DNA of 44,907 nucleotides, from contig JAOUFI010000013.1 in the NCBI GenBank assembly GCA_029858305.1, forward strand, positions 1 through 44,907, read 5' to 3'. The notes below the pieces were generated by a model. The model was not told where the DNA came from and did not search any database. It was given only the letters and a program-made list of their open reading frames with translations. Position 1 is the first letter of the stretch. The number at the start of each line of letters is the position of its first letter. Both the position numbers and the translations under genes were made by a program. This document shows, in pieces, positions 1-44,907 of this stretch. The stretch is from Candidatus Thorarchaeota archaeon. GTDB taxonomy: Archaea > Asgardarchaeota > Thorarchaeia > Thorarchaeales > Thorarchaeaceae.

Positions 1-1
1 C

Positions 2-79
2 CTTGCCATAGTTGCTGGTGCTGTAGGAGCGGCGGTTGTCATTCTCGTTGGTGGCTTTGTGCTACTCAGACAGAAGTAA
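2..79 (+). CDS. 3' end of a gene entering the window; C-terminal transmembrane anchor with basic tail
   Basis: Frame from nt 2 reads LAIVAGAVGAAVVILVGGFVLLRQK-stop (TAA 77-79), typical of a surface-protein C-terminal anchor. Confidence 0.75.
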   Translation, partial: LAIVAGAVGAAVVILVGGFVLLRQK

Positions 80-92
80 AATAATACAACAT

Positions 93-128
93 AGGGGACA
101 ATTGTCCCCTTCCCCTTTTCTTTTTTTA
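93..128 (+). terminator. Hairpin plus pyrimidine/T-tract terminator
   Basis: Perfect palindrome AGGGGACAATTGTCCCCT (93-110) followed by TCCCCTTTTCTTTTTTT, 13 nt after a stop codon. Confidence 0.7.
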
Positions 129-237
129 TTGATTATTTCTAATACGATTGTTTTGTTTCCAGATAGATCCCTGCTCATTGCGTTAAAGAGAGTGTCTTTA
201 ATGGGAATGATGTTGAATTTTGTGAGGAATCAAAGAA

Positions 238-1113
238 ATGAGACTCAGCCAACCACGATTAACCATTCTAGGTGTATCAGCCCTTCCATTAATAATTGGC
301 ACACTCCTAGCACTCTTCATTCTAGACACTGCTACAATAGGAGATATCCTTCTTATCAATACTCAACCCGTCACTATTGAGGAACTTATTATTCAAACTG
401 GAGTGTCAGTCGGTCTTGGTACATTGATAGTGTTCTCATTATTCTACGCAATTGAAAGAAGAGGACCTGGAGCTAGGCGAACTATAGTAGCTCTTGTTGT
501 GTCTCCAATCCTTACTGCATCTTTTTTCTTGCTAGGCCAATCACTACTTTTCATTCTGTTCAAAGGAACCTCGACATCCATCATTCCTAGTATTCTTTCC
601 TTTGCCTCTCTTGGAGTTTTACTGATGTCTTTTGTTTTTATTATGATGGATTCAGTTCCCCCGATGTTGAAAAACATCTTTGTAGCATTCTATGGTAGTG
701 TATTCGGTACTTTTCTAGGTGTCATGTCAATCACTGCTAGCATGTTTGTGTTGGTAATTGTTGTAGTAATGGAAGACTATTTCCTCACAAGGTACTCCCC
801 GGCGGCTCAATCAGTAATGCTCATTGATACACCTGGCGACGATCCATTTGATTATACCCGGATACAGACTAGGAGTGCAGCAGTTGGAGCTGGAGACTTT
901 ATTGCATTTTCCTTAATTGCTGCTCATTCATTCATATTCTTCCCGATTTATGTTTGGGCAATGTCAATCGGGCTTGCTATAGTGGGTATTGCAATAAATG
1001 CTACCGTATTAGCTCGGGAGAATCAAATATTACCTGGGATTCCTCTTCCAGCACTTCTTTCCTTAGTTCCGTGGATTGTTCATGTAATTGCTTATCCGCT
1101 TTTAATTGGATAG
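238..1113 (+). CDS. Presenilin/signal-peptide-peptidase-like GxGD intramembrane aspartyl protease
   Basis: About 9 hydrophobic segments; first Asp in VVMEDYF, VGAGDF motif, C-terminal LPGIPLPAL resembling the PAL motif. Confidence 0.7.
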   Translation: MRLSQPRLTILGVSALPLIIGTLLALFILDTATIGDILLINTQPVTIEELIIQTGVSVGLGTLIVFSLFYAIERRGPGARRTIVALVVSPILTASFFLLGQSLLFILFKGTSTSIIPSILSFASLGVLLMSFVFIMMDSVPPMLKNIFVAFYGSVFGTFLGVMSITASMFVLVIVVVMEDYFLTRYSPAAQSVMLIDTPGDDPFDYTRIQTRSAAVGAGDFIAFSLIAAHSFIFFPIYVWAMSIGLAIVGIAINATVLARENQILPGIPLPALLSLVPWIVHVIAYPLLIG

Positions 1114-1169
1114 ATGCCTTGAGCGCAAGTCAAATATGTATCACATCTGCATCAGAGGTTTGAGATAAC

Positions 1170-1712
1170 ATGATTGCCAGCGAACGATCCCAAAATATCA
1201 TTATTATTGCTATGATAATCGCCACTGTGATAGGCTCTGGTTTCATAATCGGAAATGCTCAATACTATGGAGGAAGCTATATTTTAGCTGGGCAATTGGA
1301 AGTTAATTTAACAGACATTCACGTAAGTAATGTCAATACAACTGATGAAACAGAAGACCCTAGTATTGTCCTTACATTCAATCTCGCAATTCCTGCACAG
1401 GCAGACGGAAATGTAAGGATAACTTTTTTCGGCGCAACAGTGTGGCTAAACAATGACCTCCTATCATTGACATCATTTTCACTTACCCCGGCGCTTGCAG
1501 ATCAATATCTCTACTCGAACTTTGATAGAAATATTGCCATGAGTCAAACTGCTAGTTCAACTTCTGACCGTCAAGCAATAATAGATGCATATCTCACCTC
1601 CTCTTGGGCTTGGAATGTGACCCTTCGGTACTCTTTCATCGTTTTTGATGAACCTAATACCATTATGTGGCGATGGTTCGATTTCTATACTACTGACTTC
1701 ACACTGACCTAA
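1170..1712 (+). CDS. Hypothetical membrane-anchored extracellular beta-rich protein
   Basis: N-terminal signal anchor IIIIAMIIATVIGSGFII, then Thr/Asn-rich beta pattern with N-x-T sequons. Confidence 0.65.
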   Translation: MIASERSQNIIIIAMIIATVIGSGFIIGNAQYYGGSYILAGQLEVNLTDIHVSNVNTTDETEDPSIVLTFNLAIPAQADGNVRITFFGATVWLNNDLLSLTSFSLTPALADQYLYSNFDRNIAMSQTASSTSDRQAIIDAYLTSSWAWNVTLRYSFIVFDEPNTIMWRWFDFYTTDFTLT

Positions 1713-1720
1713 TAGAGATA

Positions 1721-2746
1721 CTAGCCTTTGAAGGCTAGTCTCTTCTTTAGTTCTCCAATTCTTGTGACACTAACAGCATTTACTCCTCTTTTGTCAGCTA
1801 ATTCTACCGAAACCATGTCGAGATAATGAGTAAGTGAGAGCATACTGTCGATTTTCGATTCGCCTATAGAATTCAAATCTATTGGATTAAGGCCTATTTC
1901 TTTATAGAGATTGAAGGTGATATCCATTCTCCGACTTATCTGAGAGTCCTCTCCAAAGCACCTTAGGAAAACAGGGATGATAGAACCCTTTTCATTATAT
2001 GGAAATCCCTCAATTTCATTGTGAGTTGCCTCAGGTATCTCTGAATAAAACGCCTCTGCCTTTGAATTCTCATTGATTTGGCACTTGGCTCGATAAGCAA
2101 CTGGGCTCATGTGCTGGGCCCCAATAAAAAGCGGTATTCTGTTATGTATTTTCTGGGCAATAACAGAAGGCTTTGAGATTGACTCCCCCCATGTCTTTGA
2201 GGCTGAGATTAAATTCTCACTAACCTTTACTAGATTGGTGATTTTTACCCCAATGAGTGATTCTGAAATGGGTAAGACCTCGGAAAGAAGTACTGGAAAT
2301 GCAGCCCTAGGTTGAGCCCCTTTATCTACGATGACTTGAGGATAGCGACTATATTCCTTTGCCATCTGTCCTCCTGATGTAATGGTCAATATTCTTGAAC
2401 CTCTCTCTTTGGCATGCCCAAGCGAAGTAAGTGTTTCTTCAGTATTTCCAGAGTAGCTTATTGCCACTACAATCCAGTCTTTGGAAACCCATTTTGGAAG
2501 AAAGTAGGTTTTCACAATATCGATGGGAATGTGCGATTCTTGACTTAAGATCTCCTTCACATATGAACCGACAATTAAACTCCCTCCCATACCTAAGAAG
2601 CAAAGACCCTCAATTCCATCTCTGTGATAGTCCCTGCAAATGCCAATTATATCCGGATCTGGAGTCGGATTTCTCAACATATCTGGAAAATGGGAAACCA
2701 TACTTCTCATGTCATCTAGGTTCATCGTTTCTGGCAGTTTTCTCAT
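1721..2746 (-). CDS. Bifunctional phosphoglucose/phosphomannose isomerase (double SIS domain)
   Basis: GMGGS, SYSGNTEET, TSGG, QPRAA, KCQINENSK and PEATHNEIEG motifs; start uncertain (frame open to 2809). Confidence 0.85.
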   Translation of the reverse strand: MRKLPETMNLDDMRSMVSHFPDMLRNPTPDPDIIGICRDYHRDGIEGLCFLGMGGSLIVGSYVKEILSQESHIPIDIVKTYFLPKWVSKDWIVVAISYSGNTEETLTSLGHAKERGSRILTITSGGQMAKEYSRYPQVIVDKGAQPRAAFPVLLSEVLPISESLIGVKITNLVKVSENLISASKTWGESISKPSVIAQKIHNRIPLFIGAQHMSPVAYRAKCQINENSKAEAFYSEIPEATHNEIEGFPYNEKGSIIPVFLRCFGEDSQISRRMDITFNLYKEIGLNPIDLNSIGESKIDSMLSLTHYLDMVSVELADKRGVNAVSVTRIGELKKRLAFKG

Positions 2747-2875
2747 GTTTCTAATCTTTGATTTACTCTGCTTAAAGTTAATCGTATTAGTCATATCTCC
2801 TTTTGTCAAAGAAATGATAAGACTAAAGTATTGGATGAATGTCCAACAAGCTCGTTTGATGCTAGAGGAATCACT

Positions 2876-3382
2876 ATGGGTGTAATGAAGACAGCGGCTG
2901 TAAAAGGAATAATCCCTGCAGGAAACAAGGTCAGTGAGTTAAGATCTAATCTTCTTCGTTTAATCTCTGAGACTTCGATTGTTCTTGACGAACGCTTTGG
3001 AGCAGCAGGTCTTGAAGCTGTTTCAGAGATTTTCCAAAGATTAGGTGAAGAAGATGCTAAGGTAATGAAAAACCGATTGGGTTTTGGAGATACATTGAAA
3101 GACTCTCTTGATGCCTGGATTGTAATTGGTCATATTATGGGCTCAAAGATGCAACCAAATTGGATTTCAGACACTCGAGTAGAAGTGAATCACAGCTACT
3201 GTCCGCAGCACGAGGAATTCGTGAAGCGTGGGAAGCTGTACTGCTCGAATGCCTGCCTTCCTTATGTTGGTGCAATAGGCGAGAGTATCGGTACGGGAGT
3301 AAAGATGGAGGTAGTGAGGGCTGCAGATGAAACTGCAGCGTGTGTCAAAGCTTTATTCGTGCCCAAAAAGGATATTGAGTGA
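2876..3382 (+). CDS. V4R/ATC-hydrolase-like small ligand- or metal-binding protein
   Basis: Helical N-half (ERFGAAGLEAVSEIFQRLG) then YCP..C..C..C pattern; GAGG upstream of ATG 2876. Confidence 0.55.
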   Translation: MGVMKTAAVKGIIPAGNKVSELRSNLLRLISETSIVLDERFGAAGLEAVSEIFQRLGEEDAKVMKNRLGFGDTLKDSLDAWIVIGHIMGSKMQPNWISDTRVEVNHSYCPQHEEFVKRGKLYCSNACLPYVGAIGESIGTGVKMEVVRAADETAACVKALFVPKKDIE

Positions 3383-4022
3383 TTTGAAATCTGAACCTCT
3401 TAGACTCTCTATCAAAGACTCCTCACTTGCTGGTGTTTTAACACGACCCCATCCACAATCAGATAGAGCAGCCATATTGCTACATCCACACCCACTTTAT
3501 GGTGGGAATATGGATAATCATGTCGTGAAAGAGCTTGAGCGAATATTCCTTGAGATGAACTTCATTACATTGCGGTTTGATTTTAGGGGTGCTTCAAACA
3601 CTAACCAAGGATATGCTGGAATACAAGGAGCAATAGAAGATGCATGCAAAGCGATTGATTTTATGGAAATATACGAATTGAATTCGCTTGGGCTAGTGGG
3701 CTATTCCTTTGGCGCCACTGCAGCATTATGTGCTGCATCATCTCGACCTGTTAGTTTTGTTATCACACTGAGCGCATCGTATGATATATTCCTTGAAGGA
3801 GGATATGATGAAACCTATTTGGCAAAAATTCAATGCCCAGTACTTATGTTCCATGGCAAATCCGATACCATGATTTCTCATTCAGACCTGGACATGTTCT
3901 CTTCTATGTTAACTCATATCAAAACTGTATCTCTTGAGAATGAGAATCATTTCTATGAACATGCACTACCTATAGTTACAATTGAAATTCGCTCATTTAT
4001 ATCTAATATATTAGAAGGCTAA
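3375..4022 (+). CDS. Alpha/beta-fold hydrolase
   Basis: HPHPLYGGNMDN, RFDFRG, nucleophile elbow GYSFG, HGKSD, NHFY; start uncertain (TTG 3375 or 3384). Confidence 0.88.
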   Translation: MSDLKSEPLRLSIKDSSLAGVLTRPHPQSDRAAILLHPHPLYGGNMDNHVVKELERIFLEMNFITLRFDFRGASNTNQGYAGIQGAIEDACKAIDFMEIYELNSLGLVGYSFGATAALCAASSRPVSFVITLSASYDIFLEGGYDETYLAKIQCPVLMFHGKSDTMISHSDLDMFSSMLTHIKTVSLENENHFYEHALPIVTIEIRSFISNILEG

Positions 4023-4082
4023 ATTCCTCAAAGGTATCCTTAAGTAGCACTCTTTTTCAGGAAATCGAAACGGTGGATTGTA

Positions 4083-4763
4083 TTGCTCAAAGCCTTGGTT
4101 TTTGACATGGATGGCACAATAACAGAGCTAACATTGCCTTTGGACGATATGAGAGAAGACACGAAGAATTACTATATCAAACACGGATTTCCCGCCGAAC
4201 TTCTTGAACCAGCAGATGGCATTTCAAGTTCAACAGCAAAGGCCAAAGACTATTTCCTTTCAAATGGTGTGCAATTGTCCGATTGGGAACAAATGGAAGC
4301 CGAAGTCGATCAAATCCTAAGTCAACATGAAGGATTTGCCGCTGCCAGTGCAGTTCTAATCGAAGGAACCCTAGATATTGTGAATCGAATTAGACAAGCT
4401 GGTATGCTCACTGCAATTCTGACAAACAATGGCAGGTCATCTGTGGACAAAATCATGCAGCAATTGCCTATAGCAAATCATTTTGATATCATTCAGACAA
4501 GACATGAATCTCCACTGCCAAAACCATACCCAGACGGGCTTTTGAAAATAGCATTACAACTAGGTGTCAATGTCGATGAGATGGTGTACGTCGGTGATGC
4601 CTTGATTGATGCTGCTGCAGCAAATCGAGCGGGTATTGAGTTTTGGGGAGTTGCTACCGGTGAAACACCTGCTGACGTCCTTCAAAATGCAGGTGCCTCT
4701 ATTGTGTTTCAATCTCTTGAAGGCGTCCTACGTGAAGTATTGGTGAGAAGTAAAGTTCATTAA
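4083..4763 (+). CDS. HAD-superfamily phosphatase (phosphoglycolate phosphatase-like)
   Basis: FDMDGT, LTNN, KPYPD, YVGDALID motifs. Confidence 0.9.
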   Translation: MLKALVFDMDGTITELTLPLDDMREDTKNYYIKHGFPAELLEPADGISSSTAKAKDYFLSNGVQLSDWEQMEAEVDQILSQHEGFAAASAVLIEGTLDIVNRIRQAGMLTAILTNNGRSSVDKIMQQLPIANHFDIIQTRHESPLPKPYPDGLLKIALQLGVNVDEMVYVGDALIDAAAANRAGIEFWGVATGETPADVLQNAGASIVFQSLEGVLREVLVRSKVH

Positions 4764-5039
4764 TTTGTCTTTGGCCACTTGTTAAGTCTTACATTCCATT
4801 ACTGACTCATTGCCATTTTGTCTTCTAGTAAGACTCTTAGCATTTTCAAAAGGATTTTTACACAATGCAAAGCTTGTGTAGATTTGGCCTCTAGTGTAGC
4901 TAAAACACAGTTGTGGATTATCTGATTTTTTCCGTATGTCAAACTGAAGGTTATATACATGTTCGAGATTATGTTTCTTGTGACAGGCAGTATACCCGTA
5001 CTTGAAGAAGTAAATTGCACGCTTGAGGTCAAAGACCAA

Positions 5040-5429
5040 ATGACAATAGATGAGGGAACTTACTTAGTATTGCGTTCAGCTTCTGGGGCATTCACATGCA
5101 GATATCCGCCTGTTCCACGTAACTGGAATCCCCTTGATAGACCTCATGTAGCTCTTCTTCTGCCTGATGTAAACGGTATCTTTACAGTTTTCCTTTCTAA
5201 ACCTGAAGAAAAAGGTGCAGAACATCCGCAGAAACTAGAGACCGCAGATCTAACTAAACTTCCAACAAAATCAATAATCGAGATACGTCATAGCAATGCT
5301 CACTATGCATATTATAGGCGCGATAATGAGTCATGGACTAAAGTTGCCGAAGCTAATGATCCTTTTGTTGTTGAAGTCTTTTCCCATGGGTACGCTCCTA
5401 TCATCATGAATATGATTCCAGCTTTTTGA
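5040..5429 (+). CDS. Hypothetical protein
   Basis: 129-aa ORF with protein-like composition; GAGGT upstream of ATG 5040. Confidence 0.6.
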   Translation: MTIDEGTYLVLRSASGAFTCRYPPVPRNWNPLDRPHVALLLPDVNGIFTVFLSKPEEKGAEHPQKLETADLTKLPTKSIIEIRHSNAHYAYYRRDNESWTKVAEANDPFVVEVFSHGYAPIIMNMIPAF

Positions 5430-5712
5430 AATTACGATTCGAAAATAGCTACTGGCGTACATATTGTGGTTTGCTGATTAAAGACATAATTCTGAAGATG
5501 CGAGCCGTGCTGGAGAAATAAGTATGAGCGATTGCTTGCCTGAGAGGAGAGAATGTATTAGAAGTTGCTATTGTTTCATAACTATTTACCAAATGCAGCT
5601 TTCATAAGGCACTATTTCTGAATAGTATATAATATGGTTCAGAAAGCTAGTAAATGTATCCGCTATCGGACATTTGCTTAAATGTATTCTAGACTAACAT
5701 ATCTTAAGGGCC

Positions 5713-5785
5713 AGGGGGCCTTTCTCTCTCAGAAGCAGTTTCTCTCCTCCTTCCATGTTCTCTACGGCCCCCTCTCTCTCTTTTA
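5713..5785 (+). ncRNA. Candidate small RNA 1 (terminal stem, C/U-rich interior, U tail)
   Basis: AGGGGGCC 5713-5720 pairs with GGCCCCCT 5766-5773; tail CTCTCTCTTTT; TTAAAT at 5678-5683. Confidence 0.4.
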
Positions 5786-5991
5786 TTATTCCTTGCTATC
5801 TATTTTTATTCCAGACTGGGAGCTCTACGATAAGTGAGATCAATCTACATTGTGATTGCATAGTTGATTTCTACTGAATTGCTGAAATCCAATCTGTCCA
5901 TAATTTCAACCAACAATTTTCTTTAGGCAGATTCTAAGTGGTATATTATAGGTATACTTATATTATATTATGTAATAATATATCTTGGATT

Positions 5992-6110
5992 GGGGGTCCG
6001 TTGTGACCTTCATGAATCTGTTCAATCTCCTCTCCTCTCTCCCTCCCGATTATCCGACCCAAGCGACGAATTTCGTTTGTTCTTCGGACCCCCTCCCTCC
6101 TTTTCTCTTT
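5992..6110 (+). ncRNA. Candidate small RNA 2, same architecture as RNA 1
   Basis: GGGGGTCCG 5992-6000 pairs with CGGACCCCC 6085-6093; tail TCCCTCCTTTTCTCTTT; TATA-rich 5942-5983. Confidence 0.45.
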
Positions 6111-6312
6111 CGTAATATGTGCTGTATTTTTCCCCTCCTTATTGACGCCCTACAATTTTGTACAGCATTTCCTATCCTAGAGCTAGTTCCATGAGATATT
6201 CGGCGGATTTCCAAAAAGATTGCTGTCGATCCTTAATTTCTATGGTACATCTGTTTCTTAGCCAGCAAGTTTTAAAGGAGTAGTTTCTGGTGCCAAGCCA
6301 AGGCGAGTAATT

Positions 6313-6807
6313 GTGTCCACAGCAAAAAGTGCAATTAACAGTACAATACGACGAATTTTGAGCTATACAGCTGAAATCATCATGTCTATCATTTTACTTG
6401 TGATAATCTGTGTACCATTAGCTATCACAATTCCAATGTGGCTTCAATACGTTCTATTAGGAACTCCCAAAACTGAATTGACAATCAATCTTGTTTCTTG
6501 GTTTGGTTATGATGGTGCATTGTGGATAACACTCTTTCTTGGTCTAGTTAGTTTTTCTCTTAGCTATATCTACGTTCTCAAAATGAAACCGGGATTTATG
6601 CCAACAACAGATGAAAAGACAGTTGTGAAGGAGTTGGATATTCCCGAGGAAGAGGATGAAATTAGCGCTGCTGAAGATATGGAAGAAGAAGAGTTTGCAG
6701 TTGAGGACCAGGAAGAAGATGAAGAAGAAAGCCTTATTCTAGATGACATAGAAATTGCTCTTGAGGATATGGAGGATGATGAAGAAGGAAGCGAGGACGA
6801 TAAATAA
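6313..6807 (+). CDS. Two-TM membrane protein with highly acidic C-terminal tail
   Basis: Two hydrophobic helices, then a roughly 60-aa D/E-rich tail; GTG start. Confidence 0.7.
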   Translation: MSTAKSAINSTIRRILSYTAEIIMSIILLVIICVPLAITIPMWLQYVLLGTPKTELTINLVSWFGYDGALWITLFLGLVSFSLSYIYVLKMKPGFMPTTDEKTVVKELDIPEEEDEISAAEDMEEEEFAVEDQEEDEEESLILDDIEIALEDMEDDEEGSEDDK

Positions 6808-6831
6808 TCCCTCGAATTCCCCTAAATCATT

Positions 6832-7650
6832 CTATTCAAGCTGCATTTTGTTTGCGAGTCGATCAACCAGTCTACTGAAGGATTTTGCTGAGTGAGATTC
6901 CGAATCAACTATAACAAAAGGCGTACCCTTGTCACTAAGGGCGATCACTCTTGGATCCAAGGGAAGAGTGCCTAGGTGTTCAATTCCATATTTCTCTGCT
7001 GCGGACTTCGCAGCTCCCTCTCCAAAGATTTTGTATGCTTTACCACAATTGGGACAGATGAATTCTGCCATATTCTCAATAATACCTAGGATTGGCACAC
7101 CCATCTTTTCTACAAGTTGAATTGCCCTCCTTGCATCTAGGACAGCTACTTCTTGAGGTGTTGATACAATAACGACACCATCAATATTGGGGATTGATTG
7201 CAGAATACTGAGTATCTCATCTCCAGTTCCAGGTGGAAGATCCACAACCAAGACATCGAGGTTTCCCCATCTCACATTTGATAGAAACTGGCTGATAGCT
7301 TTAGCTACGATAGGTCCTCTCCAAGCAATTGCGTCATCATCTTTCCTGAGAAGAAATGCCATACTCATGACCTTGACATCAAGCGGTCCAAGAATTGGAT
7401 TGATGGATTCTCCCTCTGCAACTGGATGTTGACCCTCTAATCCTAAAAGCTTTGGAACATTAGGTCCATAGATATCTACATCAAGTATTCCAGAAGTCTT
7501 TCCTCTCTGAGCAAAGGAGACTGCAAGATTTGTTGCAACTGTTGTCTTTCCGACCCCCCCTTTACCGGATAGGACAACAATCTTATGTTTCACACCCTTC
7601 ATATTCTCGGCAACTTCTGGAAGAATTAACGAATGTGTCATTGAAATCAT
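6832..7650 (-). CDS. mrp: Mrp/ApbC/Nbp35 Fe-S cluster carrier ATPase
   Basis: SGKGGVGKTT, DVDIYGPN, WRGP, DLPPGTGD, STPQ, ENM..CPNCG motifs. Confidence 0.95.
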   Translation of the reverse strand: MISMTHSLILPEVAENMKGVKHKIVVLSGKGGVGKTTVATNLAVSFAQRGKTSGILDVDIYGPNVPKLLGLEGQHPVAEGESINPILGPLDVKVMSMAFLLRKDDDAIAWRGPIVAKAISQFLSNVRWGNLDVLVVDLPPGTGDEILSILQSIPNIDGVVIVSTPQEVAVLDARRAIQLVEKMGVPILGIIENMAEFICPNCGKAYKIFGEGAAKSAAEKYGIEHLGTLPLDPRVIALSDKGTPFVIVDSESHSAKSFSRLVDRLANKMQLE

Positions 7651-7701
7651 TCTGGAGCGCCTAAGGATTTCTAATAAAACATCGCATTCGTTCAAGAGCA
7701 A

Positions 7702-8520
7702 TCATATCTTGGAGCCGGTGAATGCATCTAGAATCTGTCTTGCAAGCTTTTCGTTTGAAGCTGCAACAAAGTTCATCATAGTATTCTGTTGGAGCGGGCT
7801 ACGGAACTTCTTGCCATTCTGGTCAAGAACAAAACCACCTGCCTCAAGTACCATGTGTATGCCGGATAGATGAATTATCGGGAGCATATTTCTCAAATCA
7901 ACCATGGCATCTAGCTGTCCTGATGCTGTCCAACAAAGGTCGAGTAGGTTGGTCGCAGTTCTTCGTATGTCATGTACAGCATTCATTGTTCTCATTGTAC
8001 ATTTTAGAAATTCTAAGTCCCATGTTTTCTTAGAGTCATAGGATATGATTGCATCGCTAATATCAACTGGGTTTGATGTTGTCACTCTTTTTCCATTCTT
8101 AGTGATACCCTTCCCTTTGATCGCAATATAAAGTTCATCGGTGAATATTGATTCGATGACGCTGATTTCTGCATCATCAGAGGTCATGTTCTTCATCATT
8201 GGAAAAACTGATACACCAGTTGAAACGAGGGGAATTCCTCTCTTGAGGTTTGCAGAACCATCAATTGGATCAACAAGTGCTAGATATTCTGGTTTCTTTT
8301 TACTACTGAGAAATCCTTTCTCTTCGGTCAGAATGGCGAATTCTATACCAGAGCTTTGCAAAACCGATATGATGTCTTCTTCAGCCATCATATCTAAAAC
8401 TAGGGTTCGATCTCCGAAAGGATTCACAGAATCTGTATATTCTGATGCTTGGTCCATGTTAGTGAGAATACGTTTCTTTGCAGATTCGATTGCTAATTTA
8501 ATGATGTTGAGAATGGTCAT
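7702..8520 (-). CDS. Inositol monophosphatase / FBPase (FIG) family protein
   Basis: TEE, DPIDGSAN and ASGQLDA motifs. Confidence 0.88.
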   Translation of the reverse strand: MTILNIIKLAIESAKKRILTNMDQASEYTDSVNPFGDRTLVLDMMAEEDIISVLQSSGIEFAILTEEKGFLSSKKKPEYLALVDPIDGSANLKRGIPLVSTGVSVFPMMKNMTSDDAEISVIESIFTDELYIAIKGKGITKNGKRVTTSNPVDISDAIISYDSKKTWDLEFLKCTMRTMNAVHDIRRTATNLLDLCWTASGQLDAMVDLRNMLPIIHLSGIHMVLEAGGFVLDQNGKKFRSPLQQNTMMNFVAASNEKLARQILDAFTGSKI

Positions 8521-8714
8521 AGAATAACCTCCTGTTCAGCTGTCGTAATTTCTTTAATTCATAATTCGATTTTCACAGAATCATCCATTGCACAAACGCA
8601 TTGAGTTTAATCTTGATTGTTTTAATACACTTTGAATAGACCAAGCAGGTTAGACAATACCTTAAATGGTTCAAGACACGAAATAAAAATGTAAGGTATA
8701 ACATGGTGGTTTTC

Positions 8715-9380
8715 ATGGGCTTCCTGAGCGGCAAAAAGAAAGTCGATACTGAACGAGGAATTCTAGAGATGAAGGGTACAATGAACGCATTGACCCTTAG
8801 AGTTAGAAGATTAGAAACTAGAATGGCTGAGGAGCAACAATCTGCAAAGGAGGCCATGTCGAAAGGCAATCGTTCAATGGCTAGGTCACATCTTAGTATT
8901 GTGGTTGATCTAGAGAATAGGAAGGCTCGTTATCAACAACAATACTTGACATTAGAAACAGCTCTTCTGAACCTTGAAGAAGCTAAGACTCAATCAGAAG
9001 TTCTCAGAGCATTTAGCATTGCAAATGATGCTTTAACAGAGGCTCGCTCTCTATTAAAGCCGGAAGAAATTCAGATGCAGCTTGATAGACTTTCTGAATC
9101 CTTTGAGCATATTTCAATTGCTGGTGAACTGTTGTCGGAGGATCTCACTGGAGCCGACTCAACGATAGAAATGGAGGAACGCGTCGACCGCGAACTTGAT
9201 GCAATGGAAGCTGAGATGCTTCTTGAAAAAGAGGGAGTACTTCCTCCTCTCGAAGTTGAAGGTGGGAAAAAACCTAAGGAAAAAGCTGCTGAAAAAGCAG
9301 GAGAAAAAAGAATTGATGATCTCCTGGCAGATCTAGAGAAAGAGGCTCGTGAGGAACGTAAAAGAGAGGCCGAGGGCTAA
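8715..9380 (+). CDS. ESCRT-III Snf7-family protein (Vps20/32/60-like)
   Basis: MGFLSGKKK N-terminus, helical hairpin with KGNRSMARSHL, LETALLNLEEAKTQSEVLRAF, EEIQMQLDRLSE, acidic VDRELDAMEAE, C-terminal IDDLLADLEKE helix. Confidence 0.85.
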   Translation: MGFLSGKKKVDTERGILEMKGTMNALTLRVRRLETRMAEEQQSAKEAMSKGNRSMARSHLSIVVDLENRKARYQQQYLTLETALLNLEEAKTQSEVLRAFSIANDALTEARSLLKPEEIQMQLDRLSESFEHISIAGELLSEDLTGADSTIEMEERVDRELDAMEAEMLLEKEGVLPPLEVEGGKKPKEKAAEKAGEKRIDDLLADLEKEAREERKREAEG

Positions 9381-9416
9381 TCGATACTTGGGTATCATCC
9401 TATTCTGCAGGTGCAA

Positions 9417-10070
9417 ATGATATTGAAAATTAAACTGGTAGTCTTCGACGTAGATGGAACCCTCACTCAACATACTAGTGTGTGGTGGAGACTTCACGAG
9501 CTTTTTGGCACGACGAAAGAGGGTCGTATCTACTTCGACCAGTACTTTGCGGGTGAGATAAGCTATCAGCAATGGGCTGATTATGATGCTGCATTATGGA
9601 AAGGTCAACCAGTCGAACCTGTGATGGATGTAGTTAGGAATACTCGACTTGTTGATGGTGCAGCAGAAGCAGTTCATATTCTGCGAGAATATAATATCAA
9701 GACAGCAATCCTCTCTGGAGGGCTTGATGTCATGGCTAATGATATAGCCCGTCGGGTAGGGATTGATTTTGTTCTAACTAACAAACTCATCCATAAAAAT
9801 GGCTATCTAACAGGTACCGTTGAAAATGTCATCGGCTGGGCTGAAAAAGCAAAATACATACATCAAATTTTTGAACATTTTAGCGTGTCTCCTCAGGAAA
9901 CTGCTTTCGTCGGGGATGGCCGAAATGATATGAGTGTTTTCTCTGTTGTCGGGCTTTCAATAGCATTCAATCCAACAGACACGGATGTTGCCGATGCTGC
10001 TAATGTAGTCATAAAGGAGAACGACCTGCGGGCTATCCTCCCGCATATTATATCGGAGTACCAGCGATGA
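9417..10070 (+). CDS. HAD-IB phosphatase, phosphoserine phosphatase (SerB)-like
   Basis: FDVDGTL, ILSGG, VGDGRND, SIAFNP motifs. Confidence 0.88.
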   Translation: MILKIKLVVFDVDGTLTQHTSVWWRLHELFGTTKEGRIYFDQYFAGEISYQQWADYDAALWKGQPVEPVMDVVRNTRLVDGAAEAVHILREYNIKTAILSGGLDVMANDIARRVGIDFVLTNKLIHKNGYLTGTVENVIGWAEKAKYIHQIFEHFSVSPQETAFVGDGRNDMSVFSVVGLSIAFNPTDTDVADAANVVIKENDLRAILPHIISEYQR

Positions 10071-11217
10071 GAAGGATGAACACATATACCTGAAGAAGAA
10101 TGATCATAGCACCTTCGAAGAAATCTAACTTGTGATCATCCGTAATAGCTCTTTTCAAAAACCATAGGCTTCCCGCAATGACAATGACCTGGAATAGTAC
10201 ATACCTATCAAGGGGAATCAAGACAAACATGCCTATTCCTCCCATGACAAGTAAGACTATCTGCAGGACTCCTCCGATGAGATTCCCCACAGCCAGTCCG
10301 ACTTTTCCCTTTGCTGCTGCAATTAATGCTATACCATGTTCTGGTAATGCTCCTGCCGCACCTAGGATTAAGGCAGCTATTGCTACGTGATTAATTCCTA
10401 ATGCTGTGATAGGCTCACTATAATGATGTAGGAATATCTCTACAGAATTTGTCAGAATCTCGCCTGCGAAGAATATCCCGACAATACCCATTATGGTTAG
10501 AATGAGAGCACTCTTCTTCCTGTGAGAGGGCGTTGCCTTGTTTTCACTATCTGTCACATCTCCTGTAGCCAATGCCCATGTATAGATGATGTATGATAGG
10601 AAGAGAACAAAAGATGCGATTGCTGGAAATTTGGGATCTACTGGTGGATTCAGGCCAACCATGTCTAGAATTCCTAGGGCAAACATGCAGATTAATGCTA
10701 CAATTGTCCATCTGATTAACACAGAATCCTTCTTAATTGCCTCTTCAGGCACTTTCATGCCAGGTGTTCCTTTTGTGGATATTACTATTGTCAATCCCAG
10801 AAGAAGCATATTAAATCCGGCAGCAATCAAGACTGATAAGACTGCGATATCCAGTAAGTCGGGACTTTCATTAATCCATCCAGAATATGCCGCAATTCCA
10901 CTGATTACAGCTTCGGGCATATTACTTGCAAGACTTGACATCATGCCCGCCATGTATGCAGTATAGCCAAGATGTCCTGCTGTACTATCAAGACCTTCAA
11001 CAGCCCATTCAGAAGGTCTGAATGCTAACCAAATACCCAGAACAAATCCGAGAATCAAGACAAGAATCGGTTCTATTCCTGAAAATCTCAAGGAGAAATA
11101 TACAACAATTAATCCAAAAATCACTGTAAATTCTTTTTTCCCTGCAACGAGTGAATCTCGCACTCCATGCAATTGATTTTGGCTGTTGCTTACGTGATCT
11201 ATTCTTGAGTCTTTCAT
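10048..11217 (-). CDS. Ca2+/cation antiporter (CaCA family) membrane protein
   Basis: About 11 TM segments; two alpha repeats ASNMPEA and AGALPEH..GNLIG. Confidence 0.82.
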   Translation of the reverse strand: MKDSRIDHVSNSQNQLHGVRDSLVAGKKEFTVIFGLIVVYFSLRFSGIEPILVLILGFVLGIWLAFRPSEWAVEGLDSTAGHLGYTAYMAGMMSSLASNMPEAVISGIAAYSGWINESPDLLDIAVLSVLIAAGFNMLLLGLTIVISTKGTPGMKVPEEAIKKDSVLIRWTIVALICMFALGILDMVGLNPPVDPKFPAIASFVLFLSYIIYTWALATGDVTDSENKATPSHRKKSALILTIMGIVGIFFAGEILTNSVEIFLHHYSEPITALGINHVAIAALILGAAGALPEHGIALIAAAKGKVGLAVGNLIGGVLQIVLLVMGGIGMFVLIPLDRYVLFQVIVIAGSLWFLKRAITDDHKLDFFEGAMIILLQVYVFILLIAGTPI

Positions 11218-11283
11218 TGCACTCGGCCTATGTTCTTATGATAGTTTCAAACAGGCTATTAATGCTGATGATTCTTTGCAGTA

Positions 11284-12450
11284 TCATTTCACGTTTGTAT
11301 ATCTAGAACCCACTCCTGTGTTCAGAAGAATAACTTCCTCATCAAAATCGATAGTTCCCGCTTCAATGAGATTGCTTAAACCAGCAATTCCAACCGCGCT
11401 CTCAGGACAGATATCCAATCCTTCCAAACGCCCAACCATACGCCTAGTTGGTCCAATGTCTTGCTCAGCTACTGCTACTGCTCCACCTCGCGAGCCTCTG
11501 ATAGCACTGAGTATCTGTCTTCCTGCAAATGGTTTCGGAACACGTAAGCCCAGAGCCATAGTTTCTCCATTCAACCACGCATCCAAATCATCGGTTCCTT
11601 TTTCTATTGCTCGTACAACAGGAGCACAACCACCACTCTGCGCAGCATATATCCTTGGACGTTCGCTGCCAATCAGCCCAAGCATTTCCATCTCCTCAAA
11701 AGCTTTCCAGATTCCAATAATTGCAGTTCCACCTCCGGTAGGGCAAATGATTGCATCTGGAACTGACCATCCCATCTGCTCTGAAATTTCAAAACCAAGT
11801 GTCTTTTTTCCTTCAACCCTATACGGCTCTTTTGTTGTAGAAAGATCGGTCCAATCACCGTTTCTCTTTCTCATCTCATCTCCAGCTTCCGATATTGTAC
11901 CATTTACTCTAACAGTTGCTGCTCCAAAGAGCTCACATTGAGAGAAAAATGGTTCTGGGGTATCATCAGGCATAAAGATGTGCGCTGGTACTCCTGCGGC
12001 TGCACTATAAGCGCTCACAGACACTGCGGCATTACCTGCTGATGGAAGTGCAAAGCTTTTTGCTCCGAGTTCGAGATTCTTTGAAACAGCTACTGATAGA
12101 CCTCTATCCTTGAAACTGCCTGTTGGGTTTTGGGCTTCATCTTTAATTCTCAACATTCTTAGGCCTAGATGTTTACCAAGTTGCCTAGACAAAAGAAGTG
12201 GTGTCCAACCTTCACCAAGGCTGATAATATAGGATGGAGATTTGACAGGCAGAACTTGTGAATATCTCCACATCGAATTCAGATTTGAGGGAAAATCTCC
12301 TGACTCAATTTCCTCTTGAACACTGTTGATATCATATTTTGCGAACAAAGTGGAACCACACACACAAAATGATGTGAGACTATCTGCAGAGTGCTTTCTT
12401 CGACATTGCGGACATTCGAGATGTGATATATGAGAAATCACTTGGTTCAC
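11284..12450 (-). CDS. thrC: Threonine synthase (PLP, fold II)
   Basis: N-terminal CxxC..CxCG, SLGEGWTPL, NPTGSFKDRG, SAGNAA, EGKKT, PTGGG motifs. Confidence 0.88.
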   Translation of the reverse strand: MNQVISHISHLECPQCRRKHSADSLTSFCVCGSTLFAKYDINSVQEEIESGDFPSNLNSMWRYSQVLPVKSPSYIISLGEGWTPLLLSRQLGKHLGLRMLRIKDEAQNPTGSFKDRGLSVAVSKNLELGAKSFALPSAGNAAVSVSAYSAAAGVPAHIFMPDDTPEPFFSQCELFGAATVRVNGTISEAGDEMRKRNGDWTDLSTTKEPYRVEGKKTLGFEISEQMGWSVPDAIICPTGGGTAIIGIWKAFEEMEMLGLIGSERPRIYAAQSGGCAPVVRAIEKGTDDLDAWLNGETMALGLRVPKPFAGRQILSAIRGSRGGAVAVAEQDIGPTRRMVGRLEGLDICPESAVGIAGLSNLIEAGTIDFDEEVILLNTGVGSRYTNVK

Positions 12451-12572
12451 CTGAAACTAGACTATAAGATAATCTGTGCACTTGTACATAAGCATGTAGG
12501 ATTGATTGAATGAACACCCTTATTTATCGTTACAGTATTCAGGTTTTTCGATAGTATACGGATGTGTAGTTT

Positions 12573-13796
12573 TTGGGAGAGCTGAAACGCACTACATTGC
12601 CTTTCACAGCTATCATTGGTTTAGGAAATCTCAAATTAGCCCTAATTCTAAATGGGGTAAATCCACTAATTGGTGGAGTCCTTATATCGGGTCCGAAAGG
12701 AACAGGTAAAACAACAGTTGTTCGTGCACTTGCTGATTTGCTGCCAGAAGTTGAGGTAGTAGTAGATTGTCAATTTGGATGCAATCCAAACACTCCCGAT
12801 CTCCTCTGCGAAGAATGTAGAACTCGCGTGTCAAATGGGACAATTCTTGAATCCTTCAAAAGAAAGATGAGAGTTGTTAATTTACCTCTCTCAACAACTG
12901 AAGATCGTCTAATAGGCGCTTTAGATATCGAATTGGTCCTACAAGAGGGCATCCGTGCGTTGAAACCTGGGATATTAGCAGAAGCACATCAGAATGTACT
13001 CTATGTTGATGAAGTTAATCTCTTGCCTGATCACCTTGTAGATGATCTTCTTGACGCAGCAGCAACAAAAATTAACACTATTGAACGAGAGGGTATCTCA
13101 ATCTCACATCCCTCTAATTTTGTCTTAATTGGTACAATGAATCCTGAGGAAGGGGAGTTACGCCCACAACTACTAGATCGATTTGCTCTTCACGTAGCAG
13201 TTGGTTCTAATTACTCCATCGAAGAACGGATGGAGCTTGTCAGAAGAAATCTCGAGTTTGAGAGAAATCCCGAGAAGTTCCGAACAGAATGGCTCAATGA
13301 ACAGATAGAGCTTGAAAAGAGAATACTTCGCGCCAAGGAAATTCTGGAGACTGTAGAGCTTGATGATGCGAACTTACGTGCCATTGCGATGGCGTGTGAT
13401 GCCTTGGAGGTTGATGGTGTTCGACCTGATATTGTTATCAGCAAAACTGCTATCACGCATGCAGCATTCCAAGGTCGTTCAAAGGTCATTCTTGAAGATA
13501 TGAAACTTGCTTCTCAGCTTGCTTTAAGTCACAGAACTCGACGAGGGGGTCTCTTAGAGCCGCCCTCTTCAGATGATATTGATAGAGCAATTACAAGAGC
13601 TATTGAGGTTTCAAAGAAAAACGATAGACGAAAATCCCCAACTGAAGTTCCAAAGGAAGAAGAAAAGGCTACTGAGAAGGGAGAAAGGCGTAGTGGAGGT
13701 CGTTTTGGCAGACAATCTAGCTTTGCCCAATATGAACGACAAGAGGCAAAAAAAAACTCCGGGAAAAATAAGGAATCCTATGGGCGATCCCATTAA
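12573..13796 (+). CDS. Mg/Co-chelatase subunit I-like AAA+ ATPase (ChlI, or N-terminal half of ChlD)
   Basis: PFTAIIG, GPKGTGKTT, TEDRLIG, LYVDEVNLL, EREGIS, GTMNPEEGELRPQLLDRF, ALSHR, then charged linker. Confidence 0.92.
   Translation: MGELKRTTLPFTAIIGLGNLKLALILNGVNPLIGGVLISGPKGTGKTTVVRALADLLPEVEVVVDCQFGCNPNTPDLLCEECRTRVSNGTILESFKRKMRVVNLPLSTTEDRLIGALDIELVLQEGIRALKPGILAEAHQNVLYVDEVNLLPDHLVDDLLDAAATKINTIEREGISISHPSNFVLIGTMNPEEGELRPQLLDRFALHVAVGSNYSIEERMELVRRNLEFERNPEKFRTEWLNEQIELEKRILRAKEILETVELDDANLRAIAMACDALEVDGVRPDIVISKTAITHAAFQGRSKVILEDMKLASQLALSHRTRRGGLLEPPSSDDIDRAITRAIEVSKKNDRRKSPTEVPKEEEKATEKGERRSGGRFGRQSSFAQYERQEAKKNSGKNKESYGRSH
13748..13756 (+). other. A9 slippery run in the ChlI/vWA overlap
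   Basis: GC-AAAAAAAAA-CTCC; loss of one A or a +1 shift joins the two ORFs. Confidence 0.5.
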
Positions 13797-15246
13797 GGGA
13801 ACTTTGTGTGCTGTAATGATGGTTGTAGTATTTTCTTATTTTCTATGGATTTTTGTTAGTCCAATCAATTGGCTTTTTGGTATTTGGATTCTTGAGTTTC
13901 CACCTTTTCATGTTCTACTCATTGATACCATCATTTTTGTTCCTCTTATTTGGCGACTTATTCGTAAGTGGCTCGAAGTCATGACTCGACGAAAAAGCGG
14001 ACCGACCGCAGGAATTGATACAGTTGAACCCGGACTGGCAAAACCTGAAGAAGGCGATGAGTGGGGACTTGCTACAAGACCGTATAAACCGGAGAAACCA
14101 AACCTCATCACTGGTCCCAAATCTGACATTAGAGAGTCTCCCTTTGGTCTTGACGATGGATTCTTTGTTAAAATACCAGATATAGATACTGGAGAAGAAA
14201 TCTTTGATACAACTAAGCTTCGAAAGAGGGCTATGATACGTTCTAGAGTCACGACTGGAGGTTGGATCAACAAACGTGTAAGTTCCCGGGCAATGGGCTC
14301 TCTTAAGGCATCAGACACAGTCACGCATGGAAGACCAGTCCGCTTCCGTATTCCTTCTCACGAGATAGGAAGTATACATATCCCATCCACTGTAATGGCA
14401 GCAATTACAAGATTTGGACATAAACCTGAATTGCCAATCAGGATAACACGTGAGGACATACGAGAGAGTATGTTCACTGGCAAAACGCCCTTGACGATTA
14501 TTCTTGTTATTGATGTAAGTTTGTCAATGAAAGGTAGTATGGAGGAAGTTCGACAATTTCTCGAACGCATTGAACGTGAAACGCGTGGTTCTAAGGATCG
14601 TACTGGCATAATTGCATTCAAGGATAGTGGAGCTGTGGAGGTCCAAGCACCAACTACCAATTGGAACAAAATCTACAGAGCTTTAGGCCGCCTAAAAGTT
14701 TCTGGGCTAACACCACTTGCAGAAGCTCTCCGGAAGGCTATGGAAACCATTCAGAGAGAACGAATGAGGAGCCCAGACATAGAACCACTTCTTATAGTCA
14801 TTTCCGACTTCTCTCCCAATATACCCCTAGCACAGTCTGTAGGACCTGGACATACTCAATTTACGCCGGTTCAAGACCTCATTCGAACCTCTCGATTGAT
14901 ACGAAAAGCCAAGATACGCATAGCTGCCGTAAATGTTGACCCAGAGCAGAGCAAGTGGCCTAAGTTCCTAAAGAGACCCTACCACGATGCATTAGAATTA
15001 GCAACTATGCTAAGAGCTCGGAAAGAGGGTTTCAGTGATCCGATTGAAACTATACTTGCAGTTGAAGAATTCAGAAAGTCCTTTGGCGCCTATATTGTAG
15101 CTCGGACTGGTGGAGGTCGAGCACATCTCTCGCGTGAGCTTATGAAAGAAAAATCGATATTAAAGACACTCTTGAGAACTGGTCAATCAAAGTCACGCCT
15201 TCGCGAGGATGATTTGAGGGCGGTTGAAGAATACATTCCCAGTTAG
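13780..15246 (+). CDS. ChlD-like vWA-domain protein with N-terminal transmembrane hairpin
   Basis: Two hydrophobic helices; IHIPSTVMAA and REDIRE (ChlD-like); MIDAS DVSLSM, GLTPLAEAL, ISD; frame open from 13573, ATG 13780 has AAGGA upstream. Confidence 0.82.
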   Translation: MGDPIKGTLCAVMMVVVFSYFLWIFVSPINWLFGIWILEFPPFHVLLIDTIIFVPLIWRLIRKWLEVMTRRKSGPTAGIDTVEPGLAKPEEGDEWGLATRPYKPEKPNLITGPKSDIRESPFGLDDGFFVKIPDIDTGEEIFDTTKLRKRAMIRSRVTTGGWINKRVSSRAMGSLKASDTVTHGRPVRFRIPSHEIGSIHIPSTVMAAITRFGHKPELPIRITREDIRESMFTGKTPLTIILVIDVSLSMKGSMEEVRQFLERIERETRGSKDRTGIIAFKDSGAVEVQAPTTNWNKIYRALGRLKVSGLTPLAEALRKAMETIQRERMRSPDIEPLLIVISDFSPNIPLAQSVGPGHTQFTPVQDLIRTSRLIRKAKIRIAAVNVDPEQSKWPKFLKRPYHDALELATMLRARKEGFSDPIETILAVEEFRKSFGAYIVARTGGGRAHLSRELMKEKSILKTLLRTGQSKSRLREDDLRAVEEYIPS

Positions 15247-15300
15247 TAATTAATTTTGCATTCTCGATTAGATTATTAACAAAACAGGTTTCTTGACATA

Positions 15301-15418
15301 TGCGTATGGCTGACAAATGTCTTCTGTCATAGTGAGCGAGGAGAGCCCTGTATGGGTTTCAATGAATTTGCTTTTCATGCACTAGACACAAGCCATGCGC
15401 ACCTACCGTTTATAGGAG
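15301..15418 (+). promoter_or_regulatory. Candidate multi-stem structured leader RNA
   Basis: 11-bp closing stem 15301-15311/15391-15401, inner 9-bp stem, two hairpins, and a short hairpin overlapping the AGGAG RBS. Confidence 0.4.
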
Positions 15419-15426
15419 CCCATTTG

Positions 15427-16437
15427 ATGTTTCCAGGAAAAGTCCCACCGGAGATTCTCAATAAACTTGTCTTCTCTCATCTCGGAGTGCTGGATCCTAA
15501 TGTTCTTCTTGGACCAAGACTCGGGGAAGACGCATCACTCATTCAAATAGGTGATCTTGTGGTTGTTGCTTCAACTGATCCTATCACTGGTTCAGTAGAG
15601 GATATTGGTTGGCTGGTTGTTCATGTTAATGCAAATGATGTTGCTACTTTTGGAATAGCTCCCAGATGGTTCCTGGTTTCAATTATGTTGCCTAGTGGCT
15701 CAAGACCTGAAGAATTAGGAAGGATAATGGAGCAAATCGACAAAGCTGCTAAGACTTTGAATATTGCTGTCGTAGGTGGTCACTCGGAAATAACTGAAAG
15801 AATAGAACAGCCAATTGTCGTGGGCTTTATGATGGGGATGACTGAGAAAGACCAATATGTTACTACAAAAGGGGCGCAACCAGGAGATATGCTGTTGATG
15901 ACCAAATCCGCAGCAATTGAAGGAACTGCTATTCTTGCCACAGAGGGATATGATACGCTGTCTAAGATACTTGGTGCCGATATCATCATAGAAGCCCGTA
16001 AGTTAAGAGAACAGATTAGCGTTGTCAAGGACGGAATCCATGCATTTAGAACTGGTCATGTACATGCAATGCACGATCCAACTGAGGGAGGTCTTGCAGG
16101 TGGAATCCATGAACTGTGCGACGCCAGCATAGTAGGCTTTGAGATCGATTACAATGCCATTCCACTGAGTAAGCCAACGAGGCTTATTTGCCAAGCTCTT
16201 GATATTAATCCACTTGAGCTAATCAGTAGCGGAACCATGTTAATCACTTGTCTTCCCAAACATGCAGACTCTATTGTTAATGCCCTGCGACAAGTCGGTA
16301 TTGAAGCGAAAGCTATCGGGACAATAGCTTCTGACCCGGCTCATAGGAAGATACGCTTTGATGGTAAGATTCTAGATTTAGAAAGACCTACTACTGATGC
16401 ACTCTGGAGTGGTCTAAAGAAGTTCAGTCTGCCATGA
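15427..16437 (+). CDS. AIR synthase-related (HypE/PurM/ThiL-like) protein
   Basis: GKVPPE, GEDAS, STDPI, VNANDVAT, GGHSE, MHDPTEGGL, ISSGTML motifs. Confidence 0.88.
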   Translation: MFPGKVPPEILNKLVFSHLGVLDPNVLLGPRLGEDASLIQIGDLVVVASTDPITGSVEDIGWLVVHVNANDVATFGIAPRWFLVSIMLPSGSRPEELGRIMEQIDKAAKTLNIAVVGGHSEITERIEQPIVVGFMMGMTEKDQYVTTKGAQPGDMLLMTKSAAIEGTAILATEGYDTLSKILGADIIIEARKLREQISVVKDGIHAFRTGHVHAMHDPTEGGLAGGIHELCDASIVGFEIDYNAIPLSKPTRLICQALDINPLELISSGTMLITCLPKHADSIVNALRQVGIEAKAIGTIASDPAHRKIRFDGKILDLERPTTDALWSGLKKFSLP

Positions 16438-17203
16438 ATTTCCTTAGATGTTCAATATCTTCATCATGGATGAATTCAATTTTCACAGGTGATAGTGCAA
16501 TATTGTTGTTTACAAACACCTCATAAGCATCAGTCCCTTCCGCAGGGGTACGTTCAATTCCTAGGTACCAATAATAGGGGCGACCATTCGGGTCTAGCCG
16601 TCTCTCCACCTCGTTATGCATACGAATCTTTGTTGGCTTGGCAATTACAATCCTGCTGCTTGAAGACAATTCTGATGGAAAGTTTAGATTGAGTAAATCA
16701 ATCCCTTTTGGCATCCCTTTCTCAAGAACTCGCATTATTATGTCTCTTGTGATTCCGCAGATCTCTGTACAGTCTTGCTTTGTACCAGTTGAGTCAAACC
16801 ACTCCTCCGGAGTCGCTTGGCGCGAAACTGCAATTGCGGGAATACCTTGAATGGCTGCTTCAAATGCTGCCCCAACTGTTCCACTTGTAAGCATACTTTG
16901 GTATCCCAGGTTTGCTCCCGTGTTTGGACCTGATACAAATAGATCAATATCCTCATAGAATGATTCTGCCAGAATTACGGAGTCCGCAGGAGCTCCATCA
17001 TGACTCACAAAACTATATCCATTTATCTCATGTTGCTCGGTGATTCTGATTGGTCTTGTTAATGTTAGTGCTTTCCCAGAGGCACTTCGCTGGCTATCAG
17101 GAACGATTACAAAGAGTTCTACTTCCTTGCTTAACACTTCTGCAAGTTTTAGTAGGCCTTCGCTTCGTGGACCATCATCATTTGTCAAGCATACTCTTGG
17201 CAA
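16424..17203 (-). CDS. surE: 5'/3'-nucleotidase SurE
   Basis: LTNDDG, QRSASG, GAPAD, SGPNTGANLG, SGTVGAA, NLNFP motifs. Confidence 0.93.
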   Translation of the reverse strand: MPRVCLTNDDGPRSEGLLKLAEVLSKEVELFVIVPDSQRSASGKALTLTRPIRITEQHEINGYSFVSHDGAPADSVILAESFYEDIDLFVSGPNTGANLGYQSMLTSGTVGAAFEAAIQGIPAIAVSRQATPEEWFDSTGTKQDCTEICGITRDIIMRVLEKGMPKGIDLLNLNFPSELSSSSRIVIAKPTKIRMHNEVERRLDPNGRPYYWYLGIERTPAEGTDAYEVFVNNNIALSPVKIEFIHDEDIEHLRKFMAD

Positions 17204-17269
17204 CTGGCATTACTCCCAATGTAGACTCTTCTCAACCTGAATTAATTGCTTGATAAGAGTGATGATATG

Positions 17270-17310
17270 AAAAAGAGAGGGTTGTGAGAGCACGCCATGC
17301 TCCCACTCCC
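17270..17310 (-). terminator. Hairpin plus pyrimidine tail after the histone gene
   Basis: Minus strand GTGGGAGCA-TGGCG-TGCTCTCAC then AACCCTCTCTTTTT. Confidence 0.6.
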
Positions 17311-17331
17311 GGCATCTAGAGTTGTACTATT

Positions 17332-17502
17332 TTACAAGTCGTAGCCTTTGAGGGTCTTTCGCTTGTTTTCACTTGTCCTTTTCGCAGCGGCATCGAGCAT
17401 CATCTCGATTTTCTTATCAACAGCACCATAGAAGTCGCCGCTGACTTGGAGATTCTTCTTCTTTGCATAGTCTTGAATTGCTTTCTTAACGACAAAACTC
17501 AT
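17332..17502 (-). CDS. Short histone-fold protein (truncated alpha3 type)
   Basis: 56 aa, basic; LQVSGDF loop, long alpha2, ends RKTLKGYDL (RxTxxxxD clamp); RBS GGAGGAG and TTATATA box upstream. Confidence 0.82.
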   Translation of the reverse strand: MSFVVKKAIQDYAKKKNLQVSGDFYGAVDKKIEMMLDAAAKRTSENKRKTLKGYDL

Positions 17503-17826
17503 TGTCTTTATCACTCCTCCTTAGAGTGCTCTAAAAGGCGTTAAAGTTGTATATAAGGCTTTACAGAGAACGCATTTAATGGGCGCTTTTTGGCTATTTT
17601 AATGGATTTGCGCATTTCAAGCGAAAAAAGGGGAAAAACCATGTTTAATACCATTTACTTCTCACCATGTTGGTCAATGAGATTTGAAAGAGAATTTCAG
17701 ATATGTTTCATCCACAATTAGGTTAAATCTATTCCTTTCAATTTCGCTAACAGATTCCTCAAAACATCTAAAAGACAGGCTCTCATAATCATCTCTTGGT
17801 TATGAGCCTTGAGGCGAGTGTGAAGA

Positions 17827-18597
17827 ATGAGGTATGCTCATGGGATTATTATCGGAGCGATCATTCCAGGAATAATTTTCTTGGGAGCTGCAGCGATCAA
17901 GATTGCTGGAATCCTTGCTAGCGCGCCAACCTGGAGTGTCTATGTGAACTGGTTCTTCATAAGCATCATCTTGGCAATTGGTCTACCATTAATCATCTTT
18001 TTAGCTAGAAGAGATTTCTTCAGGGAGTTCATTATCTATGAAGCTGGAGGATTTGGGCTTTTCACTCCGTTTTGGTTATTCTTTGCAACTGAAATTTCTG
18101 GAGATTCTTGGACAGATCTATTATCAGAGGGAATTACATCTGGTCTAGTTGGTCCTGGTCCAAATGGCACAATCGTGGGAATTGATATCCGTGCTGAATT
18201 CCTAGTCTCTTTTCTTATCTTGTCATTTATAGTAGGAGTGATTCTCTTACGTCCCTCCTTTATCGCAAAATATAGTGGACCACGAGAGATACCAGAGTTG
18301 ACAGCGCTCAAGGAATCAACTGTTGAATCCGAAGATGTAGCAATAGAAGCTGAGATGCCTGGTGTTGCAGCTCCCACTACAACTGTAGATAGCGTTGCAA
18401 CGCTTAGAGAGGTTCTAATAGAATTGGGCACATCGGACCCAATAATCAATCTCATTCTAAATTCGGGTATAGGCACTACAACTGAACTTGTCGCAACAAG
18501 TCCTGATCAATTGGCAAATATCTCTGGACTTGATAGACGATCTGCTGAAAATCTTCTTATCTCAGTCCAAAAGAAGCTATGGTTCAGTGATATCTAG
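17827..18597 (+). CDS. Membrane protein with C-terminal helix-hairpin-helix domain
   Basis: About 4 TM segments, acidic linker, then LILNSGIGTTTELVATSPDQLANISGLDRRSAENLL resembling the RadA/Rad51 N-terminal HhH. Confidence 0.7.
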   Translation: MRYAHGIIIGAIIPGIIFLGAAAIKIAGILASAPTWSVYVNWFFISIILAIGLPLIIFLARRDFFREFIIYEAGGFGLFTPFWLFFATEISGDSWTDLLSEGITSGLVGPGPNGTIVGIDIRAEFLVSFLILSFIVGVILLRPSFIAKYSGPREIPELTALKESTVESEDVAIEAEMPGVAAPTTTVDSVATLREVLIELGTSDPIINLILNSGIGTTTELVATSPDQLANISGLDRRSAENLLISVQKKLWFSDI

Positions 18598-19344
18598 ATT
18601 CGAGCTGTTCAAGGACATCAAAGCATCTAATGCTACGGTAACGAGATTGTCCAAAGGGGGTTTTCCAATTATCTTAGCTTCTTTGACAACATTCTCTCCG
18701 ACGACAACACATGCACATCCAACCCTCACGCCTCGGAGATGACCGATAACAAAAAGGGCAGCAGACTCCATCTCTGTGGCTAAAACACCTGCTTCTCTCA
18801 TTGTCACCCATTTCTGACGCATAACTTCAGGTTCTGTCACATATGATGGATGTTCACTATAGAATGCATCTTTGCTATGCCCTATTCCGATATGATATGG
18901 TATCTTTTTTCTTTCAGCTGCACTATGGAGTGCTCTAACAACCTCCGGATGAGCAATAGCAGGAAACTCAATAGGTACATACTGTTTTGAAGTTCCTTCA
19001 TCACGAATTGAAGCAGTGAAGATAACAATGTCACCTGTTTTAACCTCATGACTAATTGCTCCTGATGTTCCAACTCGAATGAAAGTCTTGCATCCTACTT
19101 TTACGAGCTCTTCAAGAGCTATAGCAGCTGAAGGACAACCAATCCCAGTAGAACACACCCCTATCGGAACTCCCTTCCATAATCCCTTATAGCTCCAATA
19201 TTCACGATGTTTTGCGATCTCAATTGGATCATCAAAGAAGTCCTCTGCTATTTTTCTTGCTCGATCCGGATCACCCGGTAACAACACTAATTCTGGAATC
19301 TCACCTCGAGCTATTCCAATATGATATTCCTTTTCTAATTCCAT
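18577..19344 (-). CDS. udp: Uridine/nucleoside phosphorylase
   Basis: YHIG, LPGDPDR, STGIGCPSAAI, IRVGTSG, RDEGTS, EMESAALF motifs. Confidence 0.9.
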   Translation of the reverse strand: MELEKEYHIGIARGEIPELVLLPGDPDRARKIAEDFFDDPIEIAKHREYWSYKGLWKGVPIGVCSTGIGCPSAAIALEELVKVGCKTFIRVGTSGAISHEVKTGDIVIFTASIRDEGTSKQYVPIEFPAIAHPEVVRALHSAAERKKIPYHIGIGHSKDAFYSEHPSYVTEPEVMRQKWVTMREAGVLATEMESAALFVIGHLRGVRVGCACVVVGENVVKEAKIIGKPPLDNLVTVALDALMSLNSSNLDITEP

Positions 19345-19699
19345 ATCATAACCTAGAACAGCGGATATTGAGGTTGAGAAAAGGCTTTCGTAATCCACAC
19401 TATTTTTTTCAATATCAATTTCTTTTATGAAATAGGATGAACTTATTCGATGCATTCTTCTGGATGGCTATCGAAATTAAAGTGAAAATGTAACAGAATT
19501 TTAAATGAATGTAGTTTCGTTGATTCAGAGATCATCCCTAAGAGTAGTATTCCTTCAACGAAGGTATGTCCTCGTTGATCAAAATATTGTCGTCAGGCAC
19601 TAAATAATCTCAAGAAGAGATTTGGTGAAGCAAATCACTCCAAAATCGAGGATAGCTATAGGTATGACTGCAAGCTCCTGATGTTAAGAGAACCCACAA

Positions 19700-20686
19700 T
19701 CAGAGTGTTTCTACTAGAGTGTCTACAATGTTATAACAGAGATTCTGGTGCTCTTTGCTAAAAATTTCAGTATTCACAGTATTTGAAGTCACTATCCTTT
19801 CATTACACTTCTCAATAAGTCGTTCGAGAAGTTCCTCGCCTCTCTCCAAAAGTGGTACAACGTGAGCTACTGCCAAGACAACTTCTTTTGCTCCTTGCTC
19901 CAATAATCTGTCTCGAGCTTTCAGAAGCGTACTTCCACTTTTTGTCAAATCATCAATGACAATAACATTTAATCCATTGACATCAAGATCACCATGAAGC
20001 TCAACTTTAAAGGAATTTGTTCTACTCTTTCCAAAACCATCAATTTTGTATCGTTCTTGTGCTCCTTCATCAGGTGCAATGACTACGCAATCCTTGAAAC
20101 GAAATTCTCTTTTCGCAAAATCAACTAGATCTGGTATTACATCAATTATCTTGTAAAGCCCTTTGTCTTTTAATTTGCGAACCCATTCCAGACTATCTGG
20201 TGCGTGTGGACTCACAACAAATACCTTGTTGCAATTCTTAGCAATCGTTTCGATAGCCCATCGTCCAGATGATGCTTCGCCAGTTTCAAAGGACTTGTCT
20301 TGTAGAGCAAATGGTTGAAATGTGAGTACAACCTCTACACTCTTTGGAGGAGGGATAGGTGTACTAGAGTATTGCTTGTGAGCAATCTTTTCCACATTAA
20401 GCGGTTTCGACAGCATATCTAAAAGAAGTAGTAGCTCGACTATACGGTCCGAAGTACTATATTGTTCGTTTTCTGCGGGGCCCGAACCAGTGCAACTTTG
20501 GACTACGATAACTCTTCTGCCAGAGAGCTGAGCGACTTTTCCTATCTTTACATAAATATCTGCATTTGGAAACATGCGCTTGTAATCATAATTGAGATCC
20601 GAAGTGTAGACTCGGAATCCTAATTCTTCAAATCTACTCTGGAGATGTTCTGCACCACTTCCTAAAACCACATCATATTCTTTCAT
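19700..20686 (-). CDS. Divergent ribose-phosphate pyrophosphokinase-like protein (PRTase fold)
   Basis: FPNADIYVKI, ELLLLLD, QDK, APDEGA, VIDDLTKSGSTL, VAH motifs. Confidence 0.75.
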   Translation of the reverse strand: MKEYDVVLGSGAEHLQSRFEELGFRVYTSDLNYDYKRMFPNADIYVKIGKVAQLSGRRVIVVQSCTGSGPAENEQYSTSDRIVELLLLLDMLSKPLNVEKIAHKQYSSTPIPPPKSVEVVLTFQPFALQDKSFETGEASSGRWAIETIAKNCNKVFVVSPHAPDSLEWVRKLKDKGLYKIIDVIPDLVDFAKREFRFKDCVVIAPDEGAQERYKIDGFGKSRTNSFKVELHGDLDVNGLNVIVIDDLTKSGSTLLKARDRLLEQGAKEVVLAVAHVVPLLERGEELLERLIEKCNERIVTSNTVNTEIFSKEHQNLCYNIVDTLVETL

Positions 20687-20877
20687 AGAACAGACCGCCG
20701 AATGTGGCCGAAATTTACACCCTAATGAGGTTTGTCCCTCTGATGAGTAGCTGATTTTACGAATACGTAATTTCTTACATTCATTCTCTTTTCTGCAATA
20801 GACTATTTAAGGTTTCAAAAGATTGTATAATTGTGTTTCAGGGTTAGAAAATAATTTCAACTCAGGAGAACAATCTG

Positions 20878-21411
20878 ATGAAGAGTAAACTTCGCAGCAT
20901 GATTCTCATCTCCATCACCTTTCTAGTTTTGTTGGGTTCTTTATGGTTCCATACTGCTGCCTTTGACATCAAGAAAAACGTTGTTTCTGATACGGGCACT
21001 CTAACACTGACGGGTTCTACCGGACCCTTTTATTATTCCAATGTTTCCGTAGAACATTCGATTTCATGGACTGTAAACACAACAACATCTAACTCAATTT
21101 CATGCCAATTATTGCACAATGGAACCATTCTGCAGAGTAGAGTCTTTGAGGCGGGAGAGTCTACAATTATCTATACAATTCAACCGCGGGTGCTTCCTCT
21201 AGCGACTCATAATTTTACTGTTGTTGCTACTGATGAAATAGAAACAAAGTCATGGACTGTCTTAGTAACAATTTACTATAGTGGCACATCCAATCTAGTG
21301 GATTTAGGCCCTTGGGGAGCTTTAATAGCTGCAGCTTTTGGACTTTCAGTAATTATGTATCTCTCCCGCTCACAACGGTTGATGGTACCAGTACGTACCC
21401 CCAAACATTGA
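20878..21411 (+). CDS. Secreted Ig-like protein with C-terminal TM anchor
   Basis: Signal peptide, beta-rich ISW..HNFTVVATD..TVLVTI, C-terminal hydrophobic helix and basic tail. Confidence 0.65.
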   Translation: MKSKLRSMILISITFLVLLGSLWFHTAAFDIKKNVVSDTGTLTLTGSTGPFYYSNVSVEHSISWTVNTTTSNSISCQLLHNGTILQSRVFEAGESTIIYTIQPRVLPLATHNFTVVATDEIETKSWTVLVTIYYSGTSNLVDLGPWGALIAAAFGLSVIMYLSRSQRLMVPVRTPKH

Positions 21412-21605
21412 AACAGTATGCAATTTTGTAAAGTCAGATAATGTAGAGTCTTTGAGAATCTATGAACATTTATTGTAATTATTAGGGCACATCATTGATA
21501 TGATGTTGATTAATGGTATGTCACTTCAGCTTTCTACGTTCGCTTGAGTAAAGCTAAAATGACTATCCTGTGATAGACCGTTGCTACCATAGGGCTGTGT
21601 GTTGA

Positions 21606-22310
21606 TTGAGTCTAACTGCGAGAGAACTTATACAGCGGCTTGCAGAAGATACTAGCTCTACATATCATGGTATCGCAAAACGGGTCAACCGTATGATGGA
21701 ACAGGGCAAGGGTCTTCTTCAGTCGGTTCGAGAAATTGCAGAAGAAAATAAAATCAATCCTGAGAAATATAGTATCGACCCTGTCAGGATTGTCGCTGAA
21801 ACAGAGAAAATACTTCGCGAGGATTACACACAAACACTAATGATTTCAGCGGTTCTTGGGCAAATGGTAGAAGCAAGAGGAAAGAAGCGATTTCCTCCAC
21901 CAGCTTTCTTTGCTTTCATCGAAATGCTCTCAATGGTTTCAGATGTGCCACGAGATATAAAATCTGAAACCTCTATTGAGATTGAGGAACGAACAACGCG
22001 TATTATTGAGTTGATGACAACTCTTGTATCTCTGCTCTGCGAGTGGTCAGAACAAGGAATTATTGGAGTGGCTCCTGATTGCCCTGACTCATTACGCGAG
22101 GTAGCTCGCGCTGTCTTTAGAAAGACCAAACTTCTCCAAGGTGGATTATGGACCTGTATTTCTTGTAGTAATATTGTGGAAGTCAGAGAAACTCGCGCTC
22201 TGATGTGCTTGGACTGTGATAAAAAAATCTCATCTTCTCGCAGTATTGAGGACAGATTTGAATCGCTTGGAGGACGTGACCGAATTGGATATGGTCGTAC
22301 TTCTGAATAG
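21606..22310 (+). CDS. Hypothetical helical protein with C-terminal zinc ribbon
   Basis: WTCISC..MCLDC; TTG start. Confidence 0.65.
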   Translation: MSLTARELIQRLAEDTSSTYHGIAKRVNRMMEQGKGLLQSVREIAEENKINPEKYSIDPVRIVAETEKILREDYTQTLMISAVLGQMVEARGKKRFPPPAFFAFIEMLSMVSDVPRDIKSETSIEIEERTTRIIELMTTLVSLLCEWSEQGIIGVAPDCPDSLREVARAVFRKTKLLQGGLWTCISCSNIVEVRETRALMCLDCDKKISSSRSIEDRFESLGGRDRIGYGRTSE

Positions 22311-22320
22311 TTCTCTCTTC

Positions 22321-22962
22321 TCATAATGATAAATTCAAATCAAGGCCTCTCTCAAGAAGTTCGAGAGCTAATTCAACCTCTGACTGGAAGACTGCTATAT
22401 CATCCACTTGTAGGATAAGCTCTTGATCTTTGGATTCCTCTAAAAACAAGATGACTGGGTCTAGACCTGCAACAGCTCCTGCACTAATCAGAGGGGCAGT
22501 GATTCCATCATAGTAATCAGCACGACCGAGTGGAACATCCATGCGTTTTAATAATCGATCTCCGCTCTTGGAGAGCACCTGCCCGCATGTAAGACCATCG
22601 TGAGTCACAATAGAAATCACAAATCTGGTAGGAACATGACCTCTGATGTAAAATAGCATATCAGTCATCCAATCATACTCTTTCATCATTACATCTCCAA
22701 AGATAATCATCAGGTCATCAGCAACCATTGCATGAACAGGTACAACAGGAGCTTTGATATCTGTCGGATATCGATTCCATGAAGAAAATGCTGGAGAGTT
22801 GAAAATCAAGAGACTCTCAAAATCATTCTTCTCGTAGAGTTGCCTACAAACTGCATGCCCCATTGGATTTAGTCCTAAGATGACAGAGTATGTTTCAGTA
22901 ATCTTCTGCTTTTTATATACCTCGAGAATTGGTGAAATCCATTCCTGCTCAAATGTCGGCAT
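22321..22962 (-). CDS. PAC2 (proteasome assembly chaperone)-like protein, divergent
   Basis: GLNPMGH N-terminal loop, LMIIFGD, DGITAPLI and LERGLDLNL resemble the PAC2/ATP-grasp-like family layout. Confidence 0.5.
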   Translation of the reverse strand: MPTFEQEWISPILEVYKKQKITETYSVILGLNPMGHAVCRQLYEKNDFESLLIFNSPAFSSWNRYPTDIKAPVVPVHAMVADDLMIIFGDVMMKEYDWMTDMLFYIRGHVPTRFVISIVTHDGLTCGQVLSKSGDRLLKRMDVPLGRADYYDGITAPLISAGAVAGLDPVILFLEESKDQELILQVDDIAVFQSEVELALELLERGLDLNLSL

Positions 22963-23133
22963 TACGTTTACCCCATCTCCATATTCTGATAGGCCTCTAA
23001 TGACTGTTCGTGTTACTTTAATCTCATCCTAATAGTAAACTAAAAACGCTTTCAGAATAATGACCCATCCGATGAATTTATACGGACGGCTCGTTCGAGG
23101 CCTTCCCGTCTAACACTACCGGTGCGTGTGAGT

Positions 23134-24480
23134 ATGAATAAATACATAGAGAGTGTTTACAACAGGATTGTCGAAAAAGACCCTGATCAAAAGGTTTTCC
23201 ATCAGGCTGTATTGGAAGTACTCGAGTCTTTGGAGCCAGCAATCAAGAAATATCCAAAGTACCAGGAATTCTCTATTTTAGAGAGAATAACAGAACCTGA
23301 ACGAATAATTCAGTTTCGTGTACCGTGGAAGGACAAGGATGGCAAGATTCAGGTTAACAGAGGCTTTAGAATTCAATTCAATTCGGCTATAGGGCCATAC
23401 AAAGGTGGTCTTCGTTTACATCCTACTGTTAATCAAGGCGTACTCAAATTTTTGGGTTTTGAGCAAGTTTTCAAGAATAGCTTGACAACTCTTCCGATGG
23501 GAGGTGCTAAGGGTGGTTCTGATTTCGATCCAAAGGGTAAGACTGATGGTGAGGTAGAGAGCTTCTGTGAGAGTTTTATGTTTGAACTCTATAGACACAT
23601 AGGTCAATTTATTGATATACCCGCTGGAGACATCGGTGTAGGTGGACGTGAAATTGGCTACTTTTATGGAGCTTATAGGAAAATTACAAACAACCATGGC
23701 ACTGGTGTTCTAACAGGCAAAGGCGGCGGTTGGGGTGGTTCATTAATTCGCCCCGAAGCAACTGGATTTGGTTGCGTGTACTTTGTGCAAGAGATGCTCA
23801 AGACTAAGGGTGAAGACATAAAGGGTAAGACTGTCTGTGTGTCTGGCTCAGGTAACGTTGCTCAATATGCAACCGAGAAGTGCATTCAACTAGGTGCAAA
23901 GGTAATTTCCCTTAGTGATTCTTCTGGCTGGATTCATGATCCAGATGGCATTACTCAGAAGAAACTTGATTGGGTTATGGATCTGAAGAATGTTCGTAGA
24001 GGCAGAATCCAAGAGTATGCAGAACAATTCAAAGTTGATTACTCAACATCGGGAAGCCCATGGAGCCTCAAGTGCGATATTGCATTGCCATGCGCCACTC
24101 AAAATGAGGTGGATGCAAACGAGGCGAAGGCACTTGTAGATAATGGAGTTCTTGCTGTTGGAGAAGGAGCAAACATGCCTACTGTACCTGAGGGTGTTGA
24201 AATCTTCCTCAAAAACAAGATTCTCTTCGGTCCTGGAAAAGCTGCCAATGCAGGTGGAGTGTCGGTTTCTGGCCTTGAGATGGCTCAGAACAGCCAGCGC
24301 TTCTTCTGGACACGTGAAGAAGTAGATGCTAAACTTCATCAGATCATGCAGAATATTCATGCAAATGCATACAAGACATCCGAGCTCTTTGGCGCAAAGG
24401 GTAACTATGTCATAGGTGCAAACATTGCAGGTTTCTTGAAAGTCGCCAATGCAATGATTGACCAAGGTCAATTTGCATAA
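23134..24480 (+). CDS. gdhA: NADP-type glutamate dehydrogenase
   Basis: GPYKGGLR, KNSLTTLPMGGAKGGSDFDP, PAGDIGVGGRE, SGSGNVA, PCATQNE, KAANAGGV motifs. Confidence 0.97.
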   Translation: MNKYIESVYNRIVEKDPDQKVFHQAVLEVLESLEPAIKKYPKYQEFSILERITEPERIIQFRVPWKDKDGKIQVNRGFRIQFNSAIGPYKGGLRLHPTVNQGVLKFLGFEQVFKNSLTTLPMGGAKGGSDFDPKGKTDGEVESFCESFMFELYRHIGQFIDIPAGDIGVGGREIGYFYGAYRKITNNHGTGVLTGKGGGWGGSLIRPEATGFGCVYFVQEMLKTKGEDIKGKTVCVSGSGNVAQYATEKCIQLGAKVISLSDSSGWIHDPDGITQKKLDWVMDLKNVRRGRIQEYAEQFKVDYSTSGSPWSLKCDIALPCATQNEVDANEAKALVDNGVLAVGEGANMPTVPEGVEIFLKNKILFGPGKAANAGGVSVSGLEMAQNSQRFFWTREEVDAKLHQIMQNIHANAYKTSELFGAKGNYVIGANIAGFLKVANAMIDQGQFA

Positions 24481-24491
24481 TTAAAAGACTA

Positions 24492-24530
24492 TGCGGGATT
24501 CCCTTGGAATCCTGCACTTTCTTCTTTTTC
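24492..24530 (+). terminator. Hairpin plus T-tract terminator between convergent genes
   Basis: TGCGGGATTCC-CTT-GGAATCCTGCA then CTTTCTTCTTTTT. Confidence 0.7.
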
Positions 24531-24548
24531 AATGATCAAATATAGCAA

Positions 24549-25154
24549 TCAACTTCGTATGATTTCTAAAAGCTCTGCAAGTCTACGCTTAATATCGGAT
24601 TCTACTGTTCGTAATTCCGCAAGTTGACGAATTTGTTCAATTCTACTCTTTCTATATTCTGCTTCTGAAATCTTACCATTTCTTCTTTCGCGTTCCATCT
24701 TGTCTGACTCTGCATTAATTTCTGTTCTTCTTGCCTCGGTAAGATCAAAACCCTGCTTAAGACTCATCCATTCAATCATCGCATGGCTTCTCTCCTCTTC
24801 CATGCGCAGTCGACGTTGTTTGTCAATCTCCATCTGTTTGAGCTGGTTATTGGCAGTCCTAATTTCTTTTTGAATCTCAAAGAGTCTTGCTTCTACCTCT
24901 CTCTTTACTTGAATCATCTGAGTCGATACTGCCCACTTATCGCGATATAGGATAATATGTTCTGATTCAGTTAAACTGCCACTAGCCAATTTCCGATCGA
25001 GGTCATTTAGTTCTTTTTGAATTTCGCTCAACTGTGTTTTCAATTCATCATAGGACTTTTTGAGCGAAACCCATTCAACACTATATTGGCTTAGAACTTC
25101 TTTCGGATCCACAAAGAACGTATCTTCACGTGTTGCACCTTCGCGATGACTCAT
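24549..25154 (-). CDS. Internally duplicated coiled-coil protein, CdvA-like
   Basis: Two repeats: EWVSLKKSYD..GSLTESEH and EWMSLKQGFD..GKISEAEY. Confidence 0.65.
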   Translation of the reverse strand: MSHREGATREDTFFVDPKEVLSQYSVEWVSLKKSYDELKTQLSEIQKELNDLDRKLASGSLTESEHIILYRDKWAVSTQMIQVKREVEARLFEIQKEIRTANNQLKQMEIDKQRRLRMEEERSHAMIEWMSLKQGFDLTEARRTEINAESDKMERERRNGKISEAEYRKSRIEQIRQLAELRTVESDIKRRLAELLEIIRS

Positions 25155-25314
25155 ATTGAGATTATCTCCGTTCCTTCATTAGATTTCATTACCTACCAAT
25201 GATTTAAGGCATTTCCTTAAACATCTTCTATTCTGTTTAATCTCTTCCATAAGAATTGTATTAACCTATCCTCTTAAGAGGTAGCAGGATATACATCAAA
25301 ATGCTGTGAGTGCG

Positions 25315-26382
25315 ATGGAGATAGAGATTAATCTAGCACCTCCTGAAGAACTAAAAGAGAAACCCTCAGATGTTCTTAAGGTTCCTTTCGGTACAGTATT
25401 CACTGATCATATGTTTTCAATGCAATATTCTGCAAGTAAATGGCACGATGCCATGATCCATCAATTTGCTCCATTGTCGCTAAGCCCTGCAGCCTTGTGT
25501 CTGCATTATGGTCAGGGCATATTTGAAGGTATGAAGGCATACAAGCATGAAGAACGCGTACTTCTCTTTCGTCCAGAAAAGAACTTTGAACGCTTAAATC
25601 GATCCGCTAATCGAATGGTGATGCCACATGTTGATGTCGATATTGCACTTGAGGCTCTTAAGAAACTGCTACTAATAGAAAATTCATGGGTACCAGATGT
25701 TGCAGGAAGTTCTCTCTACATTCGGCCCACTATGATTGGCACTCAAGCTAAGCTGGGTGTTAAGCCTGCTGATGAATACCTCTTCTATATCATTCTAAGT
25801 CCGGTAGGACCGTACTTCAGAGAAGGCTTTAGTCCTGTCAACATCTATCTAAGTACTGAATATGTCCGTGCAGTTCGTGGCGGTGTTGGTGTTGCTAAGA
25901 CTATAGGCAACTATGCTGCTGGTCTTTTTGCAGGAACGAAAGCCGCAGAAGTTGGCTGTTCTCAAGTTCTCTGGTTGGATGCACTTGAACGGAAGTATCT
26001 TGAAGAAGTAGGCACGATGAACATTTTCGTGAAGTTCGATGATGAGCTCGCCACACCCCCACTTAGTGGCACAATTCTAGCGGGAATCACCCGGGATTCT
26101 GTTCTAACTCTCGCAAAGGATATGGGAGTAAAAGTCATGGAGCGACAGATTTCCGTAGATGAAGTAATCGAAGGTATTGCATCAGGAAAGGTTGTTGAAA
26201 TGTTTGGTTGTGGCACTGCGGCAATCATTGCTCCTGTTGGTTCTCTGTGGTTCAACGATAGACCTTACACAGTATCTGATGGGAAGACTGGCAAACTAAC
26301 TCAAGAGCTCTTTGACGAACTAACTGGCATCCAATCCGGTATACGAGAAGATCGGTATGGCTGGATTGTTGAGGTAGATTGA
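25315..26382 (+). CDS. ilvE: Branched-chain amino acid aminotransferase
   Basis: FGTVFTDHM, LHYGQGIFEGMK, SLYIRP, AKTIGNY, EEVGTMN, ILAGITRDS, GCGTAA motifs. Confidence 0.96.
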   Translation: MEIEINLAPPEELKEKPSDVLKVPFGTVFTDHMFSMQYSASKWHDAMIHQFAPLSLSPAALCLHYGQGIFEGMKAYKHEERVLLFRPEKNFERLNRSANRMVMPHVDVDIALEALKKLLLIENSWVPDVAGSSLYIRPTMIGTQAKLGVKPADEYLFYIILSPVGPYFREGFSPVNIYLSTEYVRAVRGGVGVAKTIGNYAAGLFAGTKAAEVGCSQVLWLDALERKYLEEVGTMNIFVKFDDELATPPLSGTILAGITRDSVLTLAKDMGVKVMERQISVDEVIEGIASGKVVEMFGCGTAAIIAPVGSLWFNDRPYTVSDGKTGKLTQELFDELTGIQSGIREDRYGWIVEVD

Positions 26383-26389
26383 GAATCGC

Positions 26390-26749
26390 TTAAAGGTCAA
26401 ATTCATCTTTCTCAGCATCTGAAATTTCTGGTTCAGATGAATCAAGTGTATCCCATGCAGGCGGAGCATCCAGAGAAGATTCTTCATCATCAGAAATCTC
26501 ATATTGTTCCATTATTTCTGGAGGGAGTTCTTCTTCTTCTTCCTCCTCTTCTTCCTCTTCATCTGGCTCCACTAATTTGAATTCTCTCACAAGTTTGCCT
26601 TCTTCGATTCTCTCCAAGAGCAATCGAAACATTCTTTCAACGACAACGCTCCGGCCCTTGGCCTCGAACTCGATATTGCCAATTTCGAATTCAACTTCTG
26701 CGTAGTCAGATTTCTTTCCTTTCTTGTCTTTCAAATCGTCCTCCGACAT
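26390..26749 (-). CDS. Small acidic hypothetical protein with poly-Glu tract
   Basis: beta-beta-alpha N-domain (VEFEIGNIEFEAKG..VERMFRLLL), then DEEEEEEEEEE and an acidic tail. Confidence 0.7.
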   Translation of the reverse strand: MSEDDLKDKKGKKSDYAEVEFEIGNIEFEAKGRSVVVERMFRLLLERIEEGKLVREFKLVEPDEEEEEEEEEEELPPEIMEQYEISDDEESSLDAPPAWDTLDSSEPEISDAEKDEFDL

Positions 26750-26866
26750 TTTTCACAACCTAGCATCACTTATAGCTCTAACCTTAATAAACCGTGTAGG
26801 CATAATCCAAATATTGGATTCGCCAAAGCATTTTAGAGAGATTATTACTCATCACATGCTCCCGAG

Positions 26867-27382
26867 GTGGTTTATCTGCCATCACAATTGATTATTGATA
26901 TGAACCGATGCACAGGGTGCCGAATATGTGAATTGGCGTGTTCTGCACATCATGAAGGAAAATTCCAACCAAGTCTTGCACGGTTGAAAATAGTGCGATA
27001 TGACGATATTGGTCTAGATGTTCCTAATGTCTGTGGTCCTTGTGAAACTGCTCCTTGCGTTGATATCTGCCCTGTATATGCAATGCGTCGTGATCCTATT
27101 ACTAAAATGACCTATCTCGATGACGACAAATGTATCCTATGTAAATCATGTGTAGGCGTTTGCGTGAATGGAGTCATCCTTCTTGATACTGTTCAAATGA
27201 GAATCATCAAATGTGATCATTGTGATGGAGACCCCGAATGCGCAAAGGCATGTCCAACCGGAGCAATAACATATGGTCCAACAGCCTCATTGGCATCAGT
27301 CGATCGTCATGGTAAGATTATCAGTTACTTGAAAGAAATCAGCCGCACCAACAAAGCTGAAGAGGTAAGTGGAGCTGAGTGA
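26867..27382 (+). CDS. 4Fe-4S polyferredoxin subunit of the aldehyde oxidoreductase
   Basis: Four Cys clusters (CTGCRICELAC, CGPCETAPCVDICP, CILCKSCVGVC, KCDHCDGDPECAKACPTGA); overlaps next gene by GTGA. Confidence 0.93.
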   Translation: MVYLPSQLIIDMNRCTGCRICELACSAHHEGKFQPSLARLKIVRYDDIGLDVPNVCGPCETAPCVDICPVYAMRRDPITKMTYLDDDKCILCKSCVGVCVNGVILLDTVQMRIIKCDHCDGDPECAKACPTGAITYGPTASLASVDRHGKIISYLKEISRTNKAEEVSGAE

Positions 27383-29277
27383 TAATGGCTCGCGGCTACA
27401 TGGGTAAGTTTCTTCGTGTAAATCTTACCGACGGAATATTCAATGTTGAGCCTCTTCCAACATCATGGATAAAGGATTTCATTGGGGGTGACGGTTTTGG
27501 GGCAAAACTTCTCTTTACTGAAGTGCCTGGAAGAATCGATTCACTTAGTGACAAGAATAAACTCATTATTGCTACTGGTCCAATTACAGGCACAATGTGG
27601 CCAATGAGTGGTCGAACAGTTTTCATTTCAAAGGCTCCCTTAACAGGTATTTGGGGTGAGAGTCATGTGGGCGGATTCTTGGGAGCAGAACTCAAGTATG
27701 CTGGGTATGATCTGCTTGTTATTGAGGGAAAGTCCGAAAAACCAGTCTACATCTATATTGAAGACTCAGACCTTCAAATTAGGGATGCGCAACAGCTCTG
27801 GGGATTAACAACCGACAAACTGACAGGTGCCATCAAGAAGATACATCAAGATCCTGATATTCAAGTCGCCGCAATTGGACCTGCAGGTGAGCGGCTTGTT
27901 CGATATGCATCAGTAATGGTGAATCATGCAAGAGCTGCGGGACGAACAGGCATGGGAGCAGTACTTGGCAGTAAGAACGTTAAAGGCATAGCTATCAGAG
28001 GACATGGTGCGGTTGAAGTGCATGATCATTCCACTTTTATGGAGTTAGCCAAAGAGGCTCATTCCAGAGTACGCAGCAATCCCCAAGCACGACAGATGGG
28101 TAAGTACGGAACTTGGGTTCTTACAGCAGTGAAGCAAGAGATTGGTGAGTTACCCACATATAACCATCAGACTGGAGTCTTTGATGGCTGGGAGAAGTTG
28201 AGTGGCGATTACATACGACCGAGATACACAGTTGCCGATCGAGCTTGTTTTGGCTGCAGTTTGGGGTGCAAGAAAGTCAATTATGTGCGGGATGGTCCAT
28301 TTGCTGGAACTCTGGAAGAGGGCCCTGAATATGAGGGTTTGATGGCATTTGGTAGTTCACTAGGCATTGACGATTATGCTACAACTCTGAAGGCAAATCA
28401 GATTTGCAACAGATATGGCATGGATATTATCTCTGCGGGTGCCACGATTGGATTCGCTATTGAGGCATTTGTTAAGGGTGTTATCACAACGAAGGATACT
28501 GGTGGTCTCAAACTCAGCTGGGGTGATCGAGAACAGATAATTGATCTACTTCAGATGATTGCAGACAGGAAAGGTTTTGGTAACCTACTAGCTGAGGGAA
28601 GTAAGAGGGCAGCTGAAACGCTAGGTCGAGGAACCGAAAAGTTTGCAATTCATGTTAAGGGTATGGAAGTTTCAGGACAAGATGGGCGTACTCACAGAAG
28701 TATTGCTTTAGGTCATGCCACAGGGGCTCGAGGTGCCGATCATTTGCGAAGTCTCGTTGTTGTAGATCAACTTGGATATGAAGATGTAGCAGCGAGTCGG
28801 TGGGGCGCAGACAAGCTTCCGGAAATCATTGATCCTTACACTGAGAAATACAAAGCCAATGCAGTGTTTGAATCTGAGAATGCCTATTGTATTCGGGACA
28901 CCTTGATAGTCTGCTGGTATTCGGTATCATGGCCTCCAATCTTTTGGATGGAAGACTTTGCCAGGATGCTTCCTTCTGTGACTGGTGAGTCGTACTTGGG
29001 AAAGGTGGAAAACCTCACAAAGATTGCTGAACGTCAAGTAACGCTAAAACGTTTATTCAATGCAAGAGAAGGCATAACAAAGAAGGACGACCAGCTCCCA
29101 GATCGATTTACCAAAGAACCTATGCCTGAAGGTCCTGGGAAAGGTCAGACAGTCGATCTTGCACCTATGCTTAAGGACTACTACACTCTTAGAGGATGGG
29201 ACCTAGAAACAGGTCTTCCCACAAAAGAAACAGTTAAGCGATTATCACTGGAGTGGACTAAGGTCCACTCCGAGTGA
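27379..29277 (+). CDS. aor: Tungsten-dependent aldehyde:ferredoxin oxidoreductase family enzyme
   Basis: KAPLTG, IGPAGE, GRTGMGAVLGSKN, CFGCSLGC, GPEYE, LLAEG, VKGME, RGADH, YYTLRGWD motifs. Confidence 0.94.
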   Translation: MIMARGYMGKFLRVNLTDGIFNVEPLPTSWIKDFIGGDGFGAKLLFTEVPGRIDSLSDKNKLIIATGPITGTMWPMSGRTVFISKAPLTGIWGESHVGGFLGAELKYAGYDLLVIEGKSEKPVYIYIEDSDLQIRDAQQLWGLTTDKLTGAIKKIHQDPDIQVAAIGPAGERLVRYASVMVNHARAAGRTGMGAVLGSKNVKGIAIRGHGAVEVHDHSTFMELAKEAHSRVRSNPQARQMGKYGTWVLTAVKQEIGELPTYNHQTGVFDGWEKLSGDYIRPRYTVADRACFGCSLGCKKVNYVRDGPFAGTLEEGPEYEGLMAFGSSLGIDDYATTLKANQICNRYGMDIISAGATIGFAIEAFVKGVITTKDTGGLKLSWGDREQIIDLLQMIADRKGFGNLLAEGSKRAAETLGRGTEKFAIHVKGMEVSGQDGRTHRSIALGHATGARGADHLRSLVVVDQLGYEDVAASRWGADKLPEIIDPYTEKYKANAVFESENAYCIRDTLIVCWYSVSWPPIFWMEDFARMLPSVTGESYLGKVENLTKIAERQVTLKRLFNAREGITKKDDQLPDRFTKEPMPEGPGKGQTVDLAPMLKDYYTLRGWDLETGLPTKETVKRLSLEWTKVHSE

Positions 29278-29287
29278 TAGAATATTC

Positions 29288-30247
29288 TTACATCCTGATA
29301 TAGTCAACACGGTGTGTAGAGGCACAGGCTGGACATGCATACTGGTCTGGTCCAGTCCAATCAATTTGTTCCCAAGACATAGGTGCTCCGCAGTGAGTGC
29401 ACTTGTCCTTAATCACTGGTTTCACAAATACAGTACTTGCTCCTGCAGCACTAGCGCTTGCTTCTACATCCTGTGTCGTTTCAGTAGCTCTGAAAGTCGT
29501 TTCAACCCTGGCGGAGTCACTTATTTCATATTGACTCAGTGGGTGATGGGGAACGATATAACTGAATGGTCTGATTAGCCAATCTAGGTGTTCTGGTGGA
29601 TTATTACTCCATGCGCGCGTTTGCCATACCGTAATCATATGATCCTGTCTTGGTACGCGACCTCTCATTTCGAACTTACCAGAGGTTGCTTTAATCTTGA
29701 TTTTATCTCCCCTTGATTCAAAAGTTTCAATCATATGAAGTGGGAAGATGAATAATTTCTTTGTCTTCGCATCCATCTGATAGAGTCGATAGTTAGTTAG
29801 AATGAAACTCTCTGGATAGTACGTAAAAACTTCTTCACCCTTGAGCCATGCAAAGGTTTGATAGAAATGTCGTGAGAAAGGTCTATGAAATCCAACAGAT
29901 ATCCAACGATTATATGGATGATCCGGGTGTATGCAGGGTACACCACTCACTTCGCATATCTTTCTCTGACCACCCATATTGAGCCTCTCAAACTCCCTGA
30001 GACCAAGTGCTGCACGCATCTCCTCTCTCTTTGGCAGAGCACCAACAAGGTTTACAATTCCATTCGTCACCTTGAACATGGCTGAATTCGGTGTTAGTTT
30101 GTATTCTTTGATAATATGGAGAGGAAGACTAACACTTGTTCTTGATCCTCGGTCGAATTGAATTAATCTGTAATTCGTCAGAGTATACTCCTGATGTTGA
30201 GCAAGTACTCTCTCGTTCTCAATTGGTATGTAGGTTATGTATGACAC
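29288..30247 (-). CDS. Tandem PH/GRAM-like domain protein with C-terminal zinc ribbon
   Basis: Repeat LTNYRL..PLHxI occurs twice; CTHCGAP..CPAC. Confidence 0.65.
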   Translation of the reverse strand: MSYITYIPIENERVLAQHQEYTLTNYRLIQFDRGSRTSVSLPLHIIKEYKLTPNSAMFKVTNGIVNLVGALPKREEMRAALGLREFERLNMGGQRKICEVSGVPCIHPDHPYNRWISVGFHRPFSRHFYQTFAWLKGEEVFTYYPESFILTNYRLYQMDAKTKKLFIFPLHMIETFESRGDKIKIKATSGKFEMRGRVPRQDHMITVWQTRAWSNNPPEHLDWLIRPFSYIVPHHPLSQYEISDSARVETTFRATETTQDVEASASAAGASTVFVKPVIKDKCTHCGAPMSWEQIDWTGPDQYACPACASTHRVDYIRM

Positions 30248-30340
30248 TATAGATTACACCTACTACAGTAGACTATTCAAGAAAACACTCAATTTGAATT
30301 AAAAGCTTGGTTGTACGTGAGTAAAGTCTGAAAGATTAAT

Positions 30341-30562
30341 CTATCCTTGCATCTGTCGAGGTATCGATATGTACAACACATCTTCGAAACCTAATACACC
30401 ATGCCCACTCGGGTTCACGAGTTTAACATAATCGTCAAACACATCTTCGACTCTTACGTTAGGAATCTTCGCAAGTGTATCTTTTTGCATGTATCTTAGA
30501 TAGACAGTGAATGTTTGTCCGGTTGTCTTCAGATCTTGAAAAATGCTTCGCCAGTCAGGCAA
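30341..30562 (-). CDS. Small protein, possible Sm/Hfq-like fold
   Basis: 73 aa, TTG start with AAGGAGG RBS; N-terminal helix followed by about five short beta strands. Confidence 0.6.
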   Translation of the reverse strand: MPDWRSIFQDLKTTGQTFTVYLRYMQKDTLAKIPNVRVEDVFDDYVKLVNPSGHGVLGFEDVLYISIPRQMQG

Positions 30563-30627
30563 GTTCAGATTTCCTCCTTACTCGAATCATCATTCTCCTG
30601 ACCATTTAATATTTGCTGCTGAGGTAT

Positions 30628-31092
30628 TCAAGACATAATCCTTCCATCAAAAGTGATACTTGGTTTCAAATCAAGTTCAACAAATATCATACTTACCAAA
30701 TCTTGAACCTTCTCGTTATCCTTACAATAAAATAGATGGGAAGTACAGTGGTTCGAACAATCCGATGCCCCAAAACCTCTGTGTCCTGGATTAAACTCAT
30801 CCATCCTTTCAAATTTCTTCGCGACCTGACACTCCATGGACTGAAAACTCTCAGCCCAAATCGCAGCCTGCAGATTTGTTGAATGACGTAACAAAGCATC
30901 GATATGCCAGTGAACAGTCTTTTCCTTTCGGAAGTGTCTATTAATTCGGTTCTCAAGGCTTGTGGATCCACCTCCCATAGCTGAGCCTACATAGAGCCAT
31001 ATCCCTCTTTCAAATAGGAGATCTCCAAGAGCCTTTATGATGAGATGTTTATCTTCAGGAACTTCAATGATAAGAACATATACTCCTTTCAT
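30628..31092 (-). CDS. GIY-YIG nuclease family protein (DUF123-like)
   Basis: KGVYVL, YVGSA, RINRH, HWHIDALL, GFGASDC..C.SHL motifs. Confidence 0.88.
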   Translation of the reverse strand: MKGVYVLIIEVPEDKHLIIKALGDLLFERGIWLYVGSAMGGGSTSLENRINRHFRKEKTVHWHIDALLRHSTNLQAAIWAESFQSMECQVAKKFERMDEFNPGHRGFGASDCSNHCTSHLFYCKDNEKVQDLVSMIFVELDLKPSITFDGRIMS

Positions 31093-31240
31093 CTTCCAGT
31101 CTTGCTCCCACAGTTTTCTCTCGCTTAATGTTGACTTTGATGTGTTCCAAAACCTCGTCTGATTTCTGAAGTCATTCTTGATAAGGGTCACTCAACGTCG
31201 ATATCATCATAAGGAGAGGGATATTCAATGTAATTAGACA

Positions 31241-32188
31241 ATGGACGCTATAGAGATTATTCCCAATGTTCATGCCATCAGAGGCAAGTTTGCGGGGGAG
31301 TTTGGATTCATTGCTAGCTATCTAATAGTCAATGATGGTGAAGCACTAGTCATAGATCCTGGTACTGCTGGCGACCCTGGAGATAGAATAGAGAGAGCAC
31401 TCAAAGAATTCGGATTGAATCATAAGAGCGATCTTATTGGCATCGTATGCACACATGGTCATCCTGATCATGCCGGAGGTGCAATCCGCTTAAGAAGGTT
31501 CACCGGTGCGCCTATTATGATCCATTCAGATGATGCTGAATTGATTCGAAATCCTCAATCTTTCTTTGAGGAACGCCTACTCATGGATCGTACAACTCGT
31601 CTATCCATGAAGCTAGATAAGGGTCCTCTGCGTGTAAACTATAAGGGATGTGAGCCGGACGCTCTCTTATCAGATGGTCAAATTATCAAGGTTGGTGATA
31701 CCTCTCTTCAAGTAATTTTAACCGGAGGCCATTCTGCAGGTCACTGTGTATTATTTGATAGTAAAAAGAAGCTTCTCTTCTCTGGAGATGAAGTGAACAA
31801 TTTTCCAAACGACCCTCGCAAATTCTATGTAGACCTAAGTGGTAGTCTTATCTCCAAGATTGCGGCTATTGAACGTCTAGCAAAGCTAGGCGTAGAACAT
31901 CTACTTCCTGCTCATGATGTCCCCTATCTGTTCGGCGAAGCTCGTCTTCAATTCGGAGCAGTATCTGATGGCGTAGTTCATCTTCAAGATACGGTTTTAA
32001 CACACCTTGGAGCAAGGGGCGAGGCAGATATTGAACAATTAGTTTTCGATGTACGGCAGTCTCGAAGTGTGCCGATTCCAGAGAGTCTTGACACTCTGAT
32101 TAAGACCACAGTTTTTGTAACTCTCGAAGGACTAGCAGAAGCTGGGCTGGTCAAGAATCTAGGAAATGGTGTATGGACTAAAGTCTAA
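31241..32188 (+). CDS. Metallo-beta-lactamase-fold hydrolase with C-terminal winged helix
   Basis: IDPG, THGHPDHAGG, GHSAGH, FSGD, PAH motifs. Confidence 0.9.
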   Translation: MDAIEIIPNVHAIRGKFAGEFGFIASYLIVNDGEALVIDPGTAGDPGDRIERALKEFGLNHKSDLIGIVCTHGHPDHAGGAIRLRRFTGAPIMIHSDDAELIRNPQSFFEERLLMDRTTRLSMKLDKGPLRVNYKGCEPDALLSDGQIIKVGDTSLQVILTGGHSAGHCVLFDSKKKLLFSGDEVNNFPNDPRKFYVDLSGSLISKIAAIERLAKLGVEHLLPAHDVPYLFGEARLQFGAVSDGVVHLQDTVLTHLGARGEADIEQLVFDVRQSRSVPIPESLDTLIKTTVFVTLEGLAEAGLVKNLGNGVWTKV

Positions 32189-32293
32189 ACGAGAAAGGCT
32201 ACGCGCAAGCTAGATTCAAATGAAAGGATACAGGTTCTCATATTAAGACTATTCTCAACATTAGCCCTAGCTTGCTAGATGAAGGAGAATACA

Positions 32294-34930
32294 ATGATGA
32301 GCGGGAAAAATCGAAGAGATGTACAGGCACAAAGCACTGTCGAAGCCATAAGAATGGCTTCCGCTTCAGTTTTGGGATCAACGACTGGTTTAGGCTATCC
32401 AGTTGGAAGCGCAATGGGCACAGGGAGTATGCTTGAACAGCATTCCGAAACGGTCTCAATGAATATTGCGCCTCTCGTCTTTAATGTGCGAGATACCTTA
32501 CTCTCTTCAGAAGGGCTAGAACTACTCTCAATTGAGTGGAATCTCGAGAGAACACCTGGACCTGGAGTTCTACCTGAACAACTCGTAGTAGCTGGTGGGT
32601 CTGAAGGAGGTGTTGGGACCCACGTCTGTGTATTGAGTTGGGAGAAGGGTGTTGTTGATCCCTTCAAAATAGACCAATACGTGAAGGAACTATCCAAAAA
32701 ACTTGGAGATATAGAAACTGCAGTTATAAACAATGAGCTCAATTATGATTTAGAAGGCCTTGCTGTCATTCAACGCTTTGCAGATCGTTTGAATAAGGTT
32801 CTATTCGTTGATATGCTTGATAGGCGATTCCAAGGCTCGTGGGATTCATTTCAGGTCAAAGCTGAGCAAATGGCAATAGAGGCTGTGGCACAGATGTCGA
32901 TTTATGATGACTTTACACTTGTCCCTCCTGGTTTGAAGATTTCTCAACGCAAGAAGCTTGATTTTAGATTGCCATCGTTATCAGAGGGTGATGTCTTTGA
33001 ACACTATCAACACCGTGTACTCACTCCGAGTGCTATTGAGCTATTAACAAAGACCGTACCAGAAACAGGGCAAGCAATACTTGATGAATTAAACACCTAT
33101 GCATATGCCATTGAGGAGGCTGATGTTGCTGAAGGTGTAATCTCAGTTCTGAAGGAATATCTCCAGACAGAAACGGTAAACCTCAAAGATTTACAATCTA
33201 TTAAGAGTAAGACTGCAGAGTTTGTGAGTTACCTTAATGATACTGTTGATGCTCTAGAGTTTGTTGTTGAACAACATTCGAGTTCTGGGAAGAATCTAAG
33301 TTTTGAAGGACACAAAACCGCACTTCTCGCAGATGTTGATACAAACAATGATAGATTCGAAGGAATCAAACATAAACTTGCTCAAGTGCTAGTTATACAA
33401 TTCATGAAGTCAATAGAAAGGGAATCTTTTCAACTCGAGGAGATTCGCGCATGGCAACTCAAGAGCACTCTAAGTTATTCAGTTGCCTATGCTAAAAGAG
33501 TCGCACAATACTTTGCTCAAGAATTTGATCACTATTTAATTACATCAGCGGCAAAAGAAGCATTCTTTACAGCACTTCGTGACTTTCGTCAAGAGGTTGC
33601 TCAAGAAGGCATGGATTCCACAAACGTGATGTTTTTTGAGAAATTTTATGCAGAGGTTGAATCAAAGATTAATGCATCCTTTTCAAGAAAGTCGTTTCAA
33701 GGTGTTGAATATCATGATTTTATTCAATTGATGGATTCAATAACGCGAGAGATGATTGAAACCTTCAGACACATTGATGTATGGAATCTAATTGAATTTT
33801 CAGATGTTGCAGAGATTGCCCGTTCTGAGATACAAAAGAAACATTCAGATCCCACCGATGTTGGGATGCTCACTCCAACTGGTACAGCGCTCATGGCTCT
33901 TTTAAACCAGTTCCAAACTAGTGTGTCAGATATCATCCCAAATGTAGCTGATACAATCTTATCGAAACCTGTAATCCGAAGGATGATTGACAAAATGAGG
34001 ACTGAGGGCACTAGTCTAAACGATGAACTTTCATCAGCAATTGAGAGCGCTGGTGAGAAGTCGGAGGAGTGGAGAAAGGAAGCAGTCAATTGGGTTGAAG
34101 GTTTCCGTGATAGCGTAGACGCTTCATTATCTCTCCCAGAATCTCTACTCGCTTTATTGCAATATGTGCATGAACTACTTAGTGAGGCTGTATCTCCAAG
34201 TGCAATTGCTGATCGGGTGAAAACAGAGGCAGATGCAAGGGAGGCTGCCTTCAAAACTAAACTAGATGAATGGCAATTCCTTTGCGATGAAATTAAACGT
34301 GAGAATGAAGTAATTCGCGACAATAATAATAGGCGTAGCGAACTCATAAACGAAACAACACGACAATATGAAACTGAGATGTCAGCATACGAGCGAGAAG
34401 TACGTGAATATCAGGAAAAGGTAGAACAAAGAGAAATTCTAAAGGCAAATGCAACCGAAGATGGGACAAAATTGCCTGAACTGCCGATGGAACCAGTTCG
34501 ACCTTTGCCGCTTGAACCACGCATTGAAACCATAAAAAGAAACTATCCAGTTGAACAAGAAAAATCATTCCCACCTGAACCCCAACCTGAATCCACTCTT
34601 CACTATTATGTTGAGCTACGAGATATTCTCTATGATAAACTGACAGAAATGAAAGAACGCGAAACTAGTATGGAGGAAACTTTTGCACGGAGAATCTTGA
34701 AACTGCAGGCAGAGGGGATGGGAGCTGCTGGAGTAATTAATATCAATATAGGTGATGAGTTTCTCGAGTACCTCATGGGTTCACGAATTCGAGGTCTTGG
34801 TCGATTGCTACCTCGTATCTCTCGTGTCTTCTTGAGAGACCCGAAAATAGCCAATCTTCTATATCTTATATCCTATGAACACTTTGATGACATATTGACA
34901 GTTTCAATTGGGAGTACGTATCTGAGGTGA
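32294..34930 (+). CDS. Large hypothetical helical/coiled-coil protein
   Basis: About 880-aa uninterrupted ORF; AAGGAG RBS before ATG 32294; coiled coil with Pro-rich insert near the C-terminus. Confidence 0.8.
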   Translation: MMSGKNRRDVQAQSTVEAIRMASASVLGSTTGLGYPVGSAMGTGSMLEQHSETVSMNIAPLVFNVRDTLLSSEGLELLSIEWNLERTPGPGVLPEQLVVAGGSEGGVGTHVCVLSWEKGVVDPFKIDQYVKELSKKLGDIETAVINNELNYDLEGLAVIQRFADRLNKVLFVDMLDRRFQGSWDSFQVKAEQMAIEAVAQMSIYDDFTLVPPGLKISQRKKLDFRLPSLSEGDVFEHYQHRVLTPSAIELLTKTVPETGQAILDELNTYAYAIEEADVAEGVISVLKEYLQTETVNLKDLQSIKSKTAEFVSYLNDTVDALEFVVEQHSSSGKNLSFEGHKTALLADVDTNNDRFEGIKHKLAQVLVIQFMKSIERESFQLEEIRAWQLKSTLSYSVAYAKRVAQYFAQEFDHYLITSAAKEAFFTALRDFRQEVAQEGMDSTNVMFFEKFYAEVESKINASFSRKSFQGVEYHDFIQLMDSITREMIETFRHIDVWNLIEFSDVAEIARSEIQKKHSDPTDVGMLTPTGTALMALLNQFQTSVSDIIPNVADTILSKPVIRRMIDKMRTEGTSLNDELSSAIESAGEKSEEWRKEAVNWVEGFRDSVDASLSLPESLLALLQYVHELLSEAVSPSAIADRVKTEADAREAAFKTKLDEWQFLCDEIKRENEVIRDNNNRRSELINETTRQYETEMSAYEREVREYQEKVEQREILKANATEDGTKLPELPMEPVRPLPLEPRIETIKRNYPVEQEKSFPPEPQPESTLHYYVELRDILYDKLTEMKERETSMEETFARRILKLQAEGMGAAGVININIGDEFLEYLMGSRIRGLGRLLPRISRVFLRDPKIANLLYLISYEHFDDILTVSIGSTYLR

Positions 34931-37386
34931 GATCTATGGCAAGTTCTTGGGTACTTAAAACACGACAAGGCAGCGAGGCTGGCAAAGAGATACTTCTTCG
35001 AGAAGCTTTAGTCACTCATATGCGCAGTACAAGGGATAGGCAGCTCTTTGCAGAAACGCTTACAGAAACTCAACCTCTTGAAGATGTATTCTCCTTTTTT
35101 GCCTCCTTCTATCTTCATAGCTATCAGGGCATCCGATTATTAAAGGCATCAGATTCTCCTGAGTTGACAGCAGACGGAAAAGATGACCTTGGTCGAGAAG
35201 AACGCCGTCAATTGGAACTAGAGGTTCGGCAACTCCTGGGTGAAAGACAGCGTGAAGAGATTGATATAGCTCGCATATCAAGCGAGCTTACCGTTCGACT
35301 CTGTGACGAATTGAGTGGAAAAGACAATTCGACTCCTGATACGCTAAACAAGATAATCTCGCTTATCAAAGAATATCTTCAAAAAATTCCTTCAGATTAC
35401 ACCCCCAATCATGATATTGATTTAATAATCGAAATCACTGGATGGGGCCCTGAATGGAGGGATGAGCTCTACACCAAAGCCTCCGGACTGAAAGAGAGCG
35501 CGCTATCCTTGAGGGAAGAGTTACTACGCGAACATCCTTCCGAAGTACCTGAAACAACTGTTCTTCAATGGGGTCTTGAGCATATTTTTGGTAAAATTGA
35601 ATATGCAAAAGGTCGATTGGCAGATACAATCATACCTCCCCGTAATTGGGAAAGGATTGCAACTACAATTTTAGAGCGTTTTTCCAGGAGTACTGATGAA
35701 CTTAATGCAATAAAGCAGGCACACATGATTAGACTATCTTTGCTTGATGCAGTCAAAAATGATTACGATAAGCCAACTACTATTGACGAATATGAGCGAA
35801 GGTTAGGGAATGTTGTCATCGGTTCGATTGCTGATGCTCTATCGGCGAACTCATCGTTTGTACTCGAGATTCTCTCTTCACTTCTGACAATAGGATCCGA
35901 TGATTTGAAAGCCCAACTTCGTCGAAAGGGCATTGATGATGTATCGGTTATTGGCGATGGTCTACGTGCACTGACCAGTGCAGTCGAAGAAACTCCCTCT
36001 GGTCCACAAGTCAGTAAAGAAGAGATGGAACTATTAGAAAGGTCTCTAAAGACATTAGAGAAGCTTGAAGACACTCTTGCGCGACCAGTGAAAGGTTTAC
36101 TAAAAGCTCGAGGCCTTCGAGCATCAGAGCTTGACAAAATTTCTATTGACTTGCTAGCCAAAAACCGGAATAGCTTAGTAGGCATTGAAATTGAGGTTCT
36201 TAATGAGTTATCGAAGAAGATGCGAGTTCCACCTCCAGAGGAGATCATAAGACTACTGGAGATTCGGAATCAAGTAAAGAGTGGCGCACTCAGTTCACTT
36301 GGTATTTCTTCTGCTCGTGATTTTAGTAAGCAACGAATCGAGGATGAGACAATAAGATCAATCAGGCTTGATATTATCTGGCATTTTACAACTGGTATTA
36401 TCACAAATCTTACTAGAGTTGTTGAGTCCTATATTCGATCGAAGCAGGATCTTCTACGTATCAAAGCTCTTCTAAAGAGTATATACGAAGACACTGATAC
36501 AAGTCTTCAATTTCTAAGAGAGGAAATACTAATTGATCTAGCTGCAATGCGCATCTATGAGTTTAAGGTGATTCATCCCAATCTTGACGCTGCGAGAATA
36601 TGCACATGGATGCATGCCCGTCTTTCGAATAAAGATATGAATGCAGCCCAACAAGAGCTTGAAAACACTCCTAGTCCAACCTTAGAGGGCATTATCGATA
36701 AGCCCCTTGAAATGGAGGGTCTTGATTACGATAACTATGCGATTGCATTCGACATTATGCAGAGATTCTTGAAACAGGAACGTTTGGAGAAACTTGCTAA
36801 GGAAGAGTATGCCTATGAAACAAAACAGAAAGAAAAATTGTCCATTGAATCCAAACGTGAGTCGATTGATATTCTAATGTATCTCCATAATAAAGCTCAG
36901 ACTGTCTTTCGCGCCATCGGGCGTGTAGGTACGAAGGGACTGGAATGGTCACAGAGTGATACAACAAAGTGCGCGAATCTTCTATCGTATTATATCAAGA
37001 CAAATCGGGGTCGATTAATTTGCTCTGCATGTGGTGCAGTGCTAAAGGAGAACAAATGTGACCAACACGGCAAGAATTTCGTGAAAGATTCTACGGACAT
37101 GGATAACCTAGCCATTTTCATCATGCGAGGAATCTACGAGATCAAGGATGGTTTGGTGGGTACGGGCAGGGGTGCTGAGCCAATGGCTTGGGACAAGGCT
37201 AAATCCACAATTGAAAAAGAGATTGGAGTTCTGAAGCGAAAGGGCAAGCTAACATCTAAAACGAATCTGAAAGAGCTGATGCCTGGAGAGATAAATTATG
37301 TCATTGGTCCTGCAATGTGTGCGATTGTTGGGCAATATTTCAATGAGTCATTGGTATATGCTGCCAGGCGTGCTGACATTGCATAA
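34927..37386 (+). CDS. Large hypothetical helical protein with C3H zinc finger
   Basis: 819-aa ORF abutting the previous stop (GTGA overlap, or ATG just downstream); CSACG..CDQHG. Confidence 0.8.
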   Translation: MRSMASSWVLKTRQGSEAGKEILLREALVTHMRSTRDRQLFAETLTETQPLEDVFSFFASFYLHSYQGIRLLKASDSPELTADGKDDLGREERRQLELEVRQLLGERQREEIDIARISSELTVRLCDELSGKDNSTPDTLNKIISLIKEYLQKIPSDYTPNHDIDLIIEITGWGPEWRDELYTKASGLKESALSLREELLREHPSEVPETTVLQWGLEHIFGKIEYAKGRLADTIIPPRNWERIATTILERFSRSTDELNAIKQAHMIRLSLLDAVKNDYDKPTTIDEYERRLGNVVIGSIADALSANSSFVLEILSSLLTIGSDDLKAQLRRKGIDDVSVIGDGLRALTSAVEETPSGPQVSKEEMELLERSLKTLEKLEDTLARPVKGLLKARGLRASELDKISIDLLAKNRNSLVGIEIEVLNELSKKMRVPPPEEIIRLLEIRNQVKSGALSSLGISSARDFSKQRIEDETIRSIRLDIIWHFTTGIITNLTRVVESYIRSKQDLLRIKALLKSIYEDTDTSLQFLREEILIDLAAMRIYEFKVIHPNLDAARICTWMHARLSNKDMNAAQQELENTPSPTLEGIIDKPLEMEGLDYDNYAIAFDIMQRFLKQERLEKLAKEEYAYETKQKEKLSIESKRESIDILMYLHNKAQTVFRAIGRVGTKGLEWSQSDTTKCANLLSYYIKTNRGRLICSACGAVLKENKCDQHGKNFVKDSTDMDNLAIFIMRGIYEIKDGLVGTGRGAEPMAWDKAKSTIEKEIGVLKRKGKLTSKTNLKELMPGEINYVIGPAMCAIVGQYFNESLVYAARRADIA

Positions 37387-37394
37387 TTCCCCAA

Positions 37395-37715
37395 TTAGCT
37401 CATTGACAGACTTGCAGAAATCCAATCTAGGTAGTTCTTGGAACCTGTTCTGATGTCTAGAACAATGAACTCAGGAACTTCATAGGGATGATTCTCAATA
37501 ATTGTATTCTCCAAACGTTCTTCAAATCCTGCTTCAGTTTTTATGATCAAGATTGATTCTGCATCTGTTACCAACTCATTTTTCCAGTGATATGTGCTTA
37601 TGATATTGGGGACAATATTGACACAGGCGCATACTTGCTTCTCAACAAGTATACGTGCCAACTCTTGGCTAATTGACTCAGGACATGTAGTCATTGCAAG
37701 TATGTATTCCTTCAT
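37395..37715 (-). CDS. cutA: Divalent-cation tolerance protein CutA
   Basis: TTCP, CACVNI, STYHWK, IKT, HPYEVPE, YLDWI motifs. Confidence 0.95.
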   Translation of the reverse strand: MKEYILAMTTCPESISQELARILVEKQVCACVNIVPNIISTYHWKNELVTDAESILIIKTEAGFEERLENTIIENHPYEVPEFIVLDIRTGSKNYLDWISASLSMS

Positions 37716-37817
37716 AGTGAATTTGTGGCATTTCTGCCATATATCGACTTCCCTAGGAAAAGTATCCTAAACGAAGCCCATTTATACCGACCAGCTCGGA
37801 CAGGCATCGGTGATTCT

Positions 37818-39215
37818 GTGAGTAAGTTCGTGCCAAAAGGAGTAATGCCAGCACTTGTAACTCCATTCTCTAGAGATGGAGATATTAGCGAAGAAGGCTT
37901 CAAACAAGTCATCGATTATACTATCAGTAAGGGCGCAACAGGAGTTGTTCCAGCTGGAACGACTGGAGAGTTCTCATATATGAGAACGGAGGAGCGCAAG
38001 AAGCTCTTGAAACTTGCAGTTGAATATGTTGATGGCCGAGTTCCTATTATTGCTGGTACTGGTCAAAACAGTACTAGAGCAAGTGTACTCTTGACCAAGT
38101 ATGCTGCAGACATAGGCTGCGATGCAGCCTTAGTGATTTCACCATACTACCTGAGACCGGGTGATAAGGGATATTTTGAACACTACGCCACTGTGGCACG
38201 AAAGTCGGATTTGCCTGTAATCATGTATAATATTCCCCAATGCACTCTTGGTGTACTGAATTCTAATGTTGTCGAGGATCTTTCTGAGTTAGATAATATT
38301 GTGGGTATCAAAGATAGTAGTGGGAACATACCCTATCTACTCGAACTAATTCAGAAGGTGCAAGGTAAAATCGAGGTTATAATTGGAGCCGATGAATGCT
38401 TTATGTCCGCAGTAGCCGCTGGAGTAAATGCAGCTATTCTAGCTTCTGCAAATCTGATACCCCATATCTGGTTGGATATCATGAAAAAGGTCCGCAAGGG
38501 TAAGATCGAAGAAGCTGCGAAGCTACAGAACTCTGCACAGACTCTTGCACGTATAGTATTGAAGAATGGTGCGGCACCGCCAATCAAAGCTGGTCTTAAA
38601 ATGATGGGCATCAATGCCGGGAAATGCAGGATGCCCCTTGATACCGGAGGAACGCTCCCTCCTGAAACAAAAGAGGAAATTCGCCTGGAACTTGAAAAAC
38701 TTGGTATCATAGAAGAACTCAAGCACCCCCCAATCCAGAGGAAAATCCAAATTCTAGATGCACTAACACAACAGGGATTTGAGGTCAGAGATGCGTCAAA
38801 TATCAAACAGGGTACAGCATCCAACAATATTGTGTCAGTAGGAATTGCAGCTGGAAACAAGAACGGACCAATGGGTCGGACATTCATCAAATTGCTCACT
38901 AATGCGAAGATTGGTCATGAAGCTCTTTCTGTCATTCTCGAACCAAATCTTGCTGTCAAGCCTAGTAGTATTATGTTCCCGATCAGGAAAATCGACTCTA
39001 TGAGACAGGCATCATTGTTTTACGGTCCTGTCCAATCGGGAGTTGCACGAGCAGTGGCAACATTTCTCGAGAATGGTAAGATTCCAAGTCAATCTGTCGA
39101 AAATGATGTGATTGTTTTCGCCTTGGATGTCGACTTGAATACACGAAACCGCAGAGAAGTCACTATGGCAACTCAAGAGGCTACAGAAATTGCCTTGGCT
39201 GACATATGGAGGTAG
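37818..39215 (+). CDS. DapA-family class I aldolase fused to a Fae-like domain (paralog A)
   Basis: PALVTPF, GTTGEF, SPYY, YNIP, GIKDSSG; C-terminal GHEALSVILEPNLAVKP..FYGPVQSGVARAV; GTG 37818 with GGTGA RBS. Confidence 0.88.
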   Translation: MSKFVPKGVMPALVTPFSRDGDISEEGFKQVIDYTISKGATGVVPAGTTGEFSYMRTEERKKLLKLAVEYVDGRVPIIAGTGQNSTRASVLLTKYAADIGCDAALVISPYYLRPGDKGYFEHYATVARKSDLPVIMYNIPQCTLGVLNSNVVEDLSELDNIVGIKDSSGNIPYLLELIQKVQGKIEVIIGADECFMSAVAAGVNAAILASANLIPHIWLDIMKKVRKGKIEEAAKLQNSAQTLARIVLKNGAAPPIKAGLKMMGINAGKCRMPLDTGGTLPPETKEEIRLELEKLGIIEELKHPPIQRKIQILDALTQQGFEVRDASNIKQGTASNNIVSVGIAAGNKNGPMGRTFIKLLTNAKIGHEALSVILEPNLAVKPSSIMFPIRKIDSMRQASLFYGPVQSGVARAVATFLENGKIPSQSVENDVIVFALDVDLNTRNRREVTMATQEATEIALADIWR

Positions 39216-39221
39216 AAATAC

Positions 39222-40700
39222 ATGTACAACGGAGATTATCGTTTCAAGGGTGTATATCCCGCACTGGTTACTCCCTTTGATGAGAATGGTGTGAATGAGA
39301 AGCAGTACAGAGGTTTAATCGATTATGTAATTAAAGCCGGTGCAACTGGAATTGTTCCCTGTGGAACAACTGGTGAGTTTACCAGTATGAAGTTTGAAGA
39401 GAAAGTTGAGGCAATCCGAATCTCTTGCGAAGCTGCAAAGGGGCGTGTACCAGTTCTTGCAGGAACTGGGGCCGCGTACACTGGTGATGTTATCAAGCTG
39501 ACCAGACGTGCTTCCGAGCTTGGAGCTGCTGGAGCCCTAGTTGTTTCTCCATACTTTCTGAAACCTTCTCACAAGGAGGTCTTTGAGCATTTCGAGAAAG
39601 TGGCGAATAATAGTGATATTCCTATCTTCATTTACAACATTCCTCAAGTGACAGGAGTTCCAATGCATTGGACCCTTATTGATGGACTACGAGAGATTGA
39701 CGGAATCGCTGGTATGAAAGACTCTAGTGGTGACCTCGTCAATTTGACCACAATCCTTGTTCGTCGCCCAGAAACCTTCCAGGTTGTGGTTGGGCATGAT
39801 GAGGTAGCACTTCCAGCATTGGCATCAGGATGCGACGGAGCTATACTCGCAAGTGCGAATGTTTTCCCTGATAGATATATCAAGATGCAGACTGCATTGG
39901 CAACTGGTGATCTTAGAGAAGCTATGATCATTCAGCGGAGTATTCAGAAGACAGTTCGAATATTTGTTAACAATGGTGGCGGATTGGCAATTAAGGCTGC
40001 ACTGAATATGATTGGGGTGCCTGTGGGTATGGCTAGACCCCCACTCCTAATTGGAGACTCTCTAGGTTTTGCTGAGCTGGACGAATTGCGAGCTTGTCTT
40101 GAAGATCTTCAACTAATACCCCGAGGACCGGTTACATACAAAATGGGTAACAGATCTATCGTTGCTGAAAACTATCCTAAAGCTATTGGATTAGTACCTG
40201 ATGTCATTTCAGATCTCACTCTACTCCATGGAGAAGCACTGTTTGGTGCGAATACTGAAGTGGCTCATGTAGATCTAGTGCTTGGAATTAGAGATGGTCC
40301 ATTAAAAGAGGCTCTTGTCAAGGCGGGAAAGGTGATGGATGAACGGCACCAATCCAATGTGATTAAGGACCTTGAGCTTACCACTGTATTCTCACCGACT
40401 GTAACAATCACATCTGAGAGCCATAAGAAAATGGTATATGATGTGGCTCAAAAAGCAGTCGTAGATGCGGTAAAACGAACTATTACTGATATGATAATTC
40501 CTGAAGAGTTGATTCCCGATCTAGTACTTGTCGTGAATGTCTTTGTTCACCCAAGCGCAGCAAATCCGAAACGCGTTCATATCAACAATTTCATCGCTGT
40601 CCGTCATGCTATTAGGAGAGCCATTGAAGGGCGGCAAAGTGTTGATGAAATAATTGCACGAAAGGAGTCTGCTCGGCATCCATTTGCGTATAATCCCTGA
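39222..40700 (+). CDS. DapA-family class I aldolase fused to a Fae-like domain (paralog B)
   Basis: PALVTPF, GTTGEF, SPYF, YNIP, GMKDSSG; C-terminal GEALFG..EVAHVDLVLG..VFVHP..AIRRAIEG..RHPF. Confidence 0.9.
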   Translation: MYNGDYRFKGVYPALVTPFDENGVNEKQYRGLIDYVIKAGATGIVPCGTTGEFTSMKFEEKVEAIRISCEAAKGRVPVLAGTGAAYTGDVIKLTRRASELGAAGALVVSPYFLKPSHKEVFEHFEKVANNSDIPIFIYNIPQVTGVPMHWTLIDGLREIDGIAGMKDSSGDLVNLTTILVRRPETFQVVVGHDEVALPALASGCDGAILASANVFPDRYIKMQTALATGDLREAMIIQRSIQKTVRIFVNNGGGLAIKAALNMIGVPVGMARPPLLIGDSLGFAELDELRACLEDLQLIPRGPVTYKMGNRSIVAENYPKAIGLVPDVISDLTLLHGEALFGANTEVAHVDLVLGIRDGPLKEALVKAGKVMDERHQSNVIKDLELTTVFSPTVTITSESHKKMVYDVAQKAVVDAVKRTITDMIIPEELIPDLVLVVNVFVHPSAANPKRVHINNFIAVRHAIRRAIEGRQSVDEIIARKESARHPFAYNP

Positions 40701-40973
40701 TTTGCCATCTGGCGATCATTTCCACCAAGAGAACCACATTCACGTTCATTCATGACAATCAGAACGTAGTAGGCACGAGGAACTTCTGTGCAACCTTGCT
40801 TTGCTGTTTTGAATTGTGTGTCCAATGGCTTGAAAATTATCAATCTAGCTAATCCGTGGAAAGTCCATAAAACACATTCCACTGGGATTTAATACTTAGA
40901 ACGCTATTTGCGAAATGAGGCTTTACTTAAGGATTTGACCTACTCTGACCGGCACACTTTTCCATTCTCAAAA

Positions 40974-41792
40974 TCACTTTCTACTATCTTTTTGAATTCC
41001 AATTGCCTTTACTAACACTCCGATGGTCAACACTGGTATTGCATAACAGACCTCAGCAAAATGTGGAAATTCTCTCCAGATGTACCCATTGAAGCTTAAG
41101 GAAGGGAAACTGCTCCCGAATAATAGGATTGAGAAGGTCACGTTTGCAAGAACAGGTACCAAGAACAACCCAAGATTAATTTGTTTCTTCTCATATGCTT
41201 TCAATGCCAAGATTTGTATTATCCCGAGAATGAAGAATATATCACCCAATACAAGTAGTGGGCTTGGTAATCCCGCGAGAATTATGCTTGCATTTATATA
41301 ATAATCTCCTGTGAAAACGAAATTGTATAATGGGGATGCAATCCCAGTTAGAGTGAAATCGAACGGACCTGATATGAAGGGATTCGTGGGATAAAAACTA
41401 CCGCTAACCTGACCAAACGTCACAACACTTGGTAATAACAATCCTGCATACAAATGATAGTCGCGCGTTCTCTTAGATTGCTTTGTACTTGCTAGATTAT
41501 CAAACCATATACGGACTGGATAAAGAAGCGAAGCAATTATCAAAAGTGAAATAGCAAAATTACGAGCCTCAAAGAAACCTGGATATATCCTTACACCGAC
41601 CGCGTCCCAATACATACTTCCGGTCCTGCCTCCCCACATGTAAAATTCCACTAACATTGAAGCGACAAAGAGTGTGAATAATCCAAATATAATGAGAACA
41701 CGTATTGCCAAATAGATAACATTATCCAGATACCTTCCTAGGTTTGTTTCTAAGAATCTCTGTACTCGACTATCCATACTCAACAGAGCCAA
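40974..41792 (-). CDS. Hypothetical multi-pass membrane protein
   Basis: About 6 hydrophobic segments; TTG start with upstream GGAG. Confidence 0.6.
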   Translation of the reverse strand: MALLSMDSRVQRFLETNLGRYLDNVIYLAIRVLIIFGLFTLFVASMLVEFYMWGGRTGSMYWDAVGVRIYPGFFEARNFAISLLIIASLLYPVRIWFDNLASTKQSKRTRDYHLYAGLLLPSVVTFGQVSGSFYPTNPFISGPFDFTLTGIASPLYNFVFTGDYYINASIILAGLPSPLLVLGDIFFILGIIQILALKAYEKKQINLGLFLVPVLANVTFSILLFGSSFPSLSFNGYIWREFPHFAEVCYAIPVLTIGVLVKAIGIQKDSRK

Positions 41793-42146
41793 CTCCCGAC
41801 CTTACTCTCTCTATGAATAATCCCTTAGATGTTACTAACGATACTTACATGTCAATTTATGGTTTGTCGCAATTTGACAGAATTTTTATTTAGATTGGAA
41901 TTATTTCTATGGCCATTTGTTAAGAGTGAGTTAATCCATATAACATGATTGAGCGAGGAAATCAATATCATTAGATTTCATGATTTGTCTTTATTCCAAA
42001 ATAAGTCCACACGACCCCTAGAGCCATTCTATTGAGTTTCAAAATCCTATTTTTCTATATATACTACTTTGCACCTATGTATCTCAAGTCTTGCATCCCT
42101 CTTAGACTGTCGCGTCATCACAACATCCGTCGGAGTAACGAAGCAA

Positions 42147-42317
42147 ATGGCTGAAACCTACATTATTCGCATTGGTGACATTCCATCTCGAAAGATTCGC
42201 AAGAGAGTTCGTGGTTTCTTGGAGGATGAAGATGTCGCTGTTGTAGTTAATAATGGACAGACGTTTGGCGTGATTCTTGAAAAGAATCAGCTAATCATAA
42301 AATCTGATGATCTATAA
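42147..42317 (+). CDS. Small hypothetical protein (56 aa)
   Basis: MAETYIIRIGDIPSRKIRKRVRGFLEDEDVAVVV..; GGAG upstream. Confidence 0.55.
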   Translation: MAETYIIRIGDIPSRKIRKRVRGFLEDEDVAVVVNNGQTFGVILEKNQLIIKSDDL

Positions 42318-42399
42318 AACATTGAACATTGATTGCGATTGAGTGCCCAAATCTCTCTCCCAAAACCTCTGCCTAGCTCTAATTTGTAGGTTTCAGCCA
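42148..42399. repeat. Perfect 15-bp inverted repeat pair
   Basis: TGGCTGAAACCTACA at 42148-42162 and its reverse complement TGTAGGTTTCAGCCA at 42385-42399. Confidence 0.8.
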
Positions 42400-42597
42400 C
42401 ACAATTCTTGTTCTACTAAAATAAAAGGTGGCAAATCTCAGCCTGCTCTTGGCTCTTCATCGCTATTGCTCAGACAGGGGTAACTGCCTCATCGATTGCC
42501 ATGAATAGATGTATCATAATGCCTTATGAAACTGTCCAAAGCATAATCAGAAGCTTATTAGCAATGAATTTGTTGATTTTGAGAAGGTGTTAGATAC

Positions 42598-43737
42598 ATG
42601 CAAGAATCTAGAGTACTATCACTTCTAAAAGATCTGGTCGCAACAAACTCAGAAAATCCGCCTGGACGAGAAGATTCAGTTGCTAAAGTGCTTCGTGATC
42701 ACATGGAAGCGAATGGGATTGCATGTATTTCAGTAGGATCAAGCAAACGGCCAAATCTCATATTTTCAAGTCATGAAGGTCAACGTGGTACTCTAGTCAT
42801 GCACGGCCATATGGACACAGTTCCGATTGGCAAATTGACAGACTGGTCGTACGATCCATTCGGATCTGAAATCATTGATGGACACCTATACGGTAGAGGC
42901 GCTTGCGATATGAAAGGACCGGTCGCAGCTCTTGTAGAAACTCTCATTCTTTATGCTGAAGAAAAGCATCGTGAACCTCTACTGATTCTAGCAACCTCTG
43001 ATGAAGAAAGTGGGTGTTCTGGAGCCGAAGAGGTGGCAAGAAGCGGAAAACTTGCTGGAGTAAAATACGGAGTTTGCGCTGAACCGACAGATCTTCAAGT
43101 TCTTGTGGGTGAAAAGGGAATGTTCTGGTTCAAGGTTATTGCCACCGGTAAGTCAGCACATGGGTCACGACCGTTAGAGGGTATTAATGCAATTGAAGCA
43201 TGTATGGAAGCCATAAAGACAATAGCTTCTGCACCGTTTCCACATGATGAAGATGTGTTGCTGGGAGAACCTACATTGAATGTCGGAATGATTCAAGGAG
43301 GTATCAAGATAAATGTGGTCCCTGCAACCTGCGAAGCCCAACTTGATATGAGAACGGTAAAGGGACAAAGTCCTGAATCCTTGACCACTCAGATGAACGA
43401 TAGACTTGAATCTGCAGGCCTTTCTGACAAAATACGAATTGAATACATCCATGGAAAACCATCTGTTAGTACTCCTCAAGAATCCGAGATAGTACAAATA
43501 GTAGTGGAAGAGGTCCAGCGTGTTACAGGTATAAGACCAGCTTTGAGTTCTGCTACATATGGGACTGATTGTTCTGTCTTGCAACCTAAGTTAGGTATCA
43601 TCAATGTAATATGTGGTCCTGGTTCGATTGAACAAGCTCATCAGCCTAACGAGTTCATAAGACTTAACCAGTTACACCAATCTATTGAAGTATATCTCGA
43701 AATCGCGCGTAGATTTGACAGAAAGCGGTTCTCCTAG
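42598..43737 (+). CDS. M20 family metallopeptidase/deacylase (ArgE/DapE-like)
   Basis: SENPPG, GHMDTVP, YGRGACDMKG, DEE, EPT, GKSAHGS, GTD, GPG..AHQPNE motifs. Confidence 0.93.
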   Translation: MQESRVLSLLKDLVATNSENPPGREDSVAKVLRDHMEANGIACISVGSSKRPNLIFSSHEGQRGTLVMHGHMDTVPIGKLTDWSYDPFGSEIIDGHLYGRGACDMKGPVAALVETLILYAEEKHREPLLILATSDEESGCSGAEEVARSGKLAGVKYGVCAEPTDLQVLVGEKGMFWFKVIATGKSAHGSRPLEGINAIEACMEAIKTIASAPFPHDEDVLLGEPTLNVGMIQGGIKINVVPATCEAQLDMRTVKGQSPESLTTQMNDRLESAGLSDKIRIEYIHGKPSVSTPQESEIVQIVVEEVQRVTGIRPALSSATYGTDCSVLQPKLGIINVICGPGSIEQAHQPNEFIRLNQLHQSIEVYLEIARRFDRKRFS

Positions 43738-44519
43738 GTTCGTTTTCTTGTGGCTCTCTTTGCAATCAAACAAGCTACCGATGCGGCTCCTATTCCATTG
43801 CCAATATTTACAACTGCAAGACCTGGTGAACATGATTGTAGCATAGATGCTAGAGCTGTTTCTCCTTTGCCTCCAAATCCATAGCCGGTAGGAACTGGCA
43901 CACCTATCACTGGAATATCTATCAGAGCAGCTACAACTGTTGGTAATGCTCCTTCCATCCCTGCGAACACTATGACTGCATCAATCTCCTTTTCGATGAT
44001 TTCTTTCAAAGGTTCTATTAATCGGTGAATACCCGACACTCCTACATCATAAAATGAGAAGACCTCAACCCCCATGAGCCTTGCCAAGGCTTCAGATTCC
44101 TTGGCATATGAAATATCTGACGTGCCTGCAGTTATAATAGCTATCTTGCCTTCTATTTGCTCTAATGTCCAATCTGGAGTATGAGCAAGAGCTGTGATTA
44201 TCGGACTCTTTCCATACGACTCAAGTTTCATTCCTTCAAGACTAGACTTCAATACATTTAGCTTTTCATCGGTTAGTCTTGTGATTAAAGCAACAGCATG
44301 AGTCTTCACAATACTTCTAACTATGGGCACGATATCTGCTGCATCCTTCGATTCAGCAAAGACTACTTCCGGTACTCCACTCCGAGTCTGTCTATCCAAA
44401 TCAATTGTGGCAATACTCCCAATTTGGTCAAGTGATAATGTTCTGAGTTGTTTCTCAGCCTCATGAATAGTTACCTTGCCAGAAATCAGATCCTGGAGTA
44501 TTTTTTTCACGTCGGTCAT
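43734..44519 (-). CDS. larB: Nickel-pincer cofactor biosynthesis protein LarB (PurE-like)
   Basis: DLDRQTRSGVPEVVFAESK, TAGTSD, DVGVSGIHRL, AGMEGALP, VPTGYG, SCSPGLAVVNI motifs. Confidence 0.92.
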   Translation of the reverse strand: MTDVKKILQDLISGKVTIHEAEKQLRTLSLDQIGSIATIDLDRQTRSGVPEVVFAESKDAADIVPIVRSIVKTHAVALITRLTDEKLNVLKSSLEGMKLESYGKSPIITALAHTPDWTLEQIEGKIAIITAGTSDISYAKESEALARLMGVEVFSFYDVGVSGIHRLIEPLKEIIEKEIDAVIVFAGMEGALPTVVAALIDIPVIGVPVPTGYGFGGKGETALASMLQSCSPGLAVVNIGNGIGAASVACLIAKRATRKRT

Positions 44520-44626
44520 GAAATGCACCTAAGATAATATGGCATGTTCTGTCAGGAGAAACTTTAAAGTTGGTGTTGTGTTGATTGAGCGTACTAAGTT
44601 GTTATATCTCAGCAGAGGGGCAGCCT

Positions 44627-44907
44627 TTGATTCAGTTTATTGAACTCTTAACAGAGCCACTATCCATGATCATCATCACCTGGATTGTTGCGATTATAGT
44701 TGCTGGAATCTGGTCTCGACGACCTAAAGAAAAAGCACCTAAGACCAAAACTACAAAGGCCAAACCATCAAAGACCAAACCAGCATCTTTCAAGGGTCCT
44801 ATGATGAAACAGATTCGGAAGATGATTAGTGAAACAGAGAAAGGAAAGGAGCTTTCAGTACCTCCTGTAAGATCAAGACAAGAGATAATCACACAGATAT
44901 TCGAATC
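44627..44907 (+). CDS. 5' part of a membrane-anchored hypothetical protein running off the window
   Basis: TTG 44627 after GAGGGG; MIIITWIVAIIVAGIW TM then Lys/Pro-rich linker; no stop before the window end. Confidence 0.65.
   Translation, partial: MIQFIELLTEPLSMIIITWIVAIIVAGIWSRRPKEKAPKTKTTKAKPSKTKPASFKGPMMKQIRKMISETEKGKELSVPPVRSRQEIITQIFE

What the first reader, a model, noticed from the sequence alone, without database searches (positions are those of the whole stretch)
37818..40700. Tandem DapA-aldolase/Fae fusions: candidate formaldehyde-channelling C1 enzyme
Seen: two adjacent genes 6 nt apart, each a full DapA-type TIM barrel (GTTGE, YNIP, Schiff-base KDSSG) followed by a C-terminal domain with formaldehyde-activating enzyme motifs. 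Known: Fae condenses formaldehyde with tetrahydromethanopterin, and methanogens have a Fae-hexulose-6-phosphate synthase fusion that couples a formaldehyde-releasing aldolase to Fae. Inference: this is an analogous coupling with a pyruvate-type class I aldolase. One candidate reaction is 4-hydroxy-2-oxobutanoate (the 2-oxo acid of homoserine) <-> pyruvate + formaldehyde <-> methylene-H4MPT. That would link amino-acid metabolism to the H4MPT C1 branch, or give a natural C1-assimilation route to homoserine. I do not know of a characterised DapA-Fae fusion, but I cannot search to confirm that.
Basis: partly seen in the sequence, partly recalled or inferred. Interest (0 to 1): 0.9.

Follow-up and report, generated by a model that had tools for sequence, protein, structure and literature searches.

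The report
Split-site aldolase–Fae enzyme pair
Two neighbouring genes of an Asgard (Thor-type) archaeon each fuse a pyruvate-type aldolase to a formaldehyde-activating domain, and the two copies have each kept the half of that domain's active site that the other lost, so they probably work as one unstudied enzyme linking a small keto acid to the cell's one-carbon carrier.

Summary
Genes A (37818-39215) and B (39222-40700), 6 nt apart, each encode a DHDPS-family class I aldolase barrel plus a C-terminal Fae domain (Pfam).

They are not lysine-pathway DapA. The aspartate-semialdehyde-binding Arg is Cys in A and Val in B. DapB is absent from 41 of 41 related genomes. These are the genome's only Fae and DHDPS genes.

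The H4MPT markers Mch, Ftr and Mtd are present. Across 400 genomes of the phylum, the fusion occurs only in families that have Mch.

New here: single-gene relatives keep every Fae motif. A has lost the catalytic His/Asp face and the C-terminal arm. B has lost the opposing loop face. A predicted A·B Fae complex (ipSAE 0.89, best control 0.00) places the retained halves against each other. This points to an obligate heteromer with one composite site.

The fusion is widespread (Asgard, Bathyarchaeia, Thermoplasmata, Anaerolineae) and is annotated everywhere as DapA. I found no paper on it.

The specific homoserine link is not supported: Hom, ThrB and MetX are largely absent in this family. The substrate is unknown.

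The parts
37781..37786 (+). TTTATA, a possible archaeal TATA box 32-37 nt upstream of the GTG of gene A. Tentative.
   Evidence: Sequence read. The position is inference only; no transcript data exist (one search lists no RNA run).
37818..39215 (+). Gene A (465 aa): DHDPS-family aldolase domain plus an 'A-type' Fae domain.
   Evidence: Orthologues lie immediately upstream of B in 34 of 41 related loci, plus 3 loci where A is cut by a contig end.
37836..38642 (+). A: class I aldolase (DHDPS/NAL family) TIM barrel, with GTTGE at 37956-37970, YNIPQCT at 38226-38246 and the Schiff-base KDSSG at 38310-38324.
   Evidence: Lys is kept in 42 of 43 A-type proteins. The Arg138-equivalent position is Cys in 41 of 43.
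38823..39200 (+). A: Fae-fold domain that lacks the catalytic His/Asp (Ser340/Gly342 instead) and the C-terminal arm, but keeps EPNLAVKP (38940-38963), MRQAS (39000-39014) and YGPVQ (39021-39035).
   Evidence: These retained residues form the predicted interface with B.
39208..39212 (+). GGAGG ribosome-binding site for gene B, inside the last codons of A. The A stop TAG is at 39213-39215 and a 6-nt spacer follows.
   Evidence: Translational coupling is inferred.
39222..40700 (+). Gene B (492 aa): DHDPS-family aldolase domain plus a 'B-type' Fae domain.
   Evidence: The AF2 model has pLDDT 91.3 and pTM 0.90. The N-terminal domain has the DHDPS fold.
39243..40049 (+). B: class I aldolase barrel, with GTTGE at 39363-39377, YNIPQVTG at 39633-39656 and KDSSG at 39717-39731.
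   Evidence: The Arg138-equivalent is Val in 40 of 46 B-type proteins. The Tyr107-equivalent is Phe in 41 of 46.
40230..40697 (+). B: Fae-fold domain keeping GEAL (40230-40241), AHVD with the catalytic His349 (40263-40274), FVHP (40542-40553) and the C-terminal arm ARHPFAYNP (40671-40697). The EPNL loop is deleted.
   Evidence: These residues form the predicted interface with A.

Best explanation
Genes A and B encode the two subunits of one enzyme. Each subunit has an N-terminal class I (Schiff-base lysine) pyruvate-type aldolase barrel of the DHDPS/NAL family and a C-terminal Fae-fold domain.

In the solved Fae homopentamer the H4MPT/formaldehyde site lies between neighbouring subunits (recalled). 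Here that site has been divided between the paralogues. B supplies the His349/Asp351 face and the C-terminal arm. A supplies the opposing loop face (EPNLAVKP, MRQAS, YGPVQ). One A·B pair therefore builds one composite site.

Most likely the aldolase cleaves a 4-hydroxy-2-oxo acid into pyruvate plus formaldehyde, or runs the reverse reaction. The adjoining Fae site interconverts formaldehyde + H4MPT and methylene-H4MPT. Mtd, Mch and Ftr then connect methylene-H4MPT to the Wood-Ljungdahl C1 branch. The net reaction would be a reversible hydroxymethyl transfer between pyruvate and H4MPT, functionally like Fae-Hps, SHMT or PanB.

Shown: domain identities, loss of the DHDPS-specific Arg, absence of the DAP pathway, complementary motif loss, conserved A->B gene order, and restriction to Mch-bearing families.
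Predicted: the A·B interface.
Inferred: that formaldehyde is the aldehyde.
Guess (about 25%): that the keto acid is 4-hydroxy-2-oxobutanoate.
For: Domains: Pfam; DHDPS fold, TM-score normalised by target length about 0.95.

Not DapA:
- The Arg aligned to the DHDPS 'YNVPGRS' motif is Val in B (alignment). It is Cys in 41/43 A-type and Val in 40/46 B-type proteins.
- The own genome (89% complete) has no DapB_N, no DapF and no LysA over cut-off.
- The dapB equivalog TIGR00036 is over cut-off in 0 of 41 family genomes, while the control rings in 11 of 14.
- These are the genome's only DHDPS and only Fae matches.

H4MPT context:
- Mch x2, Ftr and Mtd are present.
- Every family holding a full-length fusion also has Mch.
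- The 85 genomes of the Mch-less families have no fusion and no Fae.

Split site:
- Columns not used to define the types show complementary loss. FVHP Phe/His: B 46/46, single-gene forms 23/23, A 3-4/43. C-terminal RHP arm: B 45/46, single forms 23/23, A 0/43. Gly403: A 43/43, single forms 23/23, B 0/46.
- The upstream gene is A-type and the downstream gene B-type in 34 Thor loci and in two other families (L067, L068).
- Complex prediction on the two Fae parts gave ipSAE 0.89 (runs 0.89/0.86/0.90) against a best control of 0.00, with contact agreement >=93% and partner pLDDT >=86. That mark was reached by 58 of 80 solved complexes and 2 of 110 mismatched pairs.
- The predicted interface is A 373-381, 395, 398-400, 402-404, 406-407 against B 336-340, 349, 351, 472-489, which are the retained motifs.
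- Interface residues are more conserved than the rest: A entropy 0.83 vs 1.47, p=5e-5; B 0.60 vs 0.82, p=0.025.
- In a quick ML tree the A and B clades each have 99% SH-aLRT support.
Against: - No biochemical data exist for any member.
- Both proteins pass NCBIfam's dapA equivalog cut-off (220.6 and 224 against 206.15). Both fall below its Fae equivalog cut-off (91.5 and 110.7 against 118.05).
- The complex pass may reflect likeness to the solved Fae homopentamer (1Y5Y), and my own alignments were used, so the calibration holds only roughly.
- The A/B/single labels were defined by the His and loop motifs, so counts for those columns, and partly the tree grouping, are circular.
- The careful tree search did not finish; only the quick tree was read.
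- No neighbour names a pathway. CutA, an M20 deacylase and unknown proteins flank the pair.
- For the 4-hydroxy-2-oxobutanoate/homoserine reading: Hom is in 3 of 41 genomes, ThrB over cut-off in 0 of 41, and MetX over cut-off in 0 of 41. There is thus no evident source or sink of homoserine in this family.
- In family f22 about 35 genomes carry both Hom and the fusion (hand-compiled), so the fusion is not a simple replacement for Hom.
- A five-fold Fae ring cannot alternate A and B, so the quaternary structure must differ from that of known Fae.
Confidence: 0.5

Rival explanations
1. Same machinery, but a hydroxymethyltransferase acting on a different 2-oxo acid nucleophile (2-oxobutanoate, hydroxypyruvate, or 2-oxoisovalerate as a PanB analogue). 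It would draw the C1 unit from methylene-H4MPT for biosynthesis.
For: The chemistry is the same as in the best reading. The Fae domain and H4MPT context are equally compatible. A MOFRL glycerate-kinase-type gene lies near the fusion in family f4.
Against: A canonical PanB is present in the own genome (E 4.6e-115), so a PanB analogue is not needed. DHDPS-family enzymes are typically pyruvate-specific (general knowledge). The f4 neighbour is on the other strand and was seen in one family only.
Confidence: 0.15
2. The aldolase works on a larger aldehyde (a KDG-, KDX- or HOGA-type cleavage). The Fae-fold module is then a non-catalytic H4MPT-binding regulatory or scaffolding domain.
For: The G-H-D-E motif after the barrel resembles the sugar-binding GxDE motif of sialic-acid lyases (recalled). 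The Fae domains score below NCBIfam's equivalog cut-off. An AOR and amino-acid-fermentation genes lie 10 kb upstream.
Against: The catalytic His/Asp, the GEAL motif and the C-terminal arm are invariant in B-type (46/46; arm 45/46) and single-gene forms (23/23). The opposing face is invariant in A. That is the pattern expected of a working site, not a decaying one. The fusion is confined to Mch-positive families.
Confidence: 0.2
3. An enzyme of H4MPT (pterin cofactor) biosynthesis or salvage. The Fae fold would hold the cofactor precursor while the aldolase modifies or supplies a side-chain building block.
For: In family f14 a CitG-like gene (PF01874, E 5.6e-57) is adjacent. CitG homologues are linked to H4MPT biosynthesis in methylotrophs (recalled). 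The fusion occurs only where Mch occurs.
Against: The CitG-like gene is convergent, not co-transcribed, and was seen only in one family of close relatives. Several Mch-positive families lack the fusion altogether: f6 0/4, f15 0/5, f16 0/6, f23 0/4, f29 0/4. It therefore cannot be essential for making H4MPT.
Confidence: 0.08
4. Ordinary DHDPS (DapA) of lysine biosynthesis that happens to carry an extra Fae domain, as all databases annotate it.
For: Both proteins exceed the TIGR00674 dapA cut-off. The best PDB sequence and fold matches are all DHDPS. Every source name is '4-hydroxy-tetrahydrodipicolinate synthase'.
Against: The aspartate-semialdehyde-binding Arg is absent from all of the 43 A-type and 46 B-type proteins and the 23 single forms. 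There is no DapB (0 of 41), and no DapF or LysA in the own genome. Asd is found in only 11 of 41 genomes and not in the own genome.
Confidence: 0.03

Closest known systems
Fae-Hps bifunctional enzyme of methanogens and many archaea (NCBIfam NF009833)
   Same: An Fae domain is fused to an aldolase that releases or consumes formaldehyde, in organisms that use H4MPT. Weak matches to this model came from the Fae part only. Most other families of this phylum carry canonical Fae in frames of about 400-430 aa, a size that fits Fae-Hps.
   Different: Hps is an unrelated, metal-dependent barrel acting on a sugar phosphate, with Fae at the N-terminus (recalled). Here the aldolase is a class I DHDPS-family barrel, Fae is C-terminal, and the Fae site is split over two paralogous subunits. 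The Thor family has no canonical Fae, and the own genome has no Hps over cut-off.
Formaldehyde-activating enzyme Fae of Methylorubrum extorquens (PDB 1Y5Y/1Y60)
   Same: Same fold family (phmmer E 3.4e-18 for B and 4.8e-12 for A). B keeps the His assigned as acid catalyst and the C-terminal arm (roles recalled from the structure paper, which is not held).
   Different: Known Fae is a stand-alone homopentamer whose every subunit has both faces of the site. Here neither subunit has both, and each is tethered to an aldolase.
4-hydroxy-tetrahydrodipicolinate synthase (DapA/DHDPS)
   Same: Fold, Schiff-base Lys, Tyr133, and the GTTGE carboxylate-binding motif. Both proteins pass the TIGR00674 cut-off.
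   Different: It lacks the Arg that binds aspartate semialdehyde, has no pathway partners in the genome, and carries an extra 190-aa C-terminal module.
Hydroxymethyl-transfer enzymes SHMT and PanB, and the engineered 4-hydroxy-2-oxobutanoate aldolase step of the synthetic 'homoserine cycle' (recalled)
   Same: The proposed net reaction is a reversible exchange of a C1 unit between a pterin carrier and a carbanion next to a carbonyl or imine.
   Different: The folds and cofactors are unrelated. Here the job would be done by two fused catalytic modules passing free or channelled formaldehyde. This is an analogy of function only; nothing was tested.

Membership tests
DHDPS/NAL class I aldolase superfamily (PF00701) | Profile match over the whole barrel, and the DHDPS fold | tested here: met
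   E 1.7e-78 (A) and 4.3e-69 (B). Foldseek TM-score (target-normalised) 0.93-0.95 to DHDPS structures.
DHDPS/NAL class I aldolase superfamily (PF00701) | Schiff-base Lys, catalytic Tyr133, GTTGE pyruvate-carboxylate motif | tested here: met
   KDSSG, YNIP and GTTGE are present in both proteins. Lys is kept in 42/43 A, 44/46 B and 23/23 single forms.
True DapA (EC 4.3.3.7) | Arg138 (E. coli numbering) binding aspartate semialdehyde (role recalled) | tested here: not met
   Cys in A and Val in B.
True DapA (EC 4.3.3.7) | Pathway context: DapB and the later DAP-pathway genes | tested here: not met
   TIGR00036 is over cut-off in 0 of 41 genomes. PF01113 gives only weak partial hits of <=41.6 bits in 320-400-aa frames. 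The own genome lacks DapF and LysA over cut-off.
True DapA (EC 4.3.3.7) | NCBIfam equivalog score TIGR00674 | tested here: met
   220.6 and 224 bits against a cut-off of 206.15. This explains the database annotation.
Fae (PF08714 / TIGR03126) | Profile match | tested here: inconclusive
   Pfam gives 96.3 and 98.6 bits against a cut-off of 27 (met). NCBIfam's equivalog gives 91.5 and 110.7 against 118.05 (not met).
Fae (PF08714 / TIGR03126) | Catalytic His (His22 of the M. extorquens enzyme; role recalled) within every subunit | tested here: not met
   Present in B (H349) and absent in A (Ser340). Met only for the A·B pair taken together.
Fae (PF08714 / TIGR03126) | Homopentameric ring with the site between equal subunits | not testable with these tools
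   Only a 1:1 A·B Fae-domain model was made. Stoichiometry is unknown.
Fae (PF08714 / TIGR03126) | The organism uses H4MPT | tested here: met
   Mch x2, Ftr and Mtd in the own genome.
Fae-Hps (NF009833) | Hps (3-hexulose-6-phosphate synthase) domain | tested here: not met
   Only the Fae part matches: 80-86 bits against a cut-off of 274. The own genome has no TIGR03128 hit over cut-off.

The most novel reading that the evidence does not exclude
A natural, widespread two-subunit 'pyruvate:H4MPT hydroxymethyltransferase'. A class I aldolase makes or breaks the C3-C4 bond of 4-hydroxy-2-oxobutanoate (or a close analogue) and hands formaldehyde directly to an Fae site. That site has been evolutionarily split between two paralogous subunits. 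It would be a natural counterpart of the engineered formaldehyde-pyruvate aldolase step, joining central C3 metabolism to the Wood-Ljungdahl C1 pool in Asgard archaea, Bathyarchaeia and other sediment anaerobes. It would also be a clean example of complementary half-site degeneration producing an obligate heteromer.
Probability: 0.3. Interest if true: 0.85.

Novelty: new variant of a known kind. Interest (0 to 1): 0.7.

Why it matters
If the reading holds, thousands of genes now annotated as the lysine enzyme DapA in Asgard, Bathyarchaeia, Thermoplasmata and Anaerolineae genomes are misannotated. Metabolic reconstructions of these abundant sediment lineages would then miss a link between pyruvate-level metabolism and the H4MPT one-carbon pool.

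A natural pyruvate + formaldehyde aldolase coupled to a C1 carrier would interest synthetic methylotrophy. There, such aldolases are so far promiscuous side activities (recalled).

The A/B pair is also a clear, testable case of how an inter-subunit active site is partitioned after gene duplication.

Tried and rejected
- PanB-analogue idea: set aside because a canonical PanB is present.
- Homoserine supply or removal: tested by pathway-gap searches. Hom was found in 3 of 41 genomes, ThrB over cut-off in 0 of 41, MetX over cut-off in 0 of 41, a ThrC-like protein over cut-off in 36 of 41, and Asd in 11 of 41. The phylum-wide Hom tally shows an inverse tendency at family level: f1 3/85, f4 0/3, f13 0/12, f14 0/19, f28 0/3. 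But Hom and the fusion co-occur in f22, f30 and f5. I draw no conclusion from this.
- Neighbourhood analysis gave two recurring unknown upstream genes (c1, c3) outside the Thor family but no named pathway. The AF2 model of c3 was poor (pLDDT 65), so I did not fold-search it. The Atlas gave a U32-like lead for c1 (0.98) and nothing for c3. PDB sequence searches of c1 and c3 were empty.
- Expression: no RNA holder was listed.
- The Fae structure paper is not held, so statements on His22 and the inter-subunit cleft are recalled.
- Supplements of papers were not consulted (closed). Asgard metabolism papers may list this gene in their tables.
- The careful tree search did not finish within the time limit. 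The quick tree was used.
- Rows left out: proteins under 425 aa were dropped before the counts. P0131, an odd member with neither motif, was set aside as 'X'. The f17/f18, G148 and G307 hits (E 1e-61 to 1e-64) are probably unfused DapA-family genes and were not checked.
Full report
**What is there.** On the + strand lie two ORFs, 37725/37818-39215 and 39222-40700.
- The GTG at 37818 matches the N-termini of the orthologues.
- The gap between the genes is the 6 nt AAATAC. A GGAGG sits at 39208-39212, inside the end of the first gene. This fits co-translation.
- A TTTATA at 37781-37786 may be the promoter. That is inference only.
- Pfam finds a full DHDPS barrel in both proteins (E 1.7e-78 and 4.3e-69). 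It finds an Fae domain in both (2.4e-27, profile positions 10-135 of 159; 4.7e-28, positions 2-158).
- NCBIfam places both above its dapA equivalog cut-off and below its Fae equivalog cut-off.
I call the genes A (465 aa) and B (492 aa).

**Whose genes.**
- Among the 120 best homologues of B, every organism name given by a source is Thorarchaeota, Promethearchaeota or Promethearchaeia. Product names are '4-hydroxy-tetrahydrodipicolinate synthase', apart from four fragments named after Fae.
- 41 loci from species-representative genomes were fetched, all of Thor-type MAGs.
- In 34 of them a full A orthologue lies directly upstream of B. In 3 the A gene is cut by the contig end. In 4 the contig holds at most 189 nt upstream.

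**Not DapA.**
- In the alignment to a solved DHDPS, the Arg of 'YNVPGRS' faces Val143 of B.
- Across my family set this column is Cys in 41/43 A-type proteins, Val in 40/46 B-type proteins, and Cys, Leu or Val in single-gene forms. It is never Arg.
- The role of that Arg in binding aspartate semialdehyde is recalled knowledge.
- The own genome (88.9% complete, 205 contigs) has these two genes as its only DHDPS and only Fae matches. It has no DapB_N and no DAP epimerase.
- Its lysA-model hits are far below cut-off (84 bits against 297.9).
- In 41 genomes of the family (40 of them at least 90% complete, plus the own genome), the dapB equivalog is over cut-off in 0, while the control rings in 11 of 14.
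- PF01113 gives only weak partial hits in frames of the wrong size.
- Asd is present in 11 of 41 genomes and not in the own genome.

**H4MPT context.**
- The own genome has two Mch, Ftr and Mtd. It has no Hps over cut-off.
- Across 400 genomes of the phylum, the Thor family (f1) has Fae matches in 78 of 85 scored genomes (the own genome not counted). There are nearly always two weak matches (E about 1e-27 to 1e-36), which are A and B, and no canonical Fae.
- Most other families carry a canonical Fae (E about 1e-55 to 1e-73) in frames of 400-430 aa, a size that fits Fae-Hps.
- A search with a single-gene relative (P0120) finds full-length fusions in f1 (79/85, two each), f22 (82/135), f14 (15/19), f13 (10/12) and f4 (3/3). 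It also finds them in f5, f28, f30, f32 and one genome of f21.
- All of these families have Mch.
- The Mch-less families (f7-f12 and f24-f27, 85 genomes) have no fusion and no Fae.
- Several Mch-positive families lack the fusion (f6, f15, f16, f19, f23, f29).
- Kin are not independent, so this is a pattern rather than a statistic.

**Wider range.**
- In a library of 1.84 billion representatives, about fifteen clusters of 430-500 aa carry both domains.
- Names attached to further relatives include Bathyarchaeia, Thermoplasmata and Anaerolineae.
- All are annotated as DapA.

**The split site.**
- Single-gene forms keep every motif that the alignment to the solved Fae 1Y5Y shows as shared: GEAL..AH(I/V)D, (E/A)PNLxxKP, FGPAQ, F(V/I)H, and the C-terminal ..HPF.
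- A-type proteins have lost the His/Asp face, FVHP, the NN pair and the whole C-terminal arm.
- B-type proteins have a deletion of the EPNL loop and have lost MRQAS and the Gly-Pro of YGPxQ.
- I defined the three types by the His motif and the loop motif, so those two counts are circular.
- Independent columns agree. FVHP Phe/His: B 46/46, single 23/23, A 3-4/43. RHP arm: B 45/46, single 23/23, A 0/43. Gly403: A 43/43, single 23/23, B 0/46.
- The pairing is physical. The upstream gene is A-type and the downstream gene B-type in the Thor loci. The same holds in tandem pairs from two other families (L067, L068).
- In a quick ML tree of 59 rows, the fused family is separated from six plain DapA proteins (100). 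The A and B clades each have 99% SH-aLRT support. The single forms are basal and unresolved. One old duplication is thus not ruled out.

**Predicted complex.**
- Residues 297-465 of A and 297-492 of B, each with its alignment, gave ipSAE 0.89 (0.89/0.86/0.90) against a best control of 0.00. Contact agreement was at least 93% and the partner's pLDDT at least 86.
- That mark was reached by 58 of 80 solved complexes and 2 of 110 mismatched pairs. These counts hold only roughly, because my own alignments were used.
- A homopentameric Fae structure is solved, so the pass may reflect that likeness.
- The informative result is where the interface falls. It is A 373-381 (LEPNLAVK), 395, 398-400, 402-404 and 406-407, against B 336-340 (HGEAL), His349, Asp351 and the arm 472-489.
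- In other words, the retained halves face each other.
- These interface residues are also the more conserved ones in both proteins.
- The AF2 model of B is confident (pLDDT 91.3, pTM 0.90), with a beta-hairpin linker between the domains.

**What it does.**
- An intact Schiff-base aldolase is fused to an Fae site kept under clear constraint, and it occurs only in H4MPT organisms.
- That points to an aldolase whose aldehyde is formaldehyde, as in Fae-Hps.
- Its link to homoserine finds no support here. Hom is in 3 of 41 genomes, ThrB over cut-off in 0 of 41, and MetX over cut-off in 0 of 41. Only ThrC-like paralogues are common.
- Phylum-wide, several fusion-rich families lack Hom. In f22 about 35 genomes have both.
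- PanB is present.
- Neighbours do not help. In the window these are CutA (divergent), an unknown membrane protein, an ArgE/DapE-type M20 deacylase and a LarB-like gene.
- Outside the Thor family the gene just upstream is one of two unknown families, c1 or c3.

**Literature.** Seven full-text searches combining Fae, formaldehyde-activating or tetrahydromethanopterin terms with dihydrodipicolinate, DapA, DHDPS, aldolase, Asgard or 4-hydroxy-2-oxobutanoate terms found nothing on this architecture. Passages read in PMC5020050, PMC11291895 and PMC9723716 mention only H4MPT genes, Fae-Hps or stand-alone Fae.

**Verdict.** This is a real, conserved and misannotated enzyme family. It is a new variant of the aldolase-Fae theme with a split composite site. 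The chemistry is plausible but untested, and the substrate is unknown.

Noticed in passing
L084:1501-2781 (- strand; own genome contig C205), and L063, L064, L069, L072, L074-L076: A highly conserved 426-435-aa protein with no Pfam, NCBIfam or PDB match. More than 8000 homologues were found; every product name shown among the 120 listed is 'hypothetical'. It lies directly upstream of the single-gene DapA-Fae in 7 of 7 loci from families f22, f13 and f21. The Thor genome has it elsewhere, at 66% identity. The AF2 model was poor (pLDDT 65).
   Followed up: partly
L060:526-1470, L052:333-1271, L067, L071: A 315-aa protein with no Pfam or PDB match. The ESM Atlas nearest clusters are 'U32 peptidase-like' (score 0.98, with the family on only 17-23% of members). 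It lies just upstream of DapA-Fae in families f14, f5 and f32, and is divergent in f4 and f28. It was not found in the window's genome with this query.
   Followed up: partly
window 32279-34930 and 34927-37386 (+): Two large overlapping ORFs (883 and 819 aa) without any family match. Both are conserved in this order upstream of the A/B pair in 27-30 of the 41 Thor loci.
   Followed up: no
window 42598-43737 (+) and 43734-44528 (-): An ArgE/DapE-family M20 deacylase lies downstream of B; it is present in 28 of 41 Thor loci, and M20 fragments are also seen near the fusion in family f14. A LarB-like AIR-carboxylase-fold gene follows. A possible functional link was not tested.
   Followed up: no
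window 23122-29277: A cluster typical of amino-acid fermentation: glutamate dehydrogenase, class IV aminotransferase, a poly-ferredoxin and an aldehyde:ferredoxin oxidoreductase.
   Followed up: no
window 8703-9380 (+): An Snf7 (ESCRT-III) family gene, a eukaryote-like signature consistent with an Asgard origin.
   Followed up: no
Thor-family genomes; window 11284-12450 (-): The family largely lacks homoserine dehydrogenase, ThrB, MetX and DapB, and has Asd only patchily. It nevertheless carries several threonine-synthase-like PLP paralogues, one of them in this window. This suggests Thr/Met/Lys auxotrophy or unrecognised routes.
   Followed up: partly
P0127 and P0130: Some distant members have lost the aldolase Schiff-base Lys (Leu in P0127, Ala in P0130) and other catalytic residues, while keeping the Fae half-site. 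In those lineages one subunit's aldolase is probably dead.
   Followed up: no

Follow-up and report, generated by a model that had tools for sequence, protein, structure and literature searches.

The stretch of DNA analysed here, referred to below as the window, comprises 44,907 nucleotides of contig JAOUFI010000013.1 (assembly GCA_029858305.1) from a Candidatus Thorarchaeota archaeon. Two tandem genes on its forward strand, termed A and B, each encode a DHDPS-like aldolase with a Fae domain fused behind it, and the features to which we refer are as follows:

37818 to 39215, forward strand: gene A, DHDPS-like aldolase plus A-type Fae domain, likely start GTG at 37818
37836 to 38642, forward strand: DHDPS/NAL-superfamily domain of A, from Pfam and motifs
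37956 to 37973, 38226 to 38246 and 38304 to 38324: aldolase motifs of A, in order GTTGEF, YNIPQCT and the Schiff-base Lys motif GIKDSSG
38823 to 39200, forward strand: A-type Fae domain, loop face kept; catalytic His, VFVHP and C-terminal arm missing
38913 to 38963 and 39018 to 39035: Fae motifs kept in A, GHEALSVILEPNLAVKP and FYGPVQ
39208 to 39224, forward strand: A/B junction, with GGAGG (39208 to 39212) inside the last codons of A, the stop TAG (39213 to 39215), a 6-nt spacer and the ATG of B at 39222
39222 to 40700, forward strand: gene B, DHDPS-like aldolase plus B-type Fae domain, 492 aa
39243 to 40049, forward strand: DHDPS/NAL-superfamily domain of B, from Pfam and motifs
39363 to 39380, 39633 to 39653 and 39711 to 39731: aldolase motifs of B, in order GTTGEF, YNIPQVT and GMKDSSG
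40230 to 40685, forward strand: B-type Fae domain, His face kept, loop shortened, FGP lost
40230 to 40247 and 40257 to 40277: Fae motifs kept in the N-terminal part of that domain, GEALFG and EVAHVDL, the latter with His349 and Asp351
40395 to 40409, 40539 to 40553 and 40674 to 40685: the remaining Fae motifs kept in B, PTVTI, VFVHP and RHPF

The longest version of ORF A runs from 37725 to 39215 on the forward strand (496 aa from its first start), and the GTG at 37818 is likely its real start, giving 465 aa, the same length as the database version (P0001). The two products are 34% identical over 452 aa. The layout of the junction suggests that A and B may be translationally coupled, and the SD-like motif in the last codons of A, together with the adjacency of the genes, would favour their equal production. 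All 20 loci sampled from the window's family had an A-to-B spacer of between -4 and +7 nt. The neighbours of the pair in the window are genes for CutA1, for an M20 peptidase and for two further proteins, one a membrane protein and the other of 819 aa and without a family over cut-off.

Fae is a free-standing homopentamer that condenses formaldehyde with H4MPT. We take its catalytic and substrate-binding residues, as listed in UniProt style, to be the equivalents of a His, an Asp, the PTVT Thr and a Gln, and the His of EVAH (His22 of Fae) to be the acid catalyst; roles for His22, Gln88, the C-terminal arm and the inter-subunit cleft have reportedly been described. Both copies passed the Pfam Fae cut-off of 27 bits (PF08714; A 96.3, B 98.6), and neither reached the NCBIfam Fae equivalog-domain cut-off of 118.05 bits (TIGR03126; A 91.5, B 110.7). 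The predicted folds of the two domains are that of Fae (pLDDT 93.8 and 88.0), and Foldseek matched both to the Methylorubrum extorquens Fae entries 1y5y and 1y60 with E values of about 1e-14 to 1e-15 and query-normalised TM scores of 0.73-0.80. A pentamer fits the 10 chains found across these two PDB entries. The chains of 1y60, which is titled as the same Fae and is presumably the cofactor-bound form, have 168-169 residues as compared with 158-161 in 1y5y, and their greater length is consistent with a C-terminal arm that becomes ordered when the cofactor binds.

Pfam matched the aldolase part of A over residues 38-306 and its Fae part over residues 367-492, the latter corresponding to positions 10-135 of a 159-position profile, so that the domain is incomplete in one chain; likewise, its alignment with 1y5y covered only chain residues 16-140 (E 3.3e-12). 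Where Fae reads EVAHIDL, A reads NIVSVGI (38826 to 38846) with a Ser at the His position, VFALDVDLN stands at the position of VFIHxxA, and the protein ends in ADIWR without the HPF arm, GEAL being missing as well. The corresponding matches in B were residues 8-276 for the aldolase and 337-488 for Fae (profile positions 2-158 of 159), with 1y5y aligned over chain residues 8-168 (E 2.9e-18). Here DLELTT (40368 to 40385), with a 4-residue deletion, occupies the place of PNLPxKP, and YDVAQ (40437 to 40451), in which GP is missing, that of FGPAQ. In neither copy does a single chain combine the PNLxxKP loop, FGPxQ and the HPF arm into a full Fae domain, and the EVAH His, which is His349 in B, is provided by the pair jointly only. 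The sequence-only reading had proposed that A keeps the PNL loop and FYGPVQ and has lost GEAL/EVAH, VFxH and HPF, and that B keeps GEALFG, EVAHVDL, VFVHP and RHPF and has lost PNLxxKP and FGP; both descriptions were confirmed by Pfam, the 1y5y alignment and the motif positions.

This motif pattern was conserved column for column in an alignment of 21 A and 21 B orthologues, and the same pattern recurred among sequences of several phyla, 79 of them A-type and 100 B-type. In the window's family Fae matches were found in 79 of 86 genomes (exactly two in 71, one in 7 and four in 1), and in none of the 86 was there a match of canonical strength. The B-type domain was detected in 76 of these genomes, as a single copy in all but one (G359), and 20 loci taken from the 76, which cover 16 genera, all carried A followed by B on one strand with the same losses. 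Outside the Asgard archaea, the best 80 of 379 stretches encoding a B-type relative were considered. In 58 of these 80 an A-type gene lay upstream on the same strand (Chloroflexota, Thermodesulfobacteriota and Thermoplasmata); of the other 22, 16 had less than 1.5 kb of upstream DNA and 6 had room yet no A. When 10 of the 22 genomes lacking an upstream A were checked, 8 had one A-like and one B-like match located elsewhere, one (G407) was ambiguous and one (G406) had B only. The gap between A and B exceeded 200 nt in 20 of the 58 non-Asgard pairs, and in some genomes the two genes were on separate contigs. No neighbouring gene beyond the pair was conserved, the commonest being found in 11 of 80 loci and having no Pfam family. 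The earlier expectation that the paralogues would co-occur with the same loss pattern was thus met by all sampled loci of the family and by the 58 of the best 80 elsewhere, lone orthologues being almost never seen and G406 the exception. Its description of the domains as decayed is misleading, as the split is an old one that purifying selection maintains and that archaea and bacteria have in common. A pseudogene, or decay by chance, is excluded by the intact reading frames of A and B, by 60-87% identity across 16 genera and by conservation across phyla. The altered loop region of B is still fairly conserved within the window's family, and may therefore have another purpose.

In a quick IQ-TREE phylogeny of 61 rows with a DapA outgroup, the fusion family was recovered with a support of 99, clade B with 98, clade A with 83, and a clade of single fusions (S-type) with 91. 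A and B formed separate clades with a matching branching order (first Thor, next Thermoplasmata, and finally Chloroflexota together with Thermodesulfobacteriota), a mirroring that points to their derivation from one duplication. A duplication specific to Thor was considered and is excluded, since clades A and B each include archaea and bacteria. All 5 genomes selected from 4 other Asgard families carried a gene of canonical Fae-Hps length together with one fusion having all Fae motifs, and no fusion copy with a complete Fae domain was found in any examined genome bearing A and B. The existence of single fusions with a complete Fae domain also leaves unsupported the suggestion, made in the sequence-only reading, that a split would settle the mismatch between 5-fold Fae and 2-fold aldolase symmetry.

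A complex of the A and B Fae domains was predicted with an ipSAE of 0.88, the best of three controls scoring 0.00. Of 80 solved complexes 58 attained the mark, as against 2 of 110 mismatched pairs; these counts apply here only roughly, since alignments of our own were used. Three runs agreed in at least 90% of contacts, with a partner pLDDT of at least 84; the modelling covered this pair only and included no comparison with A2, B2 or a reverse orientation. On the A side the predicted interface is made of piece residues 43-78 and 94-113 (GHEAL..EPNLAVKP, YGPVQ), and on the B side of residues 19-23, 32, 34, 76-78, 120, 122 and 167-171 (HGEAL, His349/Asp351, PTVT, VNVF, ARHPF). As the Fae pentamer has been solved, the score may reflect likeness or memory rather than binding; what the model shows is that the retained motifs are predicted to lie on opposite faces of a Fae-like interface, not that these copies bind. 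In the columns of the loop face, reference-conserved residues were kept at 11 of 25 positions in A and 2 of 25 in B (within-group conservation 0.78 and 0.44), and in those of the His face at 5 of 29 in A and 16 of 29 in B (0.37 and 0.82), a difference with a Fisher p of 0.001. Since the faces were taken from the complex model itself, this comparison does not stand apart from that model, nor are the columns mutually independent. Across phyla, the conservation of A was 0.78 in the loop face as against 0.50 in non-interface columns. Complementary retention over all reference-conserved columns was not significant (Fisher p = 0.80 at a threshold of 0.8 and 0.10 at 0.9), and many of these residues were lost in both copies. 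Covariation between the two proteins gave no signal (p = 0.13 and 0.32) with an effective number of sequences of about 25, which is too few. On the complex model and face conservation, the earlier inference that each paralogue has kept one face held up, in that the retained motifs lie on opposite and mutually contacting faces rather than on the same one, with the reservation that the model may echo the solved pentamer.

The complementary faces, and the recurrence of the pair unchanged in distant archaea and bacteria, suggest that A and B probably work only together. The reading we prefer, and regard as reasonably probable, is that they assemble into an A·B heteromer in which both contribute to a single, composite pterin site, the binding, catalysis, cofactor and aldolase substrate being inferred. 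The analysis itself shows the motif pattern and its conservation, the co-occurrence, the mirrored trees and the modelled interface. A and B would then be two subunits of one enzyme; in each, an intact pyruvate-aldolase domain of class I, with a Schiff-base lysine and belonging to the DHDPS/NAL superfamily, is followed by a domain of the Fae fold. In the inferred ancestral fusion, the Fae domains would have packed head to tail as in the Fae pentamer; a fusion of this kind, one gene whose Fae domain is complete, persists in other Asgard archaea. Following an ancient duplication, likewise inferred, each copy may have retained one of the two packing faces: in A the loop face, with the PNLxxKP loop and the start of the GPxQ helix, and in B the His face, with the GEAL strand, the EVAH acid-catalyst His and the Asp, PTVT, VFVHP and the C-terminal RHPF arm. 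The loop face of A against the His face of B would be the sole possible interface, and in place of a five-site ring there would be a Fae module formed by A with B, holding just one composite pterin/C1 site.

Other explanations of the pair have to be weighed against the heteromer. The aldolase domains could be taken to indicate true 4-hydroxy-tetrahydrodipicolinate synthases (DapA) in which the Fae-derived domain would bind a ligand for regulation, as both copies pass the TIGR00674 dapA equivalog cut-off of 206.15 bits (A 220.6, B 224) and are annotated this way in public records, and no other DHDPS-family gene was found in the genome. In DHDPS an essential Arg binds aspartate semialdehyde. At the position of this residue, which two aligned DHDPS structures show as the Arg of YNVPGRT, A has a Cys and B a Val, and none of 167 family members examined (71 A, 91 B, 5 S) has an Arg there. 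Furthermore, the genome, which is 88.9% complete, gave no match to DapB_C, and its best match to LysA (84 bits) was below the cut-off of 297.9. Judged by these residues and profiles, neither A nor B looks like a true DapA, and we consider this explanation highly improbable. A second complementary asymmetry, at the Tyr107-like position of the aldolase (Tyr in A and Phe in B in the window's family), was rejected, being absent in other phyla. GTTGE, YNIPQ and the Schiff-base Lys are kept in 70 of 71 A and 89 of 91 B, and with all catalytic aldolase motifs retained in both copies, nothing in these domains forces a heteromer.

That last point would equally suit two independent enzymes, each copy forming its own homomer with a new function, and the two being kept together by a shared pathway. 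The lack of significant complementarity over all columns, the absence of a covariation signal and the pairs that are widely spaced or on different contigs are also in its favour. Nevertheless, conservation is face-specific, each copy is short of one of the faces that Fae-like homomeric packing would require, the trees of A and B are mirrored, and the pair co-occurs almost universally and is mutually exclusive with the complete single-copy form, so that we regard independent enzymes as unlikely. It is also conceivable that the heteromer is asymmetric, with B holding the whole Fae-like site and the Fae domain of A being a dead scaffold or pseudo-subunit that positions B or links the aldolases. 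B does possess equivalents of all the residues that we take to be catalytic or substrate-binding in Fae (the His, the Asp, the PTVT Thr and, in VAQ, a Gln of its own), and A is without the His, the Asp and the arm. Against this arrangement, no part of A is more conserved across phyla than the loop face, and the PNL and GPxQ elements of that face are near-invariant in canonical Fae too, which suggests a role beyond packing, while precisely these elements are gone from B. We therefore doubt that A is a mere scaffold, and favour the heteromer with a composite site.

As to the chemistry, our guess is that the aldolase domain may exchange a C1 unit with a tetrahydropterin, which in this organism would be H4MPT, for example, by analogy with Fae-Hps, in a condensation of formaldehyde with pyruvate to 4-hydroxy-2-oxobutanoate. 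Mch, a marker of the H4MPT pathway, is present in the genome of the window, making H4MPT a plausible cofactor there; it was not found in 3 of 5 tested genomes with A and B, and H4MPT is thus not the cofactor everywhere. In its most complete form the proposal would be that of an unstudied two-subunit enzyme of Asgard archaea, Thermoplasmatota, Chloroflexota and Thermodesulfobacteriota, in which the Fae ring has become an obligate A·B pair whose composite tetrahydropterin site exchanges C1 units with the fused pyruvate aldolase (candidate reaction: methylene-pterin + pyruvate <-> 4-hydroxy-2-oxobutanoate + pterin), and which is the only formaldehyde-handling Fae of the window's family. That the whole of this is correct seems to us a long shot; if true, it would add a link from C1 to C4 that is new to pathway maps.

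An obligate heteromer would provide a clean natural split of a homo-oligomeric active-site interface between two paralogues, with an unsplit, ancestor-like form surviving in sister lineages for comparison. The fusion of a pterin/formaldehyde domain with a pyruvate aldolase hints at an unmapped C1 reaction. Hundreds of public genes named 4-hydroxy-tetrahydrodipicolinate synthase are probably mis-named, and reconstructions of Thorarchaeia-like Asgard archaea would be affected, since the A/B pair would be their sole Fae and there would apparently be no DapA of the DAP pathway. A literature search at the level of abstracts found no publication that deals with a DHDPS-Fae fusion or with Fae paralogues occurring as a pair, and a term look-up in PMC8879981 returned nothing.

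Among known systems, the DHDPS/N-acetylneuraminate-lyase superfamily (PF00701; 3pud, 3hij, 1dhp) shares with A and B the Schiff-base Lys, the Tyr of YN(I/V)P and GTTGE; A and B differ in having no aspartate-semialdehyde Arg, in their extra C-terminal Fae domain, and in that no DAP-pathway partners were found in their genome. The Fae of M. extorquens (1Y5Y/1Y60; PF08714) has the fold common to both C-terminal domains and shares the EVAH His, VFxHP and the HPF arm with B, and the PNLxxKP loop and GPxQ with A. It is, however, a free-standing protein of about 170 aa, a homopentamer with every motif in each subunit, whereas the Fae domains of A and B lie C-terminal to an aldolase in one polypeptide and carry only half of the motifs each. 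Fae-Hps (NCBIfam NF009833), known from methanogens and other Asgard archaea and not found in the 86 genomes of the window's family, is likewise a fusion of Fae to an aldolase-type formaldehyde enzyme, but there Fae is N-terminal and complete (E about 1e-65 to 1e-72), and its partner is hexulose-phosphate synthase. Closest in architecture are the S-type fusions (loci L057-L061; P0122), a sister clade in the tree for which our searches found no characterisation; they have the same two domains and are 37-44% identical to A and 38-44% to B, and differ in being encoded by one gene, with all Fae motifs in one domain, alongside a canonical Fae-Hps. The ring subunits of the fungal V-ATPase are paralogous obligate heteromers that arose from homomers by complementary interface loss. 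That case is alike in the duplication, in the one interface left to each copy and in both copies being indispensable; unlike it, the ring here is predicted, without experiment, to open into a pair, and the interface between A and B would also bear the active site.

Genes A and B lie head to tail on the forward strand of the window, which is contig C75 of a 3.04 Mb genome that is 88.9% complete, among the following neighbours:

34927-37386, plus strand, 819-aa ORF immediately upstream, its sole Pfam match a weak zinc-ribbon below cut-off
37395-37715, minus strand, CutA1
37725-39215, plus strand, ORF A, longest frame
39222-40700, plus strand, ORF B, 492 aa
40974-41792, minus strand, membrane-like protein, 272 aa, no Pfam family
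42598-43737, plus strand, M20-family peptidase (ArgE/DapE/LysK-like)

Public proteins nearly identical to those of the genome bear names that put it with Thorarchaeota-like Asgard archaea. The probable true start of A is a GTG at 37818, which gives 465 aa, the same length as the database copy P0001. At the junction GGAGG lies within the final codons of A and is followed by TAG, six bases and the ATG of B. Both proteins carry a DHDPS-family domain followed by a Fae domain (Pfam) and they are 34% identical; the Fae profile is covered at positions 2-158 in B and only at 10-135 of 159 in A. No evident connection was found between the pair and the flanking CutA1, membrane-like protein and peptidase.

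The Fae domain of A retains GHEALSVILEPNLAVKP and FYGPVQ, but a Ser replaces the EVAH His, VFVHP is absent and the terminus precedes the HPF arm. That of B retains GEALFG, EVAHVDL, VFVHP and RHPF, while its PNLxxKP loop is four residues shorter (DLELTT) and YDVAQ replaces FGPAQ. Alignment with the solved Fae of M. extorquens gives the same pattern, and every motif named in the sequence-only reading was located where that reading had placed it. The Fae fold was predicted for both domains with high confidence (pLDDT 93.8 and 88.0), and Foldseek matched both models to 1y5y/1y60 at E about 1e-14 to 1e-15. Neither protein on its own meets the definition of Fae or that of DapA.

Such losses might reflect local decay of the two domains, a possibility ruled out by the recurrence of the same pair with the same losses across the window's own family (f1) and beyond. 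The Pfam Fae model had matches in 79 of 86 f1 genomes, with exactly two copies in 71, one in 7 (completeness 62-91%) and four in 1, and a search with the B-type domain found one copy in 76 of the 86 (64-87% identity). From the loci with a B-type match 20 were sampled, one or two per genus in 16 genera; A preceded B on the same strand in all 20, with a spacer of -4 to +7 nt, A being cut by the contig start at one of them (L037). The losses were identical column by column in 21/21 A and 21/21 B orthologues. One B orthologue (among loci L033-L052) has GLSDASG and ASLGEF in place of the GxKDSSG and GTTGEF of the rest, and in that genome the Schiff-base Lys of the B aldolase domain is lost. No canonical-strength match to the Pfam Fae model was found in any of the 86 f1 genomes (best E about 1e-27 to 1e-36). 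Should Fae activity be required in these organisms, the pair would be its only candidate in f1. Most other Asgard families scanned do show canonical-strength Fae, at E about 1e-65 to 1e-72.

The pair is also found outside the Asgard archaea. A profile built from the fusions was searched in a set of 1.84 billion representatives, and about 13 clusters of full-length fusions ranked ahead of plain DapAs of about 295 aa:

A-like: P0096, P0124, P0127, P0128, P0129, P0132
B-like: P0121, P0123, P0125, P0126, P0134
complete Fae: P0122

A further representative, P0133, has a strongly degenerate Fae domain of neither type. Four non-Asgard B-like Fae domains, searched in species-representative genomes, gave 379 stretches, the best 80 of which were analysed; going by their record titles, most came from Chloroflexota/Anaerolineae, 5 from Thermoplasmata/Methanomassiliicoccales, 2 from Thermodesulfobacteriota and 1 from 'Proteobacteria'. 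In 58 of these best 80 an A-type gene preceded the B-type gene in the same orientation, at a distance of 13-1850 nt; in 16 less than 1.5 kb of upstream DNA was available, and in 6 there was room but A was absent. Ten of the 22 genomes without A at the locus were searched genome-wide for Fae domains, and 8 had one A-like match, which stops at about profile position 138-141, along with one B-like match (1-158). The exceptions were G406, with only a B-like match in a 375-aa frame, and the ambiguous G407 (Chloroflexota), whose second match spans 1-149 with an in-frame TAA (C123:23455-23904). The expectation that the paralogues co-occur with the same loss pattern was thus largely borne out, and on sequence evidence the pair is ancient and widespread. 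Gene neighbours gave no hint of function. Just upstream of A, and in its orientation, 11 of the best 80 loci have an ORF of one family and 8 an ORF of another; the two families are unrelated and neither matches Pfam:

L132, 26-1030, plus strand
L113, 2-1063, plus strand

An unsplit form was seen in five genomes chosen from four Asgard families other than f1, each of which encodes a canonical Fae whose frame, at about 413-437 aa, has the length of Fae-Hps, together with one fusion of about 500 aa with every Fae motif intact; these fusions, which share 37-44% identity with A and 38-44% with B, are at:

L057, 496-1986
L058, 487-1986
L059, 1489-2973, minus strand
L060, 484-1992
L061, 475-2001

No third Fae gene was found in the A/B-bearing genomes examined. 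In a quick IQ-TREE analysis (61 rows, with six plain DapAs as the root), support, by SH-aLRT only, was 99 for the fusion family, 91 for the single-copy complete fusions, 98 for B and 83 for A. Branching was the same within A and within B (Thor, followed by Thermoplasmata and by Chloroflexota, in which Thermodesulfobacteriota are nested), which shows that the pair has been inherited and transferred together.

It was proposed from the sequence alone that the complementary losses imply an obligate A-B heteromer, each paralogue having kept one inter-subunit face. When the two Fae domains were modelled together, with their own alignments of 42 rows each, ipSAE was 0.88 against 0.00 for the best of three controls; three runs shared at least 90% of contacts, with partner pLDDT of at least 84. 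The ipSAE mark is reached by 58/80 solved complexes and 2/110 mismatched pairs, counts that apply only roughly here since own alignments were used. As the solved Fae pentamer is a similar complex, the pass may stem from the predictor having learnt that structure, and demonstrates likeness rather than binding; the likeness is still informative because it places the residues on the Fae inter-subunit interface. The modelled interface sets the GHEAL..EPNLAVKP segment and YGP.Q of A against HGEAL, His349, Asp351, the TVT strand, V.N of VNVF and ARHPF of B, the very motifs that each had retained, and the proposed division of faces is thereby upheld in the model, without binding data.

Taking the faces from this interface, 79 A-type and 100 B-type sequences were compared with 35 complete Fae domains. 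On the loop face (PNLxxKP loop and GPxQ) A kept 11/25 and B 2/25 of the reference-conserved residues, with within-group conservation of 0.78 vs 0.44; on the His face (GEAL, EVAH, PTVT, VFVHP and RHPF arm) A kept 5/29 and B 16/29, with conservation of 0.37 vs 0.82. Non-interface columns scored 0.50 in A and 0.69 in B. Fisher's p was 0.001, with faces from the same model and columns that are not independent. The least conserved part of each copy is the face it gave up, so a closed Fae ring is unlikely, and the simplest reading is an A·B pair with one composite site. Unhelpful to the heteromer idea are the altered loop of B, which is still conserved within f1, and the two aldolase domains, both fully equipped. 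Complementary retention showed no significant enrichment when all conserved columns were counted (p = 0.80 and 0.10), and no covariation signal was obtained between the chains at an effective N of 25.

The public dapA name of A and B stems from both scoring over the NCBI dapA cut-off. A true DapA identity is judged unlikely: none of 167 family members has Arg at the position aligned with that of YNVPGRT in solved DHDPS (Cys in A), and neither a DapB_C match nor LysA over cut-off was found in the window's genome (88.9% complete). No DHDPS-family gene besides A and B was found there. The domain is therefore read, on motifs and gene content, as a putative pyruvate aldolase with an aldehyde partner other than that of DapA. 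H4MPT is likely available in the organism, as the genome has two full-length Mch genes:

C116, 5644-6576, Mch
C205, 191458-192393, Mch

Three of the five A/B genomes tested gave no Mch (PF02289) match (G402 and G403, Anaerolineae; G405, the Thermoplasmata chromosome of L132), suggesting that elsewhere the pterin of the Fae-like site may differ. By analogy with Fae-Hps, it might be guessed, by inference only, that the aldolase and the pterin site would exchange a C1 unit.

Nothing was found in the literature on a DHDPS-Fae fusion or on the A/B pairing, most subscription papers being out of scope, and the family of single fusions with complete Fae seems undescribed. In the complete fusion, pentamer-forming and dimer- or tetramer-forming domains could yield large assemblies. 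Among known entities, A and B come closest to free-standing Fae, to Fae-Hps, to the DHDPS/NAL superfamily and to the complete fusion that other Asgard archaea carry, itself uncharacterised.
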